NCBI GenBank assembly: GCA_902625415.1
Contig: CACOBG010000005.1
Span: 43,002-107,001, forward strand
Length of the DNA stretch: 64,000 nucleotides
Source of the DNA: an uncultured SAR86 cluster bacterium
GTDB lineage: Bacteria > Pseudomonadota > Gammaproteobacteria > Magnimaribacterales > AG-339-G14
Direction: 5' to 3'
The notes beneath the pieces were generated by a model, which made no database searches, was not told where the DNA came from, and saw nothing but the letters and a program-made list of their open reading frames with translations. Of this stretch, positions 1-64,000 are shown in pieces (the stretch's first letter is position 1; each line of letters starts with the position of its first letter). The translations under genes and the position numbers were made by a program.

Positions 1-422
1 AAGAATTACCTGCGCAGATAGTTTTTGGCAATATTGGCGCCACTTCCATTGTTTCTTCTTCGGAGCAATCCAATACTATTTTAAAAGTTGAAGCTCTAGA
101 TTTATTTGCAAATGAAAATAGCCTGGAGGGAATTTCTTTCATAAAGATAGATGTTGAAGGGCATGAACACTCAGTTTTGGTTGGTGCAGAAGATACTCTA
201 AAAAAGGAAAATGCAGTTGTTTCTTTGGAGCTAGAAATGACTAATTATTATGAGAACTGCATCAAATCTATAAATTTCCTTCAATCATGTGGGTACTCAG
301 AGGCTTATTTTTTAAAAAATTCTTTTTCTGGAGCAATTTCATCAAACTTTAAAAAAACTTCCATCGATAATTTTTTAAAGTTACCTAGAAAAAGACATAA
401 AATGGTCTTATTCACTAAATAA
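1..422 (+). CDS. FkbM-family methyltransferase, C-terminal part (5' end outside window)
   Basis: Frame 3 is open from nt 3 to TAA 420-422. ...GISFIKIDVEGHEHSVLVGAEDTL matches the FkbM-family KIDVEG.E..VL.G motif. Confidence 0.7.
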   Translation, partial: ELPAQIVFGNIGATSIVSSSEQSNTILKVEALDLFANENSLEGISFIKIDVEGHEHSVLVGAEDTLKKENAVVSLELEMTNYYENCIKSINFLQSCGYSEAYFLKNSFSGAISSNFKKTSIDNFLKLPRKRHKMVLFTK

Positions 423-425
423 AAA

Positions 426-1052
426 ATGAAAAAGAGTTTAAAAATCTGGATCCCACTAATAGTTACATACTTAATTTTCTTCGCTTGGTATACAAATTTA
501 TCCGGTCCTCTCACAGAGCAAGAAATAGAAACTTACAAAAAAATCTTTGAAGAAAGTAATTCAGTAAGAAGAGATTCTGGGCAATGGGAAAAAGCATTCA
601 AGTTCATGAATGAGGATGATGGCAAAGACTTTTATATGGTGAACTTTCTTGATAGGAACGAATCACCGCGAACTATGGAAGCTACTGGAGAAGGAGCAAC
701 TTCATTAGACTTGCAGATGCACTACATGGAATACATGTGGCCACAACAGTTTAAAAGAGCCTCACATCCCGTTTTCTTTGCTTTTGTTTTGAATCCTGCT
801 CTGGACATTGTTGCCGCTCAAGGAATGGAAGACTGGGACATTGTTGCAATATTTAGATACAGAAGCAGAAGAGATTTGTTTGAAATCGGTCTGAATCCTA
901 TTTTTGATGAAAGGCATCCATACAAAGTTGAGGCATTAGATAAAACGATAGCCATTCCTGTAGAAACTCCTTTCATTACCGATTTAAGATTTGCCTTGTT
1001 TGTACTTTTATTACTCATTGGCCTAATAATTGAAAGAATCAGAGGAAAATAA
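426..1052 (+). CDS. hypothetical protein with a hydrophobic helix at each end
   Basis: ATG lies 3 nt after the upstream stop. 208 aa with hydrophobic helices at both ends (IWIPLIVTYLIFFAWY; FALFVLLLLIGLII) around a soluble domain of about 150 aa. No family recognised with confidence. Confidence 0.5.
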   Translation: MKKSLKIWIPLIVTYLIFFAWYTNLSGPLTEQEIETYKKIFEESNSVRRDSGQWEKAFKFMNEDDGKDFYMVNFLDRNESPRTMEATGEGATSLDLQMHYMEYMWPQQFKRASHPVFFAFVLNPALDIVAAQGMEDWDIVAIFRYRSRRDLFEIGLNPIFDERHPYKVEALDKTIAIPVETPFITDLRFALFVLLLLIGLIIERIRGK

Positions 1053-1094
1053 AATTCTTATAAGCTTTTTCTCAAAGCTATCAAAAATTAAAAA

Positions 1095-2156
1095 ATGACG
1101 AACAGAATAAAAGCAGCTTGGGAAGGAAGGATTTCAGGTTGCTTGCTTGGTAAACCCATAGAAATTTTATCAATGAGGGAAGGAAAAGACTCTTTAGAAA
1201 ATTACCTTAAAGAAGCAAAGTCTTTCCCCTTGAGGGACTATATAAATTATGTCGAGCATCCTTTAATAAAAGGCTTATCAATTAATTGCTGCAAGGGAAA
1301 AATTAATAGAGCTGAACAAGATGACGATATCACTTACACAGTTTTAGCTTTAATGATGCTCGAAGAACATGGCTTAAAACTTGATACAGATGACATTGCA
1401 AGGACATGGATCAATAAACTGCCAGCTGGCGCTACTTTTACGGCAGAAAGAGAGGCCTACAGCAAATTATTAAAAAATATGAACTTTGATTATCAATGGG
1501 GTGGGGAAAGAAAATTTGATATCGATGCTCTCAGCGACAATGAGTTTAACGATTGGATCGGAGCACAAATAAGGATCGATATGTATGGTTGGGTCCTGCC
1601 TGGCAACCCGGCAATAGCTGCAGATCTAGCAAGGAAAGATGCACGCCTTTCTCATAGAGGTTGTGCCGTAGAATGTTCTGCATATATTGCTGCTCTTGCA
1701 GCTCTAATACCAGTTAATGAAAAGAGAAAGGATGCGGTTGAAGAAGCTTTAAAATATATAGATAAAAATTCAGATGCCTATAAAGCAGTGGAAATAGGGA
1801 AAAAAAATATCGGCAAACCTTGCAACAAAATCATAGACAAATATAAAGATCTTTCCCCAGTCCATAGCCTTAATAATTTAGCTATAGTTGTGTGGGCTTT
1901 TTTAAGTTTTCAAGATTCTTTTGATGAAGCAGTAGGCGAAGCAGTTTCAGCGGGATGGGATACCGATTGTAATGGAGCAACTGTTGGCGGATTATTTGGT
2001 CTTGCTAATGGTGAGATTCCATCAAAGTGGACTGATCCTTGGAGTGGAAAAGTAAACACTACCATTTCTGGTATAGGAGAATTAAGTTTAGAAAACCTCA
2101 TTCAAAGAACAGAGAATCTCCGAGAAAATATAAGTTCGCAATTAAGAAAATCATAA
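1095..2156 (+). CDS. ADP-ribosylglycohydrolase family protein (YegU-like)
   Basis: DDDITYTVLALMML and SAGWDTDCNGATVGGLFG, the two acidic metal-binding motifs typical of the ADP-ribosylglycohydrolase fold. Confidence 0.85.
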   Translation: MTNRIKAAWEGRISGCLLGKPIEILSMREGKDSLENYLKEAKSFPLRDYINYVEHPLIKGLSINCCKGKINRAEQDDDITYTVLALMMLEEHGLKLDTDDIARTWINKLPAGATFTAEREAYSKLLKNMNFDYQWGGERKFDIDALSDNEFNDWIGAQIRIDMYGWVLPGNPAIAADLARKDARLSHRGCAVECSAYIAALAALIPVNEKRKDAVEEALKYIDKNSDAYKAVEIGKKNIGKPCNKIIDKYKDLSPVHSLNNLAIVVWAFLSFQDSFDEAVGEAVSAGWDTDCNGATVGGLFGLANGEIPSKWTDPWSGKVNTTISGIGELSLENLIQRTENLRENISSQLRKS

Positions 2157-2159
2157 AAA

Positions 2160-3065
2160 ATGTCTGACTTTATTGTTTTTGGCGGTATTAATATGGACCT
2201 TTTTGCTTATCTTCCTAGGTCTCCTGAAGAAGGCGAAACAATTGAAGCAAACTCAATAGAATTCTTTTTGGGAGGAAAGGGCGCCAATCAGGCAGTAGCT
2301 TTGGCGAGACTAGGCGCAAAAGTCAATTTTGTTGGAACCGTTGGCAAAGATTTATTTGGTAAGGACCTGGAGTCTTTGATCAAAAGAGAAAAAGTGAATA
2401 TAAAGAACTTGAGCAGAAAGAAAGGACAATCTGGTGTTGCATTGATAAATGTATCAAGAGATGGCAGAAATGAAGTCGTGGCTTTTCCAGGCATAAATAA
2501 GAATTCCAAAAGCAAACAAGTAAGCAATCAGGAGTTAGAAGCTTGCTCAATTGTAATTGGTACGATGGAGTTGGAAGAGGTTGAGACTTCAGATTTATTC
2601 AAGCGCGCGAAACAAAAAAATTGTTTAACGATACTCAATTTAGCTCCCTACAAAGAACCATCAAAATTATTATTGGAGCAAACAGATATTTTAGTTGTTA
2701 ATGAGACTGAATTTTTAGGACTTCTTAACAAAGCTTCCCACTCAGTTGATATAGACTTCATCGATAAGAATATTTCCTCTTTAAATACTCCCTCGCATGT
2801 AAATGTTGTTATCACTCTGGGAGATTTGGGAGTAATTGCATATGCAAATGGAAAAAGAAAATATTACAAATCAAAAAAAGTTAAAGCTATTGATACAGTT
2901 GGTGCAGGTGATTGTTTCGTAGGCGCCCTAGGATTTTCTCTTTCTGAAAATCCAGATATATTCTCTGCGGTTAAATTTGCAAATTGTGCAGCAGCATTAT
3001 CAGTAACCAAAAAAGGTGCTGCTAAATCAATGCCATCCTATGATGAGGTTGTAAATAAACTTTAA
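2160..3065 (+). CDS. PfkB/ribokinase-family carbohydrate kinase (YegV-like)
   Basis: GGKGANQAVALARLGAKV and DTVGAGDCFVGALG (PfkB signatures). Starts 3 nt after the upstream stop. Confidence 0.85.
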   Translation: MSDFIVFGGINMDLFAYLPRSPEEGETIEANSIEFFLGGKGANQAVALARLGAKVNFVGTVGKDLFGKDLESLIKREKVNIKNLSRKKGQSGVALINVSRDGRNEVVAFPGINKNSKSKQVSNQELEACSIVIGTMELEEVETSDLFKRAKQKNCLTILNLAPYKEPSKLLLEQTDILVVNETEFLGLLNKASHSVDIDFIDKNISSLNTPSHVNVVITLGDLGVIAYANGKRKYYKSKKVKAIDTVGAGDCFVGALGFSLSENPDIFSAVKFANCAAALSVTKKGAAKSMPSYDEVVNKL

Positions 3066-3083
3066 ATTTTTTAATCTATTTAA

Positions 3084-3950
3084 ATGAAAAGTTTGGATTT
3101 TAAAAATTTTGAAAAATTAGATTTACCTTTCAAAGTTAATAGATTGTCCACAAATATTGGAGCAGAGCTTCTGGAAATTGATCTAAGAGAAGATTTTAAT
3201 AAGGAAACTTATAAATTGATCTACCAAGCTCTACTCATTTATAAAGTAATTTTTTTCCGCAAGCAGAATCTTAGTACTGAAGATCATTTGAGATTTGCAA
3301 AAAAATTTGGTGAACTGGAAGTTCATCCTTTTGCGCCACACAAAGAAGGTTACCCAGAGGTTCTCAGCATAACTCATAACGAAAAGAGCAAAGGTAGAGA
3401 AAACACTTGGCACTCTGATGTTACTTGGAGAGAAGAACCTTCCCTGGGATCTATTTTGCGCATGATCGAGGGCCCTCAAGTTGGAGGTGATACTTTATTT
3501 TCTGACATGTATATGGCCTATGACGGTCTGCCTGAGGAAGTGAAGAAAAAGCTAGAAGGAGCAATTGCTGTACATGATTTTGCTGGTTTTAGACAAAGAT
3601 TGATCAAACAAGGCAAAAGTGAAGCAGAAATAGAGGCTTTTAATCAAAAGTATCCAAGTCCTGAACATCCTGTGATTCGCACGCATCCGGATACAAAACA
3701 AAAAGTTATATACGTAAACAAAGCTTTTACTCAATATATAAAAGACTGGGATGCTACAGAATCTTCCATTATGCTAGATTTTTTATATGCCCAAGCTGCA
3801 ATACCTGAGTATCAGTGTCGATTTATCTGGGAAAAGGATTCGATTGCTTTTTGGGATAATAGAGCGTGCCAACACTATGCCGTATCAGATTATTGGCCGC
3901 AAGTGAGAAAAGTTGAAAGGGTTACAGTCGTAGGCGACAGACCCTACTAA
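3084..3950 (+). CDS. TauD/TfdA-family Fe(II)/2-oxoglutarate dioxygenase
   Basis: NTWHSDVTWREEPSLGSILR (HxD iron ligands), the length and a C-terminal region typical of taurine-dioxygenase-like enzymes. Confidence 0.85.
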   Translation: MKSLDFKNFEKLDLPFKVNRLSTNIGAELLEIDLREDFNKETYKLIYQALLIYKVIFFRKQNLSTEDHLRFAKKFGELEVHPFAPHKEGYPEVLSITHNEKSKGRENTWHSDVTWREEPSLGSILRMIEGPQVGGDTLFSDMYMAYDGLPEEVKKKLEGAIAVHDFAGFRQRLIKQGKSEAEIEAFNQKYPSPEHPVIRTHPDTKQKVIYVNKAFTQYIKDWDATESSIMLDFLYAQAAIPEYQCRFIWEKDSIAFWDNRACQHYAVSDYWPQVRKVERVTVVGDRPY

Positions 3951-3978
3951 AAATTGTAAATAAATTACAGGGGAAATT

Positions 3979-4368
3979 ATGTTTAGTCATATTATGGTTG
4001 GAGCAAATGATATTGAGGAATCTAAAACTTTTTACGACAATGTTTTAGGAGTTTTAGGTGCAAAACCAGGACTCATGGTTCCGAATCTTACAGGTCAAAC
4101 TCGTTACTTTTATTTTTTAGAGGGAATGACTTTCTGTATTTCAGAGCCCATTGACGGGGAGCCAGCTTCTTCAGGAAATGGCTCAACTATTGGATTCAAT
4201 ATAGAAGATGAAGCTCAAGGAGATAAATGGCATGCAGCAGGCCTTGAATCTGGTGGAGTTTCCATTGAAGATGCGCCCGGTGTTAGAGAATTTGAAGGTA
4301 TGAAAATGTACTTAGCTTATTTGAGAGATCCCTCTGGCAACAAGCTTTGTGCAATTAAACAACTGTAG
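3979..4368 (+). CDS. VOC (glyoxalase/bleomycin-resistance/dioxygenase) family protein
   Basis: 129 aa. MFSHIMVGANDIEESKTFYDNVLG is a typical VOC N-terminus. GGGGAA ribosome-binding site precedes the ATG. Confidence 0.75.
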   Translation: MFSHIMVGANDIEESKTFYDNVLGVLGAKPGLMVPNLTGQTRYFYFLEGMTFCISEPIDGEPASSGNGSTIGFNIEDEAQGDKWHAAGLESGGVSIEDAPGVREFEGMKMYLAYLRDPSGNKLCAIKQL

Positions 4369-4373
4369 AATTT

Positions 4374-5612
4374 ATGGATTATGTTCCTTATGCAGTTCCG
4401 TTTTTCTTATTAGCCATCCTAATAGAGCTTTCTTATGGTTGGTTAAAAAATAATAATACCTATCGAGCCAATGATGCTTTTTCTAGTATGTTTATGGGAG
4501 CTCTTCGGTCTACTAGTTCGGCATTGAAAATAGGTTTAGGAGGAGCAGTTTTCTTCTTTGTGGAAACACATTTCTCATTGCCAAGATGGAATTCAAGTTC
4601 AATTCTTACTTGGATTGTTGCCTTTTTTGCCTATGACTTCTTTTATTATTGGTTTCATAGAATTAGTCATGAGAGACAAATTTTTTGGGCATCGCATGTG
4701 GCTCATCACCAAAGCGAGGATTACAATTTATCTACAGCACTAAGACAGACTGGCACAGGTTTCTTTTTGACCTGGGTATTTTATATTCCGCTTTTCATTA
4801 TCGGGGTGCCTTCTTATGTTTTTGTTTCGGTAGCTTCCATAAATTTGATTTATCAATTTTGGGTGCATACCGAGCACGTTCCAAAACTGGGATGGTTCGA
4901 GTTATTTTTCGTTTCTCCCTCCAATCACAGAGTTCATCATGCTCAAAATGAAGAATACATAGATAAGAATTATGGTGGGGTATTTATTATTTGGGATAGA
5001 TTGTTCGGAACTTTCAAGGAGGAGGAAGACAATGTATCTCCTGTCTATGGCATAAGAGGCCCTTTAAAAACCTTTAATCCTCTTTGGGCAAATCTTCATA
5101 TTTACGTGAAGATGCTAAGAGAAATATTTCATACAAAAAATCTTAAAGATAAGCTTTATGTCTTGGTTGCACCAACTAGGTGGATTCCAATCGATTCAGG
5201 TCATTTATCTCCTAAAGAAGATTTTGATGTTCACAATTTTGAAAAATACAATCCCAATTCCTCTTTTGCTTCTAAAAGCTATGCTTTTTTTCAACTGATA
5301 TTCGTATCTCTTATCAGCACAGTCTTTATTGAATTAGGCGAAATGAGCCTAGCGCAAGGCATTGTTGTTGCTTTAGCAATGGTTTCAACTGCTTATTGTG
5401 TTTCCTTATGGCTGGACTGCAAGAGAGCTTTATTGGCAGATACTTTCAGAATAGTTTTCCTAACAGGAGTTTTCCTAACTTCTTTCTTCCTGCCTGAAGC
5501 GAACAAATACATTCTTCCTTTGGCAGGATACTTATCCATAAACCTATTATTCCTCTTTTTCTTGCATAATTCTTTTCAGAAAAACAACCTTTTGACACGA
5601 GGAATGTCATAA
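4374..5612 (+). CDS. fatty-acid hydroxylase/sterol desaturase superfamily membrane oxygenase (alkylglycerol-monooxygenase-like) with extra C-terminal TM module
   Basis: His boxes HRISHE, HVAHHQSE and HRVHH. Several TM helices, plus a C-terminal region of about 130 aa with four further hydrophobic helices. Confidence 0.8.
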   Translation: MDYVPYAVPFFLLAILIELSYGWLKNNNTYRANDAFSSMFMGALRSTSSALKIGLGGAVFFFVETHFSLPRWNSSSILTWIVAFFAYDFFYYWFHRISHERQIFWASHVAHHQSEDYNLSTALRQTGTGFFLTWVFYIPLFIIGVPSYVFVSVASINLIYQFWVHTEHVPKLGWFELFFVSPSNHRVHHAQNEEYIDKNYGGVFIIWDRLFGTFKEEEDNVSPVYGIRGPLKTFNPLWANLHIYVKMLREIFHTKNLKDKLYVLVAPTRWIPIDSGHLSPKEDFDVHNFEKYNPNSSFASKSYAFFQLIFVSLISTVFIELGEMSLAQGIVVALAMVSTAYCVSLWLDCKRALLADTFRIVFLTGVFLTSFFLPEANKYILPLAGYLSINLLFLFFLHNSFQKNNLLTRGMS

Positions 5613-5649
5613 GTTATATTTTTTTTTACATTTATAAAGGTAATTCAAT

Positions 5650-7557
5650 ATGGCAGCAAATATAGAAAAATTTGATTTTGATCCGGAAAAACTTAGACAA
5701 AAGTACAGAGAGGAAAGAGATAAACGTCTTCGCCCTGATGGCAATGACCAATATCAGGAAGTAAAAGGTGATTTCTCATATTTTGTAGAAGATCCATATG
5801 TTGAAGAAAAGACAGAAAGGGAATCTTTAAAACTTCATACTGAAATTGCAATTATCGGCGGTGGTTTTGGCGGAATGCTGGCTGCTGCAAGAATTAGAGA
5901 AGCAGGATTTGATGATTTTAAAATAATTGAAAAAGGAGGAGATTTTGGTGGGACTTGGTACTGGAATAGATATCCGGGAGCCTCATGTGATATTGAATCT
6001 TATATTTATTTTCCTTTGCTTGAAGAAACTGGATTTGTACCTAAAAGAAAATATACCAATGCTCCTGAGACTCTAGAGTATTGTGGAGTTATTGCTGAAA
6101 AGTTTAAGCTTTACGAAAACTCAATTTTGCAAACAGAAGTCACTGAGACGAAGTGGTCGGATGATTCTGGATTATGGACAATCAAAACCAACAAAGGCGA
6201 TGAAATAACTGCAAATTTTGTTGTTCATTCAAATGGACCTTTAAACAGACCAAAGTTGCCCGCAATAGACGGAATTAATGACTACAAAGGACATACTTTT
6301 CATACAAGTCGTTGGGACTACGAATATACTGGAGGTAGTTCTCACGGAGATCTGACAAATCTTTCTGATAAAAGAGTTGCCATCATCGGTACAGGAGCAA
6401 CAGCTGTGCAGTGTATTCCGCATTTGGGAGCATCTGCAAAAGAGCTTTATGTTTTTCAAAGAACTCCTTCGTCGATAGACGTTAGAGCAAATAGAGAAAC
6501 CGACGAAACCTGGTTTAATTCTATGAAGCCTGGGTGGCATGAAAAAAGAAGAGCTAACTTTGAAGGATTTCTAGCAGGAGAATTTAGCGGAGAAGATTTA
6601 GTAAATGACGGTTGGACTGAAATTTTCAGAACCATATTGTCAGCATTCAGGGCATCAGGACCATCTAAACTCAGAATGGCTTTGTGGGCATTACTTGCGC
6701 CATTCAATAAAGATTTTTATAAAAAAGGCCTTAAGCCATATATGGCTGATAAGTTCATGAACTTTGTTGGGAAAGAAAATATCTCGAATAAAGTTGAAAT
6801 GGTAGATTTTGCCAAAATGGAGCAAATAAGAGCCAGAGCTGAAGATATAGTAAAAGATCCAAACGTAGCAGAATCCTTAAAGCCCTATTACCGACAATTT
6901 TGTAAACGCCCATGTTTCCACGATGAATACCTAGATACTTACAATCGTGAAAATGTGACTTTGGTTGATACTCAAGGTAAAGGCCTAGATAAAATCACTG
7001 AAAAGGGCATTTTCTTCGATGGTAAAGAATATGAAGTTGATTGCATCATATTTGCTACAGGCTTTGAGGTAGGAACTGATTACACCAGAAGAAGTGGTTA
7101 TGAAATTTATGGAAGAAAAGGCCTTTCAATAATGGATAAATGGAAAGATGGTCTTTCTACTATGCACGGTATGCATAGCCGTGGATTTCCAAATAGTTTT
7201 TTCTTTGGTCCTCAACAAGCTGGCTTCACAGCAAACTATACTCATTCACTCGATGAACAGAGTATCCACCTTGCATATATTTTAAAATCCATGAGAGAAC
7301 AGAACATGTCTCTAGTTGAGGCTTCAAAAGAAGGTGAGGAAAATTGGGTAAAAACTATTATAGATAACTCCAGAGACATGTTGAGTTTTCAAGAAAGTTG
7401 CACCCCGGGTTATTATAATAATGAAGGTAAGCCCATGCAGGCTCCACAGAACAATCCTTACGGCGGAGGAGCCCTGAATTTTTTCAAACTTATGAAAAAA
7501 TGGCGTGATAAAGGAGATCTAAAAGGTCTTGAGCTCAGTAGCAATAATTACAATTAA
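5650..7557 (+). CDS. Baeyer-Villiger (type I flavin) monooxygenase, long form
   Basis: IIGGGFGGMLAA (FAD), GGDFGGTWYWNRYPGASCD, BVMO fingerprint YKGHTFHTSRWD and IIGTGATAVQ (NADPH). Confidence 0.9.
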   Translation: MAANIEKFDFDPEKLRQKYREERDKRLRPDGNDQYQEVKGDFSYFVEDPYVEEKTERESLKLHTEIAIIGGGFGGMLAAARIREAGFDDFKIIEKGGDFGGTWYWNRYPGASCDIESYIYFPLLEETGFVPKRKYTNAPETLEYCGVIAEKFKLYENSILQTEVTETKWSDDSGLWTIKTNKGDEITANFVVHSNGPLNRPKLPAIDGINDYKGHTFHTSRWDYEYTGGSSHGDLTNLSDKRVAIIGTGATAVQCIPHLGASAKELYVFQRTPSSIDVRANRETDETWFNSMKPGWHEKRRANFEGFLAGEFSGEDLVNDGWTEIFRTILSAFRASGPSKLRMALWALLAPFNKDFYKKGLKPYMADKFMNFVGKENISNKVEMVDFAKMEQIRARAEDIVKDPNVAESLKPYYRQFCKRPCFHDEYLDTYNRENVTLVDTQGKGLDKITEKGIFFDGKEYEVDCIIFATGFEVGTDYTRRSGYEIYGRKGLSIMDKWKDGLSTMHGMHSRGFPNSFFFGPQQAGFTANYTHSLDEQSIHLAYILKSMREQNMSLVEASKEGEENWVKTIIDNSRDMLSFQESCTPGYYNNEGKPMQAPQNNPYGGGALNFFKLMKKWRDKGDLKGLELSSNNYN

Positions 7558-7564
7558 TTTTTAA

Positions 7565-7978
7565 ATGATAAGTTTATTTTATGCAGGAGCGTTTGGCTTC
7601 TTTGCAATAATCTTGTCTCTACTTACCGTCAGACAAAGACTCATAACTCAAATTAGCCTGGGTACTGGAGATAGCGAAGAATTACTTTCTGCTCAAAGAG
7701 CACATGGAAATTTTATTGAGTATGCTCTTCTTTTTTTGGCTTTATCATTTGCTCTTGAAATCATCGGGCAAATACCTGATTTAGCAGTTGTAATTCTAGG
7801 AGACGTGTTTCTTTTAGCTAGAATTTCTCATGCTTACACTTTGATTGGAGGGGGAAACATAATTTTTAGACAGATGGGAATTTTATTTTCTTGGATAGTA
7901 ATATTAATTCAGGCTGTTTGGGCAATGATTATTTCAAGCCAATGGCTGATTTCTAACAATTTCGGCTTAAATATTTGA
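7565..7978 (+). CDS. MAPEG-family membrane protein (YecN-like)
   Basis: 137 aa with about 4 TM helices. QRAHGNFIEYALLFL matches the MAPEG/YecN core motif. Confidence 0.75.
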   Translation: MISLFYAGAFGFFAIILSLLTVRQRLITQISLGTGDSEELLSAQRAHGNFIEYALLFLALSFALEIIGQIPDLAVVILGDVFLLARISHAYTLIGGGNIIFRQMGILFSWIVILIQAVWAMIISSQWLISNNFGLNI

Positions 7979-7986
7979 CTTAAAAG

Positions 7987-8586
7987 ATGAGTTCTACCGA
8001 GCTTTTTGAACTAACTCTTGCCTTAAAGATAGTTCTTTGGGTTGAAGCAATAGTTTATTTAGGCCTAGGTATCTTTGAAATTTTTGATGATTTTTTTAGA
8101 AAACTTCCTTCTTGGACAAACCTCAATGGAAAATTAAACGCGTATTTATTCATGGAAGACAAAATGCAACATAAATTTCATGCCATTGTTTGTTTTTTTC
8201 TTGGTTTCATTGCTTTAAACGGCATCATAGAAGGAGCTGTCACAAGATTTGAAATTGAACTCCTATTTATCGGTCTGGCGCTAGTTATGATGCTTTTATG
8301 GATGATCATGCCTCCTGGAAAAATGGGTATAGCTATGTTTTTAACTAAGCCTGAGACATATCTTTCAATCGCCATGTTTTTATTATTTTCCGATCTGATC
8401 AGAGTAGAAGTTTTTATCATTTGTATTTTATTTAACCTTTGGGGAATAGCAGTTTTTCTCTTTAATACAAGAAAACTTATTATTCCCTATACTTACGAAA
8501 GATTTCGTGGCGATGTAATCGAAGCTGGTATTTCAGAAAATAAAATCAAAGCTTGGGATAAGATGTCAGGATATAAAAAAAATTAA
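7987..8586 (+). CDS. hypothetical polytopic membrane protein
   Basis: 199 aa with 5-6 hydrophobic helices, 8 nt after the MAPEG gene. No family recognised. Confidence 0.5.
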   Translation: MSSTELFELTLALKIVLWVEAIVYLGLGIFEIFDDFFRKLPSWTNLNGKLNAYLFMEDKMQHKFHAIVCFFLGFIALNGIIEGAVTRFEIELLFIGLALVMMLLWMIMPPGKMGIAMFLTKPETYLSIAMFLLFSDLIRVEVFIICILFNLWGIAVFLFNTRKLIIPYTYERFRGDVIEAGISENKIKAWDKMSGYKKN

Positions 8587-9153
8587 ATGACAATGAATGA
8601 AGCACTAAATAATATTCTTAATAGAAATTCCCCAAGAGAATTGTCTGAACCCCATCCTTCTGAAAAAGAAATGGAACTAATTTATCAGGCAGCGCTTAGG
8701 GCACCCGATCATGCTTGGCAGAGACCCTCAAGATTTATTCAAGTAACAGGCAAGGGTCTAGAAAAACTTTCATCTATTTTTGTAGATTTTGCTAAGGACA
8801 ACATTGATGATGTTACCGATGAGACATTGCAAAAATATAGAGAAGCACCTTTTCGTGCTCCAATGATTGTCATTCTAATTTCAGAAATCAAGACACACCC
8901 AAAAGTCCCTGAAATAGAGCAAATGCTTTCTACTGCGGCCGCTGCGGAAAATATATTACTTGCATTAAATGCCCTCAATTATGCTGGTATGTGGAGAACT
9001 GGAGTTTTTGCTCTCAATGAAAAAATTTCTAAGTACCTTGAATTACAGGGAAATCAAAAAGTCATAGGATATCTTTATGTAGGCACAGCTTCTGGAAAAC
9101 AAAAAAAAATTCCTGAAATGGATACATCTGAATTTGTAACTCAGTGGATCTAA
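8587..9153 (+). CDS. nitroreductase-family protein (YdjA-like)
   Basis: RNSPREL...LIYQAALRAPDHAWQRPSRFI is a typical nitroreductase N-terminal region. The ATG directly abuts the upstream stop. Confidence 0.8.
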   Translation: MTMNEALNNILNRNSPRELSEPHPSEKEMELIYQAALRAPDHAWQRPSRFIQVTGKGLEKLSSIFVDFAKDNIDDVTDETLQKYREAPFRAPMIVILISEIKTHPKVPEIEQMLSTAAAAENILLALNALNYAGMWRTGVFALNEKISKYLELQGNQKVIGYLYVGTASGKQKKIPEMDTSEFVTQWI

Positions 9154-9160
9154 CTCATAG

Positions 9161-9997
9161 ATGTTTAAAGTTTTCAAAAATTTTGATGGTAACGATATTG
9201 CCGGCTCCATCTATGGTGAAGAATCTGATTCTCTAGTAATTTTTTTGCATGGCGGTGGTCAGACTAGATTCGCTTGGGACAATGCAGCAGAAAATATTTC
9301 AAAAAAAGGCTTTCAAGTTATTACTTATGATCTAAGAGGGCATGGAGATAGTTTTTGGTCAGAAACAGGAGACTACAAGATTCATGATCATAAAAAAGAT
9401 TTGATCTCGATTATTAAACATTATGATAAGCCTGCAAATTTGGTTGGCGCTTCCCTTGGAGGAATGACGTCCTTATCTTTGGCCGGAGATCCGGATTATT
9501 CAAGTTTATGCAAAACGCTCACGATGGTAGATATAGGCATTTATCCTAATCAAGATGGTTCGGATAGAATTGTAGAATTTATGAGATCTGCCGAAAATGG
9601 ATTTTCGTCTTTAGAGGAAGCTGCGGACTATATATCTGATTTTTTACCACACAGAGAAAAACCAAAAGACTTAAGCGGATTGCATAAAAACCTTAGAAAA
9701 AAGGATGACAAGTATTACTGGCATTGGGATCCAAAATTCCTTCAAGGCAGACATGGCCAAGATATAAAAGAATATTTTGGCCATTTGGAAAAAGCTGCAA
9801 ATTTTTTAAATATTCCTACTTTGTTAATAAGAGGGGGACTTAGTGACGTTTTAACAGAGGAAGATAAAGATTATTTCTTAAAAGTAGTTTCTCACGCAGA
9901 ATTTGAAGAAATTAGCAATGCAGCGCATATGGTAGCAGGCGATAAAAACGATATTTTTTCAAAGGCCGTTGAAAGGTTTTTAGTAAAAAACAACTAA
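9161..9997 (+). CDS. alpha/beta-fold hydrolase
   Basis: HGGGQT oxyanion region, nucleophile elbow VGASLGGM and a late NAAHMV histidine. Confidence 0.8.
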   Translation: MFKVFKNFDGNDIAGSIYGEESDSLVIFLHGGGQTRFAWDNAAENISKKGFQVITYDLRGHGDSFWSETGDYKIHDHKKDLISIIKHYDKPANLVGASLGGMTSLSLAGDPDYSSLCKTLTMVDIGIYPNQDGSDRIVEFMRSAENGFSSLEEAADYISDFLPHREKPKDLSGLHKNLRKKDDKYYWHWDPKFLQGRHGQDIKEYFGHLEKAANFLNIPTLLIRGGLSDVLTEEDKDYFLKVVSHAEFEEISNAAHMVAGDKNDIFSKAVERFLVKNN

Positions 9998-10035
9998 TAA
10001 AGGATATTTGATAACATTATTTTTGGAGAACAAAC

Positions 10036-10719
10036 ATGTTATGGCTAAAAACTTTCTTTGGGATACTTTTTCAAACCGGATTGTTGGGTATTTTTTTATA
10101 TTTACCTGCTTTAACACTAAATTGGCCCGAAGCTCTTTTGTTTCTCTGTATTCATTTTTCGATAACAATCTTGGCCTCCTGCTACTTGCTTATTCGAAAG
10201 CCTGAAAGTATCCAAGCACGTTTAAATTATGATTCTAAAGCTCAACCTAAAGAAGATAAGTTGGCGACAACCCTAATGTTTAGCGCAATTATTTTTGGAC
10301 TATGTTTGGCTCCAATTGATATTTTTCATTTTAACTTATCTCCTTCTTTTGAAGGCATGGTAAAAAATATTGGCCTTTGCATTTATATTTTTGGATTATT
10401 TTTGTTTATGGCCGCAATGAATTCAAATGAATTTGCAGAAACTACTGTCAATATTCAAGAAGAAAGAGGTCAGAAAGTTATAGATACAGGCATTTATTCC
10501 TTGGTGAGACACCCAATGTACACCGGTTTTATTTTTTTTATAACTGGAGTAAATGTTTGGTTAGGTACTTATCTATCACTTTTTCTAAGTCTGATTTTTT
10601 TAGCAATAGCTTTGAGATTCAGAATAAACATTGAAGAAAAAACTCTTCTTGATGATTTAGAAGGATATGAAGATTACTGTAAAAAGGTTAGAGCTAGACT
10701 CATCCCTTTTTTATTTTAA
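10036..10719 (+). CDS. isoprenylcysteine carboxyl methyltransferase (ICMT)/phospholipid methyltransferase-like membrane protein
   Basis: Polytopic. GIYSLVRHPMYTGFIFF is the family C-terminal motif. Confidence 0.7.
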   Translation: MLWLKTFFGILFQTGLLGIFLYLPALTLNWPEALLFLCIHFSITILASCYLLIRKPESIQARLNYDSKAQPKEDKLATTLMFSAIIFGLCLAPIDIFHFNLSPSFEGMVKNIGLCIYIFGLFLFMAAMNSNEFAETTVNIQEERGQKVIDTGIYSLVRHPMYTGFIFFITGVNVWLGTYLSLFLSLIFLAIALRFRINIEEKTLLDDLEGYEDYCKKVRARLIPFLF

Positions 10720-10782
10720 AAAATCGTTTAAATAAACGAGCAAAACAATTAAGCTTATCATTCTCAGTTTTTGGAATAAAAC

Positions 10783-11250
10783 ATGAATTTTTTTATTGAG
10801 TACTTTAATAGCATTGTTGGCGCATTGGCAGCAATTGGAGCTGTAGCTTCAATTTATTATTTAATACAAGAAATGAGAGAGCAAAATAGAGTAGCAAGAG
10901 CAAATGCTAGGCAGAATGTCGCTGATAGTCATCAAGAAATTGCTTTAGAAGGTATGAAAAAAAGCATGGTTAAGATTAAGTTAAAACTACGAAACGATGA
11001 GGAACTTACTCCTGAAGAAGACGCCAAATACATGTCATATTTCAGCATAATGTTACGGTCTAGAGAAAACCAACATTATCAATACACAATTGGAATGATC
11101 GATAAAGGAGAATGGGATAATTATAAAAGATCTTTCAAAACACTTTTTAAATCAAAATATCATTTGAAATTATGGTCTTTCATGAAAAATACATTTAATG
11201 ATAGCTTCGTTGAAGTTGTTGAGGAACTTATAGAAGATGACAATAATTGA
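10783..11250 (+). CDS. hypothetical N-terminally TM-anchored helical protein
   Basis: 155 aa. A single N-terminal helix (IVGALAAIGAVASIYYLI) is followed by charged helical sequence. Its stop overlaps the next gene's ATG by 14 nt. Confidence 0.5.
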   Translation: MNFFIEYFNSIVGALAAIGAVASIYYLIQEMREQNRVARANARQNVADSHQEIALEGMKKSMVKIKLKLRNDEELTPEEDAKYMSYFSIMLRSRENQHYQYTIGMIDKGEWDNYKRSFKTLFKSKYHLKLWSFMKNTFNDSFVEVVEELIEDDNN

Positions 11251-12325
11251 AGATCAACAGGCAAAATACCTGATTAAATCTCTGCAACATCACCCAAGCC
11301 CCTATTTAATTTTTTGTAAAGGTGACGGGGTGGAATGGATGAACCAATCTGCTCAATACGTTTTTGATACAACTGAAATAGGAGATATTGGTATCGCTCC
11401 AATAATATCTCACGGTACGTCGAAGAAAATAGAAGCAATAGGATCTTCATTTCAATCCGATCTTGAACTCTCATTAAGAAAAATAAAATTTTTTTTGAGA
11501 TCTCGAGTTCATGAAATTCCCTTAGACAAAGAAGAATCTTTCTTTTTGATAGAGGTGTTGGCTCAGTCAGAGGCAGCTTTAGATGCTTTGAAAAATACCA
11601 TTTCCTGTTTAGAAAATGATCGCATAGACATGGCTTACCAAAAACAATATGACCTTGATACAGGAGACTTAGTTAGTGTGGAAACATTACTAAGATTAAG
11701 AGATGAAAAAGGAGATATCATCCCAAATGATAAATTAATACCACTGGTTGAAGGAGAAAGCTTATTTTCTCTTGTAGTGCTTGCTTCCATGCAGAAGTTA
11801 AAAGAGATTTTTAAATTCAAGAAAAAGAAAAAATTAGATTTTACCGTTTATCTTAATGTTTCAGCTTATACAGCTATGCAAGAAAACTTTTGTAGTCTCA
11901 TTTTGGATTTTGTAAAAGAAAATAATCTTAATCCGGGGGACTTGGGGCTTGAAATCACCGAAACCGCAGAGCTTGAAGATAGGTCTAGAGCAGCAGAATA
12001 TTTTGAAAAGCTTAAAAAACACGGAATACCTCTCGCACTAGATGATTTTGGAGCGGGTTACTCTTCGTTAAGCTACTTGAGAGACTTGCCGATTACTTTA
12101 GTTAAGCTTGATAAGGATTTTGCTCGAACTGTTTCTGAACAAGATACACAAGAGCTTGTTAGATTTGTGGTAACAATTTGCAATAACATGGAGTTAGGTA
12201 TGCTAGCTGAAGGGATTGAAACTGAGGAACAACAGAAAACATTTTTAGAACTTGGTTGCCACAAAGGCCAAGGATACTTTCATCACAGACCTCAGTTTTT
12301 AAAAGATTTCAAGGAGGAATTTTAA
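11237..12325 (+). CDS. EAL-domain c-di-GMP phosphodiesterase with unassigned (PAS-like) N-terminal domain
   Basis: VETLLRL, LEITETAEL, LDDFGAGYSSLSYL, VKLDKDF, AEGIETEEQ and GQGYF; the catalytic EAL residues appear complete. Confidence 0.85.
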   Translation: MTIIEDQQAKYLIKSLQHHPSPYLIFCKGDGVEWMNQSAQYVFDTTEIGDIGIAPIISHGTSKKIEAIGSSFQSDLELSLRKIKFFLRSRVHEIPLDKEESFFLIEVLAQSEAALDALKNTISCLENDRIDMAYQKQYDLDTGDLVSVETLLRLRDEKGDIIPNDKLIPLVEGESLFSLVVLASMQKLKEIFKFKKKKKLDFTVYLNVSAYTAMQENFCSLILDFVKENNLNPGDLGLEITETAELEDRSRAAEYFEKLKKHGIPLALDDFGAGYSSLSYLRDLPITLVKLDKDFARTVSEQDTQELVRFVVTICNNMELGMLAEGIETEEQQKTFLELGCHKGQGYFHHRPQFLKDFKEEF

Positions 12326-13779
12326 TGGCTATTTCGGAAAAACCCTCCAAAGGTGCGGAAAAAATATTACTGGCACAAATTAAACAAGAGTTTGCAGCTC
12401 CTGCAGAAGCTATCGAGCAATACATTGATTTGGTAGAAGAGTTTGGCGTAAAAAATAACCTCAATATCAGTTCAGAAATAAGCCAAATAAAAGAAGCTGA
12501 AGATAAGCTTTTAAGCCAGTATGAGGATGCTTTTAGAGAAAATACAGCCGCAGACAAACAAGCCAAAACATCACAAGAATACTCAGAGCTTAGACATAAT
12601 CTTCGTACTCCTTTGAATGCAATAATTGGATATAGCGAAATATTAATGGAAGACTTTGAAGATGATTTATCTGAGGAGTGTCTTAAAGATTTAAATACAA
12701 TTTTAACTTTATCGAGAGAAACAGAAACGGCCATAGAAAGATTTGTGGATTTTATTAAAGGTGACTTAAATGAAAAAGCTGCTGAAGATTCTGAACAAGG
12801 CCAAATTCAGAATGCTGAATCTTTATTTAGATCTTTAGGAGACATAGATTACAGTTTAGATATAGATGATTATCTCAAAGGATCCGATGTGTTAATTGTC
12901 GATGATAACAAGACAAACTGTGAAGTTTTGGAAAGGAGACTAACTCAAAATGGGCTTTCTTGCAGAGTAGCTCTAGATGGGACAACTGCAATTAAAGAAG
13001 TGGATGCTAAGACGCCCGATCTTATTTTGCTAGATGTAATGTTGCCGGATATAAACGGACTAGAGCTCCTAAAAAGATTTAGGAAGAATCATGATAGAGA
13101 TGAGTTGCCAATCATTATGGTATCGGCATTCAATGATGTTGATAGCACAGCTAAATGTATAAAGTTAGGTGCCTCAGACTATCTTCCTAAACCATTGAAT
13201 GGAACCATTTTAATGGCGAAATCAATTGCCAGCTTGGAAGCAAAATATTTCAGAGCAAGAGAACAAGAACTTTTGAAGGAATTGAATCTCAGAGCAACAA
13301 CTTGCCCATTAACTGGAATTTATAACAGACAGGTTGTTTTTGACAAAATCGAGGAATGTTTCGAGAAATTGAAGCAAGAAAAAGATTATGAATTTTCTTT
13401 ACTCTCCATGGATATAGATTTTTTCAAATCTATAAATGACACTTATGGACACCCTGGAGGCGATGAGGTCTTAAAAGCAGTTGCTAACGGCCTGAGAGAT
13501 GCATGTGGTGAAAATGTTATCGGCAGAGTAGGTGGAGAGGAATTTATTGCAGTTTTAGAGAATAAAGAAGGAAAGAGTTTAAACGATTACTGTGAAAATA
13601 TTAGAAAGGCTGTGGTTGAACTATCAATTCCCTTCCAAGATGTTGAAATAAATATTACTATAAGTGGAGGAGTCATTAATTCATCTGAGGTTAAGAATCA
13701 AGAAGAACTTGTTAATCTTGCAGATGAAAGGCTCTATAAAGCAAAAGAGGGGGGAAGAGATCAGTTTATTTATAGCTGA
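12325..13779 (+). CDS. DHp(HisKA)-REC-GGDEF protein: diguanylate cyclase response regulator with N-terminal histidine-phosphoacceptor domain but no ATPase domain
   Basis: Start chosen at ATG 12325 (AAGGAGGA at 12311-12318; TAATG overlap with the EAL stop). H-box SELRHNLRTPLNAIIGYSEIL (His codon 12595-12597), REC (VLIVDDNK...DLILLDVMLPDING...KP) and GGDEF (RVGGEEF). Confidence 0.85.
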   Translation: MAISEKPSKGAEKILLAQIKQEFAAPAEAIEQYIDLVEEFGVKNNLNISSEISQIKEAEDKLLSQYEDAFRENTAADKQAKTSQEYSELRHNLRTPLNAIIGYSEILMEDFEDDLSEECLKDLNTILTLSRETETAIERFVDFIKGDLNEKAAEDSEQGQIQNAESLFRSLGDIDYSLDIDDYLKGSDVLIVDDNKTNCEVLERRLTQNGLSCRVALDGTTAIKEVDAKTPDLILLDVMLPDINGLELLKRFRKNHDRDELPIIMVSAFNDVDSTAKCIKLGASDYLPKPLNGTILMAKSIASLEAKYFRAREQELLKELNLRATTCPLTGIYNRQVVFDKIEECFEKLKQEKDYEFSLLSMDIDFFKSINDTYGHPGGDEVLKAVANGLRDACGENVIGRVGGEEFIAVLENKEGKSLNDYCENIRKAVVELSIPFQDVEINITISGGVINSSEVKNQEELVNLADERLYKAKEGGRDQFIYS

Positions 13780-13790
13780 AGGAGAGAGTT

Positions 13791-14156
13791 ATGAAAAAGA
13801 TTCTTTACGTTGAAGATAATGAAATGAATCGCGATATGTTAGGCAGAAGATTAACAAGAAGAGAATATGATGTCATTTTTGCTTTTGATGGTCAGGAAGG
13901 GCTTGATAAAATGAAATCGGAAAGCCCAGACTTAGTATTAATGGATATGGGTCTTCCTGTCTTGGACGGTTGGGAAGCTACTACTCAGGCAAAAGCTGAT
14001 CCAGAAATTTCTAATATTCCAATCATTGCTTTAACTGCTCATGCAATGGAGCACGATAGACAAAAAGCCTTGGAATGCGGAGCTGACGACTTTGATACAA
14101 AGCCCGTTGATTTTAAGAGGCTTTTAGAAAAAATCGAGTCAAATTTAGGCGCTTAG
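13791..14156 (+). CDS. single-domain CheY-like response regulator
   Basis: KILYVEDNEMNRDML, DLVLMDMGLPVLDGWE and FDTKPVDF; 121 aa with no output domain. Confidence 0.9.
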   Translation: MKKILYVEDNEMNRDMLGRRLTRREYDVIFAFDGQEGLDKMKSESPDLVLMDMGLPVLDGWEATTQAKADPEISNIPIIALTAHAMEHDRQKALECGADDFDTKPVDFKRLLEKIESNLGA

Positions 14157-17146
14157 CTCTTAGCTCCTAATAATTTAGTAACCATACCCGGAAGCTGATT
14201 AATAGATACCTCATCTTTTTTAACCAGCCCAGCAACATTTTTTCTTAAAAGTTCTTCTTGTACTTCTGATAGATCTTTCCCTGAATAAACAAGAATATTA
14301 GGTTTATCTTCAAAATCCATCTCAACAAAGTTTTCTAAAAATTCAAAACCATCCATGCGAGGCATTTCTAGATCTAGGACAATAAGCGCTGGATTTTTGT
14401 CCAAATTTTCAAGTCCTTCCTTTCCATCTCTAGCTAAGAAAGCTTCGTAACCGGCATCATTTAAAGCTCTCCCCAAAATGTCTCTTGTATTTGAATCATC
14501 ATCAACAACTAAGATTTTTTTATTTGTTGAGCTACCAAGCAAGTTCGTTACCATCTTAAGAAATTTATCTCGGTCAATTGGCTTGGTGAGATAGTCATCT
14601 GCTCCCAAAGAAAATGCTAAAGTTTCTTGCGACATTTGGGAAACCATTATTACCGGAATGTTTTTTATAGATTCATCAGATTTGCATTCTTTCAAGATAG
14701 ACCAACCATCTCTTCCCGGCATTAAAACATCTAATAGAATGAGTTTTGGTTTTGACTCTCTTATCATATTAAGGCCTTGTTCACCATTAGTTGCTCCAAT
14801 TAATGTCATGCCTGCTTTTTTTACTGTCCTTTTTATCAAGTCATGCATTGCTATATCATCATCAATGAGCACACATAAGTTTTCTCCCTCTAAGGACGAT
14901 ATCTCTTCATTTTCGAGTTCTTCAGATTCATCGCAGATTCTGGGAATAAAAATTGAAAATACAGATCCAACTCCTTTTTCACTAGATACTGTTACGCCAC
15001 CACCCATTAATTCAGCAAATCTTTTACTAATAGGCAGACCCAAGCCAGTTCCACCATGAGTTGCCGATGTAGATCTTTCAGCTTGCTCATATTCTTCGAA
15101 GACTTTCGCTACTCCTTCTTCGCTCATACCTTCACCATCATCAGTTACCTTGAATTCAATCATCTCAACTTCATCCTTCATGAAAGAATTAACATCCAAG
15201 GTTACAAGGCCATTATTTGTAAATTTGAAGGCATTGCTTAGGAAATTTGTCACACACTGCCTTAGCTTCGTTTCGTCTTGTGACATTGATCCTATAGCTT
15301 CTTGAATATTTATCTTGAAGCCATTGTCGTTTTTCGCTGCCAAAGGTGCATTTATATCCCTTAGAGTTTCAACCACTTTTTCAATTTCAAAGCTAGTGAT
15401 GAAAAGCTCCATTTTTCCAGACTCTATTTTTGAAAGGTCCAAAATATTATTAATGAGAGACAAGAGATGTGTTCCAGAAGTGGTAATCTTCTTAAGATCA
15501 GGCATTAAATCTTCATAACCTAAATCTTCGCACTCTTCATAAAGCATTTCTCCGTATCCTAAAATTGCATTCAATGGGGTTCTGAGTTCGTGACTCATAT
15601 TGGCAAAAAATTTACTCCTCTGTTCATTGGCCTCGAGCGCTTCATCTCGAGACTCCTCCATCTCTTTGGTTCTTGTGTCTATAAGAACTTGTACTTCATC
15701 TGCCATTCTTGTGAATGCAACTGTCATTAATTCAACTGAAGCTTCTTCTCCTTTATCCTGGGAGCTTTCTTGAGCTAGATTTTGCATTTTATTAATATCG
15801 TTAAGAATTAACGTTCTTGAATCTCCTTCAAGCTCATCGGCAAGAATACTCATTTTTTCTATGATCGCAGTATCCCTTTCTTTTCTTCTGCGTGCCTGTT
15901 CAGTTCTGATATTTTCCATCTCATTTAGATGGCCTCTGTAAATTTCTAGAGCCTTTGCAAGCTCACCAACCTCATCATTTTCAGATCTTAAAAGACCTTT
16001 TCTCTGCGGCATGGTTTTAGATAAGTCTCCACTGGTGAGAGCCTGTAAAACTTCAATTGCTTTATTTACCGATCCAAAAACATTAGCAAGAATTCCTGAA
16101 GTTAAAGCAATCACCAGAAAAATTACAATTGTAATTATTATGTAGATTGAATTTAAGATAGCATTCTCTTGAGCGATACTTTCGCTTTCATCTCTGAAAA
16201 TAAATAATTGTGCTTTATCTGATGAAAGGTATGAACTCAATGGAAGAAGTGTGATGAGGGATCCTAAGTCTGAATCTCTTGTAGAAGTTCTATTGCCAAA
16301 CTCTTCTAAGTTTGAATTTGCCTTATCAACATGACCTTTAATGTTGGTAATTCCAAAATTAGAAGTTTCGTCTAACTCCAAGCCCGACTCATATCTAGCA
16401 TAATCATCGCCCAATGAAATGATTCCTTCTTCTGTTTGCACTGCAGTAACAAGTTCAAATTCATCACCAAAGGTCTCCATAGACTTTCTTACATCTATTC
16501 CCATGACAATAATTGCTTCAGCATTTCTGCTAAAAGCTTTTATCGGGAAAGCCATCATTTGGTTTAGGGTAGAAATTTTTTCTCCAGACGAGTCTACGAT
16601 TTTTTGTAAAAATCTCCTTGGCCTCTTGCCTGCATCAATAAGAAATTCGTCAAGATTATTATCGTATTCATTTTTCGCTTGAGGACTACATGCATCTATT
16701 CCAGATAAGTCCAGTGCGCTAGAACAATAAAACCTTTGCCCATTTGGATAATAAGCTTTAATAAAACTTAAATTCCCTTCATCCAAATCAAATTCAAACA
16801 TCAGATCCAGGAGATATCCTGCTTCCCCAATGTTTTTATCCGTGATGAATTGGATTAACGGATTGGCATAATCGTCATCAGGCGAGGAAAGTTCCTCTTC
16901 AGGATATATAGGATTTTCGGGATCCCAAAAATTGCCTCTTTCTCCAGTTATTGGAAGCCAGGCAGAAATTGCGTCAATTGAAGTTTCGAGAGTCTGAAAC
17001 CATGCAGCCTCATACGTTGAAACCAAAGACTCATTAGCAAAACTTTTCTGTGTAGTATCCCTATAGTTGAACAAAAAAAATAAGGAAAGGGCTAGCAGTA
17101 AGTTTCCTGCTAGGCCAATCCCAATTAATACTGTTCTGATACGCAT
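14153..17146 (-). CDS. hybrid sensor histidine kinase (periplasmic sensor-HAMP-DHp-CA-REC-REC)
   Basis: Two TM helices flank about 300 aa. HAMP (DEVGELAKALEIYRGHL), H-box FFANMSHELRTPLNAILGY and G2 box HGGTGLGLPISKRFAELMGG. Two receiver domains (LILLDVLMPGRDG; LIVLDLEMPRMDG) and no Hpt domain. Confidence 0.9.
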   Translation of the reverse strand: MRIRTVLIGIGLAGNLLLALSLFFLFNYRDTTQKSFANESLVSTYEAAWFQTLETSIDAISAWLPITGERGNFWDPENPIYPEEELSSPDDDYANPLIQFITDKNIGEAGYLLDLMFEFDLDEGNLSFIKAYYPNGQRFYCSSALDLSGIDACSPQAKNEYDNNLDEFLIDAGKRPRRFLQKIVDSSGEKISTLNQMMAFPIKAFSRNAEAIIVMGIDVRKSMETFGDEFELVTAVQTEEGIISLGDDYARYESGLELDETSNFGITNIKGHVDKANSNLEEFGNRTSTRDSDLGSLITLLPLSSYLSSDKAQLFIFRDESESIAQENAILNSIYIIITIVIFLVIALTSGILANVFGSVNKAIEVLQALTSGDLSKTMPQRKGLLRSENDEVGELAKALEIYRGHLNEMENIRTEQARRRKERDTAIIEKMSILADELEGDSRTLILNDINKMQNLAQESSQDKGEEASVELMTVAFTRMADEVQVLIDTRTKEMEESRDEALEANEQRSKFFANMSHELRTPLNAILGYGEMLYEECEDLGYEDLMPDLKKITTSGTHLLSLINNILDLSKIESGKMELFITSFEIEKVVETLRDINAPLAAKNDNGFKINIQEAIGSMSQDETKLRQCVTNFLSNAFKFTNNGLVTLDVNSFMKDEVEMIEFKVTDDGEGMSEEGVAKVFEEYEQAERSTSATHGGTGLGLPISKRFAELMGGGVTVSSEKGVGSVFSIFIPRICDESEELENEEISSLEGENLCVLIDDDIAMHDLIKRTVKKAGMTLIGATNGEQGLNMIRESKPKLILLDVLMPGRDGWSILKECKSDESIKNIPVIMVSQMSQETLAFSLGADDYLTKPIDRDKFLKMVTNLLGSSTNKKILVVDDDSNTRDILGRALNDAGYEAFLARDGKEGLENLDKNPALIVLDLEMPRMDGFEFLENFVEMDFEDKPNILVYSGKDLSEVQEELLRKNVAGLVKKDEVSINQLPGMVTKLLGAKS

Positions 17147-17168
17147 TTACGCGTAAAAATTTAAGATC

Positions 17169-17552
17169 TTATTGAACTCGAAAAGATAATTTAACTTGCA
17201 CATCATTTACTTGGACAGGTACGCCTTCATATATTGGCGGCTGGTAAATCCACTTTCTAATAGATTTCATTGCTGCTCTATCAAAAAGTCCTGCAGGTTC
17301 TCCTTCTAAAACAAAAGGATCTATGACATCGCCATCAGCGCTGACATCGAATTCAACTATTACATAACCTTCTTTAGCAAGTCTCAAAGCTTTTCTTGGA
17401 TAGCTTGCAGGTGCTTGATATTGTCTTTCAACATCCATTTCGATGTTTTTTCCGTCGACAGTAATAAAGCCCTTATCAGCATGCATTAGGGAACTTAATC
17501 CCAAAAAAAGAATAGATAGAGACAATAATTTAATTCCTTTTTTAAATATCAT
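17169..17552 (-). CDS. secreted TonB C-terminal-domain-only protein
   Basis: Start moved to the ATG at 17552 (AGGAGA upstream). Signal peptide MIFKKGIKLLSLSILFLGLSSLMHA, then YPRKALRLAKEGYVIVEFDVSADGDV...FDRAAMKSIRKWIYQP (TonB_C). No TM anchor or Pro-rich spacer. Confidence 0.75.
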   Translation of the reverse strand: MIFKKGIKLLSLSILFLGLSSLMHADKGFITVDGKNIEMDVERQYQAPASYPRKALRLAKEGYVIVEFDVSADGDVIDPFVLEGEPAGLFDRAAMKSIRKWIYQPPIYEGVPVQVNDVQVKLSFRVQ

Positions 17553-17613
17553 TTTTAAATCTCCTAAGATTTGAAGTATTATAAACAAAAAACTCCATAA
17601 ATCATCTCACTTA

Positions 17614-18012
17614 ATGTCTGAAAACATCGAATCATTGCTTTTAAACCAAAGATATTGGGACATATTTGCTGTTGCCAGGAACTCCTCTATCGATGAAGCT
17701 TGCAGAATAATGGATAAAAACAGAATTGGAGCTTTATTAGTTTATTGTTCCGATACAAATGACCCTCAAGACCTTGAGGGTATCATTACTGAAAGAGATG
17801 TAATCGAGCTTATTTCCAGAAAAGGAAAAGAAGCCTTAAATAACGAGGTCAAAGAAATAATGTCTAAAAACATTGTTAGCGTTACGCCACAATGTACAAA
17901 ACTCGATGCTCTAGATCTGATGATGGAAAACCAAATTCGCCATCTTGCCGTGATGGACAAAGAAAAACTTGTTGGAGTTCTTTCCATGCGAGACTTAATC
18001 AAGCAACTTTAA
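17614..18012 (+). CDS. CBS-pair domain protein
   Basis: 132 aa containing two CBS motifs (IGALLVY...GIITERDV; IRHLAVMDKEKLVGVLSMRDL). Confidence 0.85.
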   Translation: MSENIESLLLNQRYWDIFAVARNSSIDEACRIMDKNRIGALLVYCSDTNDPQDLEGIITERDVIELISRKGKEALNNEVKEIMSKNIVSVTPQCTKLDALDLMMENQIRHLAVMDKEKLVGVLSMRDLIKQL

Positions 18013-19567
18013 GTTCTTTTTTTGAAATTATTGAAGAGGATCCTCTTCTAACTTTATTTGGAAAATCTATGTTGTAGTGCAAACCTCTGCTTTCTTTTCT
18101 CAAAATAGCACTTTCAATAATCAACCTCGCAACAAGAACCAAATTTCTCAACTCAATGAAATCTGAATTCAACTCAAAGTTTTTGTAAAAACTCTCTACT
18201 TCATTTTGAATGATTTTTATTTTTTCTTTAGCTTTTAACAATCGATCATTTGATCTAACCACGCCAACATAGTCCCACATCAATCTTCTGGTTTCATCCC
18301 AATTATGAGAGATAAGAACGTTCTCTCCTGATCTAATAACTTTAGAGGAATCCCACTCCTTAAGTTTTTTATTATTCAGACTAAAATTTTCTACAATGTG
18401 TAGAGCTGCAGACTTTGCGAATACAACACATTCTAATAGAGAGTTGCTTGCCATTCTGTTGGCACCATGCAGTCCAGTACACGCTGTTTCTCCAATAGCA
18501 TAGAGATTCTTTATATTTGTCTCACCTGACAAGCCCGTCTTAACACCGCCACATGAGTAGTGAGCTGCGGGAACAATGGGTATTTTGTCTTTTGTGATAT
18601 CAAATCCATAACTCAAACATTTTTTATGAATTGCAGGAAATGATTTTAAAATCATATTTTTTGGTTTATGGCTAATGTCCAGAAACATAAAGTCTTTACC
18701 TGTTTTTTTCATTTCTTCGTCTATGGATCTAGCTACAACATCTCGTGGAGCTAACTCATTTTTTTTATGATACTTTTTCATGAATCTTTCGTCTTCATGA
18801 TTTAGTAAATAAGCTCCTTCGCCTCTTAGAGCTTCACTAATTAAGAAAGATTTTGCTTTTGGGTGATAAAGACAAGTTGGGTGAAACTGGTTAAATTCCA
18901 TATTGGATAATTCGCAGCCTGCTCGCCAAGCCAGCGCCATACCATCGCCACTAGTTCCATCTGGATTACTAGTATATAAATAAACTTTACTCGCTCCTCC
19001 AGATGCCAGAATTGTTACATTTGATTTAAAAGTTATGACTTTTTCTTTTTTCTTATCGAATACGTAAGCCCCCAGACATGAGCTATTGCTTGTTATCAAA
19101 TCAACTGCAAGATGGTTTTCGTAAATTGTTATGTTTTTTATTTTTCTTGCTCTAGCTATTAAAGAATTTGATACTTCTTTGCCAGTGGTATCCTTTGAAT
19201 GCGCAACGCGCCTTTTTGAATGACCACCTTCTTGCGTAAGATGTAATTTTTCTCCATCTTGCGTCATTGTAAAGTTAACTCCCATCTCAATAAGCCAATC
19301 AATTGCTGATTTACTATTTTTTACGCAGTGGGCAACAGCATCTTTGTCACAAATCCCATCTCCAACTTCCAAGGTATCAGCAATATGCTCTTCGACCGTA
19401 TCTTTTTCTCCCATAACTGCAGCTATTCCACCTTGAGCATACCAAGTAGAGCTGTCTACAATAGTTTCTTTAGAAATAACAGATACCCTATGCTTATGAC
19501 TGAGCTCAATTGCTGCAGTTAACCCGGCAGCACCACCCCCAATTATTAAAATTTCGGTATCAATCAT
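17999..19567 (-). CDS. nadB: L-aspartate oxidase
   Basis: ILIIGGGAAGLTAA FAD fold plus succinate-dehydrogenase-flavoprotein-like motifs (HYSCGGV, GLHGANRMASNSLLE); length 522 aa. Confidence 0.95.
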   Translation of the reverse strand: MIDTEILIIGGGAAGLTAAIELSHKHRVSVISKETIVDSSTWYAQGGIAAVMGEKDTVEEHIADTLEVGDGICDKDAVAHCVKNSKSAIDWLIEMGVNFTMTQDGEKLHLTQEGGHSKRRVAHSKDTTGKEVSNSLIARARKIKNITIYENHLAVDLITSNSSCLGAYVFDKKKEKVITFKSNVTILASGGASKVYLYTSNPDGTSGDGMALAWRAGCELSNMEFNQFHPTCLYHPKAKSFLISEALRGEGAYLLNHEDERFMKKYHKKNELAPRDVVARSIDEEMKKTGKDFMFLDISHKPKNMILKSFPAIHKKCLSYGFDITKDKIPIVPAAHYSCGGVKTGLSGETNIKNLYAIGETACTGLHGANRMASNSLLECVVFAKSAALHIVENFSLNNKKLKEWDSSKVIRSGENVLISHNWDETRRLMWDYVGVVRSNDRLLKAKEKIKIIQNEVESFYKNFELNSDFIELRNLVLVARLIIESAILRKESRGLHYNIDFPNKVRRGSSSIISKKELKVA

Positions 19568-19577
19568 TAAAACTATT

Positions 19578-19811
19578 CTAGGCGAAAGTTCTGATCAAAA
19601 ACGCTATACCTATCGCCAAAAAAAGAATAAGCAGAAAGTATTTCAGAAAATCATATCTTCTGTTGGACCAATCGATCCGATCTCCTCTATTTAGTTGTTT
19701 TTCTGATGCTCTAAAGCGACCAAAAAAAAAGAATACTGCAAGGGAGACAACTGTGAGGAGTAAAAAAAAGATATTTGTCAGTGACACGCTATCTGCTTCT
19801 AAGCTTTGCAA
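19578..19811 (-). CDS. hypothetical small two-helix membrane protein
   Basis: 77 aa: two hydrophobic helices separated by a basic loop. It fills an otherwise 221-nt gap in a very compact genome and overlaps the upstream gene's 3' end by 23 nt. Confidence 0.4.
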   Translation of the reverse strand: MQSLEADSVSLTNIFFLLLTVVSLAVFFFFGRFRASEKQLNRGDRIDWSNRRYDFLKYFLLILFLAIGIAFLIRTFA

Positions 19812-20547
19812 GCAGTCTAAGCATTTCCAAGTAAAGCCAAATCAGGGTGACCATTAAGGCAAATGCACCGAACCACTCCATATATTTTGGAGCGTTTTTC
19901 TCAGATCCTTCCTCAATGAAGTCAAAGTCTAGAACCAAATTCAAAGCCGCAATGCCCACAACAAAAAGGCTAAATCCAATACCAAAAATACCATTGTCAT
20001 GAATAAAACCGATACCTGTTCCAAACATACTCATAATGAAGCTAACCACATAGAGCAATGCAATCCCCATAGTGGCTGATACCACCATTAGTCTGAAATT
20101 TTCTGTAGGCTTAATTACCCCTGTTTTATAAAGTACCAATAAAGAAGCCAAAGTCCCAAAAGTCAATCCAGTTGCTTGAATCACAATTCCTGGATATTGG
20201 CTTTCAAAAATGGCAGAAATTCCACCTAAAAAGAGACCTTCTAATATGGCATAAACGGGCGCAGTGTACATCGCCCAGTTTTTTTTGAAGATGGTAATAA
20301 GAGCAAAAATCATACCCCCAAAAAGTCCAATTGGCATCAATGCTCCAGGACTGCCGGTGACAAAATAAACATTCCAAGTGTAAGCGGCACTTAACACTAC
20401 AAGAGCTAAAAGAATACCAACCTTATTTACAGTTCCCTGTAAAGTCATGGTTTTTTGATCTGCGTTTTCAAAATCAGCAAAAGTCGCATCACTCAATGTA
20501 GGATTCCCAGATCTGCCGAACATGTCCAAAGCTTTATGTTTACTCAT
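19789..20547 (-). CDS. Bax inhibitor-1/YccA-family membrane protein
   Basis: 252 aa with 7 predicted TM helices and an N-terminal GRSGNPTL region typical of the BaxI_1 group. Confidence 0.7.
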   Translation of the reverse strand: MSKHKALDMFGRSGNPTLSDATFADFENADQKTMTLQGTVNKVGILLALVVLSAAYTWNVYFVTGSPGALMPIGLFGGMIFALITIFKKNWAMYTAPVYAILEGLFLGGISAIFESQYPGIVIQATGLTFGTLASLLVLYKTGVIKPTENFRLMVVSATMGIALLYVVSFIMSMFGTGIGFIHDNGIFGIGFSLFVVGIAALNLVLDFDFIEEGSEKNAPKYMEWFGAFALMVTLIWLYLEMLRLLAKLRSR

Positions 20548-20637
20548 GAGTTAATTTTAACTTGAAATATAAAAAATTGAATAGCCTAACTTTCCGAGAT
20601 AGTTTTTTATTTTTTGATTACAATCTAAAAAAGAATT

Positions 20638-20964
20638 ATGGTTTTACCTTACACCTTTCTCTTTTTAGCAATCGTCTTAGAAGTTGTTGGCACTCTTTTT
20701 TTAAGAGATACAGAAGGCTTCACAAAAATGATCCCTAACCTTGTTGTCGTCTTTAGCTATGCTGCAAGTTTCTATTTTTTATCTTTAACTTTTCAACATA
20801 TATCGGTTTCAGTTGCATATGCAATTTGGTCTGGAGTAGGAATTGTCTTAATAGCAATTTTGGGAGCAATCAAATATCAAGAGTTTCCGTCTTTGCTTGT
20901 TTCTTTTGGAATCCTTTTAATCGTAACTGGCGTTATTTTAGTTTTAGCTAATACCGTAAATTAA
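20638..20964 (+). CDS. SMR-family small multidrug/quaternary-cation efflux protein
   Basis: 108 aa, 4 TM helices, conserved membrane Glu in LAIVLEVVGTLFL. Confidence 0.85.
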   Translation: MVLPYTFLFLAIVLEVVGTLFLRDTEGFTKMIPNLVVVFSYAASFYFLSLTFQHISVSVAYAIWSGVGIVLIAILGAIKYQEFPSLLVSFGILLIVTGVILVLANTVN

Positions 20965-21545
20965 GGTATCAACCAGTTCTTTTTTATATCATTATTAAGC
21001 CATTCAAAAATTGCTCTTCTATGACCTGCTCTTTTTAAATATAAGATTTCTAGGCTTTGAAAGGTAAAAAGATTTACTGCAAAATTTTCATAACCCATTT
21101 CCCTATCAATTTGGGTTTTATCAATATCGAACTCAATAGGATTGTCTATCTTTTTGCTGGGAGAGTCTTTTACTGAGTAACATTCTTTGGACATTTCTCT
21201 AGTATTTTCCCATGCCTTTTCAGTAACGGAATCTTGATGATGAACTTCAATAATTCCTTTTAATCTAATCTGAATTTTTTCCTCTTGATCATAAGCATGA
21301 ACCGTAGCACTGTTATTTTCTTTAATTTGGGAAATTTTTGGCGACCTTTGATCGGTATGAAACCTTAAAACTCTTTCTTGTTCGTTAAAATCCCTGAGTA
21401 CAACAGTTCTTGCTGATATATCTTGACCTTCAAAAGTACAAACTGTTGGCGTATGAAAGTAACTTTTAGCATCATCAACTCCGTTAGATATAGTCAAAAA
21501 AGCTTTTTCAAGCATTGTATCCAAAGAATTTTCAAAATCTTTCAT
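20961..21545 (-). CDS. pyridoxamine 5'-phosphate oxidase-like FMN-binding family protein
   Basis: Length and split-barrel-like pattern (RTVVLRDF...LRFHTDQRSPK...IRLKG). Confidence 0.65.
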   Translation of the reverse strand: MKDFENSLDTMLEKAFLTISNGVDDAKSYFHTPTVCTFEGQDISARTVVLRDFNEQERVLRFHTDQRSPKISQIKENNSATVHAYDQEEKIQIRLKGIIEVHHQDSVTEKAWENTREMSKECYSVKDSPSKKIDNPIEFDIDKTQIDREMGYENFAVNLFTFQSLEILYLKRAGHRRAIFEWLNNDIKKNWLIP

Positions 21546-21592
21546 AAATGTTATTAATATAAAGAATCTACTTTAGCTTAAAATAATAATAT

Positions 21593-23758
21593 ATGGATGT
21601 ATCTTATATTTTGGATGATCTAAATTCTCCTCAGAGAGAAGCCGTATCAGACGAGTCTCAATTCTCTTTGATTCTAGCAGGAGCTGGTTCAGGAAAAACC
21701 CGAGTTATCACGCATAAGGTTGCTTGGTTGTGTAAGGTTCACAACGTAAATCCCATGTCTTTATTAACTGTTACCTTCACCAATAAAGCAGCAAAAGAAA
21801 TGAGAGGCCGAATAGAAAACATTCTTGGCGAACAACTTAATCAGATGTGGTGTGGCACTTTTCATTCTTTATTTCATCGGATGTTAAGAAGACATTGGGA
21901 AGAAGCTGGCTTACCAAAAAGCTTTTCTATTTTAGATTCGGAAGATCAGAATAGAGTGATAAAGAGAGTCATAAAATCTCTAGAATTAGATGATGCAACC
22001 TGGCAGCCCTCCCAAGCACAATGGTTTATTAATAATCAAAAAGAAGAAGGCAGAAGAAAAGCAAAAATAAAGTCCAGTGCTTCTTTTGTTGAAGAAAAAA
22101 TGGCCGACATCATGAACGAGTACCAAAAAGTTTGTGACCAAGAAGGACTAGTCGATTTTGCTGAAATTCTCTTGCGGTCTTTTGAATTGCTATCCAATAA
22201 TAAAGCAATTTTAGAGCACTATCAGAATAGGTTTGAACATATTTTGGTTGATGAATTTCAAGATACTAATGAAATTCAATATCTTTTATTAAAAAAACTC
22301 TTAGGTAAAAAAAGTTTTATGACAGTTGTTGGAGATGATGATCAATCAATTTACAGCTGGAGAGGGGCAAAAAGCGCAAACATCAAAAGGTTTCAAAAAG
22401 ATTTTAAGAAAGTGAAAACTATTAAGCTTGAGCAAAACTATAGATCCACAAAAAATATTCTTTCCTCTGCTAATGCAGTTATTGCAAATAATCCCGAAAG
22501 ATTAGGCAAAAAACTTTGGTCGGAGAACAAAGAAGGCGAGCCTTTAAAAATTTACCGCGCATTCAACGAAAGAGATGAGGCTAGTTTTATTGTCGATATT
22601 ATAAAAAACTGGATCGACGAGGGAAGGTCTCTTAATGATGTAGCAATTTTGTACAGATCAAATGCCCAATCCCGTGTTTTGGAAGATAGTATTTTGCGGG
22701 CTGAGTTGCCTTATAGAATTTATGGCGGCGTAAGGTTCTATGAAAGAATGGAGATTAAAAATGCACTGAGTTACTCAAAATTACTCGTAGATTTTGATAA
22801 TGACGCAGCTTTTGAACGAATAGTAAATGTACCTACAAGAGGCATTGGTGCAAAAACCTTAGATGGCGTGCGGGAGCATGCCAGAGATGAAAACATATCT
22901 TTATGGAAAGCAGCAGAATCTATTTCTAAAGATAATTTAAAGAAATCTTCCAGAGCCTTATCTCATTTCATTGAAACAGTTTCTCAGCTAAAAACTGATA
23001 CTGAACACAAAGGTCTTGGAGAAATTTTTGATGAAATTATCAATAAAACTGGTTTGAAAGATTTTCACGCAAAAGAACCTGGTGAGAAAGGCAGATCAAG
23101 AAAAGAGAATTTAGAGGAACTTGTTTCTGCTGCTTCTGGTTTCAATCCTATAGGCGAAGATGCTGATGATGATAGAAACGAATTGGAGATATTTCTCGAT
23201 CAGGCTTCTTTAGATGCTGGCGAAAATCAGGCAGATATTGATGAAGATGCAATACAAATGATGACTCTTCATTCAGCGAAGGGTTTAGAATTCCCTCTTG
23301 TTTTTATGGCTGGATGCGAAGAAGGCCTATTCCCTCACAAAAGATCTTTAGAAGACCCAAGGCAGTTGGCAGAAGAAAGAAGGCTCTGTTACGTTGGTAT
23401 CACCAGGGCAATGGAAAGACTCTATTTAACATACGCAGAAGTAAGAAATATGTATGGCATGGAAAGTTTCAGTCCGATATCTAGATTTTTAAAAGAAATT
23501 CCTGATGAGTTGAAGTATGAGATAAGAATGTCTTCAGAAACGCCAAGTTCAAAAGGGTTTGTCCCCAAAATTGTTGGCGGCACTGAGTTTAAAGGCGAAG
23601 AGTTTTCTTTGGGCGACCTGGTAACGCATGATGTTTTTGGTGAAGGAACTATTCTTAACTATGAAGGAGAGGGAGCCAATGCTAGAGTTGAAGTTAATTT
23701 CACTAAAGAAGGAATAAAATGGCTGGTTTTAAGTTTTGCAAATTTAAAAAAGGTTTAG
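21593..23758 (+). CDS. uvrD: DNA helicase II
   Basis: MDVSYILDDLNSPQREAV..LAGAGSGKTRV..TFTNKAAKEM is near-collinear with E. coli UvrD; 721 aa. Confidence 0.95.
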   Translation: MDVSYILDDLNSPQREAVSDESQFSLILAGAGSGKTRVITHKVAWLCKVHNVNPMSLLTVTFTNKAAKEMRGRIENILGEQLNQMWCGTFHSLFHRMLRRHWEEAGLPKSFSILDSEDQNRVIKRVIKSLELDDATWQPSQAQWFINNQKEEGRRKAKIKSSASFVEEKMADIMNEYQKVCDQEGLVDFAEILLRSFELLSNNKAILEHYQNRFEHILVDEFQDTNEIQYLLLKKLLGKKSFMTVVGDDDQSIYSWRGAKSANIKRFQKDFKKVKTIKLEQNYRSTKNILSSANAVIANNPERLGKKLWSENKEGEPLKIYRAFNERDEASFIVDIIKNWIDEGRSLNDVAILYRSNAQSRVLEDSILRAELPYRIYGGVRFYERMEIKNALSYSKLLVDFDNDAAFERIVNVPTRGIGAKTLDGVREHARDENISLWKAAESISKDNLKKSSRALSHFIETVSQLKTDTEHKGLGEIFDEIINKTGLKDFHAKEPGEKGRSRKENLEELVSAASGFNPIGEDADDDRNELEIFLDQASLDAGENQADIDEDAIQMMTLHSAKGLEFPLVFMAGCEEGLFPHKRSLEDPRQLAEERRLCYVGITRAMERLYLTYAEVRNMYGMESFSPISRFLKEIPDELKYEIRMSSETPSSKGFVPKIVGGTEFKGEEFSLGDLVTHDVFGEGTILNYEGEGANARVEVNFTKEGIKWLVLSFANLKKV

Positions 23759-24828
23759 TTTTAATTTTCGTATTAACTTTCTTCATTGCATGTGAACAGG
23801 AAGAAGCAAATACTGAGTTTAAAGCATCCGAAAAGACATTCACTTGGCGAATGGTAACCACTTGGCCAAAAAATTATCCTGGCGTAGGCTTAGCAGCTGA
23901 AAATATTTCAAAATTAGTCAATAAAATGTCAGCAGGCAGGCTGCAAATAAAAGTTTATGGCAGTGGGGAGCTCGTTCCTGCTTTAGAGGTTTTTGATGCT
24001 GTTTCAAGAGGCACGGTTGAGATGGGTCATGGAGCATCTTATTACTGGATTGGCAAAGCTCCTACGGCACAATTTTTTACTGCTTTACCATTTGGCTTAA
24101 ACGCTCAAGAGATGAATGCTTGGCTTCATTATGGAGGTGGTTTAGAACTTTGGGAGGAAGCTTATGATAAATTCAATTTGATTCCTCTGGCAGGCGGCAA
24201 CACCGGCGTGCAAATGGCAGGCTGGTTTAATAAAGAAATAAATTCACTAGAGGATATAAAAGGAACCAGAATGAGAATTCCAGGTCTGGCTGGAAAAGTT
24301 TGGACAAAAGCTGGTGGGGAAGCAGTTTTAATGCCAGGAAGCGAAATCTTCACGAATCTCCAAACAGGAGTTATAGATGCTGCAGAATGGATTGGGCCAT
24401 ATAATGATCAGACCTTTGGATTACACCAAGCAGCAAAATATTATTACTATCCAGGCTGGCATGAACCCGGTCCCACTTTAGAAGTAATTATCAACAAAGA
24501 AGCTTTTGCTTCTTTGCCCTCTGATCTGCAAGAAATAGTTAGGACTGCAAGCAGGGCAGTGAACCAAGATATGTTGGATGAATACACTGCAAGGAACAAT
24601 CAAGCTTTGGAAACATTGGTCAATACACACGGAGTGATACTGAAAAGACTTCCTGACGATGTGTTGAAAAGATTTAAAGAAATTACTTCAGAACTTTTAG
24701 GAGAGTTGATTGCTGAGGACTCGTTATCTAAAAGGATATTTGAGTCTCAAGAAAACTTCAAAAAGAATGTTTCTGAATATCACAAAATTTCAGAAAAAGC
24801 AGTTTATGAAATGAGGGAAATAAACTAA
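23719..24828 (+). CDS. dctP: TRAP transporter solute-binding subunit (DctP-type, lipoprotein-like signal)
   Basis: TTWPKNYPGVGLAAE and EMGHGASYYWIGKAP are typical of the TRAP periplasmic component. The N-terminus ends in a possible lipobox, FFIAC. Confidence 0.8.
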   Translation: MAGFKFCKFKKGLVLIFVLTFFIACEQEEANTEFKASEKTFTWRMVTTWPKNYPGVGLAAENISKLVNKMSAGRLQIKVYGSGELVPALEVFDAVSRGTVEMGHGASYYWIGKAPTAQFFTALPFGLNAQEMNAWLHYGGGLELWEEAYDKFNLIPLAGGNTGVQMAGWFNKEINSLEDIKGTRMRIPGLAGKVWTKAGGEAVLMPGSEIFTNLQTGVIDAAEWIGPYNDQTFGLHQAAKYYYYPGWHEPGPTLEVIINKEAFASLPSDLQEIVRTASRAVNQDMLDEYTARNNQALETLVNTHGVILKRLPDDVLKRFKEITSELLGELIAEDSLSKRIFESQENFKKNVSEYHKISEKAVYEMREIN

Positions 24829-25112
24829 CTATATTTTCTTACCAACCAAATACCTATTGAGGTTGAAATAAAATATCTAATAAAGAAAAGTAGTGCTGCC
24901 GGCCAGGTATAAATAATTCCCAACCACCAGTCAAAAAATCCTCCCCATGCTTTAATCCAATTAAATAAATACAAGGCTATCTGTAGATACTCAAAAAAAT
25001 ACATCTCAACAGTTATTGGACTTACAAATAAAGAATGAACAAAAAATATAACTAACAAAAAATCTCCCCAGATGAAGAAATACCCCAAGTTGACTAAATG
25101 TTTATTGTTCAT
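24825..25112 (-). CDS. hypothetical small membrane protein
   Basis: 95 aa, three Trp/Phe-rich hydrophobic helices. No family recognised. Confidence 0.4.
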   Translation of the reverse strand: MNNKHLVNLGYFFIWGDFLLVIFFVHSLFVSPITVEMYFFEYLQIALYLFNWIKAWGGFFDWWLGIIYTWPAALLFFIRYFISTSIGIWLVRKYS

Positions 25113-25147
25113 AAATTTATTTAATTAGATCTTTTTTAACATATAAA

Positions 25148-25747
25148 ATGTTTTCCTTGAACAAATACAAAATATTTATCCCTGAGCACTTGCGCGCACA
25201 TAGACCAAAGCCTATCAGATGGATTGGTCAATTTTTAATGAAAATAACAGGCTGGAAAACTATTGGCAACTTTCCTGCAGATCAGCGCGTGGTAATAGTT
25301 GCTGGACCACATACTTCAAATTGGGATTTTGTTCTTGCTATGTCACTTATTTTAAGTCTTGATGTCAACATTCACTGGATAGGTAAACATTCAATTTTCA
25401 AAAAAGGTTTTCGTAGGTTGCTTCGAAAAATGGGCGGCATTCCTGTCAATAGAGCAAACCCAGAAACATTAAAAAGTGAAATTCATTATATTACCGAGAA
25501 GTTCAAAGGCTTTATTATTGCCATATCTCCGGAAGGTACTAGAAAAAAAGTAGATAGACTCAAATCCGGCTTTTTAAGAATTGCTAATGAAACAAACAGC
25601 AAAATTATGATGGTTGGAGTTGATTTCTCTAAAAAAACTATTGAGCTGGGAGATTTCTATAGCCCTTCCGGGGATGTAGAGAAAGATCTTAAATTCATTA
25701 AGGAGTATTTTGCCAACTTTACCGGGAAGCATTCAAAACTAAAATAG
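25148..25747 (+). CDS. PlsC-family acyltransferase
   Basis: H(X)4D motif GPHTSNWDF and the downstream SPEGTR motif. Confidence 0.75.
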   Translation: MFSLNKYKIFIPEHLRAHRPKPIRWIGQFLMKITGWKTIGNFPADQRVVIVAGPHTSNWDFVLAMSLILSLDVNIHWIGKHSIFKKGFRRLLRKMGGIPVNRANPETLKSEIHYITEKFKGFIIAISPEGTRKKVDRLKSGFLRIANETNSKIMMVGVDFSKKTIELGDFYSPSGDVEKDLKFIKEYFANFTGKHSKLK

Positions 25748-25834
25748 TATCCATTACAGAATTTTATTGCCGCTTGATAGGCATTTCGCTTAAAAAATAT
25801 TTATCTGATATATTAAAAAAAAGGGAGGGGTTTC

Positions 25835-26236
25835 ATGAATCAAATAGCACTATTAACACCAGTTTTCGTCTTAATTCTTTGGACTTTTACAATTTTCTTG
25901 ATTATGTCTTATGGCAGAACAAGATTTATGAAAGATCCACAAGATGCAGCTCATACAAAAGACTTAAAAGGAATTTTACCTGCCTGGGTGGAAAGAACTG
26001 GTGATAACTATAATCATCTTTTTGAACAACCAGTCGCATTTTATGCTGTTACTTTAGCCATAGCTTTAATCAATAGCGTTGATCCTTTAATGATGCAGTT
26101 AGCTTGGGCATTTGTGATTTTAAGAATTATTCATTCTTTGATTCAGCTTACATTCAACTTAGTATTAGTAAGATTTATGATCTTTCTTATTGGCTGGTTG
26201 ATAATTGCCTATATGGCAATCTCTCAATTGATTTAA
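25835..26236 (+). CDS. MAPEG-family membrane protein (second copy)
   Basis: 133 aa, about 4 TM helices, NYNHLFEQPVAFY motif. Strong GGGAGGGG ribosome-binding site upstream. Confidence 0.65.
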   Translation: MNQIALLTPVFVLILWTFTIFLIMSYGRTRFMKDPQDAAHTKDLKGILPAWVERTGDNYNHLFEQPVAFYAVTLAIALINSVDPLMMQLAWAFVILRIIHSLIQLTFNLVLVRFMIFLIGWLIIAYMAISQLI

Positions 26237-26261
26237 TTTTCTTTTTTAAAGAATTAAATAT

Positions 26262-27617
26262 CTACAAATAATTAGGTAAAAAACTAACAATTGAAGGGAA
26301 AATAGCTAATAAAACTAAAAGACTCAGCTGAATTGCTATAAATGGAATCACTCCTTTGTATAAAGAAATTGTCTTGATGTTTTCTGGCGCGACCCCTCTT
26401 AAATAAAATAAAGCAAAACCAAATGGCGGGGTTAAGAAAGAAGTTTGTAAATTGATTGCAATCATAATACCAAGCCAAATTGGATCTGCCCCCATTGCCA
26501 TCAATACTGGCCCTACAATTGGTACTATAACAAAACTTATTTCGATGAAATCCAGGATAAAACCCAACAGAAAGATTAAAACCATAACTAAAACCATAGA
26601 ACCGAAAAGGCCTCCTGGAATAGAGTTAAATATTTGCTCGATGAGTTCTTCTCCTCCCAAGCCTCTAAAAACCAAAGAAAAAACAGAAGCACCAATTAAA
26701 ATGATAAAGACCATAGAAGTTATGGCGGCTGATTGTTTTACAGTTTCAGTTAAAGTTTGAAAATTTAATTTATTATTTAGTATTGCAATCAGAATTGCTC
26801 CCAAAGCACCTAAACCGGAAGCCTCTGTAGGAGAAGCAATTCCAAAAATAATGCTGCCCAAAACAGTTATGATCAAAATAAAAGGCGGGGCAATGATTTT
26901 TAATAAATCAAAAGCTTTGATTGAGCTTTGTCTATCATTTGAGATAAGTTCTAAGTTTCTCGATTTGAAAAGAAAATAAATTGAATAAAAACACAGCAAC
27001 ATTAATCCGGGAACAATAGCTGCTAAGAATAGATCTCCCACCGAAATTGTTTTGGCTGTAAAAATACCCTGACTAAGTTGCGATTGTTGATAAGCCGAAG
27101 ACAACACATCTCCTAAAATAACCAAGGCAATAGAAGGAGGGATGATTTGTCCCAAAGTACCGGTAGCAGAAATTAAGCCAGTAGAAAGATCGTGTGGATA
27201 TCCTTGTTTTAAAAATGCGGGTAAAGAAATCAAACCCATCGCAATAACTGTAGCTCCAACAATACCTGTACTAGCTGCAAGTAAAGCTCCAACAAAAATT
27301 ACCGAAAGACCTAGCCCGCCTCTAAAGCCAGAAAAAAAGTCAGACATTTTAAGCAGAAGTTCTTCTGCAACTTTCGATTTTTCCAACAATACCCCCATAA
27401 AAATAAACAAAGGAACTGCTATCAAAGTAGAATTTGTCATCACGCCGAAAATCCTATTTGGTAGAGTTTCTAAAAGAAACAAATCAAAAACACCTAAAAA
27501 ACTTGTTATCAAAGCAAAAATTATTGAAACCCCAGCCAAAGTAAAAGCAACAGGGAAACCAAAAAGTAAAAAGATACAAACTAAGGCAAAAAGGATTAGT
27601 GGCAGAAAATCAATCAT
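26262..27617 (-). CDS. dctM: TRAP transporter large permease subunit
   Basis: 451 aa, highly polytopic with DctM-like composition. Overlaps the small subunit gene by 8 nt. Confidence 0.9.
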   Translation of the reverse strand: MIDFLPLILFALVCIFLLFGFPVAFTLAGVSIIFALITSFLGVFDLFLLETLPNRIFGVMTNSTLIAVPLFIFMGVLLEKSKVAEELLLKMSDFFSGFRGGLGLSVIFVGALLAASTGIVGATVIAMGLISLPAFLKQGYPHDLSTGLISATGTLGQIIPPSIALVILGDVLSSAYQQSQLSQGIFTAKTISVGDLFLAAIVPGLMLLCFYSIYFLFKSRNLELISNDRQSSIKAFDLLKIIAPPFILIITVLGSIIFGIASPTEASGLGALGAILIAILNNKLNFQTLTETVKQSAAITSMVFIILIGASVFSLVFRGLGGEELIEQIFNSIPGGLFGSMVLVMVLIFLLGFILDFIEISFVIVPIVGPVLMAMGADPIWLGIMIAINLQTSFLTPPFGFALFYLRGVAPENIKTISLYKGVIPFIAIQLSLLVLLAIFPSIVSFLPNYL

Positions 27618-28116
27618 TTTTGAAAACCAATTTAATCAGCTCTGAAAAGCTCTGAAGGATCAAAAGAACAGGAAAAATAATTAAGCTTGTTTTGAAAAGA
27701 TACACAAAAGGAAGACCACCTGGTTCTGGAGAAATTTCGTTAATGGACCAAGCAAAGTAAACGTATTCAAATGAAAATATTAAAATTACCCAAGCCAAGG
27801 GTTGTAAAAAAAACAGATTTCCAAAAATATTTACCATTCTTTTTCTTTTATCCGACAATTCTCTGTAGAAAATGTCTACTCTGACATGCGCATCATCTTT
27901 AAGAGCTAATGCGGCATAAAATAGAAAAAGCATCCCATGTGAATAGACGAGCAGTTCTTGCATTGCAACTACTCCGATTTCAAAAACGTATCTTAAGATG
28001 ACAATCATCGAGCTTAGAAAAATCATTAATAAAATGAGCCAAGAAGAAATATTTCCGAAAAAGAAAGGAAATAAATTAAGTATATTCTCAATGGTTTTGG
28101 TAATTTTTTTGAGCAT
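27610..28116 (-). CDS. dctQ: TRAP transporter small permease subunit
   Basis: 168 aa, 4 TM helices, immediately upstream of and overlapping dctM. Confidence 0.75.
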   Translation of the reverse strand: MLKKITKTIENILNLFPFFFGNISSWLILLMIFLSSMIVILRYVFEIGVVAMQELLVYSHGMLFLFYAALALKDDAHVRVDIFYRELSDKRKRMVNIFGNLFFLQPLAWVILIFSFEYVYFAWSINEISPEPGGLPFVYLFKTSLIIFPVLLILQSFSELIKLVFKND

Positions 28117-28141
28117 TGAAATATGATTTAATAATACTGTA

Positions 28142-28906
28142 ATGATTATAGTTCTATCTCCAGCTAAGACGTTAGATTATTCTTTTTCAGAAAAGGGACT
28201 GGATTTTTCAGTACCGCCTTTTTTGCCTAAATCTAAAAATTTAGTGTCTACTATGAAGAAATTCAATAAATCTGAGTTGTCTTCTTTAATGGGAGTCAGT
28301 GAAAAAATTTCTGCTTTAAACCATGATAGATTCCAGAATTGGTCTCAAGCAACCAAACCTTCAGCTTATGCGAAACAAGCTGGATTTGTTTTTAAAGGAG
28401 ATGTCTATCAAGGACTGGAGTTTGAAAAACTTTCAAAACAAGACATAAATTTTGCACAAAAACACCTCAGGATCCTTTCCGGACTTTATGGAGTTTTAAA
28501 ACCATTAGATATTATTTTGCCTTACCGTCTTGAGATGGGTACTAAAATTTCTATTGCAAAAAACAAGGATTTGTATGAGTTTTGGAAAGAAGAAATTACC
28601 AATCATTTAAACAAAGATCTCAAAGCAACTTCTATTTTGGTGAATCTTGCTTCTATTGAATATTTTTCATCTGTTGATACTGAAAAGTTGAAAAGCCGAG
28701 TCATCAGTCCGGTCTTCAAAGATTTCAAAAACGGCCAATTCAAGATAATTAGCTTTTACGCGAAAAAGGCTAGAGGATTAATGGCCAAGTATTTGATTGA
28801 AAGTCGAGCTAAAACTTCTGAAGATCTTCAAAAATTCAACCTAGACGGCTATAAATTTTCTAAAAAAGATTCGACTGAAGATAGCCCAGTTTTTCTAAGA
28901 AAATAA
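28142..28906 (+). CDS. yaaA: peroxide stress protein YaaA (UPF0246)
   Basis: MIIVLSPAKTLDY N-terminus and a length of 254 aa. Confidence 0.9.
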   Translation: MIIVLSPAKTLDYSFSEKGLDFSVPPFLPKSKNLVSTMKKFNKSELSSLMGVSEKISALNHDRFQNWSQATKPSAYAKQAGFVFKGDVYQGLEFEKLSKQDINFAQKHLRILSGLYGVLKPLDIILPYRLEMGTKISIAKNKDLYEFWKEEITNHLNKDLKATSILVNLASIEYFSSVDTEKLKSRVISPVFKDFKNGQFKIISFYAKKARGLMAKYLIESRAKTSEDLQKFNLDGYKFSKKDSTEDSPVFLRK

Positions 28907-28907
28907 T

Positions 28908-29786
28908 CTACCCCTGATATCCACCATCAAGATATTTTTTTCCAGTTCTTGGAATTAAATCATCAAACTCTGGATCTTTATTATTTGCTTTTGCTTCAAA
29001 GGCTACAGACATCTCATCACTAATTCCCATTGCAGCATTCCACAAAGCAACATGATTTAAAGACTCTTCAATTGTATGATCTCGTCCATAATTAAGAATT
29101 TCTTTTGTTCCCGCAACTGCCAATGGACCCTTGGAAGCAATTTCTTCTGCAATAATTTTCACCGCTGACATCATTTCTTCATGGGAATCAAAAACTTTGT
29201 TTACCAAGCCATGAGCTTTTGCTTCATCAGCAAAAAACCTTCTGCCTGTGTAGGCTAATTCTCTTACTACTCCTTCTGGAATCAATCTTGGAATTCTTTG
29301 CAAAGTTCCAACATCTGCTGCCATCCCAATATTAATTTCCTGAATACAAAAGAATGCTTCTTTAGTACAGAATCTCATATCTGTTGCTGTTGCCAGGTCT
29401 AAACCACCACCTATACAACCTCCTTGAATAGCTGAAATAACTGGAATTCTTGCTTTTTCAAGAGAAGTGATTGTATGTTGAAGGTCTAGAGTGATTCTAA
29501 AACCTGCTTCCTTTTTCATTCCATTATGGGTATTAGAAGATTTTGGCTCAGTGGGATTGTCGCTCAATGAAAAGTTAGCTAAATCCATTCCGGCACAAAA
29601 ATGTTTTCCTGTAGAAGATAGGACTATTACCCTTGCACTGGCATCATCAGATATTTTTTCAACAAGATGAGGCAATTCTGACCAAAATGCTTTATTCATT
29701 GTATTGTACTCATCTGGTCGACACATGGTTACATACGCCACTTTGTTTTTTATTTCTAAATCAAAACAAGTATATTTATTTGTCAT
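28908..29786 (-). CDS. enoyl-CoA hydratase/isomerase (crotonase) family protein
   Basis: KHFCAGMDLANF and IQGGCIGGGLDL oxyanion-hole segments. AAGGAG ribosome-binding site upstream. Confidence 0.85.
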   Translation of the reverse strand: MTNKYTCFDLEIKNKVAYVTMCRPDEYNTMNKAFWSELPHLVEKISDDASARVIVLSSTGKHFCAGMDLANFSLSDNPTEPKSSNTHNGMKKEAGFRITLDLQHTITSLEKARIPVISAIQGGCIGGGLDLATATDMRFCTKEAFFCIQEINIGMAADVGTLQRIPRLIPEGVVRELAYTGRRFFADEAKAHGLVNKVFDSHEEMMSAVKIIAEEIASKGPLAVAGTKEILNYGRDHTIEESLNHVALWNAAMGISDEMSVAFEAKANNKDPEFDDLIPRTGKKYLDGGYQG

Positions 29787-29798
29787 TTCAACTCCTTT

Positions 29799-29966
29799 TT
29801 ACTTTTTAAGTTTTTCAATCAAATCTATTGAAAGCTCTTCAAGTTCCTCAATTAACTCAAACTCTTTATGATGAGGCATAACAACCTTTCTATTTTTCAA
29901 ACTAAGTCTCTTTAGACCGGAATGAATGTCTTCAGCTTGTTTCAATAAATCTTCTTTATCAATCAT
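29799..29966 (-). CDS. possible 55-aa helical protein (below the ORF-track cutoff)
   Basis: Read by hand: MIDKEDLLKQAEDIHSGLKRLSLKNRKVVMPHHKEFELIEELEELSIDLIEKLKK*. It fills most of a 236-nt gap and ends 12 nt before the crotonase gene start. Confidence 0.3.
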   Translation of the reverse strand: MIDKEDLLKQAEDIHSGLKRLSLKNRKVVMPHHKEFELIEELEELSIDLIEKLKK

Positions 29967-30022
29967 AATATGTTCTCTAATTAGAGTGTTATTGTAATTT
30001 ATAAATAGTATTTATAAAAATA

Positions 30023-30826
30023 ATGATGAATAAAGTGAATCAAACTCATATCTCAGAAAAGTTAATTAAAATATTCAAAAGCGCAAAAAAGTTTTTTGTT
30101 AATTTTGACTCAATAGATCTTAAGGTAAGTTATAAAAAAGATAACTCTCCTCTGACAATCTTAGATACCGAGGTAGACCAATTCATAAGAAAAGAGCTAA
30201 AAAAAATTAATCAAGATTTTGCACTTATCTCTGAAGAGACTAGCCAAGAACAAGCAAATTCTGAATACGCTTGGATCATAGATCCTATAGATGGTACAAA
30301 AGAATTAATAAATGGCAGTGATGAATTTACTTTAAACATTGCCCTAATTAACAAACAAAAACCAATACTTGGCGCTATCTATCAACCCATGAAAGATAGC
30401 ATCTTTTTAGGCGGTACCGATTTACCACCAAAAAAAATTATTGATGAAAAAATGGTGTCTCTTTCTAATAAGAACAATCAAATCTGCAATGTTTTAATTA
30501 GTAAATCTCACAGCAGTGAAGAAGAAATGGATTTTTGTACAAAAGTAATGTCTAAATTTAAGGGATCTAAAGTTATTAGAATGGGAAGTTCGATAAAGTT
30601 TTGTAGGATTTGTGAAGGAATAGCAGACCTTTATCCTAGATTTGGAGATATTTATTCCTGGGATATCGCAGCTGGACACGCTATTTTAAAAGCTTTTGGA
30701 GGAGATGTATTGGATACAGACCTTCAAGAGATTTCTTATGATATGAACGAAAAACAGTTAATTAAGGGATTTTTTGCTTTTTCTAATAAAAAAAGGTTAG
30801 ATTTTCTGAGGCAAATAGATTCTTAA
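30023..30826 (+). CDS. cysQ: inositol monophosphatase-family protein, CysQ-like 3'(2'),5'-bisphosphate nucleotidase
   Basis: WIIDPIDGTKE and SWDIAAGHAIL motifs. Confidence 0.75.
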   Translation: MMNKVNQTHISEKLIKIFKSAKKFFVNFDSIDLKVSYKKDNSPLTILDTEVDQFIRKELKKINQDFALISEETSQEQANSEYAWIIDPIDGTKELINGSDEFTLNIALINKQKPILGAIYQPMKDSIFLGGTDLPPKKIIDEKMVSLSNKNNQICNVLISKSHSSEEEMDFCTKVMSKFKGSKVIRMGSSIKFCRICEGIADLYPRFGDIYSWDIAAGHAILKAFGGDVLDTDLQEISYDMNEKQLIKGFFAFSNKKRLDFLRQIDS

Positions 30827-30894
30827 ACTATTTTTATAACTTTTTTAGTAAATTATTTCTAAAAAGATGAAAAAAAGGTATAAAATCCGCAATT

Positions 30895-31746
30895 ATGGGT
30901 AAAGAACTACAACCTATGGATATTTCTTCTCCGGGACAAAACCTGGAGTCCTATCTTAATTCTATTCAAAATATCTCTATTTTGACTCCCGAAGAGGAGA
31001 AAAAACTTGCCGAAGAGCTTTACTATAATAATGACTTGGAAGCGGCTAGAAAGCTTGTAATGGCACATTTGAGGTTTGTCGCCCATGTGGCCAGAGGCTA
31101 TTCCGGATATGGCCTTCCTCAAGCAGATCTTATTCAAGAAGGGAACGTTGGCCTTATGAAAGCTGTAAGGAAATTCAATCCGGAAGTTGGCGTCAGGCTC
31201 ATATCCTTTGCGATTCATTGGATAAAATCTGAAATTCATGAATACATTTTAAAAAATTGGAAAATCGTCAAAGTAGCAACTACCAAAGCTCAAAGAAAGC
31301 TTTTCTTTAATCTTAGAAGTAAAAGAAAAGAGTTAAATTGGCTCTCTTCTGATGAAGTAAAAATGATTTCCTCCGAATTAGGTGTAGATGAAAAATCTGT
31401 AAAAGAAATGGAATCCAGAATGAATTCTTCAGATGTTTCTTTTGACCCACCTACAGAAGCCAATGACGATCAGGCATCTTACAGTCCCGCTAATTACATT
31501 TCTGATTCAAGCATGGATCCAGCAGAGCTCATTGAAAAAAATGATTTAGAAAATCACAACAATAGCGAACTTCTTTCTGCCATTTCTGAATTAGATCAAA
31601 GAAGCAAAGAAATTTTAATGGATCGTTGGCTTAGTGACATGAAACCCACTCTTCACGAACTATCTGATAAATATGGAGTTAGCGCAGAACGAATAAGGCA
31701 AATTGAAAAATCTGCCATGGACGTGATTAAGGAAAAATTGAGCTAA
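30895..31746 (+). CDS. rpoH: RNA polymerase sigma-32 (heat-shock sigma factor)
   Basis: QADLIQEGNVGLMKAVRKFNPEVGVRLISFAIHWIKSEIHEYILKNWKIVKVATTKAQRKLFFNLR, including the RpoH box. Confidence 0.95.
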   Translation: MGKELQPMDISSPGQNLESYLNSIQNISILTPEEEKKLAEELYYNNDLEAARKLVMAHLRFVAHVARGYSGYGLPQADLIQEGNVGLMKAVRKFNPEVGVRLISFAIHWIKSEIHEYILKNWKIVKVATTKAQRKLFFNLRSKRKELNWLSSDEVKMISSELGVDEKSVKEMESRMNSSDVSFDPPTEANDDQASYSPANYISDSSMDPAELIEKNDLENHNNSELLSAISELDQRSKEILMDRWLSDMKPTLHELSDKYGVSAERIRQIEKSAMDVIKEKLS

Positions 31747-31749
31747 ATT

Positions 31750-31965
31750 TTGGTAAGCTCTCCAATAAAAATCTTCATAAACGGCGATTTAAAAAAATTT
31801 CCTCAAGAAACAAATATCGTCACTGTCTTAAAGTCTCTAAATATATCTTCCAAACACATTGCTATTGAAATAAATGAAAATTTGGTTTTTAGATCGGATT
31901 GGCAGGAAACCAATCTTAAAGATGGAGATAAAGTAGAAATTGTAAAAGCGATAGGTGGTGGCTAA
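31750..31965 (+). CDS. thiS: sulfur-carrier protein ThiS
   Basis: 71 aa with a ubiquitin-like pattern (IFINGD...) ending in GGG, directly before thiG. TTG start. Confidence 0.8.
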   Translation: MVSSPIKIFINGDLKKFPQETNIVTVLKSLNISSKHIAIEINENLVFRSDWQETNLKDGDKVEIVKAIGGG

Positions 31966-32745
31966 TTGACTCAGGACAGCTTAGTCATTGCGGGAAAAAA
32001 CTACTCATCAAGACTTCTAGTAGGTACAGGTAAATATAAAGATGAAACTGAAGCAATCGCATCTATTGAAGCTTCGGGAGCAGAAATTGTTACCGTTGCT
32101 ATTAGAAGAATAGACCTTCAAAACGATAAAGATTCTTCAATTCTTGATTATATATCTCCGGATAAATACACAATTCTTCCTAATACTGCTGGTGCCTATT
32201 CAACAAAAGATGCAGTGCGGATGGCAAAATTAGGTAGAGAGATTTTGGGCGGTAAAAACTTACTAAAGTTAGAAGTACTTGATGATCCAAAAACGTTACT
32301 ACCAAATATGGATTTGACCATAGAGGCAGCAGAAATTTTAGTAAGAGACGGTTTTGAGCTAATGGTTTATTGCACGGCTGATTATGAAAGTTGCATGAAA
32401 CTTGAAGATATTGGATGTGTTTCCATAATGCCATTAGCTGCACCCATTGGTTCTGGCCAGGGTATTGCAGAGCCTCAAAAAATTCAAAAAATTATTGATT
32501 CAGTTTCTGTGCCAGTCATTATTGATGCTGGTATTGGTACTGCTTCAGATGCTTCAATAGCAATGGAAATGGGGGCTGATGCAGTTTTATTAAACACCGC
32601 CATTGCAAAATCTGAAAATCCTACTCAGATGGCCTTAGCAATGAAATTAGCAGTTGAATCAGGAAGGCTTGCCCACAAATCAGGAAGAATTCCTAAATCC
32701 CAACCTAGTCCTAGCTCTCCAGAAAAAGGCATCATTGAGTCTTGA
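31966..32745 (+). CDS. thiG: thiazole synthase
   Basis: LLVGTGKYKD and the TIM-barrel pattern. The TTG start directly abuts the thiS stop. Confidence 0.95.
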   Translation: MTQDSLVIAGKNYSSRLLVGTGKYKDETEAIASIEASGAEIVTVAIRRIDLQNDKDSSILDYISPDKYTILPNTAGAYSTKDAVRMAKLGREILGGKNLLKLEVLDDPKTLLPNMDLTIEAAEILVRDGFELMVYCTADYESCMKLEDIGCVSIMPLAAPIGSGQGIAEPQKIQKIIDSVSVPVIIDAGIGTASDASIAMEMGADAVLLNTAIAKSENPTQMALAMKLAVESGRLAHKSGRIPKSQPSPSSPEKGIIES

Positions 32746-33395
32746 AAAGAGAGGTTAAATCTTTTGTGCATGTTCGCAGCAGAACATCCAAAAAAGATCT
32801 AGAAATTTTCGAGAAATTTAAAAATAAGAATTTTTTTGATTCAAAAGAAGTTAGCCATATATCAAAATTACTTCCGGAAAAACAATTTAATATTCTTGAA
32901 ATAGGCTTTGGAGATGGTAACAACTTAATTGAAAAGGCAATGGCCAACTCTAATATGAACTTTTATGGGATCGAAGTTTTTAAGTCTGGTATTGCCTCCG
33001 TTTTGAAACATGTGCAAATTCATGATTTAAAAAACATATGTTTGTTTTATGGCGATGCAAAAGATTTTTTAGTAAAAATTGAAAAACCTTTTTTTGATTT
33101 TATTTTTATTTTATTTCCAGATCCTTGGCCGAAAAAAAAACATTGGAAAAGAAGGTTGATAGACCAAAATTTTCTAAATCTCATAAAACAAAATCTAAAA
33201 GAAAAGGGACGCTTAATCGTCAAGACAGACTGGCAAGATTATGCCGATGATATAAAAAAAGACTTTGCAGAATTCAAAGTATTGCATGATTCAAATGTTT
33301 TGCAGTCACTCAAACCCATACAAACAAAATATGAGGGGAAAGCGATAGAAGAGGGTAGAGAAGTTTTTACTTATATAACTGATTTAAATGCTTAA
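32742..33395 (+). CDS. trmB: tRNA (guanine-N7)-methyltransferase
   Basis: LEIGFGDG SAM motif and FPDPWPKKKHWKRR. Confidence 0.9.
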   Translation: MKREVKSFVHVRSRTSKKDLEIFEKFKNKNFFDSKEVSHISKLLPEKQFNILEIGFGDGNNLIEKAMANSNMNFYGIEVFKSGIASVLKHVQIHDLKNICLFYGDAKDFLVKIEKPFFDFIFILFPDPWPKKKHWKRRLIDQNFLNLIKQNLKEKGRLIVKTDWQDYADDIKKDFAEFKVLHDSNVLQSLKPIQTKYEGKAIEEGREVFTYITDLNA

Positions 33396-33954
33396 GCATT
33401 TCTTGAGTAGATTTTGCTCTGTGACTTATTTTCATTCTCTCTTCAAATGAGACCTCTGCCAAAGTTTGACAAGAATTTTTAATTTTAAAAATTGGGTCAT
33501 AACCAAATCCTTCATCACCTTTTTTTTCTTTGATGATTTCTCCTTCTAATTCGCCAAAAGAAAAAAGCTCAAGATTCCTTTGTGGATCGTAAAACGCTAA
33601 TGTGGAAACAAATTTTGCTTTAGTATTTTCTAAATTTTTAACTGCTTTGAGCAATTTTTTTATATTTGTCTCATCAGTTGCATGTTTTCCTGAATATCTA
33701 GCAGAAAAAAGCCCGGGATCGTTATTTAGTAATTTAACTTCAAGGCCTGAGTCATCTCCAAGTGAGGGATGATTACTAAGCTCACTCGCTTTTTTAGCTT
33801 TTAACATCGCATTTTCTTCATAAGAGCTTCCGGTCTCATCAATGTCTCCAGTTGTGAAGTCTTTTAAAGAAAGAATCTCAAAACTGGAGTTGCTAAATAA
33901 GTCTTTGAATTCTTTTAATTTACCTTTGTTAAAAGTTGCAATAACTATCTTCAA
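33367..33954 (-). CDS. rdgB: dITP/XTP pyrophosphatase (Ham1/RdgB)
   Basis: IVIATFNKGKLKEF and GFGYDPIF. Confidence 0.9.
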   Translation of the reverse strand: MKIVIATFNKGKLKEFKDLFSNSSFEILSLKDFTTGDIDETGSSYEENAMLKAKKASELSNHPSLGDDSGLEVKLLNNDPGLFSARYSGKHATDETNIKKLLKAVKNLENTKAKFVSTLAFYDPQRNLELFSFGELEGEIIKEKKGDEGFGYDPIFKIKNSCQTLAEVSFEERMKISHRAKSTQEMLKHLNQLYK

Positions 33955-34535
33955 TTTTCTTTGACAAGCTTATAAAGAGCCACTTCTGAAAATAGATTTG
34001 GTAAAAGTTTCATTAGAATGCTTTCTTCACCATTTATTTTTGAAAGTTTTCTCTCAACAATTTTGATATTAGATTTCTTACAAAGTTCCTCGAAATCCTC
34101 CAAAGAGCAAAGATGTAAATTTGGCGTTGAGTACCAATCGTAAGGCAAAGCACTCGAAATTGGCATTTGTCCCTTAAAAAAAAGTTGAAGCCTGCATTTG
34201 ATATTTGCAAAATTTGGAATAGAAACAATACATTCTTTTCCAATTCGAACAATCTCTTCTAATGCTACTTCCGGTTTTTTAAGAGCCTGGATAGATTGAC
34301 TCATCACAACATAATCAAAAGATTGGTTGCTAAAATTTTCCAAACCACTATCGATATCTTGTTCGATAACTGAGATTCCTTTTTTTAAACAGCTTTTTAT
34401 TTTTTCGGCATCTATTTCAATACCTAAACCGGAAGCAGACTTTTCTTTCCTTAAATCGTTAAGAAGAGACCCGTCTCCACAACCAAGATCTAGAACTTTG
34501 GAGTCTCGAGAAATCCAATCATTTATCTTAAACAT
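33951..34535 (-). CDS. metW: methionine biosynthesis protein MetW
   Basis: VLDLGCGDGSLL. Position immediately after metX with an 8-nt overlap. Confidence 0.9.
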   Translation of the reverse strand: MFKINDWISRDSKVLDLGCGDGSLLNDLRKEKSASGLGIEIDAEKIKSCLKKGISVIEQDIDSGLENFSNQSFDYVVMSQSIQALKKPEVALEEIVRIGKECIVSIPNFANIKCRLQLFFKGQMPISSALPYDWYSTPNLHLCSLEDFEELCKKSNIKIVERKLSKINGEESILMKLLPNLFSEVALYKLVKEN

Positions 34536-35634
34536 CTGCTTCTAAAAAACTATTAATAGCATTTTCATATCTATCGTTTTTCATTAAAAAACTATCATGG
34601 CCTTGAATGGAATCAATATCCAAGTAACTTACTTTTTTTTCTGCATGAATTAAGGCATCTACGATTTCTTTAGATCTTTCTGAGGGAAATCTCCAATCAG
34701 ATTTAAAAGACACAACCAAGAACTGACATGATGCCTTTGAAAGGGTTTCAGATAGATTCCCGTCATCCTTTTTTGCAGGATCGAAATAATCTAAAGCTTT
34801 CGTCATCAGTAAGTACGTATGTGCATTAAAACTTTTTGAAAAATTTGCCCCTTGATATCTTAAATAACTTTCTATTTCAAATTCAACATCATAGCCGTAT
34901 GCAATTTTTTCCTTCTTCAACTCTCTGCCAAATTTATTTTTCATTGATTCTTCAGAAAGATATGTAATATGCCCCAACATTCTTGCAAGTCCCAATCCCT
35001 TTTCAGGGTGCGCATCTCCTTTTGTAAAATCAGGATCTGAAATAATTGATTGTCTTGCAACTTCATTGAAAGCGATATTTTGAGTACTTAGCTTTGGAGC
35101 AGCTGCAATGATGATAGCCTTTGATAATTTATTAGGAAATTCAATCGCCCATTGCAAGGCTTGCATCCCTCCAAGACTACCTCCAGCAACACTAAGCCAT
35201 TTTTCAATATTGAGCTCTTCTCTTAAAAGATTTTGGCTGTTAACCCAATCGGAAACTGTAACGATTGGAAAATTAGCACCAAATTCTTTACCGGTTTGAT
35301 CGTCAATTGAACCTGGTCCGGTAGAGCCATGACATCCGCCAAGGTTATTCAAAGAAACAATAAAGTATTTGTTCGTGTCAAAGGCTTTTTCTGGACCAAT
35401 AAGTTCATCCCACCATCCAGGTTTCTTGTCTTCCTTTGAATAAACACCAGCGGCATGATGATTACCACTTAGAGCGTGACATATCAAAATGGCATTAGAT
35501 TTTTCTTTATTTAACTCTCCATAAGTTTCATAAATGAGTTCAAAACCATTCAAACTCTCCCCAGATTCAAGGCGAAAACTTTGGGGGTGTTTAAACTTTC
35601 GTGGCTCAACAATGAGGTGATTATCTTCTGACAT
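34528..35634 (-). CDS. metX: homoserine O-acyltransferase (MetX type)
   Basis: GGSLGGMQALQWA nucleophile elbow and ILICHALSGNHH. Confidence 0.9.
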   Translation of the reverse strand: MSEDNHLIVEPRKFKHPQSFRLESGESLNGFELIYETYGELNKEKSNAILICHALSGNHHAAGVYSKEDKKPGWWDELIGPEKAFDTNKYFIVSLNNLGGCHGSTGPGSIDDQTGKEFGANFPIVTVSDWVNSQNLLREELNIEKWLSVAGGSLGGMQALQWAIEFPNKLSKAIIIAAAPKLSTQNIAFNEVARQSIISDPDFTKGDAHPEKGLGLARMLGHITYLSEESMKNKFGRELKKEKIAYGYDVEFEIESYLRYQGANFSKSFNAHTYLLMTKALDYFDPAKKDDGNLSETLSKASCQFLVVSFKSDWRFPSERSKEIVDALIHAEKKVSYLDIDSIQGHDSFLMKNDRYENAINSFLEADV

Positions 35635-36189
35635 TTATATTAGACTGGTTAAACCTAAAGAAAATTTTGCGTTATACAAAATTCTATCAATTTGTATCAA
35701 AAGAAAAAAAACAATTATGGGTGAGAAGTCCATTCCGCCAAAAATAGTAAATTTTTGAAATGGCTTTAATAAGACATTGGTGATGGAGTTACAAAGAGAT
35801 AAAAACTGATTAGTTGATGCAGGAAAAGCCCAGCTACCGATGATGGATATGAATAACCCATATCTTAAGATTTGACTAAACATCAACAACACACTAATTG
35901 CTGTCCAGGCCAAAGCCTCATTCAAGTTAAAATCTATTTCACTCCCTGAAAGAAAGATATAAAAACCTAAAGCTTTAAAGAAAAAGATTAGAGCCAAACA
36001 GGATAAATCTATTCGATATATCACTGGAAGAATCATGCGAAAGGGTCTTAAAAAAGGCTCTATAAAAGAGTAAGAACGATTAACAATAATGTTGTTGAAA
36101 TTTACTTCAAAGATCCTAAAAAAAAAGTAAATAGAAAGAACAATCGATATCAAATTAATGAATGTGAATATCACAAAGTTTGGATTCAT
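35635..36189 (-). CDS. yggT: YggT-family membrane protein
   Basis: Duplicated YGGT-like segments (LRPFRMILPVIYRIDLS) and conserved proC-yggT synteny. Confidence 0.75.
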   Translation of the reverse strand: MNPNFVIFTFINLISIVLSIYFFFRIFEVNFNNIIVNRSYSFIEPFLRPFRMILPVIYRIDLSCLALIFFFKALGFYIFLSGSEIDFNLNEALAWTAISVLLMFSQILRYGLFISIIGSWAFPASTNQFLSLCNSITNVLLKPFQKFTIFGGMDFSPIIVFFLLIQIDRILYNAKFSLGLTSLI

Positions 36190-36191
36190 AT

Positions 36192-36947
36192 TTATTTACC
36201 TAAATCTTTAGATCTTTCTATTGCCTTTTTTATAGCATCAGAAACTATTGTCTTGAAGCCATTTTCTTTCATTGTTTCTAATGCCTTTTCAGTAACTCCG
36301 CCTTTTGAGGCCACCATGGACATGATGCTCACAAAACCAATTTCTTTCTCTTCATCATATATTTTTGATGTTCCCAACATGAGAGTATTTACCCAGGATT
36401 CAGGTTTTTCAAAACCTTCCTTCTGAGCAATCTCAACTAAAGTTTCTGCCAAAAGGGCAAAGTATGCAGGTCCGGCTCCAACTATGGCAGTAAAAGCATC
36501 AAAATGTTCTTCTTTCATTTCAATTACTGAGCCAAGATTGGAAAGCATATTCTTAACCTCTTCAGATATGGAAAAGTTTGATGTAATGGCAATGGTACTG
36601 TCTCCTGTTCCAATGCCAACAGTTGGCATACCTCTGATGAGGTTTGTTTTTTTCCCTATTAGCGCATGAATTTTATCAAGACTTAATCCTGCCATAAATG
36701 AGATAAAGGTTTTATCTTGCAAGTTAAAGTCATTTTTAGAAAATAACTCCCCAATCATATTAGGTTTAATAGTAAAAAAGATTACATCAGAAGAATTTAT
36801 TGTCTCCTCTAAAGAAAAATAACCATTTGTAACTTTTTTGAGTTCGTCTTTTTCAATTGGATCAGACAAAAATAGATCATAATCTTTAGAAAGCTTTGTA
36901 ACTGCTTTTTCTCCAAGATTCCCGACACCGATAAAACCTATTTTCAT
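36192..36947 (-). CDS. proC: pyrroline-5-carboxylate reductase
   Basis: KIGFIGVGNLG Rossmann motif, C-terminal SKGGVTEKAL and synteny. Confidence 0.85.
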   Translation of the reverse strand: MKIGFIGVGNLGEKAVTKLSKDYDLFLSDPIEKDELKKVTNGYFSLEETINSSDVIFFTIKPNMIGELFSKNDFNLQDKTFISFMAGLSLDKIHALIGKKTNLIRGMPTVGIGTGDSTIAITSNFSISEEVKNMLSNLGSVIEMKEEHFDAFTAIVGAGPAYFALLAETLVEIAQKEGFEKPESWVNTLMLGTSKIYDEEKEIGFVSIMSMVASKGGVTEKALETMKENGFKTIVSDAIKKAIERSKDLGK

Positions 36948-37613
36948 TTAATTTCTTGCCCCAAATATAGTCTCACCCAATCTTACTATAGTAGAACCTT
37001 CTTTGATTGCTAATTCGAAATCTCTAGACATTCCCATAGAGATCTCAGTTAGATTCTCATAATTTTCAATTAGCCTATCTGCAAGCATCTTAATTTCCTT
37101 AAAGGTTTGTTGAAGATCTGACAATGCTACATTTGGATTGGGAATAATCATTAATCCACAAATTTTGATTTTTTTTAAGTCAGATAACTCATTTAAAAAA
37201 TTTTCTACTTCTTCCACTCTTATGCCGGATTTTGATTCTTCATTATCTATATTTATTTGTATCAGGCACTTTATACACTTGTCATCTGGGCAATACTTAT
37301 CAATTAACTTAGCAATTTTTAATCTATCAATCGTATGAACCCAGTCGAAATTTTTAGCTATTTCTTCGCATTTATTTGATTGAATATTCCCAATAAAATG
37401 CCAATTAATTTTTAAATCTTTCAGTTTAGAAATCTTTTCCAAAGACTCTTGCAAATAATTTTCTCCAAAATCAGAAATTCCATTTTCATAAGCCTCTGAA
37501 ATTTCTTGCCATGACTTTTTTTTACTAACTGCAACAAGTTTTACATTTTTATCTGTTTTCGAGGCATCTATCTTGGATTGGACTATTTTTATTTTTTCTT
37601 TGATGCTTTCCAT
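36948..37613 (-). CDS. yggS: PLP-homeostasis protein YggS
   Basis: LVAVSKKK (PLP lysine), alanine-racemase-N-like fold pattern and synteny. Confidence 0.9.
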   Translation of the reverse strand: MESIKEKIKIVQSKIDASKTDKNVKLVAVSKKKSWQEISEAYENGISDFGENYLQESLEKISKLKDLKINWHFIGNIQSNKCEEIAKNFDWVHTIDRLKIAKLIDKYCPDDKCIKCLIQINIDNEESKSGIRVEEVENFLNELSDLKKIKICGLMIIPNPNVALSDLQQTFKEIKMLADRLIENYENLTEISMGMSRDFELAIKEGSTIVRLGETIFGARN

Positions 37614-39304
37614 TACATTTTTTCCGGACAGCCAATTCCCAAAATATTAAGACCATTATTTATTATTTCTTTTATTGCAATAGAAAGCGCAATCTTGGCA
37701 TCTGAATAATCTTTATCATCAGAAATAATCTTTTCAGCATTGTAAAAGCTATGAAATTTAGAACTTAAATCCCTTAGGTAAAAACATAACGGATGAAGCT
37801 CATTATTTTTATAGCATTGCTCAAGTATTTCAGGATAGCCATTAACCAACGATATGATTTCTTTTTCAGTCTCTTTTAATATACTTAACTTTTCTAATGA
37901 TTCTTTAAGGTTGAAATCTATTTTTCTTTTTTTTAGCTCTTTTTTTAAACTGCAAATCCTCGCATGAGCATACTGGATATAATAAACGTGATTATCTTTG
38001 TTTGTTTTTTTAGCTAAATCTATATCAAATTCTAGGGCTTGCTCAGGCTTTCTCGCCAAGAAATAATATCTAGCCGAATCGATACCAACTTCATCTACCA
38101 GATCAGATAACTCAACAAATTCTCCAGATCTTGTAGACATTTGGACCTTTTGCCCTTTCTCTTTGAGAGAAACAAACTGTATGAGCAGAGTTTTAAGCTT
38201 TTTAGCGTCTAAACCTAAGGATTCAATGGATGCCTTTACTCTGGGAATATAACCATGATGGTCTGCTCCCCAAATATTTATGATTTCATCAAAATCCCTA
38301 TCATACTTATCCTTGTGATAAGCAATATCCGATGCAAAATATGTGGGCTCTTCATTGTCTCTTATTAGGACTCTGTCCTTTTCATCACCATAATTAGTAG
38401 ATTTGAACCATAAAGCGCCATCTTTTTTTTCTACTTCATTATTTTTTAAATTTTTTATGCTTTTTTGAATCAGATCTTTTTCATACAAGCTTGATTCATT
38501 GAACCAGTTGTCATATTCAACTTGAAAAACCTCCAAATCCTTTTTTATTTCATCTGTCTGAAGCTCAATGACGTAGTTTGCTAATTCTAAAAAATTTTCA
38601 TACGTTGCATCTACATACTCAAACCATTCGTTGAGCGTTTCAAAGAAAAGATTGTCATCCTTTTTGACAAGATATTTTCCTTTAAAATGCTTTTTTGCTT
38701 TCGCAGCAAGATCTTTTATGTATTCTCCTGCATAACAACCTTCAGGTAATACAATCTTTTTATTATCCAATTCTTGCATTCTAATAAAGACACTCAAACC
38801 CAAAGTTTTGGCCTGAAGACCTCTATCGTTTACATAATATTCTTGGGTTACTTCATTTCCCGCTACTTTTAATAGATTTGCTAAAGCTGAACCAAAGGCT
38901 GCAGATCTTCCATGTCCGACATGGATGGGACCAGTTGGATTGCTGGAAACATATTCCAAAAGAATTTTTTTTGGTTCTTTTTCTATTAATAGGCCATTGA
39001 AATCTTTCAAGGCATAATTTTTTATTTGACTAAAAAATAAATCCTCCTTAAGAAAAATATTTATAAATCCAGCTCCGGCAACTTCTACCTTTTCTGAATA
39101 ATCTAATCCTTCAAGAGCACTGATAATTTCAATCGCAATTTCACGCGGATTCTTTTTCATTTCTTTAGCCATAATCAAGGCTATATTTGAAGACCAATCT
39201 CCATGTAGTGCATCTTGAGGCTTTGTAACTTGAAAGTTTCCAGCGAACTCTGGAAAAATTTTTAAAGAGGCTTTTTGTAAAGAGCTAAAAATTTCATCCT
39301 TCAT
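37613..39304 (-). CDS. argS: arginine--tRNA ligase
   Basis: SSNPTGPIHVGHGR, MSTRSG (KMSK-like) and a C-terminal Met; 563 aa. Confidence 0.95.
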   Translation of the reverse strand: MKDEIFSSLQKASLKIFPEFAGNFQVTKPQDALHGDWSSNIALIMAKEMKKNPREIAIEIISALEGLDYSEKVEVAGAGFINIFLKEDLFFSQIKNYALKDFNGLLIEKEPKKILLEYVSSNPTGPIHVGHGRSAAFGSALANLLKVAGNEVTQEYYVNDRGLQAKTLGLSVFIRMQELDNKKIVLPEGCYAGEYIKDLAAKAKKHFKGKYLVKKDDNLFFETLNEWFEYVDATYENFLELANYVIELQTDEIKKDLEVFQVEYDNWFNESSLYEKDLIQKSIKNLKNNEVEKKDGALWFKSTNYGDEKDRVLIRDNEEPTYFASDIAYHKDKYDRDFDEIINIWGADHHGYIPRVKASIESLGLDAKKLKTLLIQFVSLKEKGQKVQMSTRSGEFVELSDLVDEVGIDSARYYFLARKPEQALEFDIDLAKKTNKDNHVYYIQYAHARICSLKKELKKRKIDFNLKESLEKLSILKETEKEIISLVNGYPEILEQCYKNNELHPLCFYLRDLSSKFHSFYNAEKIISDDKDYSDAKIALSIAIKEIINNGLNILGIGCPEKM

Positions 39305-39870
39305 TTATTGACTCTTCCCTGATATTCCATACTTCTTGTATCGACTGAAATGAAATCTCCCGGAGAAATGAATAGGGGAACTTTTATTTCAATTCCATTT
39401 TCTAAAATAGCTGGTTTGAATGTATTTGTTGCTGTATCTCCTTTTAATCCGGGATCTGTATTTTTTACAGAAATATCAACAAAATTTTCAATTTCAACTG
39501 TGATTAAAGTATCTTCCCAAAAAATAATTTCGTAGTTAGCTCCTTCTTTCATCCAAACTACTTGCTTTTCAATTTTTGATTGATCGCATTCAAACTGTTC
39601 GTAATTTACTGTATCCATAAAAACAATTTTATTATCTTGTTGATAAAGGAATTGCATTTCCTTGCTTGAAATTTCTGCTTTTTCAACAGATTCTCCAGTT
39701 TTAAAAGTTTTTTCTAAAACTCTATTAGATAAGAGATCTCTGTATTTTATTCTCATCACTGCCTGTCCTTTTCCTGGCTTATGAAACTCATGTTCAATGA
39801 TTTCACATGGAGATTTATCTAGAATTATTTTTAACCCTTGTTTAAATTCATTTGTACTAATTTGAGTCAT
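39301..39870 (-). CDS. efp: elongation factor P
   Basis: HKPGKGQAVMRIKYRDL (Lys-type modification loop); 189 aa. Confidence 0.9.
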   Translation of the reverse strand: MTQISTNEFKQGLKIILDKSPCEIIEHEFHKPGKGQAVMRIKYRDLLSNRVLEKTFKTGESVEKAEISSKEMQFLYQQDNKIVFMDTVNYEQFECDQSKIEKQVVWMKEGANYEIIFWEDTLITVEIENFVDISVKNTDPGLKGDTATNTFKPAILENGIEIKVPLFISPGDFISVDTRSMEYQGRVNK

Positions 39871-39952
39871 TTTGTTATTTCTAAGTCTTACCTTTTTAAA
39901 AAGAATAATACAAGTTGCAAATATCTTGTTTTAGCCATAAAGTTTCTGTCTT

Positions 39953-39989
39953 ATGGTCGAAACATTGGTAGTTTTAGACCATTTTTTTT
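39953..39989 (+). promoter_or_regulatory. hairpin plus T8 tract in the leader of the TonB2-type operon (attenuator or sRNA terminator candidate)
   Basis: ATGGTC-GAAAC [attggta] GTTTT-a-GACCAT followed by T8 (39982-39989). It ends 32 nt before ATG 40022. A U-tract is present only on the + strand. Confidence 0.4.
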
Positions 39990-40021
39990 GCTTTAATCTT
40001 AAAATAATCAGGGGATTAATA

Positions 40022-40789
40022 ATGTTTACAACTAAGTTAAATAGGGCAATTTTAACGTTTTTTTTATTAACTGCATCATTATATTTAAGTGCTCAACTTG
40101 AGCCTATATTAGAGGTTAATAGTGAAAGGGCGCTTCTTGCTCAAGCTTCTCAACAAAAAATAGATTCTTTTCAAGAAAAAACGGACAGAGATTCTGCTGA
40201 ATACAAAAGTGTAAGTAAGCAAATCGAAGGATTGAAAGTCTACAACGCTCAGAAAAGAAAACAAATCAAACGTCAGGTTGAGAGGATGAAAGAGATTGAA
40301 AAAACTATGAAAGACTCAACTGTTTTGCAACGTCAAATTCCCCCGTTAGCAAGAAGAATGTTTGAAGGTTTAAAGCAATTTATAGCTCTTGATATCCCCT
40401 TTAGAGCAGGCGAAAGAACAGAAAGATTGTCCTTTATTCAAGCAGCTTTAGATAACCCAGTTGTATCTCCTGCCGAAAAACTTAGACAGGTTTTAGATGG
40501 CTATTCTGTTGAATCCGAATATGGAAGAAAAATAGATACTTATAAAGATACTATCCTGATAAATGATCAAGAGAGAGATGTAAATATTTTAAGAATTGGT
40601 AGATTGGTTCTTGCTTATCAAACATCTGATCTATCTGAAACAGGTATTTATAATAAAGAAACTCAGTCCTGGGAATCTTTACCAGGTAGATACAGAAATT
40701 CAATTAGAGACGGCATAGCAATGGCAAAAAAAGTTAAAACTGTTGATATTTTGGAGTTACCTATTCCAGCTGCGGAGGTGACTCAATGA
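40022..40789 (+). CDS. DUF3450-type periplasmic coiled-coil protein (TtpB-like)
   Basis: Start moved to ATG 40022 (AGGGGA upstream). Signal peptide then coiled-coil sequence, first gene before the MotA/TolQ/ExbB paralogues as in Vibrio TonB2 loci. Confidence 0.75.
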   Translation: MFTTKLNRAILTFFLLTASLYLSAQLEPILEVNSERALLAQASQQKIDSFQEKTDRDSAEYKSVSKQIEGLKVYNAQKRKQIKRQVERMKEIEKTMKDSTVLQRQIPPLARRMFEGLKQFIALDIPFRAGERTERLSFIQAALDNPVVSPAEKLRQVLDGYSVESEYGRKIDTYKDTILINDQERDVNILRIGRLVLAYQTSDLSETGIYNKETQSWESLPGRYRNSIRDGIAMAKKVKTVDILELPIPAAEVTQ

Positions 40790-42159
40790 AATCAAAGTTA
40801 CTAATAATTGTTTTTGCACTATTTCTCCCCCTTTCATTTGCGCAGGAAGAAAAGCCTGACACAGCGCTGTCTTTAGAACAGCTTTTAGAACTTGTTCAAC
40901 AAGGGAAATTTGCAGAATCTGAAGAAGCGACAGAAAGGGAACAAAAATTTGCTAGGGAAAGAAGTCGTCAGGCAACATTGCTTGCAAACGCAAAAGCAGA
41001 AAGGTCTAGGCTTGAGGGAATTGCTACAGAATTAGAGTCAAGATTTGAAGCTAATGATGCCAAACTTGTTGTTTTAGAAGAACAACTTAAAACTAGACTT
41101 GGATCTTTGTACGAAACTTTTGGTCACCTTCAAGGAGTAGCTTCAGATACACAACAACAATTTGAGTCAGCGGTAACTTCTGGACAATTTGGTCAGGATA
41201 GGGAAATTTTCTTGAAAGACCTTGCGAAAAGAATGGGCGAAGGTATTAGTTTGGCTTCTATCGAAGAACTTGAAAGACTTTGGTACGAGTTACAAAGAGA
41301 ATTAATTGCTTCGGGGAATGTTCAAAAATTCCAAGCGACGGTTGTTGATAATGAAGGTCAAACATCTCAGCAAAACGTAGTAAGAGTAGGAAATTTTAAT
41401 GCAGTTACAGAAGGACAATATCTTACTTATCTTCCAGCTCGAGGAGCTTATGAAACTCTTCCAAGACAGCCGGGTAGGTATCTTGGAGGAACATATGACG
41501 TGCATGACACTTCAACAGGTTTTGTTGAGTTTGCAGTAGATCCAACAGGGCCTCAAGGAGGAGCACTACTAACAAATTTAATTTCTTTACCAAGCTTTTT
41601 TGAGCAGATTCAGTATGGAAGAATCACAGGTTATACCATTATCCTTCTCTTTTTATTAGCTACAGGAATTTTTGGCTGGAGAACTTATATCTTGTTTAAT
41701 CTTGACAAAAATGTAAAGAAAGAAGCTTCTGGCTCTAAACAAGGGAATAATCCTCTTTCAAGAATCTTTGATGTTGCCGAACAAAACAAAGGATCAGATG
41801 TTGAGACATTAGAATTAAAATTAGCAGAACAAATATTAGTTGAGAGAGCATCTATAGATACTGGTATTTGGTTAGTTAGATTAATCTCAGTTGTAGCTCC
41901 TTTATTGGGATTATTTGGAACCATTACTGGAATGATAAACACTTTCCAAGCTATTACTTTATTTGGAACTGGCGATCCAAAAACAATGGCAAATGGTATT
42001 TCTGAGGCTCTTGTTACAACTATGCTTGGCTTGATGACTGCTATTCCAGCAACTTTTATGGCTGCTATCATGGCTAATTATGCTAAGAACATACTTACTG
42101 TTCTTGAAGAACAAAGCACAGGAATGGTGGCTGCAGCATCTGAAGAAAACAAAGCTTAA
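40786..42159 (+). CDS. large MotA/TolQ/ExbB-family proton-channel protein (TtpC-like)
   Basis: 457 aa. Long N-terminal periplasmic coiled-coil region and C-terminal APLLGLFGTITGMINTFQAI...GISEALVTTMLGLMTAIPA. Confidence 0.8.
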   Translation: MKSKLLIIVFALFLPLSFAQEEKPDTALSLEQLLELVQQGKFAESEEATEREQKFARERSRQATLLANAKAERSRLEGIATELESRFEANDAKLVVLEEQLKTRLGSLYETFGHLQGVASDTQQQFESAVTSGQFGQDREIFLKDLAKRMGEGISLASIEELERLWYELQRELIASGNVQKFQATVVDNEGQTSQQNVVRVGNFNAVTEGQYLTYLPARGAYETLPRQPGRYLGGTYDVHDTSTGFVEFAVDPTGPQGGALLTNLISLPSFFEQIQYGRITGYTIILLFLLATGIFGWRTYILFNLDKNVKKEASGSKQGNNPLSRIFDVAEQNKGSDVETLELKLAEQILVERASIDTGIWLVRLISVVAPLLGLFGTITGMINTFQAITLFGTGDPKTMANGISEALVTTMLGLMTAIPATFMAAIMANYAKNILTVLEEQSTGMVAAASEENKA

Positions 42160-42164
42160 TAACT

Positions 42165-42689
42165 ATGGCTTTCCTATTTGGATTACAAGATACTCTCCTA
42201 GATTTTTTTGAAAAGGGGGGTGGAGTTGTTGTCTTCATAGGCTTCTTAATTATCTTGATGTGGAGCTTTATTCTGGAGCGTTTTTGGTACTTCAAATACA
42301 TCCATACAGATGTAGAAAAAGATATACAAAACGCCTGGAAAGAAACTCCAGATCGCAAATCATGGTCAGGACATCAAATTAGATCCATGTTGATTTCAAA
42401 AGCAAATGTGAAAATACAAAGTAACTTGGAGTACATTAGAGTAGCCATTGTATTAGCTCCATTATTGGGTTTGTTAGGAACTATTTTAGGAATGATAGAA
42501 GTTTTTCACATCTTAGCTGTTACTGGTGGGGGTGATGCAAAGGCAATGGCTGGCGGCGTGGCTAAATCTACTATCCCGGCAATGGCTGGTTTGATGGCTG
42601 CGATACCCGCAACCTTTGCTTCAAGAATATTGGAACAAAAAGCAAAAAAACAATCGGATTTATTACAGGAACATTTAACTTTTGAGTAA
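42165..42689 (+). CDS. exbB: ExbB/TolQ-family proton channel
   Basis: APLLGLLGTILGMIEVF...MAGLMAAIPA. Confidence 0.85.
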   Translation: MAFLFGLQDTLLDFFEKGGGVVVFIGFLIILMWSFILERFWYFKYIHTDVEKDIQNAWKETPDRKSWSGHQIRSMLISKANVKIQSNLEYIRVAIVLAPLLGLLGTILGMIEVFHILAVTGGGDAKAMAGGVAKSTIPAMAGLMAAIPATFASRILEQKAKKQSDLLQEHLTFE

Positions 42690-42695
42690 AAAAAA

Positions 42696-43106
42696 ATGAG
42701 AAGATCACTAATCAGTCAAGCAGTAGAAGAAAAGGACGAGCCGAATATTACTCCTATGTTGGATGTTGTATTTATTCTTTTGATTTTCTTCATTGTTACT
42801 GCAAACTTTATAAAAGAACCTGGTTTAGAAATCAATAGACCGGACTCAGAGACAGCTGAGGTTACCGAAAATGCTGCGATCCTAATAGCAATTGGCTCCG
42901 CCGGTGAAATATATATGGACGGCAGAAGAATTGATGTAAGGCAGGTTAAAGCAAATGTCATAAGAATGATCGCAGAGAATCCTCAGGGAACAGTTGTCAT
43001 TCAGGCTGACGAAAAATCGACAGCTGATACAATTATTGATGTTATGGATGAAGTAAGAGAAGCTGGAGTAATAGATATATCTATTGCCTCTGAACCTAAT
43101 TTTTAA
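42696..43106 (+). CDS. exbD: ExbD/TolR-family protein
   Basis: ITPMLDVVFILLIFFIV and a periplasmic domain; 136 aa. Confidence 0.85.
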   Translation: MRRSLISQAVEEKDEPNITPMLDVVFILLIFFIVTANFIKEPGLEINRPDSETAEVTENAAILIAIGSAGEIYMDGRRIDVRQVKANVIRMIAENPQGTVVIQADEKSTADTIIDVMDEVREAGVIDISIASEPNF

Positions 43107-43852
43107 TGAGACAATATCTAAGACAACTATTTTTAAACTTTTTAAACAAAGCTTTCACATTGCAGTTAAAGGATGAAAGTTCTTTTTCTTTGAAAAAACT
43201 TATGGTTGACGATAATCCTTACCAAAAGTACGGATTAGCTGCTGCAGGCGGGACTGTAGTTTCTTTTGCTTCAATACTACTGATGGCCTTGTTAATTGCT
43301 ACTGGGGAAGTTTCTTTAGACGATTCAAATCTAAGAAAAATTGTAGATGTGGTAATGCCAGTGAGAGACCCTGAATTAATTGACTCTGTTGAAAGACCAG
43401 AAGAAGCTGAGCCTGAACCTGACCAACTGCCTCCAGAAGTAGATATTGAAAACATAGAAGAGCTACTTGATCAATCAGTTAATCCAAATTTAAACTTCAA
43501 AAGAAGAAGATCCGGAGTTTTTATGGATGGCTCTTATGTGCCTATCTTTCAAGTACCACCGCAATATCCTAGAAGAGCTGCAGAAAGAGGCATAGAAGGG
43601 TGTGTTGTACTTAAATATGTTGTTACCGAGGTAGGGTCTGTAAGAGATCCAGAAGTTGTTCAGTCTATTCCCCAAGGAATTTTTGATAGAGCTGCAATTA
43701 GAGCTGCGTTAAGATATAAATATAAACCTCTCATAAGAGATGGAAATGCAGTTGAAGTTGAAGGTGTAACTCAAAGGATAACTTTCGTTCTTGAGGGAGA
43801 AGGGAAAGGTCCTGGATATATTCCAGAAAACTGTAGAGGTATACAAGGTTAA
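43106..43852 (+). CDS. tonB: energy transducer TonB
   Basis: TM anchor, short acidic/Pro spacer (RPEEAEPEPDQLPPE) and C-terminal PPQYPRRAAERGIEGCVVLKYVV. TAATG coupling to exbD. Confidence 0.8.
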   Translation: MRQYLRQLFLNFLNKAFTLQLKDESSFSLKKLMVDDNPYQKYGLAAAGGTVVSFASILLMALLIATGEVSLDDSNLRKIVDVVMPVRDPELIDSVERPEEAEPEPDQLPPEVDIENIEELLDQSVNPNLNFKRRRSGVFMDGSYVPIFQVPPQYPRRAAERGIEGCVVLKYVVTEVGSVRDPEVVQSIPQGIFDRAAIRAALRYKYKPLIRDGNAVEVEGVTQRITFVLEGEGKGPGYIPENCRGIQG

Positions 43853-43855
43853 GAT

Positions 43856-45244
43856 ATGATTAGAATAATTGTTTTACTTTTTTTATTTTCAAATTTTTCT
43901 TTTTCACAAAACAAAGATAATCCAGAACAAACAAAATTTGACTTTCCAGGTTACACCTTGAAAGGCTGTTTGGGTTCTGAATTATCGAAGCCAAAAAGAC
44001 AAGTAGCTAAATTACCTAGCAAACAAGCTCAAAGGTACTTAAAAGAGCTTTTCCCTTTTTTACAAGCCGAGAACGAAGATCTTGTTAAAGCTAAAAACGT
44101 TCTTAATAAGATGTCATCAGATAATAGCCTCACAGAATCTGATAAGGCTCAAATGTATTACTATTTTGCCTACATAGATTCTGTAAACGATGATCTTAAA
44201 TCTGCTAAGAAAAATTATATAAAATTCCTATCTATTGAAGATGCTGATCCAAGATTAAAATCAAACGTCATTTCTATGTTAGGACAACTTTCTTACTCAG
44301 AAGGCAGTTATAAAACTGCCATAGATTACATGGAACAATGGATTGCTATGGAAAGTAATCCTAGCTCACTGGGTTTTGACATAATTGCAGCGTCATATTG
44401 GCAATTAAAGGATAAAAAGAAAGCTCTAAAGTTTTCTGAAAGAGCTTTATGTGTTGCGAAGGCTAATAAATCAAAACCAAAAGAATCAACATACAACTTA
44501 TTAGTAGCCCTTTACAATGAAAATGAAAGGATTGATGACATGCTCCCATTATTTGAAGAGTTGGTTAGGTTTTATCCTAAGAAAAGATATTGGACACAGC
44601 TTTCAGGGGTTTATGGAGAACTTAAAAAAGAGAAAAAACAACTTTCTTCATTAGAGGCAGCTCATGATCAGAGGCTTTTAGATAAAGAAACCGAGTACGT
44701 TTCTCTTTACCAGTTGCTTATGAGAGCGGAAGCACCTCTTAAGGCTGCAAGAGTCATGCAGTTCGGAATAGAAAAAGAATTTGTGAAAGAAAATGAAAAG
44801 CATCTTAAATACCTTGCTCAAGGTTGGCATATGGCTCAAGAGCTTGATAAAGCAGAACCAGTTTACGAAAAAGCAGCAATGAAATCAGAAGAAGGAGAAT
44901 TGTATGTTTTTCTTGGTCAAATCTACCTAGCTACTGACAGATATAAGAAAGCAAAACAAGCACTTCAGTTAGGTCTTAAAAAAGGAAAATTAAAGGATCC
45001 AGTTACTGTAAATATTCTTTTAGGCCAAGTTGCTTATGAGCTTCAAGACTTTGAAGACGCGACAAAATTTTTCAGAACGGCAATCGATAGATTGTCAGAT
45101 ATCAAAATAAAAGATAAAGAAGCTCGAGAGAAAAAACAAGATAAACTGAGAACCCAAGCCTTAAATTGGCTTACCTATACTGAGAAAGAAAAGAAAAGAG
45201 TTGAAATGCTTCAACTCAGGATCAAAGACCTAGAAGAAAGTTAA
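43856..45244 (+). CDS. TPR-repeat protein (TtpD-like)
   Basis: Signal peptide and repeated TPR-like A..Y..AL helices. Last gene of the TonB2-type cluster. Confidence 0.7.
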   Translation: MIRIIVLLFLFSNFSFSQNKDNPEQTKFDFPGYTLKGCLGSELSKPKRQVAKLPSKQAQRYLKELFPFLQAENEDLVKAKNVLNKMSSDNSLTESDKAQMYYYFAYIDSVNDDLKSAKKNYIKFLSIEDADPRLKSNVISMLGQLSYSEGSYKTAIDYMEQWIAMESNPSSLGFDIIAASYWQLKDKKKALKFSERALCVAKANKSKPKESTYNLLVALYNENERIDDMLPLFEELVRFYPKKRYWTQLSGVYGELKKEKKQLSSLEAAHDQRLLDKETEYVSLYQLLMRAEAPLKAARVMQFGIEKEFVKENEKHLKYLAQGWHMAQELDKAEPVYEKAAMKSEEGELYVFLGQIYLATDRYKKAKQALQLGLKKGKLKDPVTVNILLGQVAYELQDFEDATKFFRTAIDRLSDIKIKDKEAREKKQDKLRTQALNWLTYTEKEKKRVEMLQLRIKDLEES

Positions 45245-45732
45245 ATTCCTTCATAGTCTCTAAAATAAAAGTTAACTTCTTCTTTATCGTCATATCTAAT
45301 GTCTTCGCTAATTAATTTCCATTTATTCCAATCTACTTTTGGGAAGAAAGCATCTCCTAAATATTCTTTATCTACATAGGTAATGTGTAGATATTCACAG
45401 TATTCAAAAAATAGTTCGTAAATATAAGTTCCTCCTATGACGTAGAGATCTTTTTGTTCGGAATTGTTTTTATAGAAATCAATTACATCTTGAGGCGAAT
45501 TAAATACTTCTACAGAATCAATTTTAAGATTTTTATTTTTGCTCAAAACAATATTTTTTCTATTGGGAAGGGGCCTTCCAATAGAGTCAAATGTTTTTCT
45601 ACCCATCACTATCCAATTATTTGAAGTAAGCTCTTTAAATCTTTTCAAATCTTCAGAAATATTCCAAGGTAGTTTGTTTTCATTACCAATGACATTATTC
45701 TTAGAAAGAGCACAAATTAGCTTGATCGACAT
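45241..45732 (-). CDS. folA: dihydrofolate reductase
   Basis: VIGNENKLPWN and VMGRKTFDSIGRPLPNR. Confidence 0.9.
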   Translation of the reverse strand: MSIKLICALSKNNVIGNENKLPWNISEDLKRFKELTSNNWIVMGRKTFDSIGRPLPNRKNIVLSKNKNLKIDSVEVFNSPQDVIDFYKNNSEQKDLYVIGGTYIYELFFEYCEYLHITYVDKEYLGDAFFPKVDWNKWKLISEDIRYDDKEEVNFYFRDYEGI

Positions 45733-46526
45733 TAAACTGAAATTGGCGCAGAAATACCTGGATGGCTTTCATAGTTTAAAATTTCGAAATCTTCATAAGT
45801 AAAATCTTCTAATTTATTTATCTCGGAATTGATTTTGATAGTCGGTAAATTAAAAGGTTTTCTTGATATTTGAAGCCTTGCCTGATCCAAATGATTTAAA
45901 TACAAATGCGCATCGCCCAAAGTATGAACAAATTTACCAGGTTTCAAGTTACAGACTTGAGCAATCATCATCGTTAAGAGAGCATAAGAAGCAATATTAA
46001 AGGGCACTCCAAGGAAGACATCTGCACTTCTCTGATAAAGCTGACATGAGATTTTTGAATCCGCCACGAAAAATTGGAATAAAGCATGACAAGGCGGGAG
46101 AGCCATTTCATCAACCAGTGCAGGATTCCAAGCACTAACAATATGTCTTGTTGAATTTGGATTATTTTGAATACTTTCGACAAGGTTTTTAATCTGATCA
46201 ACCTTTCCACCATTGGGATCTGGCCAAGATCGCCATTGTGCCCCGTAAACCGGACCTAAATCTCCATTTTCATCTGCCCACTCATCCCAAATTGAAACCC
46301 CGTTATCTTTGAGATATTTAATGTTTGTCGAACCAGCTAAGAACCATATTAGTTCGTGGATGATTGATTTTAGATGAACTTTTTTAGTAGTTACTAAGGG
46401 GAACCCTTTTTCTAGATCAAAATGCATTTGGTATCCAAAGATGCTTTTCCTTCCTGTTCCGGTTCTGTCGGATCTCTCTACACCTTCTTCAAGTATTTTT
46501 TCTACTAATTCAAGATACTGTTTCAT
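45732..46526 (-). CDS. thyA: thymidylate synthase
   Basis: [34 protein letters not shown] and [19 protein letters not shown]. Confidence 0.95.
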
Positions 46527-47313
46527 TATTTTTTTTTAAACTTAAATATATTAAAACTATACCAAAAATTATCATTGGCAATGATAAGAGCTGTCCTCTA
46601 GTAAAAGTATCAAACAAATCAAATCCTATGTGAGAATCGGGGGTTCTAAAATTTTCTGTAATCGATCTAAAAGTGCCATATAAAAGCAAGAACATTCCCG
46701 ATAAAAGCATTTTTGGCGGATTTTTCTTTGCGACTAAAAATAAAATAATAAACATTACAAGACCTTCAAAAAATGCTTGATAAAGTTGAGAGGGATGTCT
46801 TACAAGACTCAAAGGATCATTTGAATAAATAATTCCCCAAGGCATTTCAGTTGGTCTTCCAAGAAGCTCTCCTCCCAAAAAATTTCCAATTCTCACAGAA
46901 CCCAAACCTAATGGTAGGTAAATAGCCATATGATCTGATAAATCAAAAAAAGAAATTTTCCGGTTTTCTGAAAAAATTAAAAAGCTTGTTAGTACGCCAA
47001 GCAACCCTCCGTGAAATGACAAACCTCCCTCCCAAATTCTAAAAAGAGCCATTGGATCCCTAATAAGGTTTTCAAATCCATAAAAGAACATATAGCCAAT
47101 TCTTCCTCCAATTATTGCTCCCAAAACACCATAGAAAATAAAGTCGTCAATTAGCTTCTTATTAATATCTCCATCAGCAGGTGCATTAAGTCTAGCCATG
47201 TAATTAATTGACAAAATTGCCACTAACCAAGAAATTCCATACCAATAGATTGGCCACCAACCAAAAAATGGAAGAGGGATATAAAATGCTATGGGATCTA
47301 TTTCTACAGTCAT
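46510..47313 (-). CDS. lgt: prolipoprotein diacylglyceryl transferase
   Basis: [13 protein letters not shown] and [14 protein letters not shown]. Confidence 0.9.
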
Positions 47314-48110
47314 ACGAAAGTAATGTAAAAGACTCTTAAAGCAGCAATTATGATGAGAACAGAAAATGCTTGCTTGAGGAATTTACTATCAGTTTTTGCA
47401 GAAAGATTGGCTCCAAGCCTAGCAAAGTAAATGCTTGATAATCCCGTAATTATTACTGCGGGCACGAATGCTGAACCTACAAAAAATTCAATTTCTTTTG
47501 AGGCAATGGGGGCAAATAATAATGCACCCAAGGCTCCGGATACTGCTAAAGCAAAACCCATCAAAGAAGAAGTACCAATTGCTTTGTGAGGATCTAATCC
47601 TTTATACAAAAAATAGGGAACCATAAGAATTCCTCCACCTATCCCAACGAAAGAAGTAACTAATCCTAATAATCCTGCAACAAAAATCAATTCAAAAGAA
47701 CTTTTGTGAAGGTTTTTTGTTTTTGGTGCAAAGTCAAACGCTATTTGAAGGGCTGCCAAAATTAAGGAAACAGCAATGATAATCTGGAGAGTTGAGCTTT
47801 CAATAAACAAAGCTACATATCTACCAAATAAAGTCATGGCAAATGCCATCCAAAACATTTTTTTTACGATTTCAAGCTCGACATTGTTATTTTTAAAATG
47901 GATAAAGGCAGCCATTGGAATGGTTATAGCCATGGTCGTCATGGATGTACCAGTAGCTAATATGGGAATTATTTCAGGAGGTAGATCTAATAAATTAAAT
48001 AAAAAAACATAAGCAGGAACTAAAATCACTCCACTACCAATTCCAAAGAATCCAGATAAAAGACCAGCCAAGATGCCTAATAAAACTAAGCCAAGAAAAA
48101 AATCAAACAT
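47310..48110 (-). CDS. TauE/SafE (DUF81) family anion exporter
   Basis: 266 aa, 8 TM helices with Gly-rich helices and an internal duplication typical of DUF81. Confidence 0.8.
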   Translation of the reverse strand: MFDFFLGLVLLGILAGLLSGFFGIGSGVILVPAYVFLFNLLDLPPEIIPILATGTSMTTMAITIPMAAFIHFKNNNVELEIVKKMFWMAFAMTLFGRYVALFIESSTLQIIIAVSLILAALQIAFDFAPKTKNLHKSSFELIFVAGLLGLVTSFVGIGGGILMVPYFLYKGLDPHKAIGTSSLMGFALAVSGALGALLFAPIASKEIEFFVGSAFVPAVIITGLSSIYFARLGANLSAKTDSKFLKQAFSVLIIIAALRVFYITFV

Positions 48111-48165
48111 GTAGAAGTATGATTATCCCTTATTAAAACAGTCTGATAAACTTTTTCCTTTTTTT

Positions 48166-48936
48166 ATGTGCCTAATTGTTTTATCCCTAAACCCAAAAAG
48201 TGACTACAAATTAGTTCTTACTTCAAATCGAGATGAATTTTATGAAAGACCAACAGAGAGTATGCATTGGTGGGACTCAAGCCCAAGAGTTTTAGCTGGA
48301 AAAGATAAAAACTTTGATGGAACATGGATGGCTTTAAGCGAAAAAGGGAAGTTCGCAGCTGTTACAAATGTAAGAGAATTTACTTCGTTGAGTACTCAAA
48401 AAAAATCTTTAGAAAATTTAGCGAGCAGAGGTGATTTGGTAAAAGATTTTGTCTTATCAAACTATTCTGCATCAGAATATCTAAACGAAATTGATTGTTT
48501 AAATTATCAAGGCTTTAATTTGATTTTATTTGATGGTACTGATGGAGTGATTTGCTCAAATAGAGGCTTTGAGAAAAAACTCAATGAAGGAGAGACCTAT
48601 GCAATAGGAAATAAACCTGTAGAAAATAAATCAGAAAAAATACTCAGCGCAGAAGAAGATTTTGTAAAAATCTTATCTTCTGAAATCTCTGGAAAAAATC
48701 TTTTTGAAATGATGCAAGCACCGGTCAACAAACCATTGGAATTCTCCGAAGCCTTCACTAAAGAAAATCATGGTAGGGAGTTCCCTTACAGATTTATAGC
48801 TACTGATATTTATGGAACAAGATCTACAACATCCATAATAATTGATAAAAATAACGAAGCCGTAATAGAGGAAACTTCTTTCAATGAAGTCAGAGAAATA
48901 GTTAAATCAAAAAAATTTAAACTTGAGATTAAATGA
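48166..48936 (+). CDS. NRDE/TANGO2-family protein
   Basis: MCLIVLS N-terminal Cys and LTSNRDEFYERPT. Confidence 0.75.
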   Translation: MCLIVLSLNPKSDYKLVLTSNRDEFYERPTESMHWWDSSPRVLAGKDKNFDGTWMALSEKGKFAAVTNVREFTSLSTQKKSLENLASRGDLVKDFVLSNYSASEYLNEIDCLNYQGFNLILFDGTDGVICSNRGFEKKLNEGETYAIGNKPVENKSEKILSAEEDFVKILSSEISGKNLFEMMQAPVNKPLEFSEAFTKENHGREFPYRFIATDIYGTRSTTSIIIDKNNEAVIEETSFNEVREIVKSKKFKLEIK

Positions 48937-49406
48937 CTTTAAAAATTAAGACTGGTTATCGATTGAATGTTGCAATGATAGTTCTTAACAAAGATAACAA
49001 GGTTTTATTTTGCAAAAGAAGAAATACAGAAAATTGGCAATTTCCTCAAGGAGGCGTAGATGAAAACGAAAATATTAAGGGTGCAATGTTTAGAGAGTTA
49101 AATGAAGAAGTAGGCTTAGAAGAGGATAATGTTGAAATAAAAGCCGTAAGTCAAAATTTTATTTACTACGATATTCCAAAAAACATTCGATCTAGAGTTC
49201 TCGGCGGAAAATTTAAAGGTCAAGCTCAAAAATATTTTCTACTTAAACTTATCTCCGGAGATGTAGATTTAAATATAGAAAATACTCCAGAATTTGATAA
49301 ATACAGTTGGGTACCTTTTTGGTACCCATTAAATCAAGTTGTAGATTTTAAAAAAGAAGCTTACAGAAGTGCTTTAATAGAGTTTAAAAATCAAATAATT
49401 AAATGA
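48933..49406 (+). CDS. rppH: RNA pyrophosphohydrolase (Nudix)
   Basis: Nudix box GGVDENENIKGAMFRELNEEVGL and GYRLNVAMIVLN. Confidence 0.85.
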   Translation: MTLKIKTGYRLNVAMIVLNKDNKVLFCKRRNTENWQFPQGGVDENENIKGAMFRELNEEVGLEEDNVEIKAVSQNFIYYDIPKNIRSRVLGGKFKGQAQKYFLLKLISGDVDLNIENTPEFDKYSWVPFWYPLNQVVDFKKEAYRSALIEFKNQIIK

Positions 49407-50050
49407 ATGAGCTGGTAATTTTTGACTTAGACGATACGCTGTTATGTGCTGATAGTGAATTTCATTTCACCAGATATATCGTTAAACAAGGAATGCTGGA
49501 TAAGGATTTTTATTTAAAGAAGATCAAAGCTTTTGATAAAGACTATCGATCAGGAAATTTAAATTTTAAGGATTACATGCGATTCCTCTTGTATCCTTTA
49601 ATAGGCAAGAGTGTAAGCGAAGTAAATTCATTGGTTACCAGCTTTATAAACTCCTCAAAGGATATCTTGATTGATGATTTAACCCTCGAATTATTAGAAA
49701 AACACAAAAAAGATGATGTGCTCATTGCTTCAGGAGCTTTGGATTTCATCGTTAAGGGTTTTGCAAATTATTTTGGAGTAGAAGAATTTTTAGGTACTAG
49801 AACAGAATTCGTAGGGGATAAAGTGACAGGGGAAACAATAGGAGAGCCAAATTTTGAAAAGGGTAAATTAGCTCACGTTTCAGAATGGTGTAGAAGAAAG
49901 AATGCAAATTTAGAGAAGGCTACTTTCTACACAGATTCAATTCATGATTTACCTTTAGTAGAAAAATGTAAAAATTCTATAGTAGTATCACCCGATGAAA
50001 GGCTTAAAAAGCATGCAGAAGATAACAATTTAGAAATAATCAATAGATAA
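49403..50050 (+). CDS. HAD-IB family hydrolase
   Basis: VIFDLDDTLL motif I and a late YTDSIHDLP motif. Confidence 0.75.
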   Translation: MNELVIFDLDDTLLCADSEFHFTRYIVKQGMLDKDFYLKKIKAFDKDYRSGNLNFKDYMRFLLYPLIGKSVSEVNSLVTSFINSSKDILIDDLTLELLEKHKKDDVLIASGALDFIVKGFANYFGVEEFLGTRTEFVGDKVTGETIGEPNFEKGKLAHVSEWCRRKNANLEKATFYTDSIHDLPLVEKCKNSIVVSPDERLKKHAEDNNLEIINR

Positions 50051-50059
50051 CTAAATCTT

Positions 50060-51271
50060 ATGAATCAGGGCAAAGATAAATCTAAGTTAAAAGAAGAATA
50101 CCAAAAATTTAAAAATTCAAAACAAGTCCTAGACTTAACTAGGGGCAGACCTTCTTCTGAACAACTAGACTTATCAGATAATTTAGAAACTGTAATGAAG
50201 GGAGACTTTATCCAAGACAAGGTCGACACAAGAAATTATGGACTTCTAGAAGGACTTCCTTCTGCAAGAAAATTAGCTGGTTGGGTTCTAAACTCTGATC
50301 CAAAAAATATTCTTGTAAACGGTACTAGTAGTTTGACTTTATTAGGGCATTATTTGCATAGCATGATCTTTCATGGCGATGGGCAAGCAGCCTGGAAAGA
50401 TCTCGATAAAGTTACTTTCTTGTGTCCAGTTCCTGGATACGATCGTCATTTTGCTATGTTGGAAAAATTAGGAATAAAAATGATACCTGTCTCTCTAGAA
50501 GGAGATGGCCCTGATTTGGATTCAATAGAAAATCTATTAGAAACTGATGAAACCATAAAAGGAATCATCTGTGTGCCGAAACATTCAAATCCCACAGGTG
50601 AGATTTACTCTAAAGAAAAAATAAAAGCTTTAGCTAGTATCAATAGGGATGGGTTCAAAATTATCTTTGATAATGCCTATGCTATTCATGATTTTGATGA
50701 TTCAAAAAAACTTCCCGATATAGAAAAAATATTCATTGATAAAAATTCACATGATTCTCTCATTATGCTTGGAAGTACCAGTAAGATCTCATTAGCGGGA
50801 TCGGGTTTGGCGTTTATTTCTTTGTCGCCAAATAATATGGAAAACTTTGTTAATTATTTTTCCAAGTTTTCTCTGGGTTCTGACAAAGTAAATCAAGCAA
50901 GACATACTAGGATTTTTAATTCAAAGAAAGCACTTACAGAGCATATGCAAAAATTAGCAACCATAATCAGACCTAAGTTCGATCTCGTTCAAGAAAAGTT
51001 GAATCAATTACCGGATGGTTTAGCAAAGTGGACCAAGCCTAGTGGGGGTTATTTTGTCTCCTTTGATTCTTTAAACGGCAACGCTTCAAAAATACACAAG
51101 CTTTGCGAGGAAGCGGGCTTGAAACTCACTCCGTTGGGAGCAACCTTTCCTTATGGCAAAGACTTAGAAAATAAAAATATTCGTATAGCCCCCACCCAGG
51201 TAGAACTTGACGAGCTTTCAGACGCTATGGATTTATTTTGTATTTGCGTATTACTAGCCGAAGAAAGCTAG
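50060..51271 (+). CDS. class I/II-fold PLP-dependent aminotransferase
   Basis: HSNPTGE, FDNAYA and GSTSKISLAG (PLP lysine). Confidence 0.75.
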   Translation: MNQGKDKSKLKEEYQKFKNSKQVLDLTRGRPSSEQLDLSDNLETVMKGDFIQDKVDTRNYGLLEGLPSARKLAGWVLNSDPKNILVNGTSSLTLLGHYLHSMIFHGDGQAAWKDLDKVTFLCPVPGYDRHFAMLEKLGIKMIPVSLEGDGPDLDSIENLLETDETIKGIICVPKHSNPTGEIYSKEKIKALASINRDGFKIIFDNAYAIHDFDDSKKLPDIEKIFIDKNSHDSLIMLGSTSKISLAGSGLAFISLSPNNMENFVNYFSKFSLGSDKVNQARHTRIFNSKKALTEHMQKLATIIRPKFDLVQEKLNQLPDGLAKWTKPSGGYFVSFDSLNGNASKIHKLCEEAGLKLTPLGATFPYGKDLENKNIRIAPTQVELDELSDAMDLFCICVLLAEES

Positions 51272-51600
51272 TTCCTGGTAACTTCTAAAATTTCGTATTT
51301 TTTCCCGTCAAATGGTCCGAAGTTTTCATGAACATCTGGATGAGCTACGGGCTCTAAAGAGTTATCAGCTAGTAAATTCTGTTGAGAAACATAGGCAGTG
51401 TAAAAGACTTCCTCGTTTTCAGCATAGACATGATAGAAGGGTTGATTTTTTTTTGGCCTTATTTGGGCTGGAATACTTTGATACCATTCTTCAGTATTGT
51501 TAAATTCAGGATCTACATCAAAAATAACACCTCTAAAGTCTAGGTGTTTATGTCTGACAACCTGTCCAATTGCAAAATTAGTTTCAACTACATCTTTCAT
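51268..51600 (-). CDS. hspQ: heat-shock protein HspQ (YccV, hemimethylated-DNA-binding domain)
   Basis: FAIGQVVRHKHLDFRGVIFDVDP...PFYHV. Confidence 0.85.
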   Translation of the reverse strand: MKDVVETNFAIGQVVRHKHLDFRGVIFDVDPEFNNTEEWYQSIPAQIRPKKNQPFYHVYAENEEVFYTAYVSQQNLLADNSLEPVAHPDVHENFGPFDGKKYEILEVTRN

Positions 51601-51650
51601 AATTTAATGTTACCACTTATACCCTTTATATGGAGTCTATCCTTATATTT

Positions 51651-52622
51651 TCAAGCCAAATGAGCTTGAGAAAGGTAATCTTTAGACTGCATTTCGGTCA
51701 TTCTGCTAATGGTTCTCTTAAATTTTTCTTTTAGTCTAGATTTGACATAAATTTTTTCAGGGAGTTCAGCTGCTGAAATGATTAATTTTACTTTTCTGTC
51801 ATAACATTCATCTATAAAAGAAATAAAACGCCTAGCCTCATCATCGGAATTTATGATGGGCACATCGGACAGAATAACTGTATGAAACTCTTTTGAAATT
51901 TCAATATAATCTGCAGCGCTTCTTGGAGATGAACAGATTTGTAAAAAATTAACCCAAAGGACTCCTTTAGAAAACGCCAAGATATCAATTTTTCTATTAT
52001 TTATTGTTATAAAACTGTCCTTAGCTTTTTTATTCTGGGTAATTTCATTGAAAATCTTTTCAATGATCTCAATATTCTTATCCGACGGAAAAAAGTAACT
52101 TCCACTTTTTTCTAAAGCTCTTAATCTAAAATCAACATTAGAATCTAAATGATATATTTCACAAGCAGTTTCAATAGCTTTAATAGCTGGTAGGAATAAC
52201 TTTCTTTGTAACCCTCCTTCATATAGATTTATTGGAGCTATATTTGAAGTTGCAAAAAAAGATAAATCTGATTTGAAAAGTTCAGTCATAAATTTCCCCA
52301 GCAGCATGGCATCTGCAATATCCTCTACATAAAATTCATCGAAACAAAGACATTTGTATTTTTTTGATAAATCTTTAACTATTTTTTTTAAAGGATCTGT
52401 TGCTCCCTCATAGTTTTTAAGCTCCTCGTGAAGATTTTGCATGAAACGGTGAAAATGCAGTCGTATTTTTTTTTCATGATTAATTTCTTCAAAAAGCATA
52501 TCCATGAGAAATGTCTTTCCCCGTCCTACGTCTCCGTGAATATAAATTCTTTGGGGTACTTTTTTAGTTAAAAAATTAAAAAAGCCTTTCTCAATATTTA
52601 TTTCTTGCAAACAAGTATCCAA
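51651..52622 (-). CDS. zapE: cell-division ATPase ZapE (AFG1-like); true 5' end probably further upstream (see findings)
   Basis: Walker A IHGDVGRGKTFLMD and LCFDEFYVEDIADAMLL. The first canonical start is TTG at 52622, but the frame stays open and ZapE-like up to 52775. Confidence 0.85.
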   Translation of the reverse strand: MDTCLQEINIEKGFFNFLTKKVPQRIYIHGDVGRGKTFLMDMLFEEINHEKKIRLHFHRFMQNLHEELKNYEGATDPLKKIVKDLSKKYKCLCFDEFYVEDIADAMLLGKFMTELFKSDLSFFATSNIAPINLYEGGLQRKLFLPAIKAIETACEIYHLDSNVDFRLRALEKSGSYFFPSDKNIEIIEKIFNEITQNKKAKDSFITINNRKIDILAFSKGVLWVNFLQICSSPRSAADYIEISKEFHTVILSDVPIINSDDEARRFISFIDECYDRKVKLIISAAELPEKIYVKSRLKEKFKRTISRMTEMQSKDYLSQAHLA

Positions 52623-52702
52623 ACGCTCAGCTAATTTAAGCTGAGCGTCATCTAGGGATATTTCTTGGCTTGATACAGCTCTTAAATAATTTTCTTTTAG
52701 GG

Positions 52703-52990
52703 CTATTTTATTTCCTCGTGAACAGTAATTTCTGGTGCTCCAGCAAGAAATGGTGCAAGTGCTCCACCTAATGTTTTAAAGTGTTCAGTTTGAGAATGAT
52801 GAGCATGACTTTCGGCATCTTTATATATCTCTATCATTTGATAAGTTTGAGGGTTATCTGTTTTTAATAGACCATAGTAGAAAACACCAGGTTCATTTGC
52901 GTTAGTTGCTTCCACAAGTTTCAGCATATTTTCTTCGAAGTCTTTTTCACTTCCTTCTTTTATATTTAATTTAACAAGTACTCCTATCAT
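52703..52990 (-). CDS. ABM-domain (antibiotic-biosynthesis-monooxygenase-like) protein
   Basis: 95 aa ferredoxin-like pattern (VLVKLNIKEG...YQMIEIYKDAESHAHHSQTEHF). Confidence 0.75.
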   Translation of the reverse strand: MIGVLVKLNIKEGSEKDFEENMLKLVEATNANEPGVFYYGLLKTDNPQTYQMIEIYKDAESHAHHSQTEHFKTLGGALAPFLAGAPEITVHEEIK

Positions 52991-53060
52991 GTTTTCTCCT
53001 ATAATAAATGTTGTTTAAAAATTTAGTATATAAGGCTAAATCATATTGGGAGAAAAGAAA

Positions 53061-53678
53061 ATGATTAAGATTTGGGGAACCGAAGCCTCAAGAGCAATGA
53101 GGCCAATTTGGACTGCTGAAGAAATGGGCATAGATTACGAGCTCGAAATGATGCCTTTTCCACCTAGGATGTTCATGAAAGAGTATTTGGATATCAATAT
53201 GCTAGGAACAATTCCTTATTTGATAGACGGCGATGTGAAAATGACCGAATCTGTTGCTATGTCTCAATATTTAGTTGAAAAATATGGACCGACCGATTTA
53301 AGAGTAATGCCAGATGAGCCTGACTATCCAACTTATTTAAATTGGCTTTTCCACTCTGATGCAACATTAACTTTTCCACAGACAGTTGTTCTTAGATACA
53401 AACTTCAAGAGCCGGGTGTTGCAGATGCTGCTGTAGAAGGTTACAGCAGATGGTTTGTTTCAAGGTGTAAATTATTAGAGACAACTTTAAACGATAGAGA
53501 ATACTTATGTTCAAATCGCTTTACGATTGCAGATATCTGTGTGAGTTATGCTTTTGTTGTCGCTGAATCACTTGGAATAGATCAAGCATTCAAACCTAAC
53601 ATTAAAAGATACACGGACATGCTTTTTGAAAGAGAGGCTTTTAAAAAATCTAAGTCTTATAAGTTTGAAGAAAAATAA
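53061..53678 (+). CDS. glutathione S-transferase family protein
   Basis: Start at ATG 53061 after GGGAGAAAAG. Thioredoxin-like N-domain (GTIPYLIDGDVKMTESVAMSQYL) plus a helical C-domain. Confidence 0.8.
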   Translation: MIKIWGTEASRAMRPIWTAEEMGIDYELEMMPFPPRMFMKEYLDINMLGTIPYLIDGDVKMTESVAMSQYLVEKYGPTDLRVMPDEPDYPTYLNWLFHSDATLTFPQTVVLRYKLQEPGVADAAVEGYSRWFVSRCKLLETTLNDREYLCSNRFTIADICVSYAFVVAESLGIDQAFKPNIKRYTDMLFEREAFKKSKSYKFEEK

Positions 53679-53705
53679 TTTAATTTTTTAATTTAGGAGA
53701 TAAAT

Positions 53706-54134
53706 ATGATTACCCTTAAAGATGCACAAAAAGTAGTTGAAGGTTGTTTGAAAAAAGCCAGAGAAGAGAATATGAATCCTGTAACAATTGCAGTTCTCGA
53801 TACTCGTGGAGTATTAGTAAGTTCAGCAATGGAGGATAATTCGGCTCTTATTAGGCCAGATATAGCATTTGCCAAAGCATGGGGCTGCGTTGGAATTGGT
53901 TTTTCTAGCAGAACAATGAGAGATCTATATGGCGCACAACCTGAACAAACTCATTTTTTCAATGCTGCCAGAGCTATATCTGGAAATAAAATAGCGCCGT
54001 CTCCTGGAGGGATAATGATTAAGAAAGGAGATGATGTGATTGGTTCGGTTGGCGTTTCAGGAGATTTACCCGATCGTGATGAGATTTGTGCAATAGCGGG
54101 AGTAGAAGCTGCTGGATTGACTTATCAAATTTAA
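53706..54134 (+). CDS. GlcG/HbpS-family (DUF336) heme-binding-like protein
   Basis: GGIMIKKGDDVIGSVGVSGDLPDRDEICA. AGGAGA ribosome-binding site upstream. Confidence 0.8.
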   Translation: MITLKDAQKVVEGCLKKAREENMNPVTIAVLDTRGVLVSSAMEDNSALIRPDIAFAKAWGCVGIGFSSRTMRDLYGAQPEQTHFFNAARAISGNKIAPSPGGIMIKKGDDVIGSVGVSGDLPDRDEICAIAGVEAAGLTYQI

Positions 54135-54166
54135 TGTTTTGATATTCTAAATAATGAAATTAATTC

Positions 54167-55042
54167 TTAATTTTTAGGGGGCAAGGGAATTAAAACCGAA
54201 GTATTTTTTATGTAGTTTTTGTATTCCTCATCATCTCCCCATTTCTTCTTTCCTCTAAGTTCTAGTAATCTCACTCCGCTTATTTGGGTTAAAAGGATGA
54301 TAATAAAGATAGGAGAAATGAGTGTTATAAATTGCCAGCCCTGAAGAACTGGTAAAGCTATTACTGTGATCCCAATCCATAAAAGAATTTCACCAAAATA
54401 ATTTGGATGCCTAGACCAGGACCAAATTCCTGTTGTAATAAATTTTTCTTTATTTTCTGGATTAGATCTAAATTTAGATTTTTGATTATCTGCAATAACT
54501 TCTATCGAGAAACCCAAAATCCAAATCAAGGTACCCAATACCAAGAAGATATCCGCCTCAATCTTATTTTGCGAAGTCATCGCAGCGAGTCCAGCTGCTA
54601 AAGATAAAAATACCCACATTCCTTGAATATTCCAGGTCATTAAAAACCACCAAAACTTGGTTTTCATGATGTCAAATCTTCCGTCGCCTCCATCTTTTCT
54701 GACTCGAAAAAACAAAAAGGAGCCTAGTCTGGTAGCCCACACAACAACTAACAACGTGATCATGATGTCCCTTAAATAAATTTCCGGGATTGCCATAAGA
54801 GTAAAAAGAGAAGCTGACATAAAAGTAAGCGAACCGGTTAAATCAAAAAAATGTTCTGTTCTATTAATGAAAGAAGGAATGAAGACAAGCCATTGAATGA
54901 CAAAAATAAGTAATACTACAAATCCAAAAAGTGGGACGTTTGATATAGAAACACTTCCTTGATTGGCAGCAAAAGCTATAAGAGTTGATAATAATATGAC
55001 AATGAAAGAGGCTGGGATAGTGGTTTTGTTCGGCATTAACAA
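54167..55042 (-). CDS. DUF1295 / steroid-5-alpha-reductase-like membrane protein
   Basis: Polytopic, with WSWSRHPNYFGEILLWIG. Confidence 0.75.
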   Translation of the reverse strand: MLMPNKTTIPASFIVILLSTLIAFAANQGSVSISNVPLFGFVVLLIFVIQWLVFIPSFINRTEHFFDLTGSLTFMSASLFTLMAIPEIYLRDIMITLLVVVWATRLGSFLFFRVRKDGGDGRFDIMKTKFWWFLMTWNIQGMWVFLSLAAGLAAMTSQNKIEADIFLVLGTLIWILGFSIEVIADNQKSKFRSNPENKEKFITTGIWSWSRHPNYFGEILLWIGITVIALPVLQGWQFITLISPIFIIILLTQISGVRLLELRGKKKWGDDEEYKNYIKNTSVLIPLPPKN

Positions 55043-55114
55043 ATTTTAATACAAAAATCTTGATTTGAATTGAAATTTAGAAGATATTAATAACCAGAAA
55101 TAAAGAGGTATAAA

Positions 55115-56254
55115 ATGATGAATTCAAGAATTTGCGAAATGTTAGACATAGAGTTTCCTCTCGTGGCATTTACACATTGCAGAGATGTTGTAGTAGCAGT
55201 TTCCAAAGCAGGGGGTTGTGGAGTCTTAGGTGCCGTTGGCATGTCTCCAGAACAATTGGAAAAAGAGCTGAAATGGATCGACGAGCACATTGATGGCAAA
55301 CCATATGGAGTAGACGTTTTGATTCCAAACAAAATGGTTGGCAAAGATGAAAAATTCGATGCTGACAAGCTTGCAAAAATGATCCCTCAAGAATATGCAG
55401 ATTTCAGAACAGATGTTTTAGAGAATCACGGTATTGATGCTCCAGAATTAAGAGAAATAGATACTGGCGGATCAGGCTTTGCTCAAAACACACAATCTGA
55501 TGGAGCTAAAGCCCTTTTAGATGTCGCCTTTAAACACCCAATTAAAATCATTGCCAATGCACTTGGCGTCCCGCCAGACTGGATGATTCAAATGGGTAAA
55601 GATAATGACTGCAAAGTTGCCGCATTATTAGGAACTGCAGAACATGCGATTAACCAAGTCAAAGCAGGAGTTGATATTTTAGTCGTTTCTGGAACCGAGG
55701 CAGGAGGACACTGCGGAAGTGTTTCTACCATGGTTTTAATTCCAGAGGTACATGAAGCTATTCAACCTTACGGTGATGTCCCAATTTTAGCTGCTGGTGG
55801 AATTGTAACTGGTAAGCAAATGGCGGCAGCCATGGCGATGGGAGCTTCAGGAGCTTGGTGTGGTTCAGTTTGGCTAACTACAATTGAGTCAGAAGTAGAG
55901 CCGGTTATTAAAGAAAAAATGGTTGCGGCAAATTCAAGCCAAACGGTTAGGTCAAGAAGTAGAACTGGTAAACATTCTAGACAATTAGTTACTCCATGGA
56001 CTCAAGCTTGGGAGGCAGAAAGTGCTCCGGAACCTCTGCCAATGCCTTTACAACCAATGGTCGCAGAGCCAGCTTTGCAAAAAGTTAATAAGTTAGCTGC
56101 TGGAGGTCATGAAGGAGCAAAAGATCTTGCAACTTATTGGGTAGGACAGGGCGTCGGTCTTATGAACCAAAGCATCTCAGCAAGTGACGTTGTGCAAGAG
56201 TTCAAAGAAGATTTTGTTAACGCTTACGAGAGATTGAATAATTTTATAAGCTAA
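55115..56254 (+). CDS. nitronate monooxygenase / NAD(P)H-dependent flavin oxidoreductase family protein
   Basis: VVSGTEAGGHCG and ILAAGGIVTG, typical of the NMO/2-nitropropane-dioxygenase TIM barrel. Confidence 0.8.
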   Translation: MMNSRICEMLDIEFPLVAFTHCRDVVVAVSKAGGCGVLGAVGMSPEQLEKELKWIDEHIDGKPYGVDVLIPNKMVGKDEKFDADKLAKMIPQEYADFRTDVLENHGIDAPELREIDTGGSGFAQNTQSDGAKALLDVAFKHPIKIIANALGVPPDWMIQMGKDNDCKVAALLGTAEHAINQVKAGVDILVVSGTEAGGHCGSVSTMVLIPEVHEAIQPYGDVPILAAGGIVTGKQMAAAMAMGASGAWCGSVWLTTIESEVEPVIKEKMVAANSSQTVRSRSRTGKHSRQLVTPWTQAWEAESAPEPLPMPLQPMVAEPALQKVNKLAAGGHEGAKDLATYWVGQGVGLMNQSISASDVVQEFKEDFVNAYERLNNFIS

Positions 56255-56256
56255 AC

Positions 56257-56721
56257 TTATTTAATTTTAGAAATCTCTTCGCCAAGTTGCTCAGCAACTC
56301 TATCAAAACCTATCAGGTTACTTCGGAAATCTTTAGTGAATGGCTCTAAAGATTTCTTGAGTTTAGAATTTGCATTTCCTAAAACCTGAAAATTGCTTAT
56401 TGAAAAGTTTTTGACAAACTCTTCTTCCCATTTACTTCCAAGAAAATTATTCATATGAATCAAGGCTGCTTCGTTATTTGGATAGATTTCTAAAAGAAAA
56501 ACTTTATTTTCTTTTTTTGAAAAGTGATATTGATAAACAAGAGTTTGAGGTTCTTTATTTTCAACATTTTCAGTGATTCTTGAAACAAAGTTTCTCGCAT
56601 TCTTTCTTTTGCTGTCGACAATTTCTAAATCAATAGCAAAAACTATTACATCTAATTTTTCATGATGCATTCCAAAAATAGAAGCGGATGTAACAAGTAT
56701 AAGTAATGCAAGATATTTCAT
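56257..56721 (-). CDS. secreted hypothetical protein, possibly ABM/ferredoxin-like fold
   Basis: Signal peptide MKYLALLILVTSASIFG. YQYHFSKKENKVFLLEIYPNNEAALIHM resembles the ABM core; the fold assignment is tentative. Confidence 0.45.
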   Translation of the reverse strand: MKYLALLILVTSASIFGMHHEKLDVIVFAIDLEIVDSKRKNARNFVSRITENVENKEPQTLVYQYHFSKKENKVFLLEIYPNNEAALIHMNNFLGSKWEEEFVKNFSISNFQVLGNANSKLKKSLEPFTKDFRSNLIGFDRVAEQLGEEISKIK

Positions 56722-56737
56722 AAAAATCTCCTATAAA

Positions 56738-57496
56738 TTAATGGTTCCACCAAGCTTGGTCTGAAAAAGCTCTAATATCGATTTCATGGGTCCAAGTTGA
56801 TTTGGTTTGTTTTGCTAAGAACAGGTAAGTATCAGCCACATTTTCAGGCAAAATCATGCCATCAGCACCTTTTTGCTTTTTAAATTTTTCAAATAAATCA
56901 GAACCTAACATCTTTCCTAATGTATCGGGAGCATCCACCGCACCGTCAATAATGACATGTGCTACATGAATGCCTTCTTTAGCAAACTCAGCATTCAAAG
57001 ACTGACATAGCATTCTTCTACCACCCATTGCAGCTGCATGAGAATGTTGTCCTTTATTTCCTCTAACTGCGGAGGTAGCAGAGGTCACAATGATATTTCC
57101 TCCTCGTCTTTCTTTCATTTTTGGAGTTAAAACTTGAGCAAGTCTAAACAAGCCGAACGTTGCCATACGCCAACCCATTTCAAATGCTTTATAACTGGTT
57201 TCGGCTAAGGCACGATCGCCTATTTGAGCACCTATGTTATAAATAACAGTATCAATGGCACCAATATCTGATTCAATTTTATTGACTAAATCTTCTATTG
57301 AGTTTTCTTCGATAACATTGAGTAAAGAACCAGAAGCTTTTCCGCCAGCATCAATAATTTCATTTATTAATCTATTAAGACCTTCTTCGTCTGTCCTTCT
57401 CGCAAGATATGCGTGGTACCCTTCTTTCGCAAATCTCTTTGCTACTGTTCCACCAATACCTGCTCCAGCTCCTATTACCAAACAAACTTTATCCAT
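56738..57496 (-). CDS. short-chain dehydrogenase/reductase
   Basis: VIGAGAGIGG cofactor motif and an SDR-length Rossmann fold. Confidence 0.85.
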   Translation of the reverse strand: MDKVCLVIGAGAGIGGTVAKRFAKEGYHAYLARRTDEEGLNRLINEIIDAGGKASGSLLNVIEENSIEDLVNKIESDIGAIDTVIYNIGAQIGDRALAETSYKAFEMGWRMATFGLFRLAQVLTPKMKERRGGNIIVTSATSAVRGNKGQHSHAAAMGGRRMLCQSLNAEFAKEGIHVAHVIIDGAVDAPDTLGKMLGSDLFEKFKKQKGADGMILPENVADTYLFLAKQTKSTWTHEIDIRAFSDQAWWNH

Positions 57497-57498
57497 AT

Positions 57499-58545
57499 TC
57501 AGTCATGCCTCAACGAAACTAATCCTAAAAGTTCTCCATTTTTCATCTCTTCGAGAGTTTTATTAGCCTCAGAAACATTTCTAGATTCAACTTCAACAGG
57601 TTCAATTTTTCCAGCTGCTACTAATTTCATTAACTCTTCCATTTCACCAAGACTGCCTACATAAGAACCCAAAATCTTTCTTTCAGTCAAAGTAATAAGG
57701 GGAAGAGGAATAGTTAGTTGTCCTCCAAATAATCCCACAACTACAATTGTTCCTCCTTTGGCAAGACACTGATAGCCAAGATTTACAGATTGTTCGGCTC
57801 CAACAAAATCAACTATTGCGTTTGCGCCACCGTTTGTAACTTCCATAAGTTTTTCGGAGGCTCCTTCTTTAGAAGAATTTATTACTTCTGAAGCACCTAA
57901 ATCTTTTGCTACTTTTAATTTTTCGTCATCGATGTCAATAACTATTGGATTTATTCCATAAGCAGCTCTGGCTATTTTTAAGGCTAAAAGCCCCAATCCT
58001 CCTGCACTTACAATTACTAGAGAATTATCTTTAGTAAAAGGACCAGCTTTTTTTAAGGCACTAAATGCAGTTAATCCTCTACAAGCATAACTTCCTGCTA
58101 AGCTATCTGGAGTATCGCCAGCACTAAAAAGATATTGTTCTCCCGGCACTAAGACATGATCGCCATATCCACCGCTAACATTAATTCCTAAATTAGAATT
58201 GTTTAAACAATAGTGTGTCTTATCTGAATTACACAGTTCACAGTCTCCACAACCAATCCAAGGGTAAGCAACATATCTCTCTCCAATATTTACAGAAGTA
58301 ACTTCTTCCCCTTTTGCAACTACTTCTCCAAAAATTTCATGACCCATAGTTAAAGGCTCAGCTAAAGGCATTGGTAACTTCATGTCACCGCCTAAATCAA
58401 AATAACCATCGTGAATATGAACATCTGAATGACAAACGCCACAAGATACTGTTTTAAGTAAAATTTCTTTCCCTAATGGTGTTGGCGTTTCTATCTCTTT
58501 TTCTTCTAATGGTTTTCCATTTTCAACTACCTGATAAGCTTTCAT
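57499..58545 (-). CDS. zinc-dependent alcohol dehydrogenase
   Basis: GVCHSDVHIHDG, GHEIFGEV, a structural-zinc Cys cluster (CGDCELC...C) and VSAGGLG. Confidence 0.9.
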   Translation of the reverse strand: MKAYQVVENGKPLEEKEIETPTPLGKEILLKTVSCGVCHSDVHIHDGYFDLGGDMKLPMPLAEPLTMGHEIFGEVVAKGEEVTSVNIGERYVAYPWIGCGDCELCNSDKTHYCLNNSNLGINVSGGYGDHVLVPGEQYLFSAGDTPDSLAGSYACRGLTAFSALKKAGPFTKDNSLVIVSAGGLGLLALKIARAAYGINPIVIDIDDEKLKVAKDLGASEVINSSKEGASEKLMEVTNGGANAIVDFVGAEQSVNLGYQCLAKGGTIVVVGLFGGQLTIPLPLITLTERKILGSYVGSLGEMEELMKLVAAGKIEPVEVESRNVSEANKTLEEMKNGELLGLVSLRHD

Positions 58546-58744
58546 TTCATTTCTCCAAATTCAAAAATTAATATAACCATATTTAGTTTCTCGGGGAAAG
58601 TCTCATAAATTTTTTGTTACTTTGACAGAGAAAAAGCCGTATGGCACTTAGCACTATTTTAGTGCACAAATAGTTCTTTTCTTTGATAGAATCCCAATTT
58701 TAATTTAACACGACACCTAGTCACTTTTTAACTTCGGGGGAAAA

Positions 58745-61594
58745 ATGATCAAATCCTTTTTTAAGTTTACAGCGATTTTATCGTTGCTATTAACCTCTAC
58801 CATATCTTTAGCACAAGTTGCTCTTGAAGAGATGGTAGTTACTTCTCAAAAGAGAGAACAGAATTTATTAGATGTACCTTCCGCACTACAAGCATTTTCT
58901 GGAGATATGCTTGAAGATGCTGGTTTAAGGGACACGAACGACTTAATTAACATGGTTCCTGACATGCTTATGTCTGGGGAAGATAGTGGAAGAGCTAATA
59001 TTTGGTTAAGAGGTATTGGTTCTACAAAATTCGATATTGGTTCTGAAGGCTCTAACGCTTTTTTTGTAGATGAAGTTTACATGTCTAGAAATCAATCAAT
59101 CCTAACAGGTTTAGTTGATCTTGAAAGAATTGAGGTCTTGAAAGGCCCCCAAGGTACTTTATACGGAAGAAATGCCCTAGGTGGAGCGATAAGTGTTTAC
59201 TACAAAAAACCAACGAGTGAATTTGAACAAAAAATCAAAGTAACAGCAGGAGACAGAGGACAAGAACAGATTAGTTACATGCTTTCTGGTGAATTAGGCC
59301 AAGATTTATATGGAAGAATAATTTTAGGTTACCAAGATCAAGAAGGTATGCATAAAGACAATACCTTTGGTGGTGATACCGGGACGAAAAATGAAAACAT
59401 CAGATTTTCTTTATTTGGCGAAGGTACTAATCACGAGTGGTCTTTCACTGTCGACAACGCGCAATCAAAGGATCATGCTGCAGTATCTGAAGCCATTATT
59501 TGCAAAAGAGACTCAACCACATGTACTGCTGCACAAAAAGGTCTGATTCAACCTAGTTTATCTGCAACGACATCAGGATTAGATCTTTTCGTCACTGATT
59601 TTTCTAAAACTGCAGCTTATGTTGGTGCTTTTGCAGCTGCTGGAGGAAATCCTTTTGCAGCAGGCGCTGCCGCACAAATTGACGCTCTTGCAATGAAGCA
59701 AATTTCTGCTGACCGCTATTCATCAAATTTAAGTGAAGATACTTTCATAGAAAGAGAAGATACTCTTATCTCAGGAAGTTTTAAATCGTTCAGAGACGAT
59801 TACGATTTAACAGTTCTTGTTTCGACCAATCAAAATGATGGTGGTGAGTTAAAGGATTTTGACTCAACAGCGGCAAAATCTTTTGTTCAAGGCAGTACTC
59901 AAAAAACTAATCAATCAAGTTTAGAAATAAGATGGAATTCTAAGCCTGAAGATGAAATACAATGGGTAGCCGGAATTTATTCTTACCTGGATTATGGAGA
60001 TCGTTCAGATATTTTTAGAACAGGTCCTGATAGTGTATTTAACCAAGCAGCAGTAGCTGCTACAGCCTATTTGGAAAAAGGTTTGTTCAGCCTAGCTAAC
60101 TTATCAGTTTTGCAAACTCTGGCAACTTATACTCCAGATCCAACAAAAGCACCTTTAGTTGCAACTTACAATGTTGCTACAGGGTCAACACTCGAAACTT
60201 ATGGTACCGCTCAACTTGATTTAAGTATCAATAACAAATCCTCTGCAGCATTTGGTCAAGTAACAATCCCAATGGCTGATAGGTGGAGTATTACACTAGG
60301 AGCGAGATACACTTACGATAACAAAGGAATGAGATATCAAACCTTTTCAAATTCCACTGGAATTCCGCACAGTTTAATTTTGCCTGGATGTACTCCTAAT
60401 ACCGTAAACAATGACGGAACTAAAGGGTGTGCTGATTTTGTTCCTGGTGTTGGTTATAACGCTTCATTATATACTCAAGATCAACATGCGGCTCATGCTG
60501 CTATAATTGCCGGAGCCGTCGCTGCTGCACCAGAACTAGCAAGTGCTCCTACTTGGCAAGCAAGTTGTACTTTTGATAATACTAATGCAATAGGTTCTGC
60601 AGCTTGGGGAGCTGCAAATGCCGCCCTAATTGGAACCGAAGCATGTGGTGCAAATTTTGAAATAATTGCAAATGCTCAAGGGGTTGGAATAGCGCCAATT
60701 GCAGATGCATCACAACTTTTTACCATAAAACAAGAAAAGTCTTGGACTTCAACTGATCCTAAGATGACTATTGATTTCAAACCTAACGAAAGAAGTTTGG
60801 TTTGGTATACGTATGCAACTGGATTTAAAGCAGGTGGTTGGCAGTTTGCAAATTACTTTGAAGCTACTGCTAGACAAGGATTTGATCCGGAAGAGCTTGA
60901 AATGCATGAAATTGGTTACAAAGGTTCTTTTCTTAACGATTCACTTAGCTTAAGTGCAGTTGGATATACTTACGATTGGTCTGATAAACAAGTTATTAAA
61001 GTTTCTGTAATCAATGGATTACCAGTAGGATTAACCAGAAATGCTGCTGAATCTACTATCAACGGCTTGGACTTAAATTTAAGAGCTAGAGTAGCTGACC
61101 AAACAATAATCAATTTTAATTATTCATACATTGATGCTTCTTATGATAATTATTGTGATGACTCCAGAAACTGGTCAGAAGTACATGGAACTTTTACAAC
61201 TTGTAAAACTGGTACTCCTGGAGCTTACAGCAGAGCGGGGGGCAAAATGCCATGGACTCCGGACAATGCAATGGTCTTGTCTGTTGAACATGTAGAACCA
61301 ACTAGAATTGGTGATGTAGTGATAAGCACAAGTTACTCGCACAAAACTAATGTTGGTAATGCAGATGAACGCGTTCCAGGTCTTACATTACTGGATGAAA
61401 TTGCACGTTTGAACTTCTCAACAGCTATTGAATTCAACAATGGCACAACTTTAAGAGGTTTTTGTACTAACTGTTTAGATGTGGATGACGATATTGGATT
61501 TACGCTTATTTATCCTGGAAGTCAGGGCGGAGGAGCTAGAATCAAATACTATGACGGCCTCAGAGCTGGACTAGAAGTTATACACAGATTCTAA
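58745..61594 (+). CDS. TonB-dependent receptor
   Basis: Signal peptide, plug (EEMVVTSQKREQNLLDVPSALQ...RGIGS...VEVLKGPQGTLYGRNALGGAI) and a 22-strand-barrel-length protein ending in the aromatic ...VIHRF. GGGGGAAAA ribosome-binding site upstream. Confidence 0.9.
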   Translation: MIKSFFKFTAILSLLLTSTISLAQVALEEMVVTSQKREQNLLDVPSALQAFSGDMLEDAGLRDTNDLINMVPDMLMSGEDSGRANIWLRGIGSTKFDIGSEGSNAFFVDEVYMSRNQSILTGLVDLERIEVLKGPQGTLYGRNALGGAISVYYKKPTSEFEQKIKVTAGDRGQEQISYMLSGELGQDLYGRIILGYQDQEGMHKDNTFGGDTGTKNENIRFSLFGEGTNHEWSFTVDNAQSKDHAAVSEAIICKRDSTTCTAAQKGLIQPSLSATTSGLDLFVTDFSKTAAYVGAFAAAGGNPFAAGAAAQIDALAMKQISADRYSSNLSEDTFIEREDTLISGSFKSFRDDYDLTVLVSTNQNDGGELKDFDSTAAKSFVQGSTQKTNQSSLEIRWNSKPEDEIQWVAGIYSYLDYGDRSDIFRTGPDSVFNQAAVAATAYLEKGLFSLANLSVLQTLATYTPDPTKAPLVATYNVATGSTLETYGTAQLDLSINNKSSAAFGQVTIPMADRWSITLGARYTYDNKGMRYQTFSNSTGIPHSLILPGCTPNTVNNDGTKGCADFVPGVGYNASLYTQDQHAAHAAIIAGAVAAAPELASAPTWQASCTFDNTNAIGSAAWGAANAALIGTEACGANFEIIANAQGVGIAPIADASQLFTIKQEKSWTSTDPKMTIDFKPNERSLVWYTYATGFKAGGWQFANYFEATARQGFDPEELEMHEIGYKGSFLNDSLSLSAVGYTYDWSDKQVIKVSVINGLPVGLTRNAAESTINGLDLNLRARVADQTIINFNYSYIDASYDNYCDDSRNWSEVHGTFTTCKTGTPGAYSRAGGKMPWTPDNAMVLSVEHVEPTRIGDVVISTSYSHKTNVGNADERVPGLTLLDEIARLNFSTAIEFNNGTTLRGFCTNCLDVDDDIGFTLIYPGSQGGGARIKYYDGLRAGLEVIHRF

Positions 61595-61608
61595 TACTTA
61601 CAAAGCAT

Positions 61609-61640
61609 AAAAAGAGGCGCCTTGGTGGCGCCTCTTTTTT
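61609..61640. terminator. bidirectional rho-independent terminator between the TBDR and P450 genes
   Basis: AAAA-AGAGGCGCC-ttggt-GGCGCCTCT-TTTTT: a perfect 9-bp GC-rich stem (61613-61621 / 61627-61635) flanked by an A-run and a T-run. The T-run overlaps the P450 stop codon. Confidence 0.8.
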
Positions 61641-62940
61641 AACTTGCTTTCAATTTGAGATTATCAAAACCTCGAAAAATTAAATTTCTTCCCCAAATTG
61701 GATTTTTATCCTCTAGCTCTAAGTTTTTAAACCGTTCAAATAGACACTCAAATGCAATTTTAGATTCAATTCTTGCAAGACTTGCGCCGATGCACATGTG
61801 AGGACCATAACCAAAAGAAATGTGTTTTATTTCTTCTCTTGAGATATCAAATTCATTGGGGTTTTTATTTGCTTCAGGATCTCTGTTCGCGCCTGCGATA
61901 CTCACTGCAAAAGGAGTGCCTCTCTTATAAGTTTTTTCATTATAAATCATTTCATTCTCAGCAAATCTGACAGTTGCGTGCACTGGAGGCTCATACCTCA
62001 GCATTTCCTCTATAGCGTTAGGGATTAATTCAAAGTTATTTTGTAAGTGACTCATTTGATCTAAATGATTGAACAAAGTAAACATCCCATTTCCTATAAG
62101 CCTAGTGGTAGTCTCGTGTCCTGCAATTAATAAGAGCAAACAAGTTCCATACATTTCTTTGATATTAAGCTTATCTCCAGATTCCTCCGCTTGAATTAAT
62201 TTTCCAATAAAGTCATCACCCGGAGAATTTTTACGACTCAAAATGATTTCCTCGAAATACCTTATAAGAGCCTCGTACGCATCTCCTGACTTTTTTATAT
62301 CTTCTTTTGAAGTACCAATTCCACCTACACCAACCAATAGGTCTTCAGACCAAGCTTGAAATTGACCAAGGTCTTCATCAGGTAAGCCCATCATCTTTGC
62401 AATTACAATAGCTGGTAGGGGCTTTGCCAAATCTTCAATTAAATCAAAAGAATCTTGGTTGTGAACTTTATCTAAACAATCTTTAACAATTTTTTTTATT
62501 TCTGGTTCAAGCGAGGTTATATATCTATTGGTAAAGCCATATTGAACGAGCTTCCTTATTCTAGAATGATCAGGAGGATCAAGCTTTAACATACTGGGAT
62601 TCTCAAATTGTTCTAACATGATTTCTCTACCGGCCTTTTTAAATTCTTTTCTGCGTTTGTCTGCAATAGGGTATTTTCGATCGTCCACACTAAATCTCTT
62701 ATCCCTTAACATTTCTTGCGCAAACTCCATCTTCGTAACCCAATGCAATCTTGTTGTCTGTGAAAACAAAATTGGTTTGTGGGATCTCATCAAGTTGTAA
62801 GTCTTATAAGGATTGTCTATGTAATCCTTCGAAATGAAGTCTAAAGCAATTCCTTTGTTAGTGAGTTTTTCAAAAATCACTAAAGTTTTGTAAGCTCCAA
62901 TTAGCAAAAAATTTTTAAACTTTGAAAAAAAGGATTTCAT
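61639..62940 (-). CDS. cytochrome P450
   Basis: I-helix LIAGHETT, EMLRYEPP (ExxR) and heme loop FGYGPHMCIGASLA. Confidence 0.95.
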   Translation of the reverse strand: MKSFFSKFKNFLLIGAYKTLVIFEKLTNKGIALDFISKDYIDNPYKTYNLMRSHKPILFSQTTRLHWVTKMEFAQEMLRDKRFSVDDRKYPIADKRRKEFKKAGREIMLEQFENPSMLKLDPPDHSRIRKLVQYGFTNRYITSLEPEIKKIVKDCLDKVHNQDSFDLIEDLAKPLPAIVIAKMMGLPDEDLGQFQAWSEDLLVGVGGIGTSKEDIKKSGDAYEALIRYFEEIILSRKNSPGDDFIGKLIQAEESGDKLNIKEMYGTCLLLLIAGHETTTRLIGNGMFTLFNHLDQMSHLQNNFELIPNAIEEMLRYEPPVHATVRFAENEMIYNEKTYKRGTPFAVSIAGANRDPEANKNPNEFDISREEIKHISFGYGPHMCIGASLARIESKIAFECLFERFKNLELEDKNPIWGRNLIFRGFDNLKLKAS

Positions 62941-62978
62941 AATTAGTAAAAGAATTTTCTAACAGAGAAATAAATATT

Positions 62979-64000
62979 TCAAGATTTGGTTGGTTCAAAC
63001 CAAATTGGTGAAGTCCAAGCCCTTTCTTGTATTGTTGCTGGAATATCAGATCTCGGCTCAACTCCTTCTCTGATCGATTCCCAAGTTGACCATCGACAAA
63101 CTGGATTCTCCAGAACTCTAACGTAATAAAAAGCTTTTTGATCCATCAAGAAATAAGGATCCAACCAAAAAGTTTTCAACTCTGAGGCTCCGGAATTTTT
63201 ACTTACAGAACAGCTTTCAATATCAACTTTAGCACCATTGTCAGGACAACGATGAGTGGATGAATTGACAACTAATCCATCTGAACACACAACGTCATAT
63301 ACCTTTTCTCGGTGTTCTCCATTTTCTAACCAACCTTTTATAATTTGAATTCTTTGAAGCGGCGCACCCAATGGGTCTGCAGAAGCCCATACCAAAAATT
63401 TTGGTTCCTTCTCTTTTTCTATACTAATGGTGGAACCCATTGATAAATTACCCTCATAAGCTTTTTTAACAAGATCCAAGTCATCAATATCAGAATCTTC
63501 AAAACCATATCCTGAAAAAAAGCGTACTTTTATTCTTGGACCACTTGTTGCGAAGGTTTCTTTTTTTCTAAAGGCGTCATAAATTTCCTCGCGAGTATTT
63601 TCTTTCGCCCATACTCCAGTCAGGCCTGAAGCTGAGAAACCTATCAGTCTGTTTGTTACAGCGAAATAATCTTTATCATTAATTTCAGCGAAGGATTCCG
63701 GTCTGAAGATTTTAGCAACTTTAGCAATAGCCCAATTGAAGGGGACTGAACCTCTTAATTCTGGAGTTCCGTCAAGCAAACCAATTTTTGAAAAGAAAGC
63801 TTCTTCAGTATAGGAACCAGCAGCAACATGAGTGTCACTTGCGCCTGCAAGGCCAAATTTGTAAGGGTTTGTTAAGCCTTGTTCAGCTAGAGTCAGCCCC
63901 CTTAAGTAAGCATCACGAACATAGCTCCCTTTTGCATTTTCTAAAACCTTAGCTTGCTTTTCTACCGGTATTTCAAATGCAGCCCATTCATCATTTTTTG
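62979..64000 (-). CDS. DUF3604-family protein, C-terminal part (5' end outside window)
   Basis: The frame stays open past the track's TTG at 63779 to the window edge (...NPYKFGLAGASDTHVAAGSYTEEAFFSKIGLLDGTPEL...). C-terminal ERAWTSPIWFEP is typical of DUF3604. Confidence 0.75.
   Translation of the reverse strand, partial: KNDEWAAFEIPVEKQAKVLENAKGSYVRDAYLRGLTLAEQGLTNPYKFGLAGASDTHVAAGSYTEEAFFSKIGLLDGTPELRGSVPFNWAIAKVAKIFRPESFAEINDKDYFAVTNRLIGFSASGLTGVWAKENTREEIYDAFRKKETFATSGPRIKVRFFSGYGFEDSDIDDLDLVKKAYEGNLSMGSTISIEKEKEPKFLVWASADPLGAPLQRIQIIKGWLENGEHREKVYDVVCSDGLVVNSSTHRCPDNGAKVDIESCSVSKNSGASELKTFWLDPYFLMDQKAFYYVRVLENPVCRWSTWESIREGVEPRSDIPATIQERAWTSPIWFEPTKS

What the first reader, a model, noticed from the sequence alone, without database searches (positions are those of the whole stretch)
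17169..17552. Soluble periplasmic TonB C-terminal domain encoded directly upstream of a sensor kinase
The 127-aa product has a cleavable-looking signal peptide (…LSSLMHA/DKG) followed only by a TonB_C domain (YPRKALRLAKEGYVIVEFDVSADGDV…FDRAAMKSIRKWIYQP). It lacks the N-terminal TM anchor and the Pro-rich spacer that couple real TonB to ExbBD. A complete TonB is present elsewhere, at 43106-43852. The gene sits 22 nt upstream of the hybrid kinase and is co-oriented with it. A free TonB_C could bind exposed TonB boxes of ligand-loaded receptors, or peptidoglycan, and report this to the kinase periplasmic domain. It could also simply be an unrelated periplasmic binding module.
Basis: partly seen in the sequence, partly recalled or inferred. 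Interest (0 to 1): 0.55.

Follow-up and report, generated by a model that had tools for sequence, protein, structure and literature searches.

The report
Secreted TonB domain paired with sensor
A small secreted protein made only of the TonB "hook" domain is always encoded directly in front of one rare type of periplasmic sensor, in SAR86 and other marine bacteria and often next to an outer-membrane transporter, which suggests an undescribed way for cells to report transporter activity to second-messenger signalling.

Summary
Window 17169-17552 (minus strand) encodes a 127-aa protein: a Sec-type signal peptide followed only by a TonB_C domain. It lies 22 nt upstream of a co-oriented 997-aa hybrid histidine kinase. 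The organism is SAR86.

The pairing is not local synteny. In 48 of 48 informative SAR86 species genomes the short TonB_C gene sits directly upstream of the kinase.

The kinase's periplasmic domain is a rare double-PDC/dCache-like fold with no Pfam or NCBIfam model. In other marine Gammaproteobacteria it is fused to different outputs: class III cyclase, SiaA-like PP2C phosphatase, or hybrid kinase. Most of these genes, and every cyclase-type one, are again preceded by a secreted TonB_C gene. In the cyclase lineages a conventional TonB-dependent transporter with a canonical TonB box lies beside the pair, directly upstream in all but one sub-lineage where it is convergent downstream. TonB_C and sensor co-diverge (Mantel r = 0.95).

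Best reading: a periplasmic co-sensor that couples the sensor, probably to the TonB-box state of transporters. In SAR86 this would feed a phosphorelay to a diguanylate cyclase and an EAL phosphodiesterase.

No physical interaction was tested. I found no published description. I rate it a new variant of trans-envelope and accessory-protein signalling.

The parts
17169..17552 (-). Secreted TonB_C-only protein, 127 aa. Residues 1-25 are the predicted Sec signal peptide (nt 17552-17478). Residues 26-47 are a family-specific conserved N-terminal extension. Residues 49-125 are the TonB_C core.
   Evidence: Signal-peptide comparison across 44 orthologues. Closest solved relative is the V. anguillarum TonB2 CTD, 2k9k, E = 6.8e-17. 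38% identity to the genome's own TonB CTD. Family alignment.
17147..17168 (-). 22-nt intergenic spacer between the TonB_C stop codon and the kinase ATG. It contains no terminator, so the two genes are presumably one transcript.
   Evidence: The equivalent gap is 15-58 nt in SAR86 orthologues and 3-50 nt in the six non-SAR86 loci measured.
14153..17146 (-). Hybrid sensor histidine kinase, 997 aa. Layout: TM1 (about res 5-27), periplasmic double-PDC/dCache-like domain (about res 28-335, with invariant C141 and C153), TM2, weak HAMP, HisKA, HATPase_c, two REC domains. There is no Hpt domain.
   Evidence: Pfam. AF2 model with pLDDT 62.5. Foldseek hits to 2p7j, 3lid, DctB 3by9 and LuxQ 3c38. Conservation. 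Only 63 representative homologues of the sensor among 1.84e9 proteins. No NCBIfam model.
13791..14156 (+). Single-domain response regulator (REC only, 121 aa), convergent with the kinase and overlapping its stop codon by 4 nt.
   Evidence: A convergent REC gene is present in 43 of 43 SAR86 loci long enough to show it. Also seen in L001-L007, L061 and L110.
12325..13779 (+). DHp(HisKA)-REC-GGDEF protein, about 484 aa from the ATG at 12325. The H-box is HNLRTPLNAI and the active-site motif is GGEEF. It has no HATPase domain. It is the candidate histidine phosphotransfer step and diguanylate cyclase output.
   Evidence: Pfam; sequence. TAATG start/stop overlap with the EAL gene. Conserved in L001-L007 and L110.
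11237..12325 (+). EAL-domain protein (362 aa), the putative c-di-GMP phosphodiesterase of the module.
   Evidence: Pfam EAL, E = 2.4e-51. Motifs EITE, DDFGAGYSS and EGIE are visible. Conserved position.
10783..11250 (+). 155-aa hypothetical protein with one N-terminal hydrophobic segment. It is the first gene of the EAL/GGDEF/REC arm and is conserved in position.
   Evidence: A 154-187 aa gene without Pfam hits sits at the same place in L001-L007 and L110.
17614..18012 (+). CBS-pair protein (132 aa) transcribed divergently from the TonB_C gene. It shares the 61-nt promoter region. It is conserved next to the module even where the further flank differs.
   Evidence: Present in a divergent position in 42 of 50 SAR86 loci. 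Seen in L001-L007 with different outer flanks.

Best explanation
**What it is.** The 127-aa protein is exported by Sec, loses its leader, and acts in the periplasm as a soluble TonB C-terminal domain. It cannot transduce energy. It is the dedicated partner (co-sensor) of the double-PDC/dCache-like periplasmic domain of the hybrid kinase encoded 22 nt downstream.

**Proposed mechanism.** The TonB_C module binds, by beta-strand augmentation as in real TonB, the TonB box that an outer-membrane TonB-dependent transporter exposes when loaded with substrate. Partitioning of the free TonB_C between transporter and sensor then sets the activity of the kinase.

**Proposed output in SAR86.** The kinase (His to Asp on its own REC domains) would pass phosphate through the kinase-less DHp domain of the neighbouring DHp-REC-GGDEF protein to its REC domain. 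This would control c-di-GMP synthesis. The EAL protein and the single REC protein would act as antagonist and sink.

**What is shown.**
- Domain content and leader features.
- Invariant gene pairing with this sensor domain across SAR86 and across three different output types.
- Frequent linkage to a canonical TBDT in relatives.
- Co-divergence of the two proteins.

**What is inferred.**
- Leader cleavage.
- Physical binding to the sensor.
- TonB-box binding.
- The direction of regulation.
- The phosphorelay order.
For: 1. **Domain and leader.** TonB_C only. Tripartite, non-conserved leader with A/S/T at -1 in 39 of 44 orthologues and a conserved mature part.
2. **SAR86 adjacency.** 48 of 50 species-level loci have the TonB_C ORF directly upstream and co-oriented. 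The other two are cut 108 and 207 nt upstream. Gaps are 15-58 nt. The outer flank differs between clades (NadB versus metallo-beta-lactamase) while the module stays.
3. **The link is to the sensor domain, not the kinase.** Homologous sensor domains fused to a class III cyclase, a SpoIIE/PP2C phosphatase or a hybrid kinase have a 122-158-aa TonB_C gene 3-50 nt upstream. In 42 further metagenome loci, 22 of 22 cyclase-type, 7 of 7 truncated and 11 of 16 PP2C-type sensors with enough upstream DNA have it.
4. **All nine sensor clusters** (below about 55% identity to each other) carry their own TonB_C. The distance matrices correlate with Mantel r = 0.946, and 0 of 2000 permutations reach this.
5. 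**TBDT linkage.** Among sensors whose cyclase output could be called, TBDT -> TonB_C -> sensor-cyclase is found in 19 of 20 loci where upstream sequence allows a call. In one sub-lineage (L074, L075, L077) the TBDT is instead convergent downstream, so the neighbourhood survives rearrangement. These TBDTs are plain Plug + barrel with a conserved TonB box, (I/V)EEV(F/Y)(V/I)TGSLLPKG.
6. **The TonB_C core is canonical.** The YP motif, FER motif and last strand are present. Best PDB match is the TonB2 CTD 2k9k. So TonB-box binding is plausible.
7. **Established knowledge.** Soluble TonB fragments bind TBDTs, and TonB's affinity for FhuA rises with ligand (PMC11658791).
8. **Sensor fold.** It resembles LuxQ, DctB and vpHK1S-Z8 double-PAS/PDC sensors. 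LuxQ works through a periplasmic partner protein (own knowledge).
9. **Precedents.** TonB_C serves as a sensor module in the second most common M56/BlaR-like architecture (PMC13492132). An outer-membrane receptor -> periplasmic protein -> kinase relay exists in PahS/PahP/PahK (PMC10570129).
Against: - No interaction was modelled or measured.
- In SAR86 itself no TBDT is adjacent. The window's TBDT (58745-61594) is 41 kb away and is not an orthologue of the cassette TBDTs (about 25% identity over the plug only).
- Some sensor homologues lack an upstream TonB_C: L008/L009, L066, L090, L092, L108. In L063/L064 a second sensor paralogue also lacks one directly upstream.
- The Mantel correlation is inflated by shared phylogeny.
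- Many metagenome loci are close relatives, so the independent evidence is about nine lineages, not about 90 loci.
- Signal-peptide cleavage is not verified with a trained predictor.
- A free TonB_C would compete with the real TonB, which could be costly in a TBDT-dependent organism.
Confidence: 0.55

Rival explanations
1. A partner of the sensor, but not through TonB boxes. The secreted TonB_C protein binds the double-PDC domain and modulates it in response to something else: peptidoglycan or envelope state, a peptide, or a small ligand. This would resemble LuxP-LuxQ, CpxP-CpxA or DbfQ-DbfS. The TBDT neighbour in relatives would merely import the ligand.
For: - Strict pairing with the sensor domain.
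- No TBDT beside the SAR86 and PP2C versions.
- A family-specific conserved N-terminal extension and a V(N/D)(D/E)(V/I) signature that real TonBs lack. These could form a different binding surface.
- Small periplasmic accessory proteins of kinases are well documented (PMC12714742, PMC4160245).
Against: - The TonB_C core, including the strand that pairs with TonB boxes, is fully canonical.
- The tight three-gene cassette with a TBDT of one orthologous subfamily persists through rearrangement. This is more than expected for a mere importer.
- The TonB_C fold has no known small-ligand pocket (own knowledge).
Confidence: 0.2
2. A periplasmic decoy or brake on TonB-dependent uptake. The free TonB_C competes with real TonB for TonB boxes and throttles transport. 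It is co-transcribed with the sensor only so that it is regulated with it, and there is no direct contact with the sensor.
For: - Canonical TonB_C core.
- TBDT adjacency in relatives.
- Periplasmically expressed TonB C-terminal fragments inhibit TonB-dependent transport in E. coli (own knowledge: Howard et al. 2001, not retrieved here).
Against: - The conserved association follows the periplasmic sensor domain across three unrelated cytoplasmic outputs. It is kept where no TBDT is nearby.
- TonB_C and sensor co-diverge.
- A pure decoy has no reason to track one rare sensor fold.
Confidence: 0.12
3. A minimal but genuine TonB paralogue. The N-terminal hydrophobic segment is an uncleaved signal anchor that docks to ExbB/ExbD and energises a dedicated TBDT. 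This is what the database name 'energy transducer TonB' implies.
For: - Sources annotate orthologues as 'energy transducer TonB' or 'protein TonB'.
- TBDT adjacency in cyclase-type relatives.
- Dedicated TonB paralogues such as HasB exist (PMC3602595).
Against: - The N-terminal segment is not conserved in sequence and has no conserved His or S-x3-H motif. Its uncharged stretch is 12-20 residues and it ends in A/S-rich cleavage-type sites.
- Only about 22 residues lie between it and the globular domain, and there is no Pro-rich or extended linker. That is far too short to span the periplasm.
- No exbBD genes are adjacent.
- The genome has a complete TonB2-type system elsewhere.
Confidence: 0.07
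4. Coincidental neighbour. This would be an ordinary short TonB_C protein that happens to lie next to a kinase in a compact genome.
For: - SAR86 genomes are streamlined with short intergenic regions, so tight spacing alone is weak evidence.
- Short TonB-like proteins are common enough to have their own NCBIfam model (LIC_10042 family).
Against: - Adjacency in 48 of 48 informative SAR86 species loci and in nine divergent sensor clusters.
- It holds in organisms with GC content from 0.35 to 0.53 and with three output types.
Confidence: 0.03

Closest known systems
TonB-dependent cell-surface signalling (FecA-FecR-FecI and other TonB-dependent transducers)
   Same: Both are trans-envelope relays in which the state of an outer-membrane TonB-dependent transporter is reported to an inner-membrane signalling protein. 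In relatives the transporter gene is clustered with the signalling genes.
   Different: - The cassette TBDTs have no N-terminal STN signalling domain.
- No anti-sigma or ECF sigma genes are present.
- The connector would be a free TonB_C protein.
- The receiver is a double-PDC sensor with kinase, cyclase or PP2C outputs.
- In SAR86 no TBDT is linked.
Periplasmic partner proteins of sensor kinases: LuxP-LuxQ, TorT-TorS, CpxP-CpxA, QseG-QseE, DbfQ-DbfS
   Same: - A small exported protein is encoded next to and co-oriented with a membrane sensor and presumably controls it through the periplasmic domain.
- The sensor fold resembles the LuxQ periplasmic double-PAS domain (3c38).
- Literature: PMC12714742, PMC4160245, PMC6075780.
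   Different: - The partner here has the TonB_C fold. It is not a periplasmic binding protein, a CpxP-like protein or a lipoprotein.
- The pair is conserved across three different output domains.
- It is frequently joined by a TBDT.
PahS-PahP-PahK-PahR of Cycloclasticus (PMC10570129)
   Same: - Marine gammaproteobacterium.
- Gene cluster of outer-membrane 22-strand receptor, periplasmic protein and histidine kinase.
- The periplasmic protein shuttles between receptor and kinase.
- There is a downstream link to c-di-GMP.
   Different: - PahP is a 318-aa substrate-binding protein that carries the ligand itself.
- PahK lacks a periplasmic sensor domain.
- Here the connector is a 100-aa TonB_C domain, which would recognise the transporter's TonB box rather than the ligand, and the kinase has a large periplasmic domain.
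TonB / TonB2 energy transducers (E. coli TonB; V. anguillarum TonB2, PDB 2k9k)
   Same: The C-terminal domain is homologous and canonical (E = 6.8e-17 to 2k9k; about 40% identity to the E. coli core). It shares 38% identity with the genome's own TonB CTD.
   Different: - No membrane anchor, no periplasm-spanning linker and no exbBD context.
- It has a cleavable-type leader.
- It has an extra conserved 22-aa N-terminal extension of the mature protein.
M56 (BlaR1-like) sensor-transducers with a C-terminal TonB_C domain
   Same: TonB_C is used as the extracytoplasmic input module of a signalling protein. This is the second most common M56 architecture (PMC13492132; also noted for B. theta TonB homologues, PMC10350073).
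   Different: There TonB_C is fused to the membrane protease. Here it is a separate secreted polypeptide paired with a double-PDC sensor. The function of the M56-TonB_C proteins is itself unknown.

Membership tests
TonB energy transducer (TonB-ExbB-ExbD system) | C-terminal TonB_C domain (PF03544 / TIGR01352) | tested here: met
   PF03544 E = 5.3e-18. TIGR01352 E = 2.5e-15. PDB TonB2 CTD E = 6.8e-17.
TonB energy transducer (TonB-ExbB-ExbD system) | N-terminal transmembrane anchor that couples to ExbB/ExbD (conserved S-x3-H-type helix) | tested here: not met
   The N-terminus behaves as a cleavable leader. It is not conserved in sequence, has no conserved His, has a 12-20 residue uncharged stretch, and ends in A/S/T-rich sites at -3/-1.
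TonB energy transducer (TonB-ExbB-ExbD system) | Extended, usually Pro-rich, periplasm-spanning linker | tested here: not met
   Only about 22 residues lie between the predicted cleavage site and the YP motif, with no Pro-rich stretch. The genome's real TonB has such a region.
TonB energy transducer (TonB-ExbB-ExbD system) | Genomic or functional association with exbB/exbD | tested here: not met
   No exbBD genes next to the gene in the window or in any orthologous locus. exbB-exbD-tonB are at 42165-43852.
Periplasmic accessory / co-sensor proteins of membrane sensors (LuxP-LuxQ type) | Exported soluble periplasmic protein | tested here: inconclusive
   Leader features are consistent in 44 orthologues and in non-SAR86 members. 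However, no trained signal-peptide predictor was available and there is no experiment.
Periplasmic accessory / co-sensor proteins of membrane sensors (LuxP-LuxQ type) | Gene adjacent to and co-oriented with the sensor gene, conserved across taxa | tested here: met
   48 of 48 informative SAR86 loci. Nine sensor clusters with three output types.
Periplasmic accessory / co-sensor proteins of membrane sensors (LuxP-LuxQ type) | Physical interaction with the sensor's periplasmic domain that changes output | not testable with these tools
   No multimer prediction was available. Only indirect co-divergence was measured (Mantel r = 0.946).
TonB-dependent cell-surface signalling (FecA/FecR/FecI type) | TBDT carrying an N-terminal STN signalling domain | tested here: not met
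   Six full-length cassette TBDTs show only Plug + barrel.
TonB-dependent cell-surface signalling (FecA/FecR/FecI type) | Anti-sigma factor and ECF sigma factor encoded with the TBDT | tested here: not met
   None were seen among the called genes or Pfam hits of the loci examined.
TonB-dependent cell-surface signalling (FecA/FecR/FecI type) | TBDT gene linked to the signalling genes | tested here: inconclusive
   Met in cyclase-type relatives: upstream in 19 of the 20 confirmed cyclase-type loci where sequence allows a call, and convergent downstream in the L074/L075/L077 sub-lineage. Not met in the window or other SAR86 loci.
dCache / double-PDC extracytoplasmic sensor domains (for the kinase's periplasmic domain) | Long N-terminal helix followed by two PAS-like alpha/beta modules between two TM helices | tested here: inconclusive
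   The AF2 topology and Foldseek hits to 2p7j, 3lid, 3by9 and 3c38 (probability 1.0, TM 0.5-0.6 on target) fit this fold. But model pLDDT is 62.5, and no Pfam dCache or NCBIfam model matches.

The most novel reading that the evidence does not exclude
A previously unrecognised class of trans-envelope signalling. A secreted TonB C-terminal domain acts as a diffusible reader of TonB-box exposure on outer-membrane transporters. It hands that information to a dedicated double-PDC sensor whose cytoplasmic output has been swapped during evolution between a phosphorelay to c-di-GMP, cAMP/cGMP synthesis, and a SiaA-type PP2C partner switch. In SAR86, one of the most abundant ocean bacteria and one that lives off TonB-dependent uptake, this would convert 'transporters are busy' directly into a c-di-GMP signal.
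Probability: 0.4. Interest if true: 0.85.

Novelty: new variant of a known kind. Interest (0 to 1): 0.72.

Why it matters
- TonB-dependent transporters dominate nutrient capture in marine heterotrophs, SAR86 above all. How such streamlined cells sense what their transporters are doing is unknown.
- The only established route from a TBDT to the cytoplasm needs an STN domain, an anti-sigma factor and an ECF sigma factor. A free TonB_C 'reader' coupled to a sensor with interchangeable outputs would be a second, mechanistically different route.
- It would give a function to the many short proteins annotated as 'energy transducer TonB' that cannot transduce energy.
- It would define a new extracytoplasmic sensor family that has no Pfam or NCBIfam model.
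- It would give a concrete handle on c-di-GMP signalling in an uncultured, globally abundant clade.
- The cyclase version is directly testable in E. coli, using a cAMP reporter in a cya-deficient strain.

Tried and rejected
1. **Structure of the TonB_C protein.** AF2 with a 41-sequence family alignment gave pLDDT 51.6. This is too poor for a fold search or interface reasoning, so only secondary structure was noted.
2. **A broad sensor alignment (A4)** was too divergent for the locus scanner. I replaced it with A2 for genomes and A5 for metagenomes.
3. **Word-indexed homologue search of the sensor** returned only 18 close hits. The exhaustive HMMER search was needed to reach the cyclase and PP2C versions.
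4. **A TonB-box-like strand inside the kinase's periplasmic domain.** I read through the sequence for one. The conserved W-x-P...W-x-P...NP loop (res 60-96, predicted disordered) also occurs in homologues that lack TonB_C (P0145). It therefore cannot be a TonB_C-specific site. GxSITxxPLS is a core strand of the fold. Neither resembles a TonB box.
5. **'ITV' in the mature N-terminus (GFITVDG)** as a self-mimicking TonB box. Rejected, because it is not conserved in other clades (GYVGED).
6. **The window's own TBDT (58745-61594)** is not an orthologue of the cassette TBDTs.
7. **L010** (a sensor homologue without a visible TonB_C) has a run of N in the upstream gap, so it was left undecided.
8. 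**Nine literature searches** found no description of a secreted TonB_C paired with a sensor, only analogues. The library is open-access only, so absence is not proof.
9. **Output-domain and TBDT calls in the 42 metagenome loci** rest on my own phmmer/HMM exemplars. They were spot-checked with Pfam but not curated for every locus.
Full report
**1. The observation**

The ORF lies on the minus strand from the ATG at 17552 to the stop at 17169 and encodes 127 aa.
- Pfam TonB_C matches residues 49-125 (E = 5.3e-18). TIGR01352 matches at E = 2.5e-15. Nothing else matches.
- The next gene on the same strand, 22 nt downstream, is a 997-aa hybrid histidine kinase (14153-17146) with HisKA, HATPase_c and two REC domains. 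No terminator lies between the two genes.
- The 'complete TonB elsewhere' is real. 43106-43852 encodes a 248-aa protein with a TM segment, an acidic/Pro spacer and a TonB_C domain. It sits in a TonB2-type cluster: DUF3450, MotA/ExbB, ExbB, ExbD, TonB, TPR.
- These are the only two TonB_C ORFs in the 64-kb window.
- Database names of near-identical proteins place the window in the SAR86 clade.

**2. Signal peptide or anchor?**

I extracted the orthologue from 54 loci, giving 44 distinct sequences.
- All have a K/R-containing n-region, an uncharged stretch of 12-20 residues, and a Ser/Ala-rich c-region that ends just before the point where conservation starts.
- Examples: ...SSSFA|D, ...NIASA|D, ...ASSISA|ITD, ...SVASA|A.
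- Residue -1 is A, S or T in 39 of 44. Residue +1 is D in 37 of 44.
- The leader sequence itself is not conserved, while the mature protein is highly conserved. There is no Cys.
- The window's own site (M-H-A|D) is the weakest of the set, but it aligns with the canonical ones.
- No conserved His or S-x3-H motif exists. Only about 22 residues separate the leader from the YP motif.

This is the behaviour of a cleaved Sec leader, not of a TonB anchor. It is inference: no trained predictor was available.

**3. The TonB_C domain**

- The closest solved relative is the TonB2 C-terminal domain of Vibrio anguillarum (2k9k, E = 6.8e-17). E. coli TonB follows.
- Identity to the genome's own TonB CTD is 38%.
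- The YP motif, the P..FER motif and the last beta-strand (the one that pairs with TonB boxes in TonB-transporter complexes) are all present.
- Two features are specific to the family. One is a conserved ~22-residue N-terminal extension of the mature protein, predicted as a beta-hairpin in a low-confidence model. The other is a V(N/D)(D/E)(V/I) signature before the last strand.

**4. The kinase's periplasmic domain**

- Residues ~28-335 lie between two TM segments. They have no Pfam or NCBIfam match.
- They contain two invariant cysteines, C141 and C153.
- A moderate AF2 model (pLDDT 62.5) shows a long helix followed by two alpha/beta modules.
- Foldseek finds double-PDC/dCache-type sensors: 2p7j, vpHK1S-Z8 3lid, DctB 3by9, and LuxQ 3c38 with TM 0.62 on the target.
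- An exhaustive HMMER search of 1.84 billion representative proteins found only 63 homologues. This is a rare sensor family.

**5. Is the adjacency conserved?**

*Within SAR86*
- Orthologues at 49-65% identity keep the order TonB_C -> hybrid kinase. The kinase is convergent with REC <- DHp-REC-GGDEF <- EAL <- small hypothetical. The outer flank differs between clades.
- A scan of one genome per GTDB species gave 50 SAR86 loci. A TonB_C ORF lies directly upstream and co-oriented in 48. The other two are cut 108 and 207 nt upstream of the kinase.
- Gaps are 15-58 nt.

*Beyond SAR86: the decisive result*
- Distant homologues of the sensor domain (22-31% identity) are fused to other outputs. Each has a short TonB_C gene 3-50 nt upstream:
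  - SpoIIE/PP2C phosphatase: P0149, P0175;
  - class III adenylate/guanylate cyclase: P0162, P0182;
  - hybrid kinase: P0154, P0220.
- Each of these TonB_C proteins has its own signal-peptide-like leader.
- A metagenome scan with the non-SAR86 sensors gave 42 more loci.
- Counting these 42 together with the seven non-SAR86 loci fetched earlier (L061-L067), and only sensors with enough upstream DNA, TonB_C is present for 22 of 22 cyclase-type, 7 of 7 truncated and 11 of 16 PP2C-type sensors.
- Clustering gives nine sensor clusters below about 55% identity. Each has its own TonB_C. The two distance matrices correlate with Mantel r = 0.946, and 0 of 2000 permutations reach this. Shared phylogeny inflates this figure. 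Even so, the pair has stayed together through at least two output-domain swaps.

*Exceptions*
- L008/L009, L066, L090, L092 and L108 have no TonB_C in the DNA held.
- L010 is unresolved because of a run of N.

**6. A transporter joins the pair**

- In the cyclase lineages the order is TBDT (~1000-1060 aa) -> TonB_C -> sensor-cyclase, tightly packed. Among sensors whose cyclase output could be called, this holds in 19 of 20 loci where upstream sequence allows a call. Four further loci with truncated sensors show it too.
- In one sub-lineage (L074, L075, L077) the orthologous TBDT is instead convergent downstream. The neighbourhood therefore survived a rearrangement.
- These TBDTs are plain Plug + barrel proteins without an STN domain.
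- They share a conserved canonical TonB box, (I/V)EEV(F/Y)(V/I)TGSLLPKG.
- The PP2C versions sit with SiaC and DUF6272 (SiaB-like) genes, that is, a SiaA-type partner switch. They have no TBDT within the DNA seen.
- SAR86 loci have no adjacent TBDT. The window's TBDT at 58745-61594 is unrelated to the cassette subfamily beyond the plug.

**7. Mechanism**

*Shown*
- An exported-type TonB_C-only protein.
- Obligate genomic pairing with one rare periplasmic sensor fold, whatever the output.
- Frequent linkage to a canonical TBDT.
- A canonical TonB-box-binding core.

*From established knowledge*
- TonB C-terminal domains bind TonB boxes by strand addition. Soluble fragments do so in vitro, and affinity for FhuA rises when ligand is bound (PMC11658791).

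*Inferred*
- The free domain partitions between exposed TonB boxes and the sensor's periplasmic domain. This sets the sensor's output as a kind of periplasmic partner switch.
- In SAR86 the hybrid kinase has no Hpt domain. The neighbouring GGDEF protein carries a HisKA/DHp domain with an intact H-box (HNLRTPLNAI) but no ATPase, followed by REC and a GGEEF cyclase.
- The likely relay is therefore kinase His -> kinase REC Asp -> DHp His -> REC Asp -> c-di-GMP synthesis. The EAL protein (EITE, DDFGAGYSS) and the lone REC would oppose or drain the signal.
- The direction of regulation is unknown.

**8. Rivals**

- (a) A partner of the sensor that senses something other than TonB boxes: 0.20.
- (b) A decoy that throttles uptake without touching the sensor: 0.12. 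This is hard to square with pairing that follows the sensor fold even without a TBDT nearby.
- (c) A minimal true TonB: 0.07. It fails three of four defining features.
- (d) Coincidence: 0.03.

**9. Comparison with known systems**

- It works most like TonB-dependent cell-surface signalling (FecA/FecR/FecI). However, it lacks the STN domain, the anti-sigma factor and the ECF sigma factor.
- It also resembles periplasmic partner proteins of kinases (LuxP-LuxQ and others), but with a TonB_C fold.
- The PahS-PahP-PahK relay of Cycloclasticus is the nearest three-part analogue. It uses a substrate-binding protein as the shuttle (PMC10570129).
- TonB_C as an input module has a precedent in M56/BlaR-like proteins, where it is the second most common architecture and its function is unknown (PMC13492132).
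- Nine full-text searches found no description of this pairing.

**10. Verdict**

- All evidence is comparative. No binding was modelled or measured, and the TBDT link is absent in SAR86 itself.
- I rate it a new variant of known kinds of envelope signalling.
- Interest is 0.72. The strong reading has about a 0.4 chance of being right and would deserve about 0.85 interest if true.

Noticed in passing
window 12325-13779 (+), with 11237-12325 (+): The GGDEF protein carries a HisKA/DHp domain with an intact H-box but no ATPase domain, ahead of REC-GGDEF (GGEEF). The hybrid kinase lacks an Hpt domain. The DHp may therefore be the histidine phosphotransfer step. Its ATG overlaps the EAL stop codon (TAATG), which suggests translational coupling.
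   Followed up: partly
window 17614-18012 (+): A CBS-pair protein is transcribed divergently from the TonB_C gene. It stays in that position in 42 of 50 SAR86 species loci, even where the next flank differs. It may belong to the module, for example as a nucleotide- or energy-sensing input.
   Followed up: partly
window 39953-45244 (+): A complete TonB2-type gene cluster (DUF3450, 457-aa MotA/ExbB-family protein, ExbB, ExbD, TonB, TPR protein). It has the same order as the Vibrio ttpB-ttpC-exbB2-exbD2-tonB2-ttpD system (order recalled from own knowledge).
   Followed up: partly
window 14153-17146 (-), kinase residues 141 and 153: Two cysteines 12 residues apart (YCxSxxxxxGxDxC) are invariant across the periplasmic sensor family, including the cyclase and PP2C versions. 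They probably form a structural or redox-sensitive disulfide in the membrane-distal module.
   Followed up: no
window 14153-17146 (-), kinase residues ~60-96: A stretch with invariant W63, P65, G68, G71, W74, P76, N95 and P96 is predicted disordered (pLDDT below 50) in the AF2 model. Being conserved yet unstructured suggests it folds on a partner or ligand. It also occurs in homologues without TonB_C.
   Followed up: partly
L063 4288-7526 and L064 5262-6985: The TBDT-TonB_C-sensor-cyclase loci carry a second paralogue of the same sensor domain fused to SpoIIE/PP2C, followed by SiaC and DUF6272 genes. One TonB_C may therefore serve two sensors with different outputs in one organism.
   Followed up: partly
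L010 7796-9787 and L066 4352-5770: Two sensor-kinase homologues are each followed by a Castor/Pollux-RCK-type ion channel gene. L066 lacks an upstream TonB_C and L010 is unresolved because of a run of N. This looks like a different, also conserved, partner arrangement for the same sensor fold.
   Followed up: no
L024 3619-3978: In one long-read SAR86 MAG the TonB_C ORF lacks its start and leader, as if by a frameshift. This is probably an assembly or polishing error rather than a pseudogene.
   Followed up: no
window 10783-11250 (+): A 155-aa protein with a single N-terminal hydrophobic helix and no family match opens the EAL/GGDEF/REC arm. It is conserved in position in SAR86 and in L110.
   Followed up: no
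L067 1831-2265: One cyclase-type TonB_C leader contains LLFGC, a possible lipobox, besides an ANA|AD site. Some family members might be lipoproteins rather than soluble proteins.
   Followed up: no
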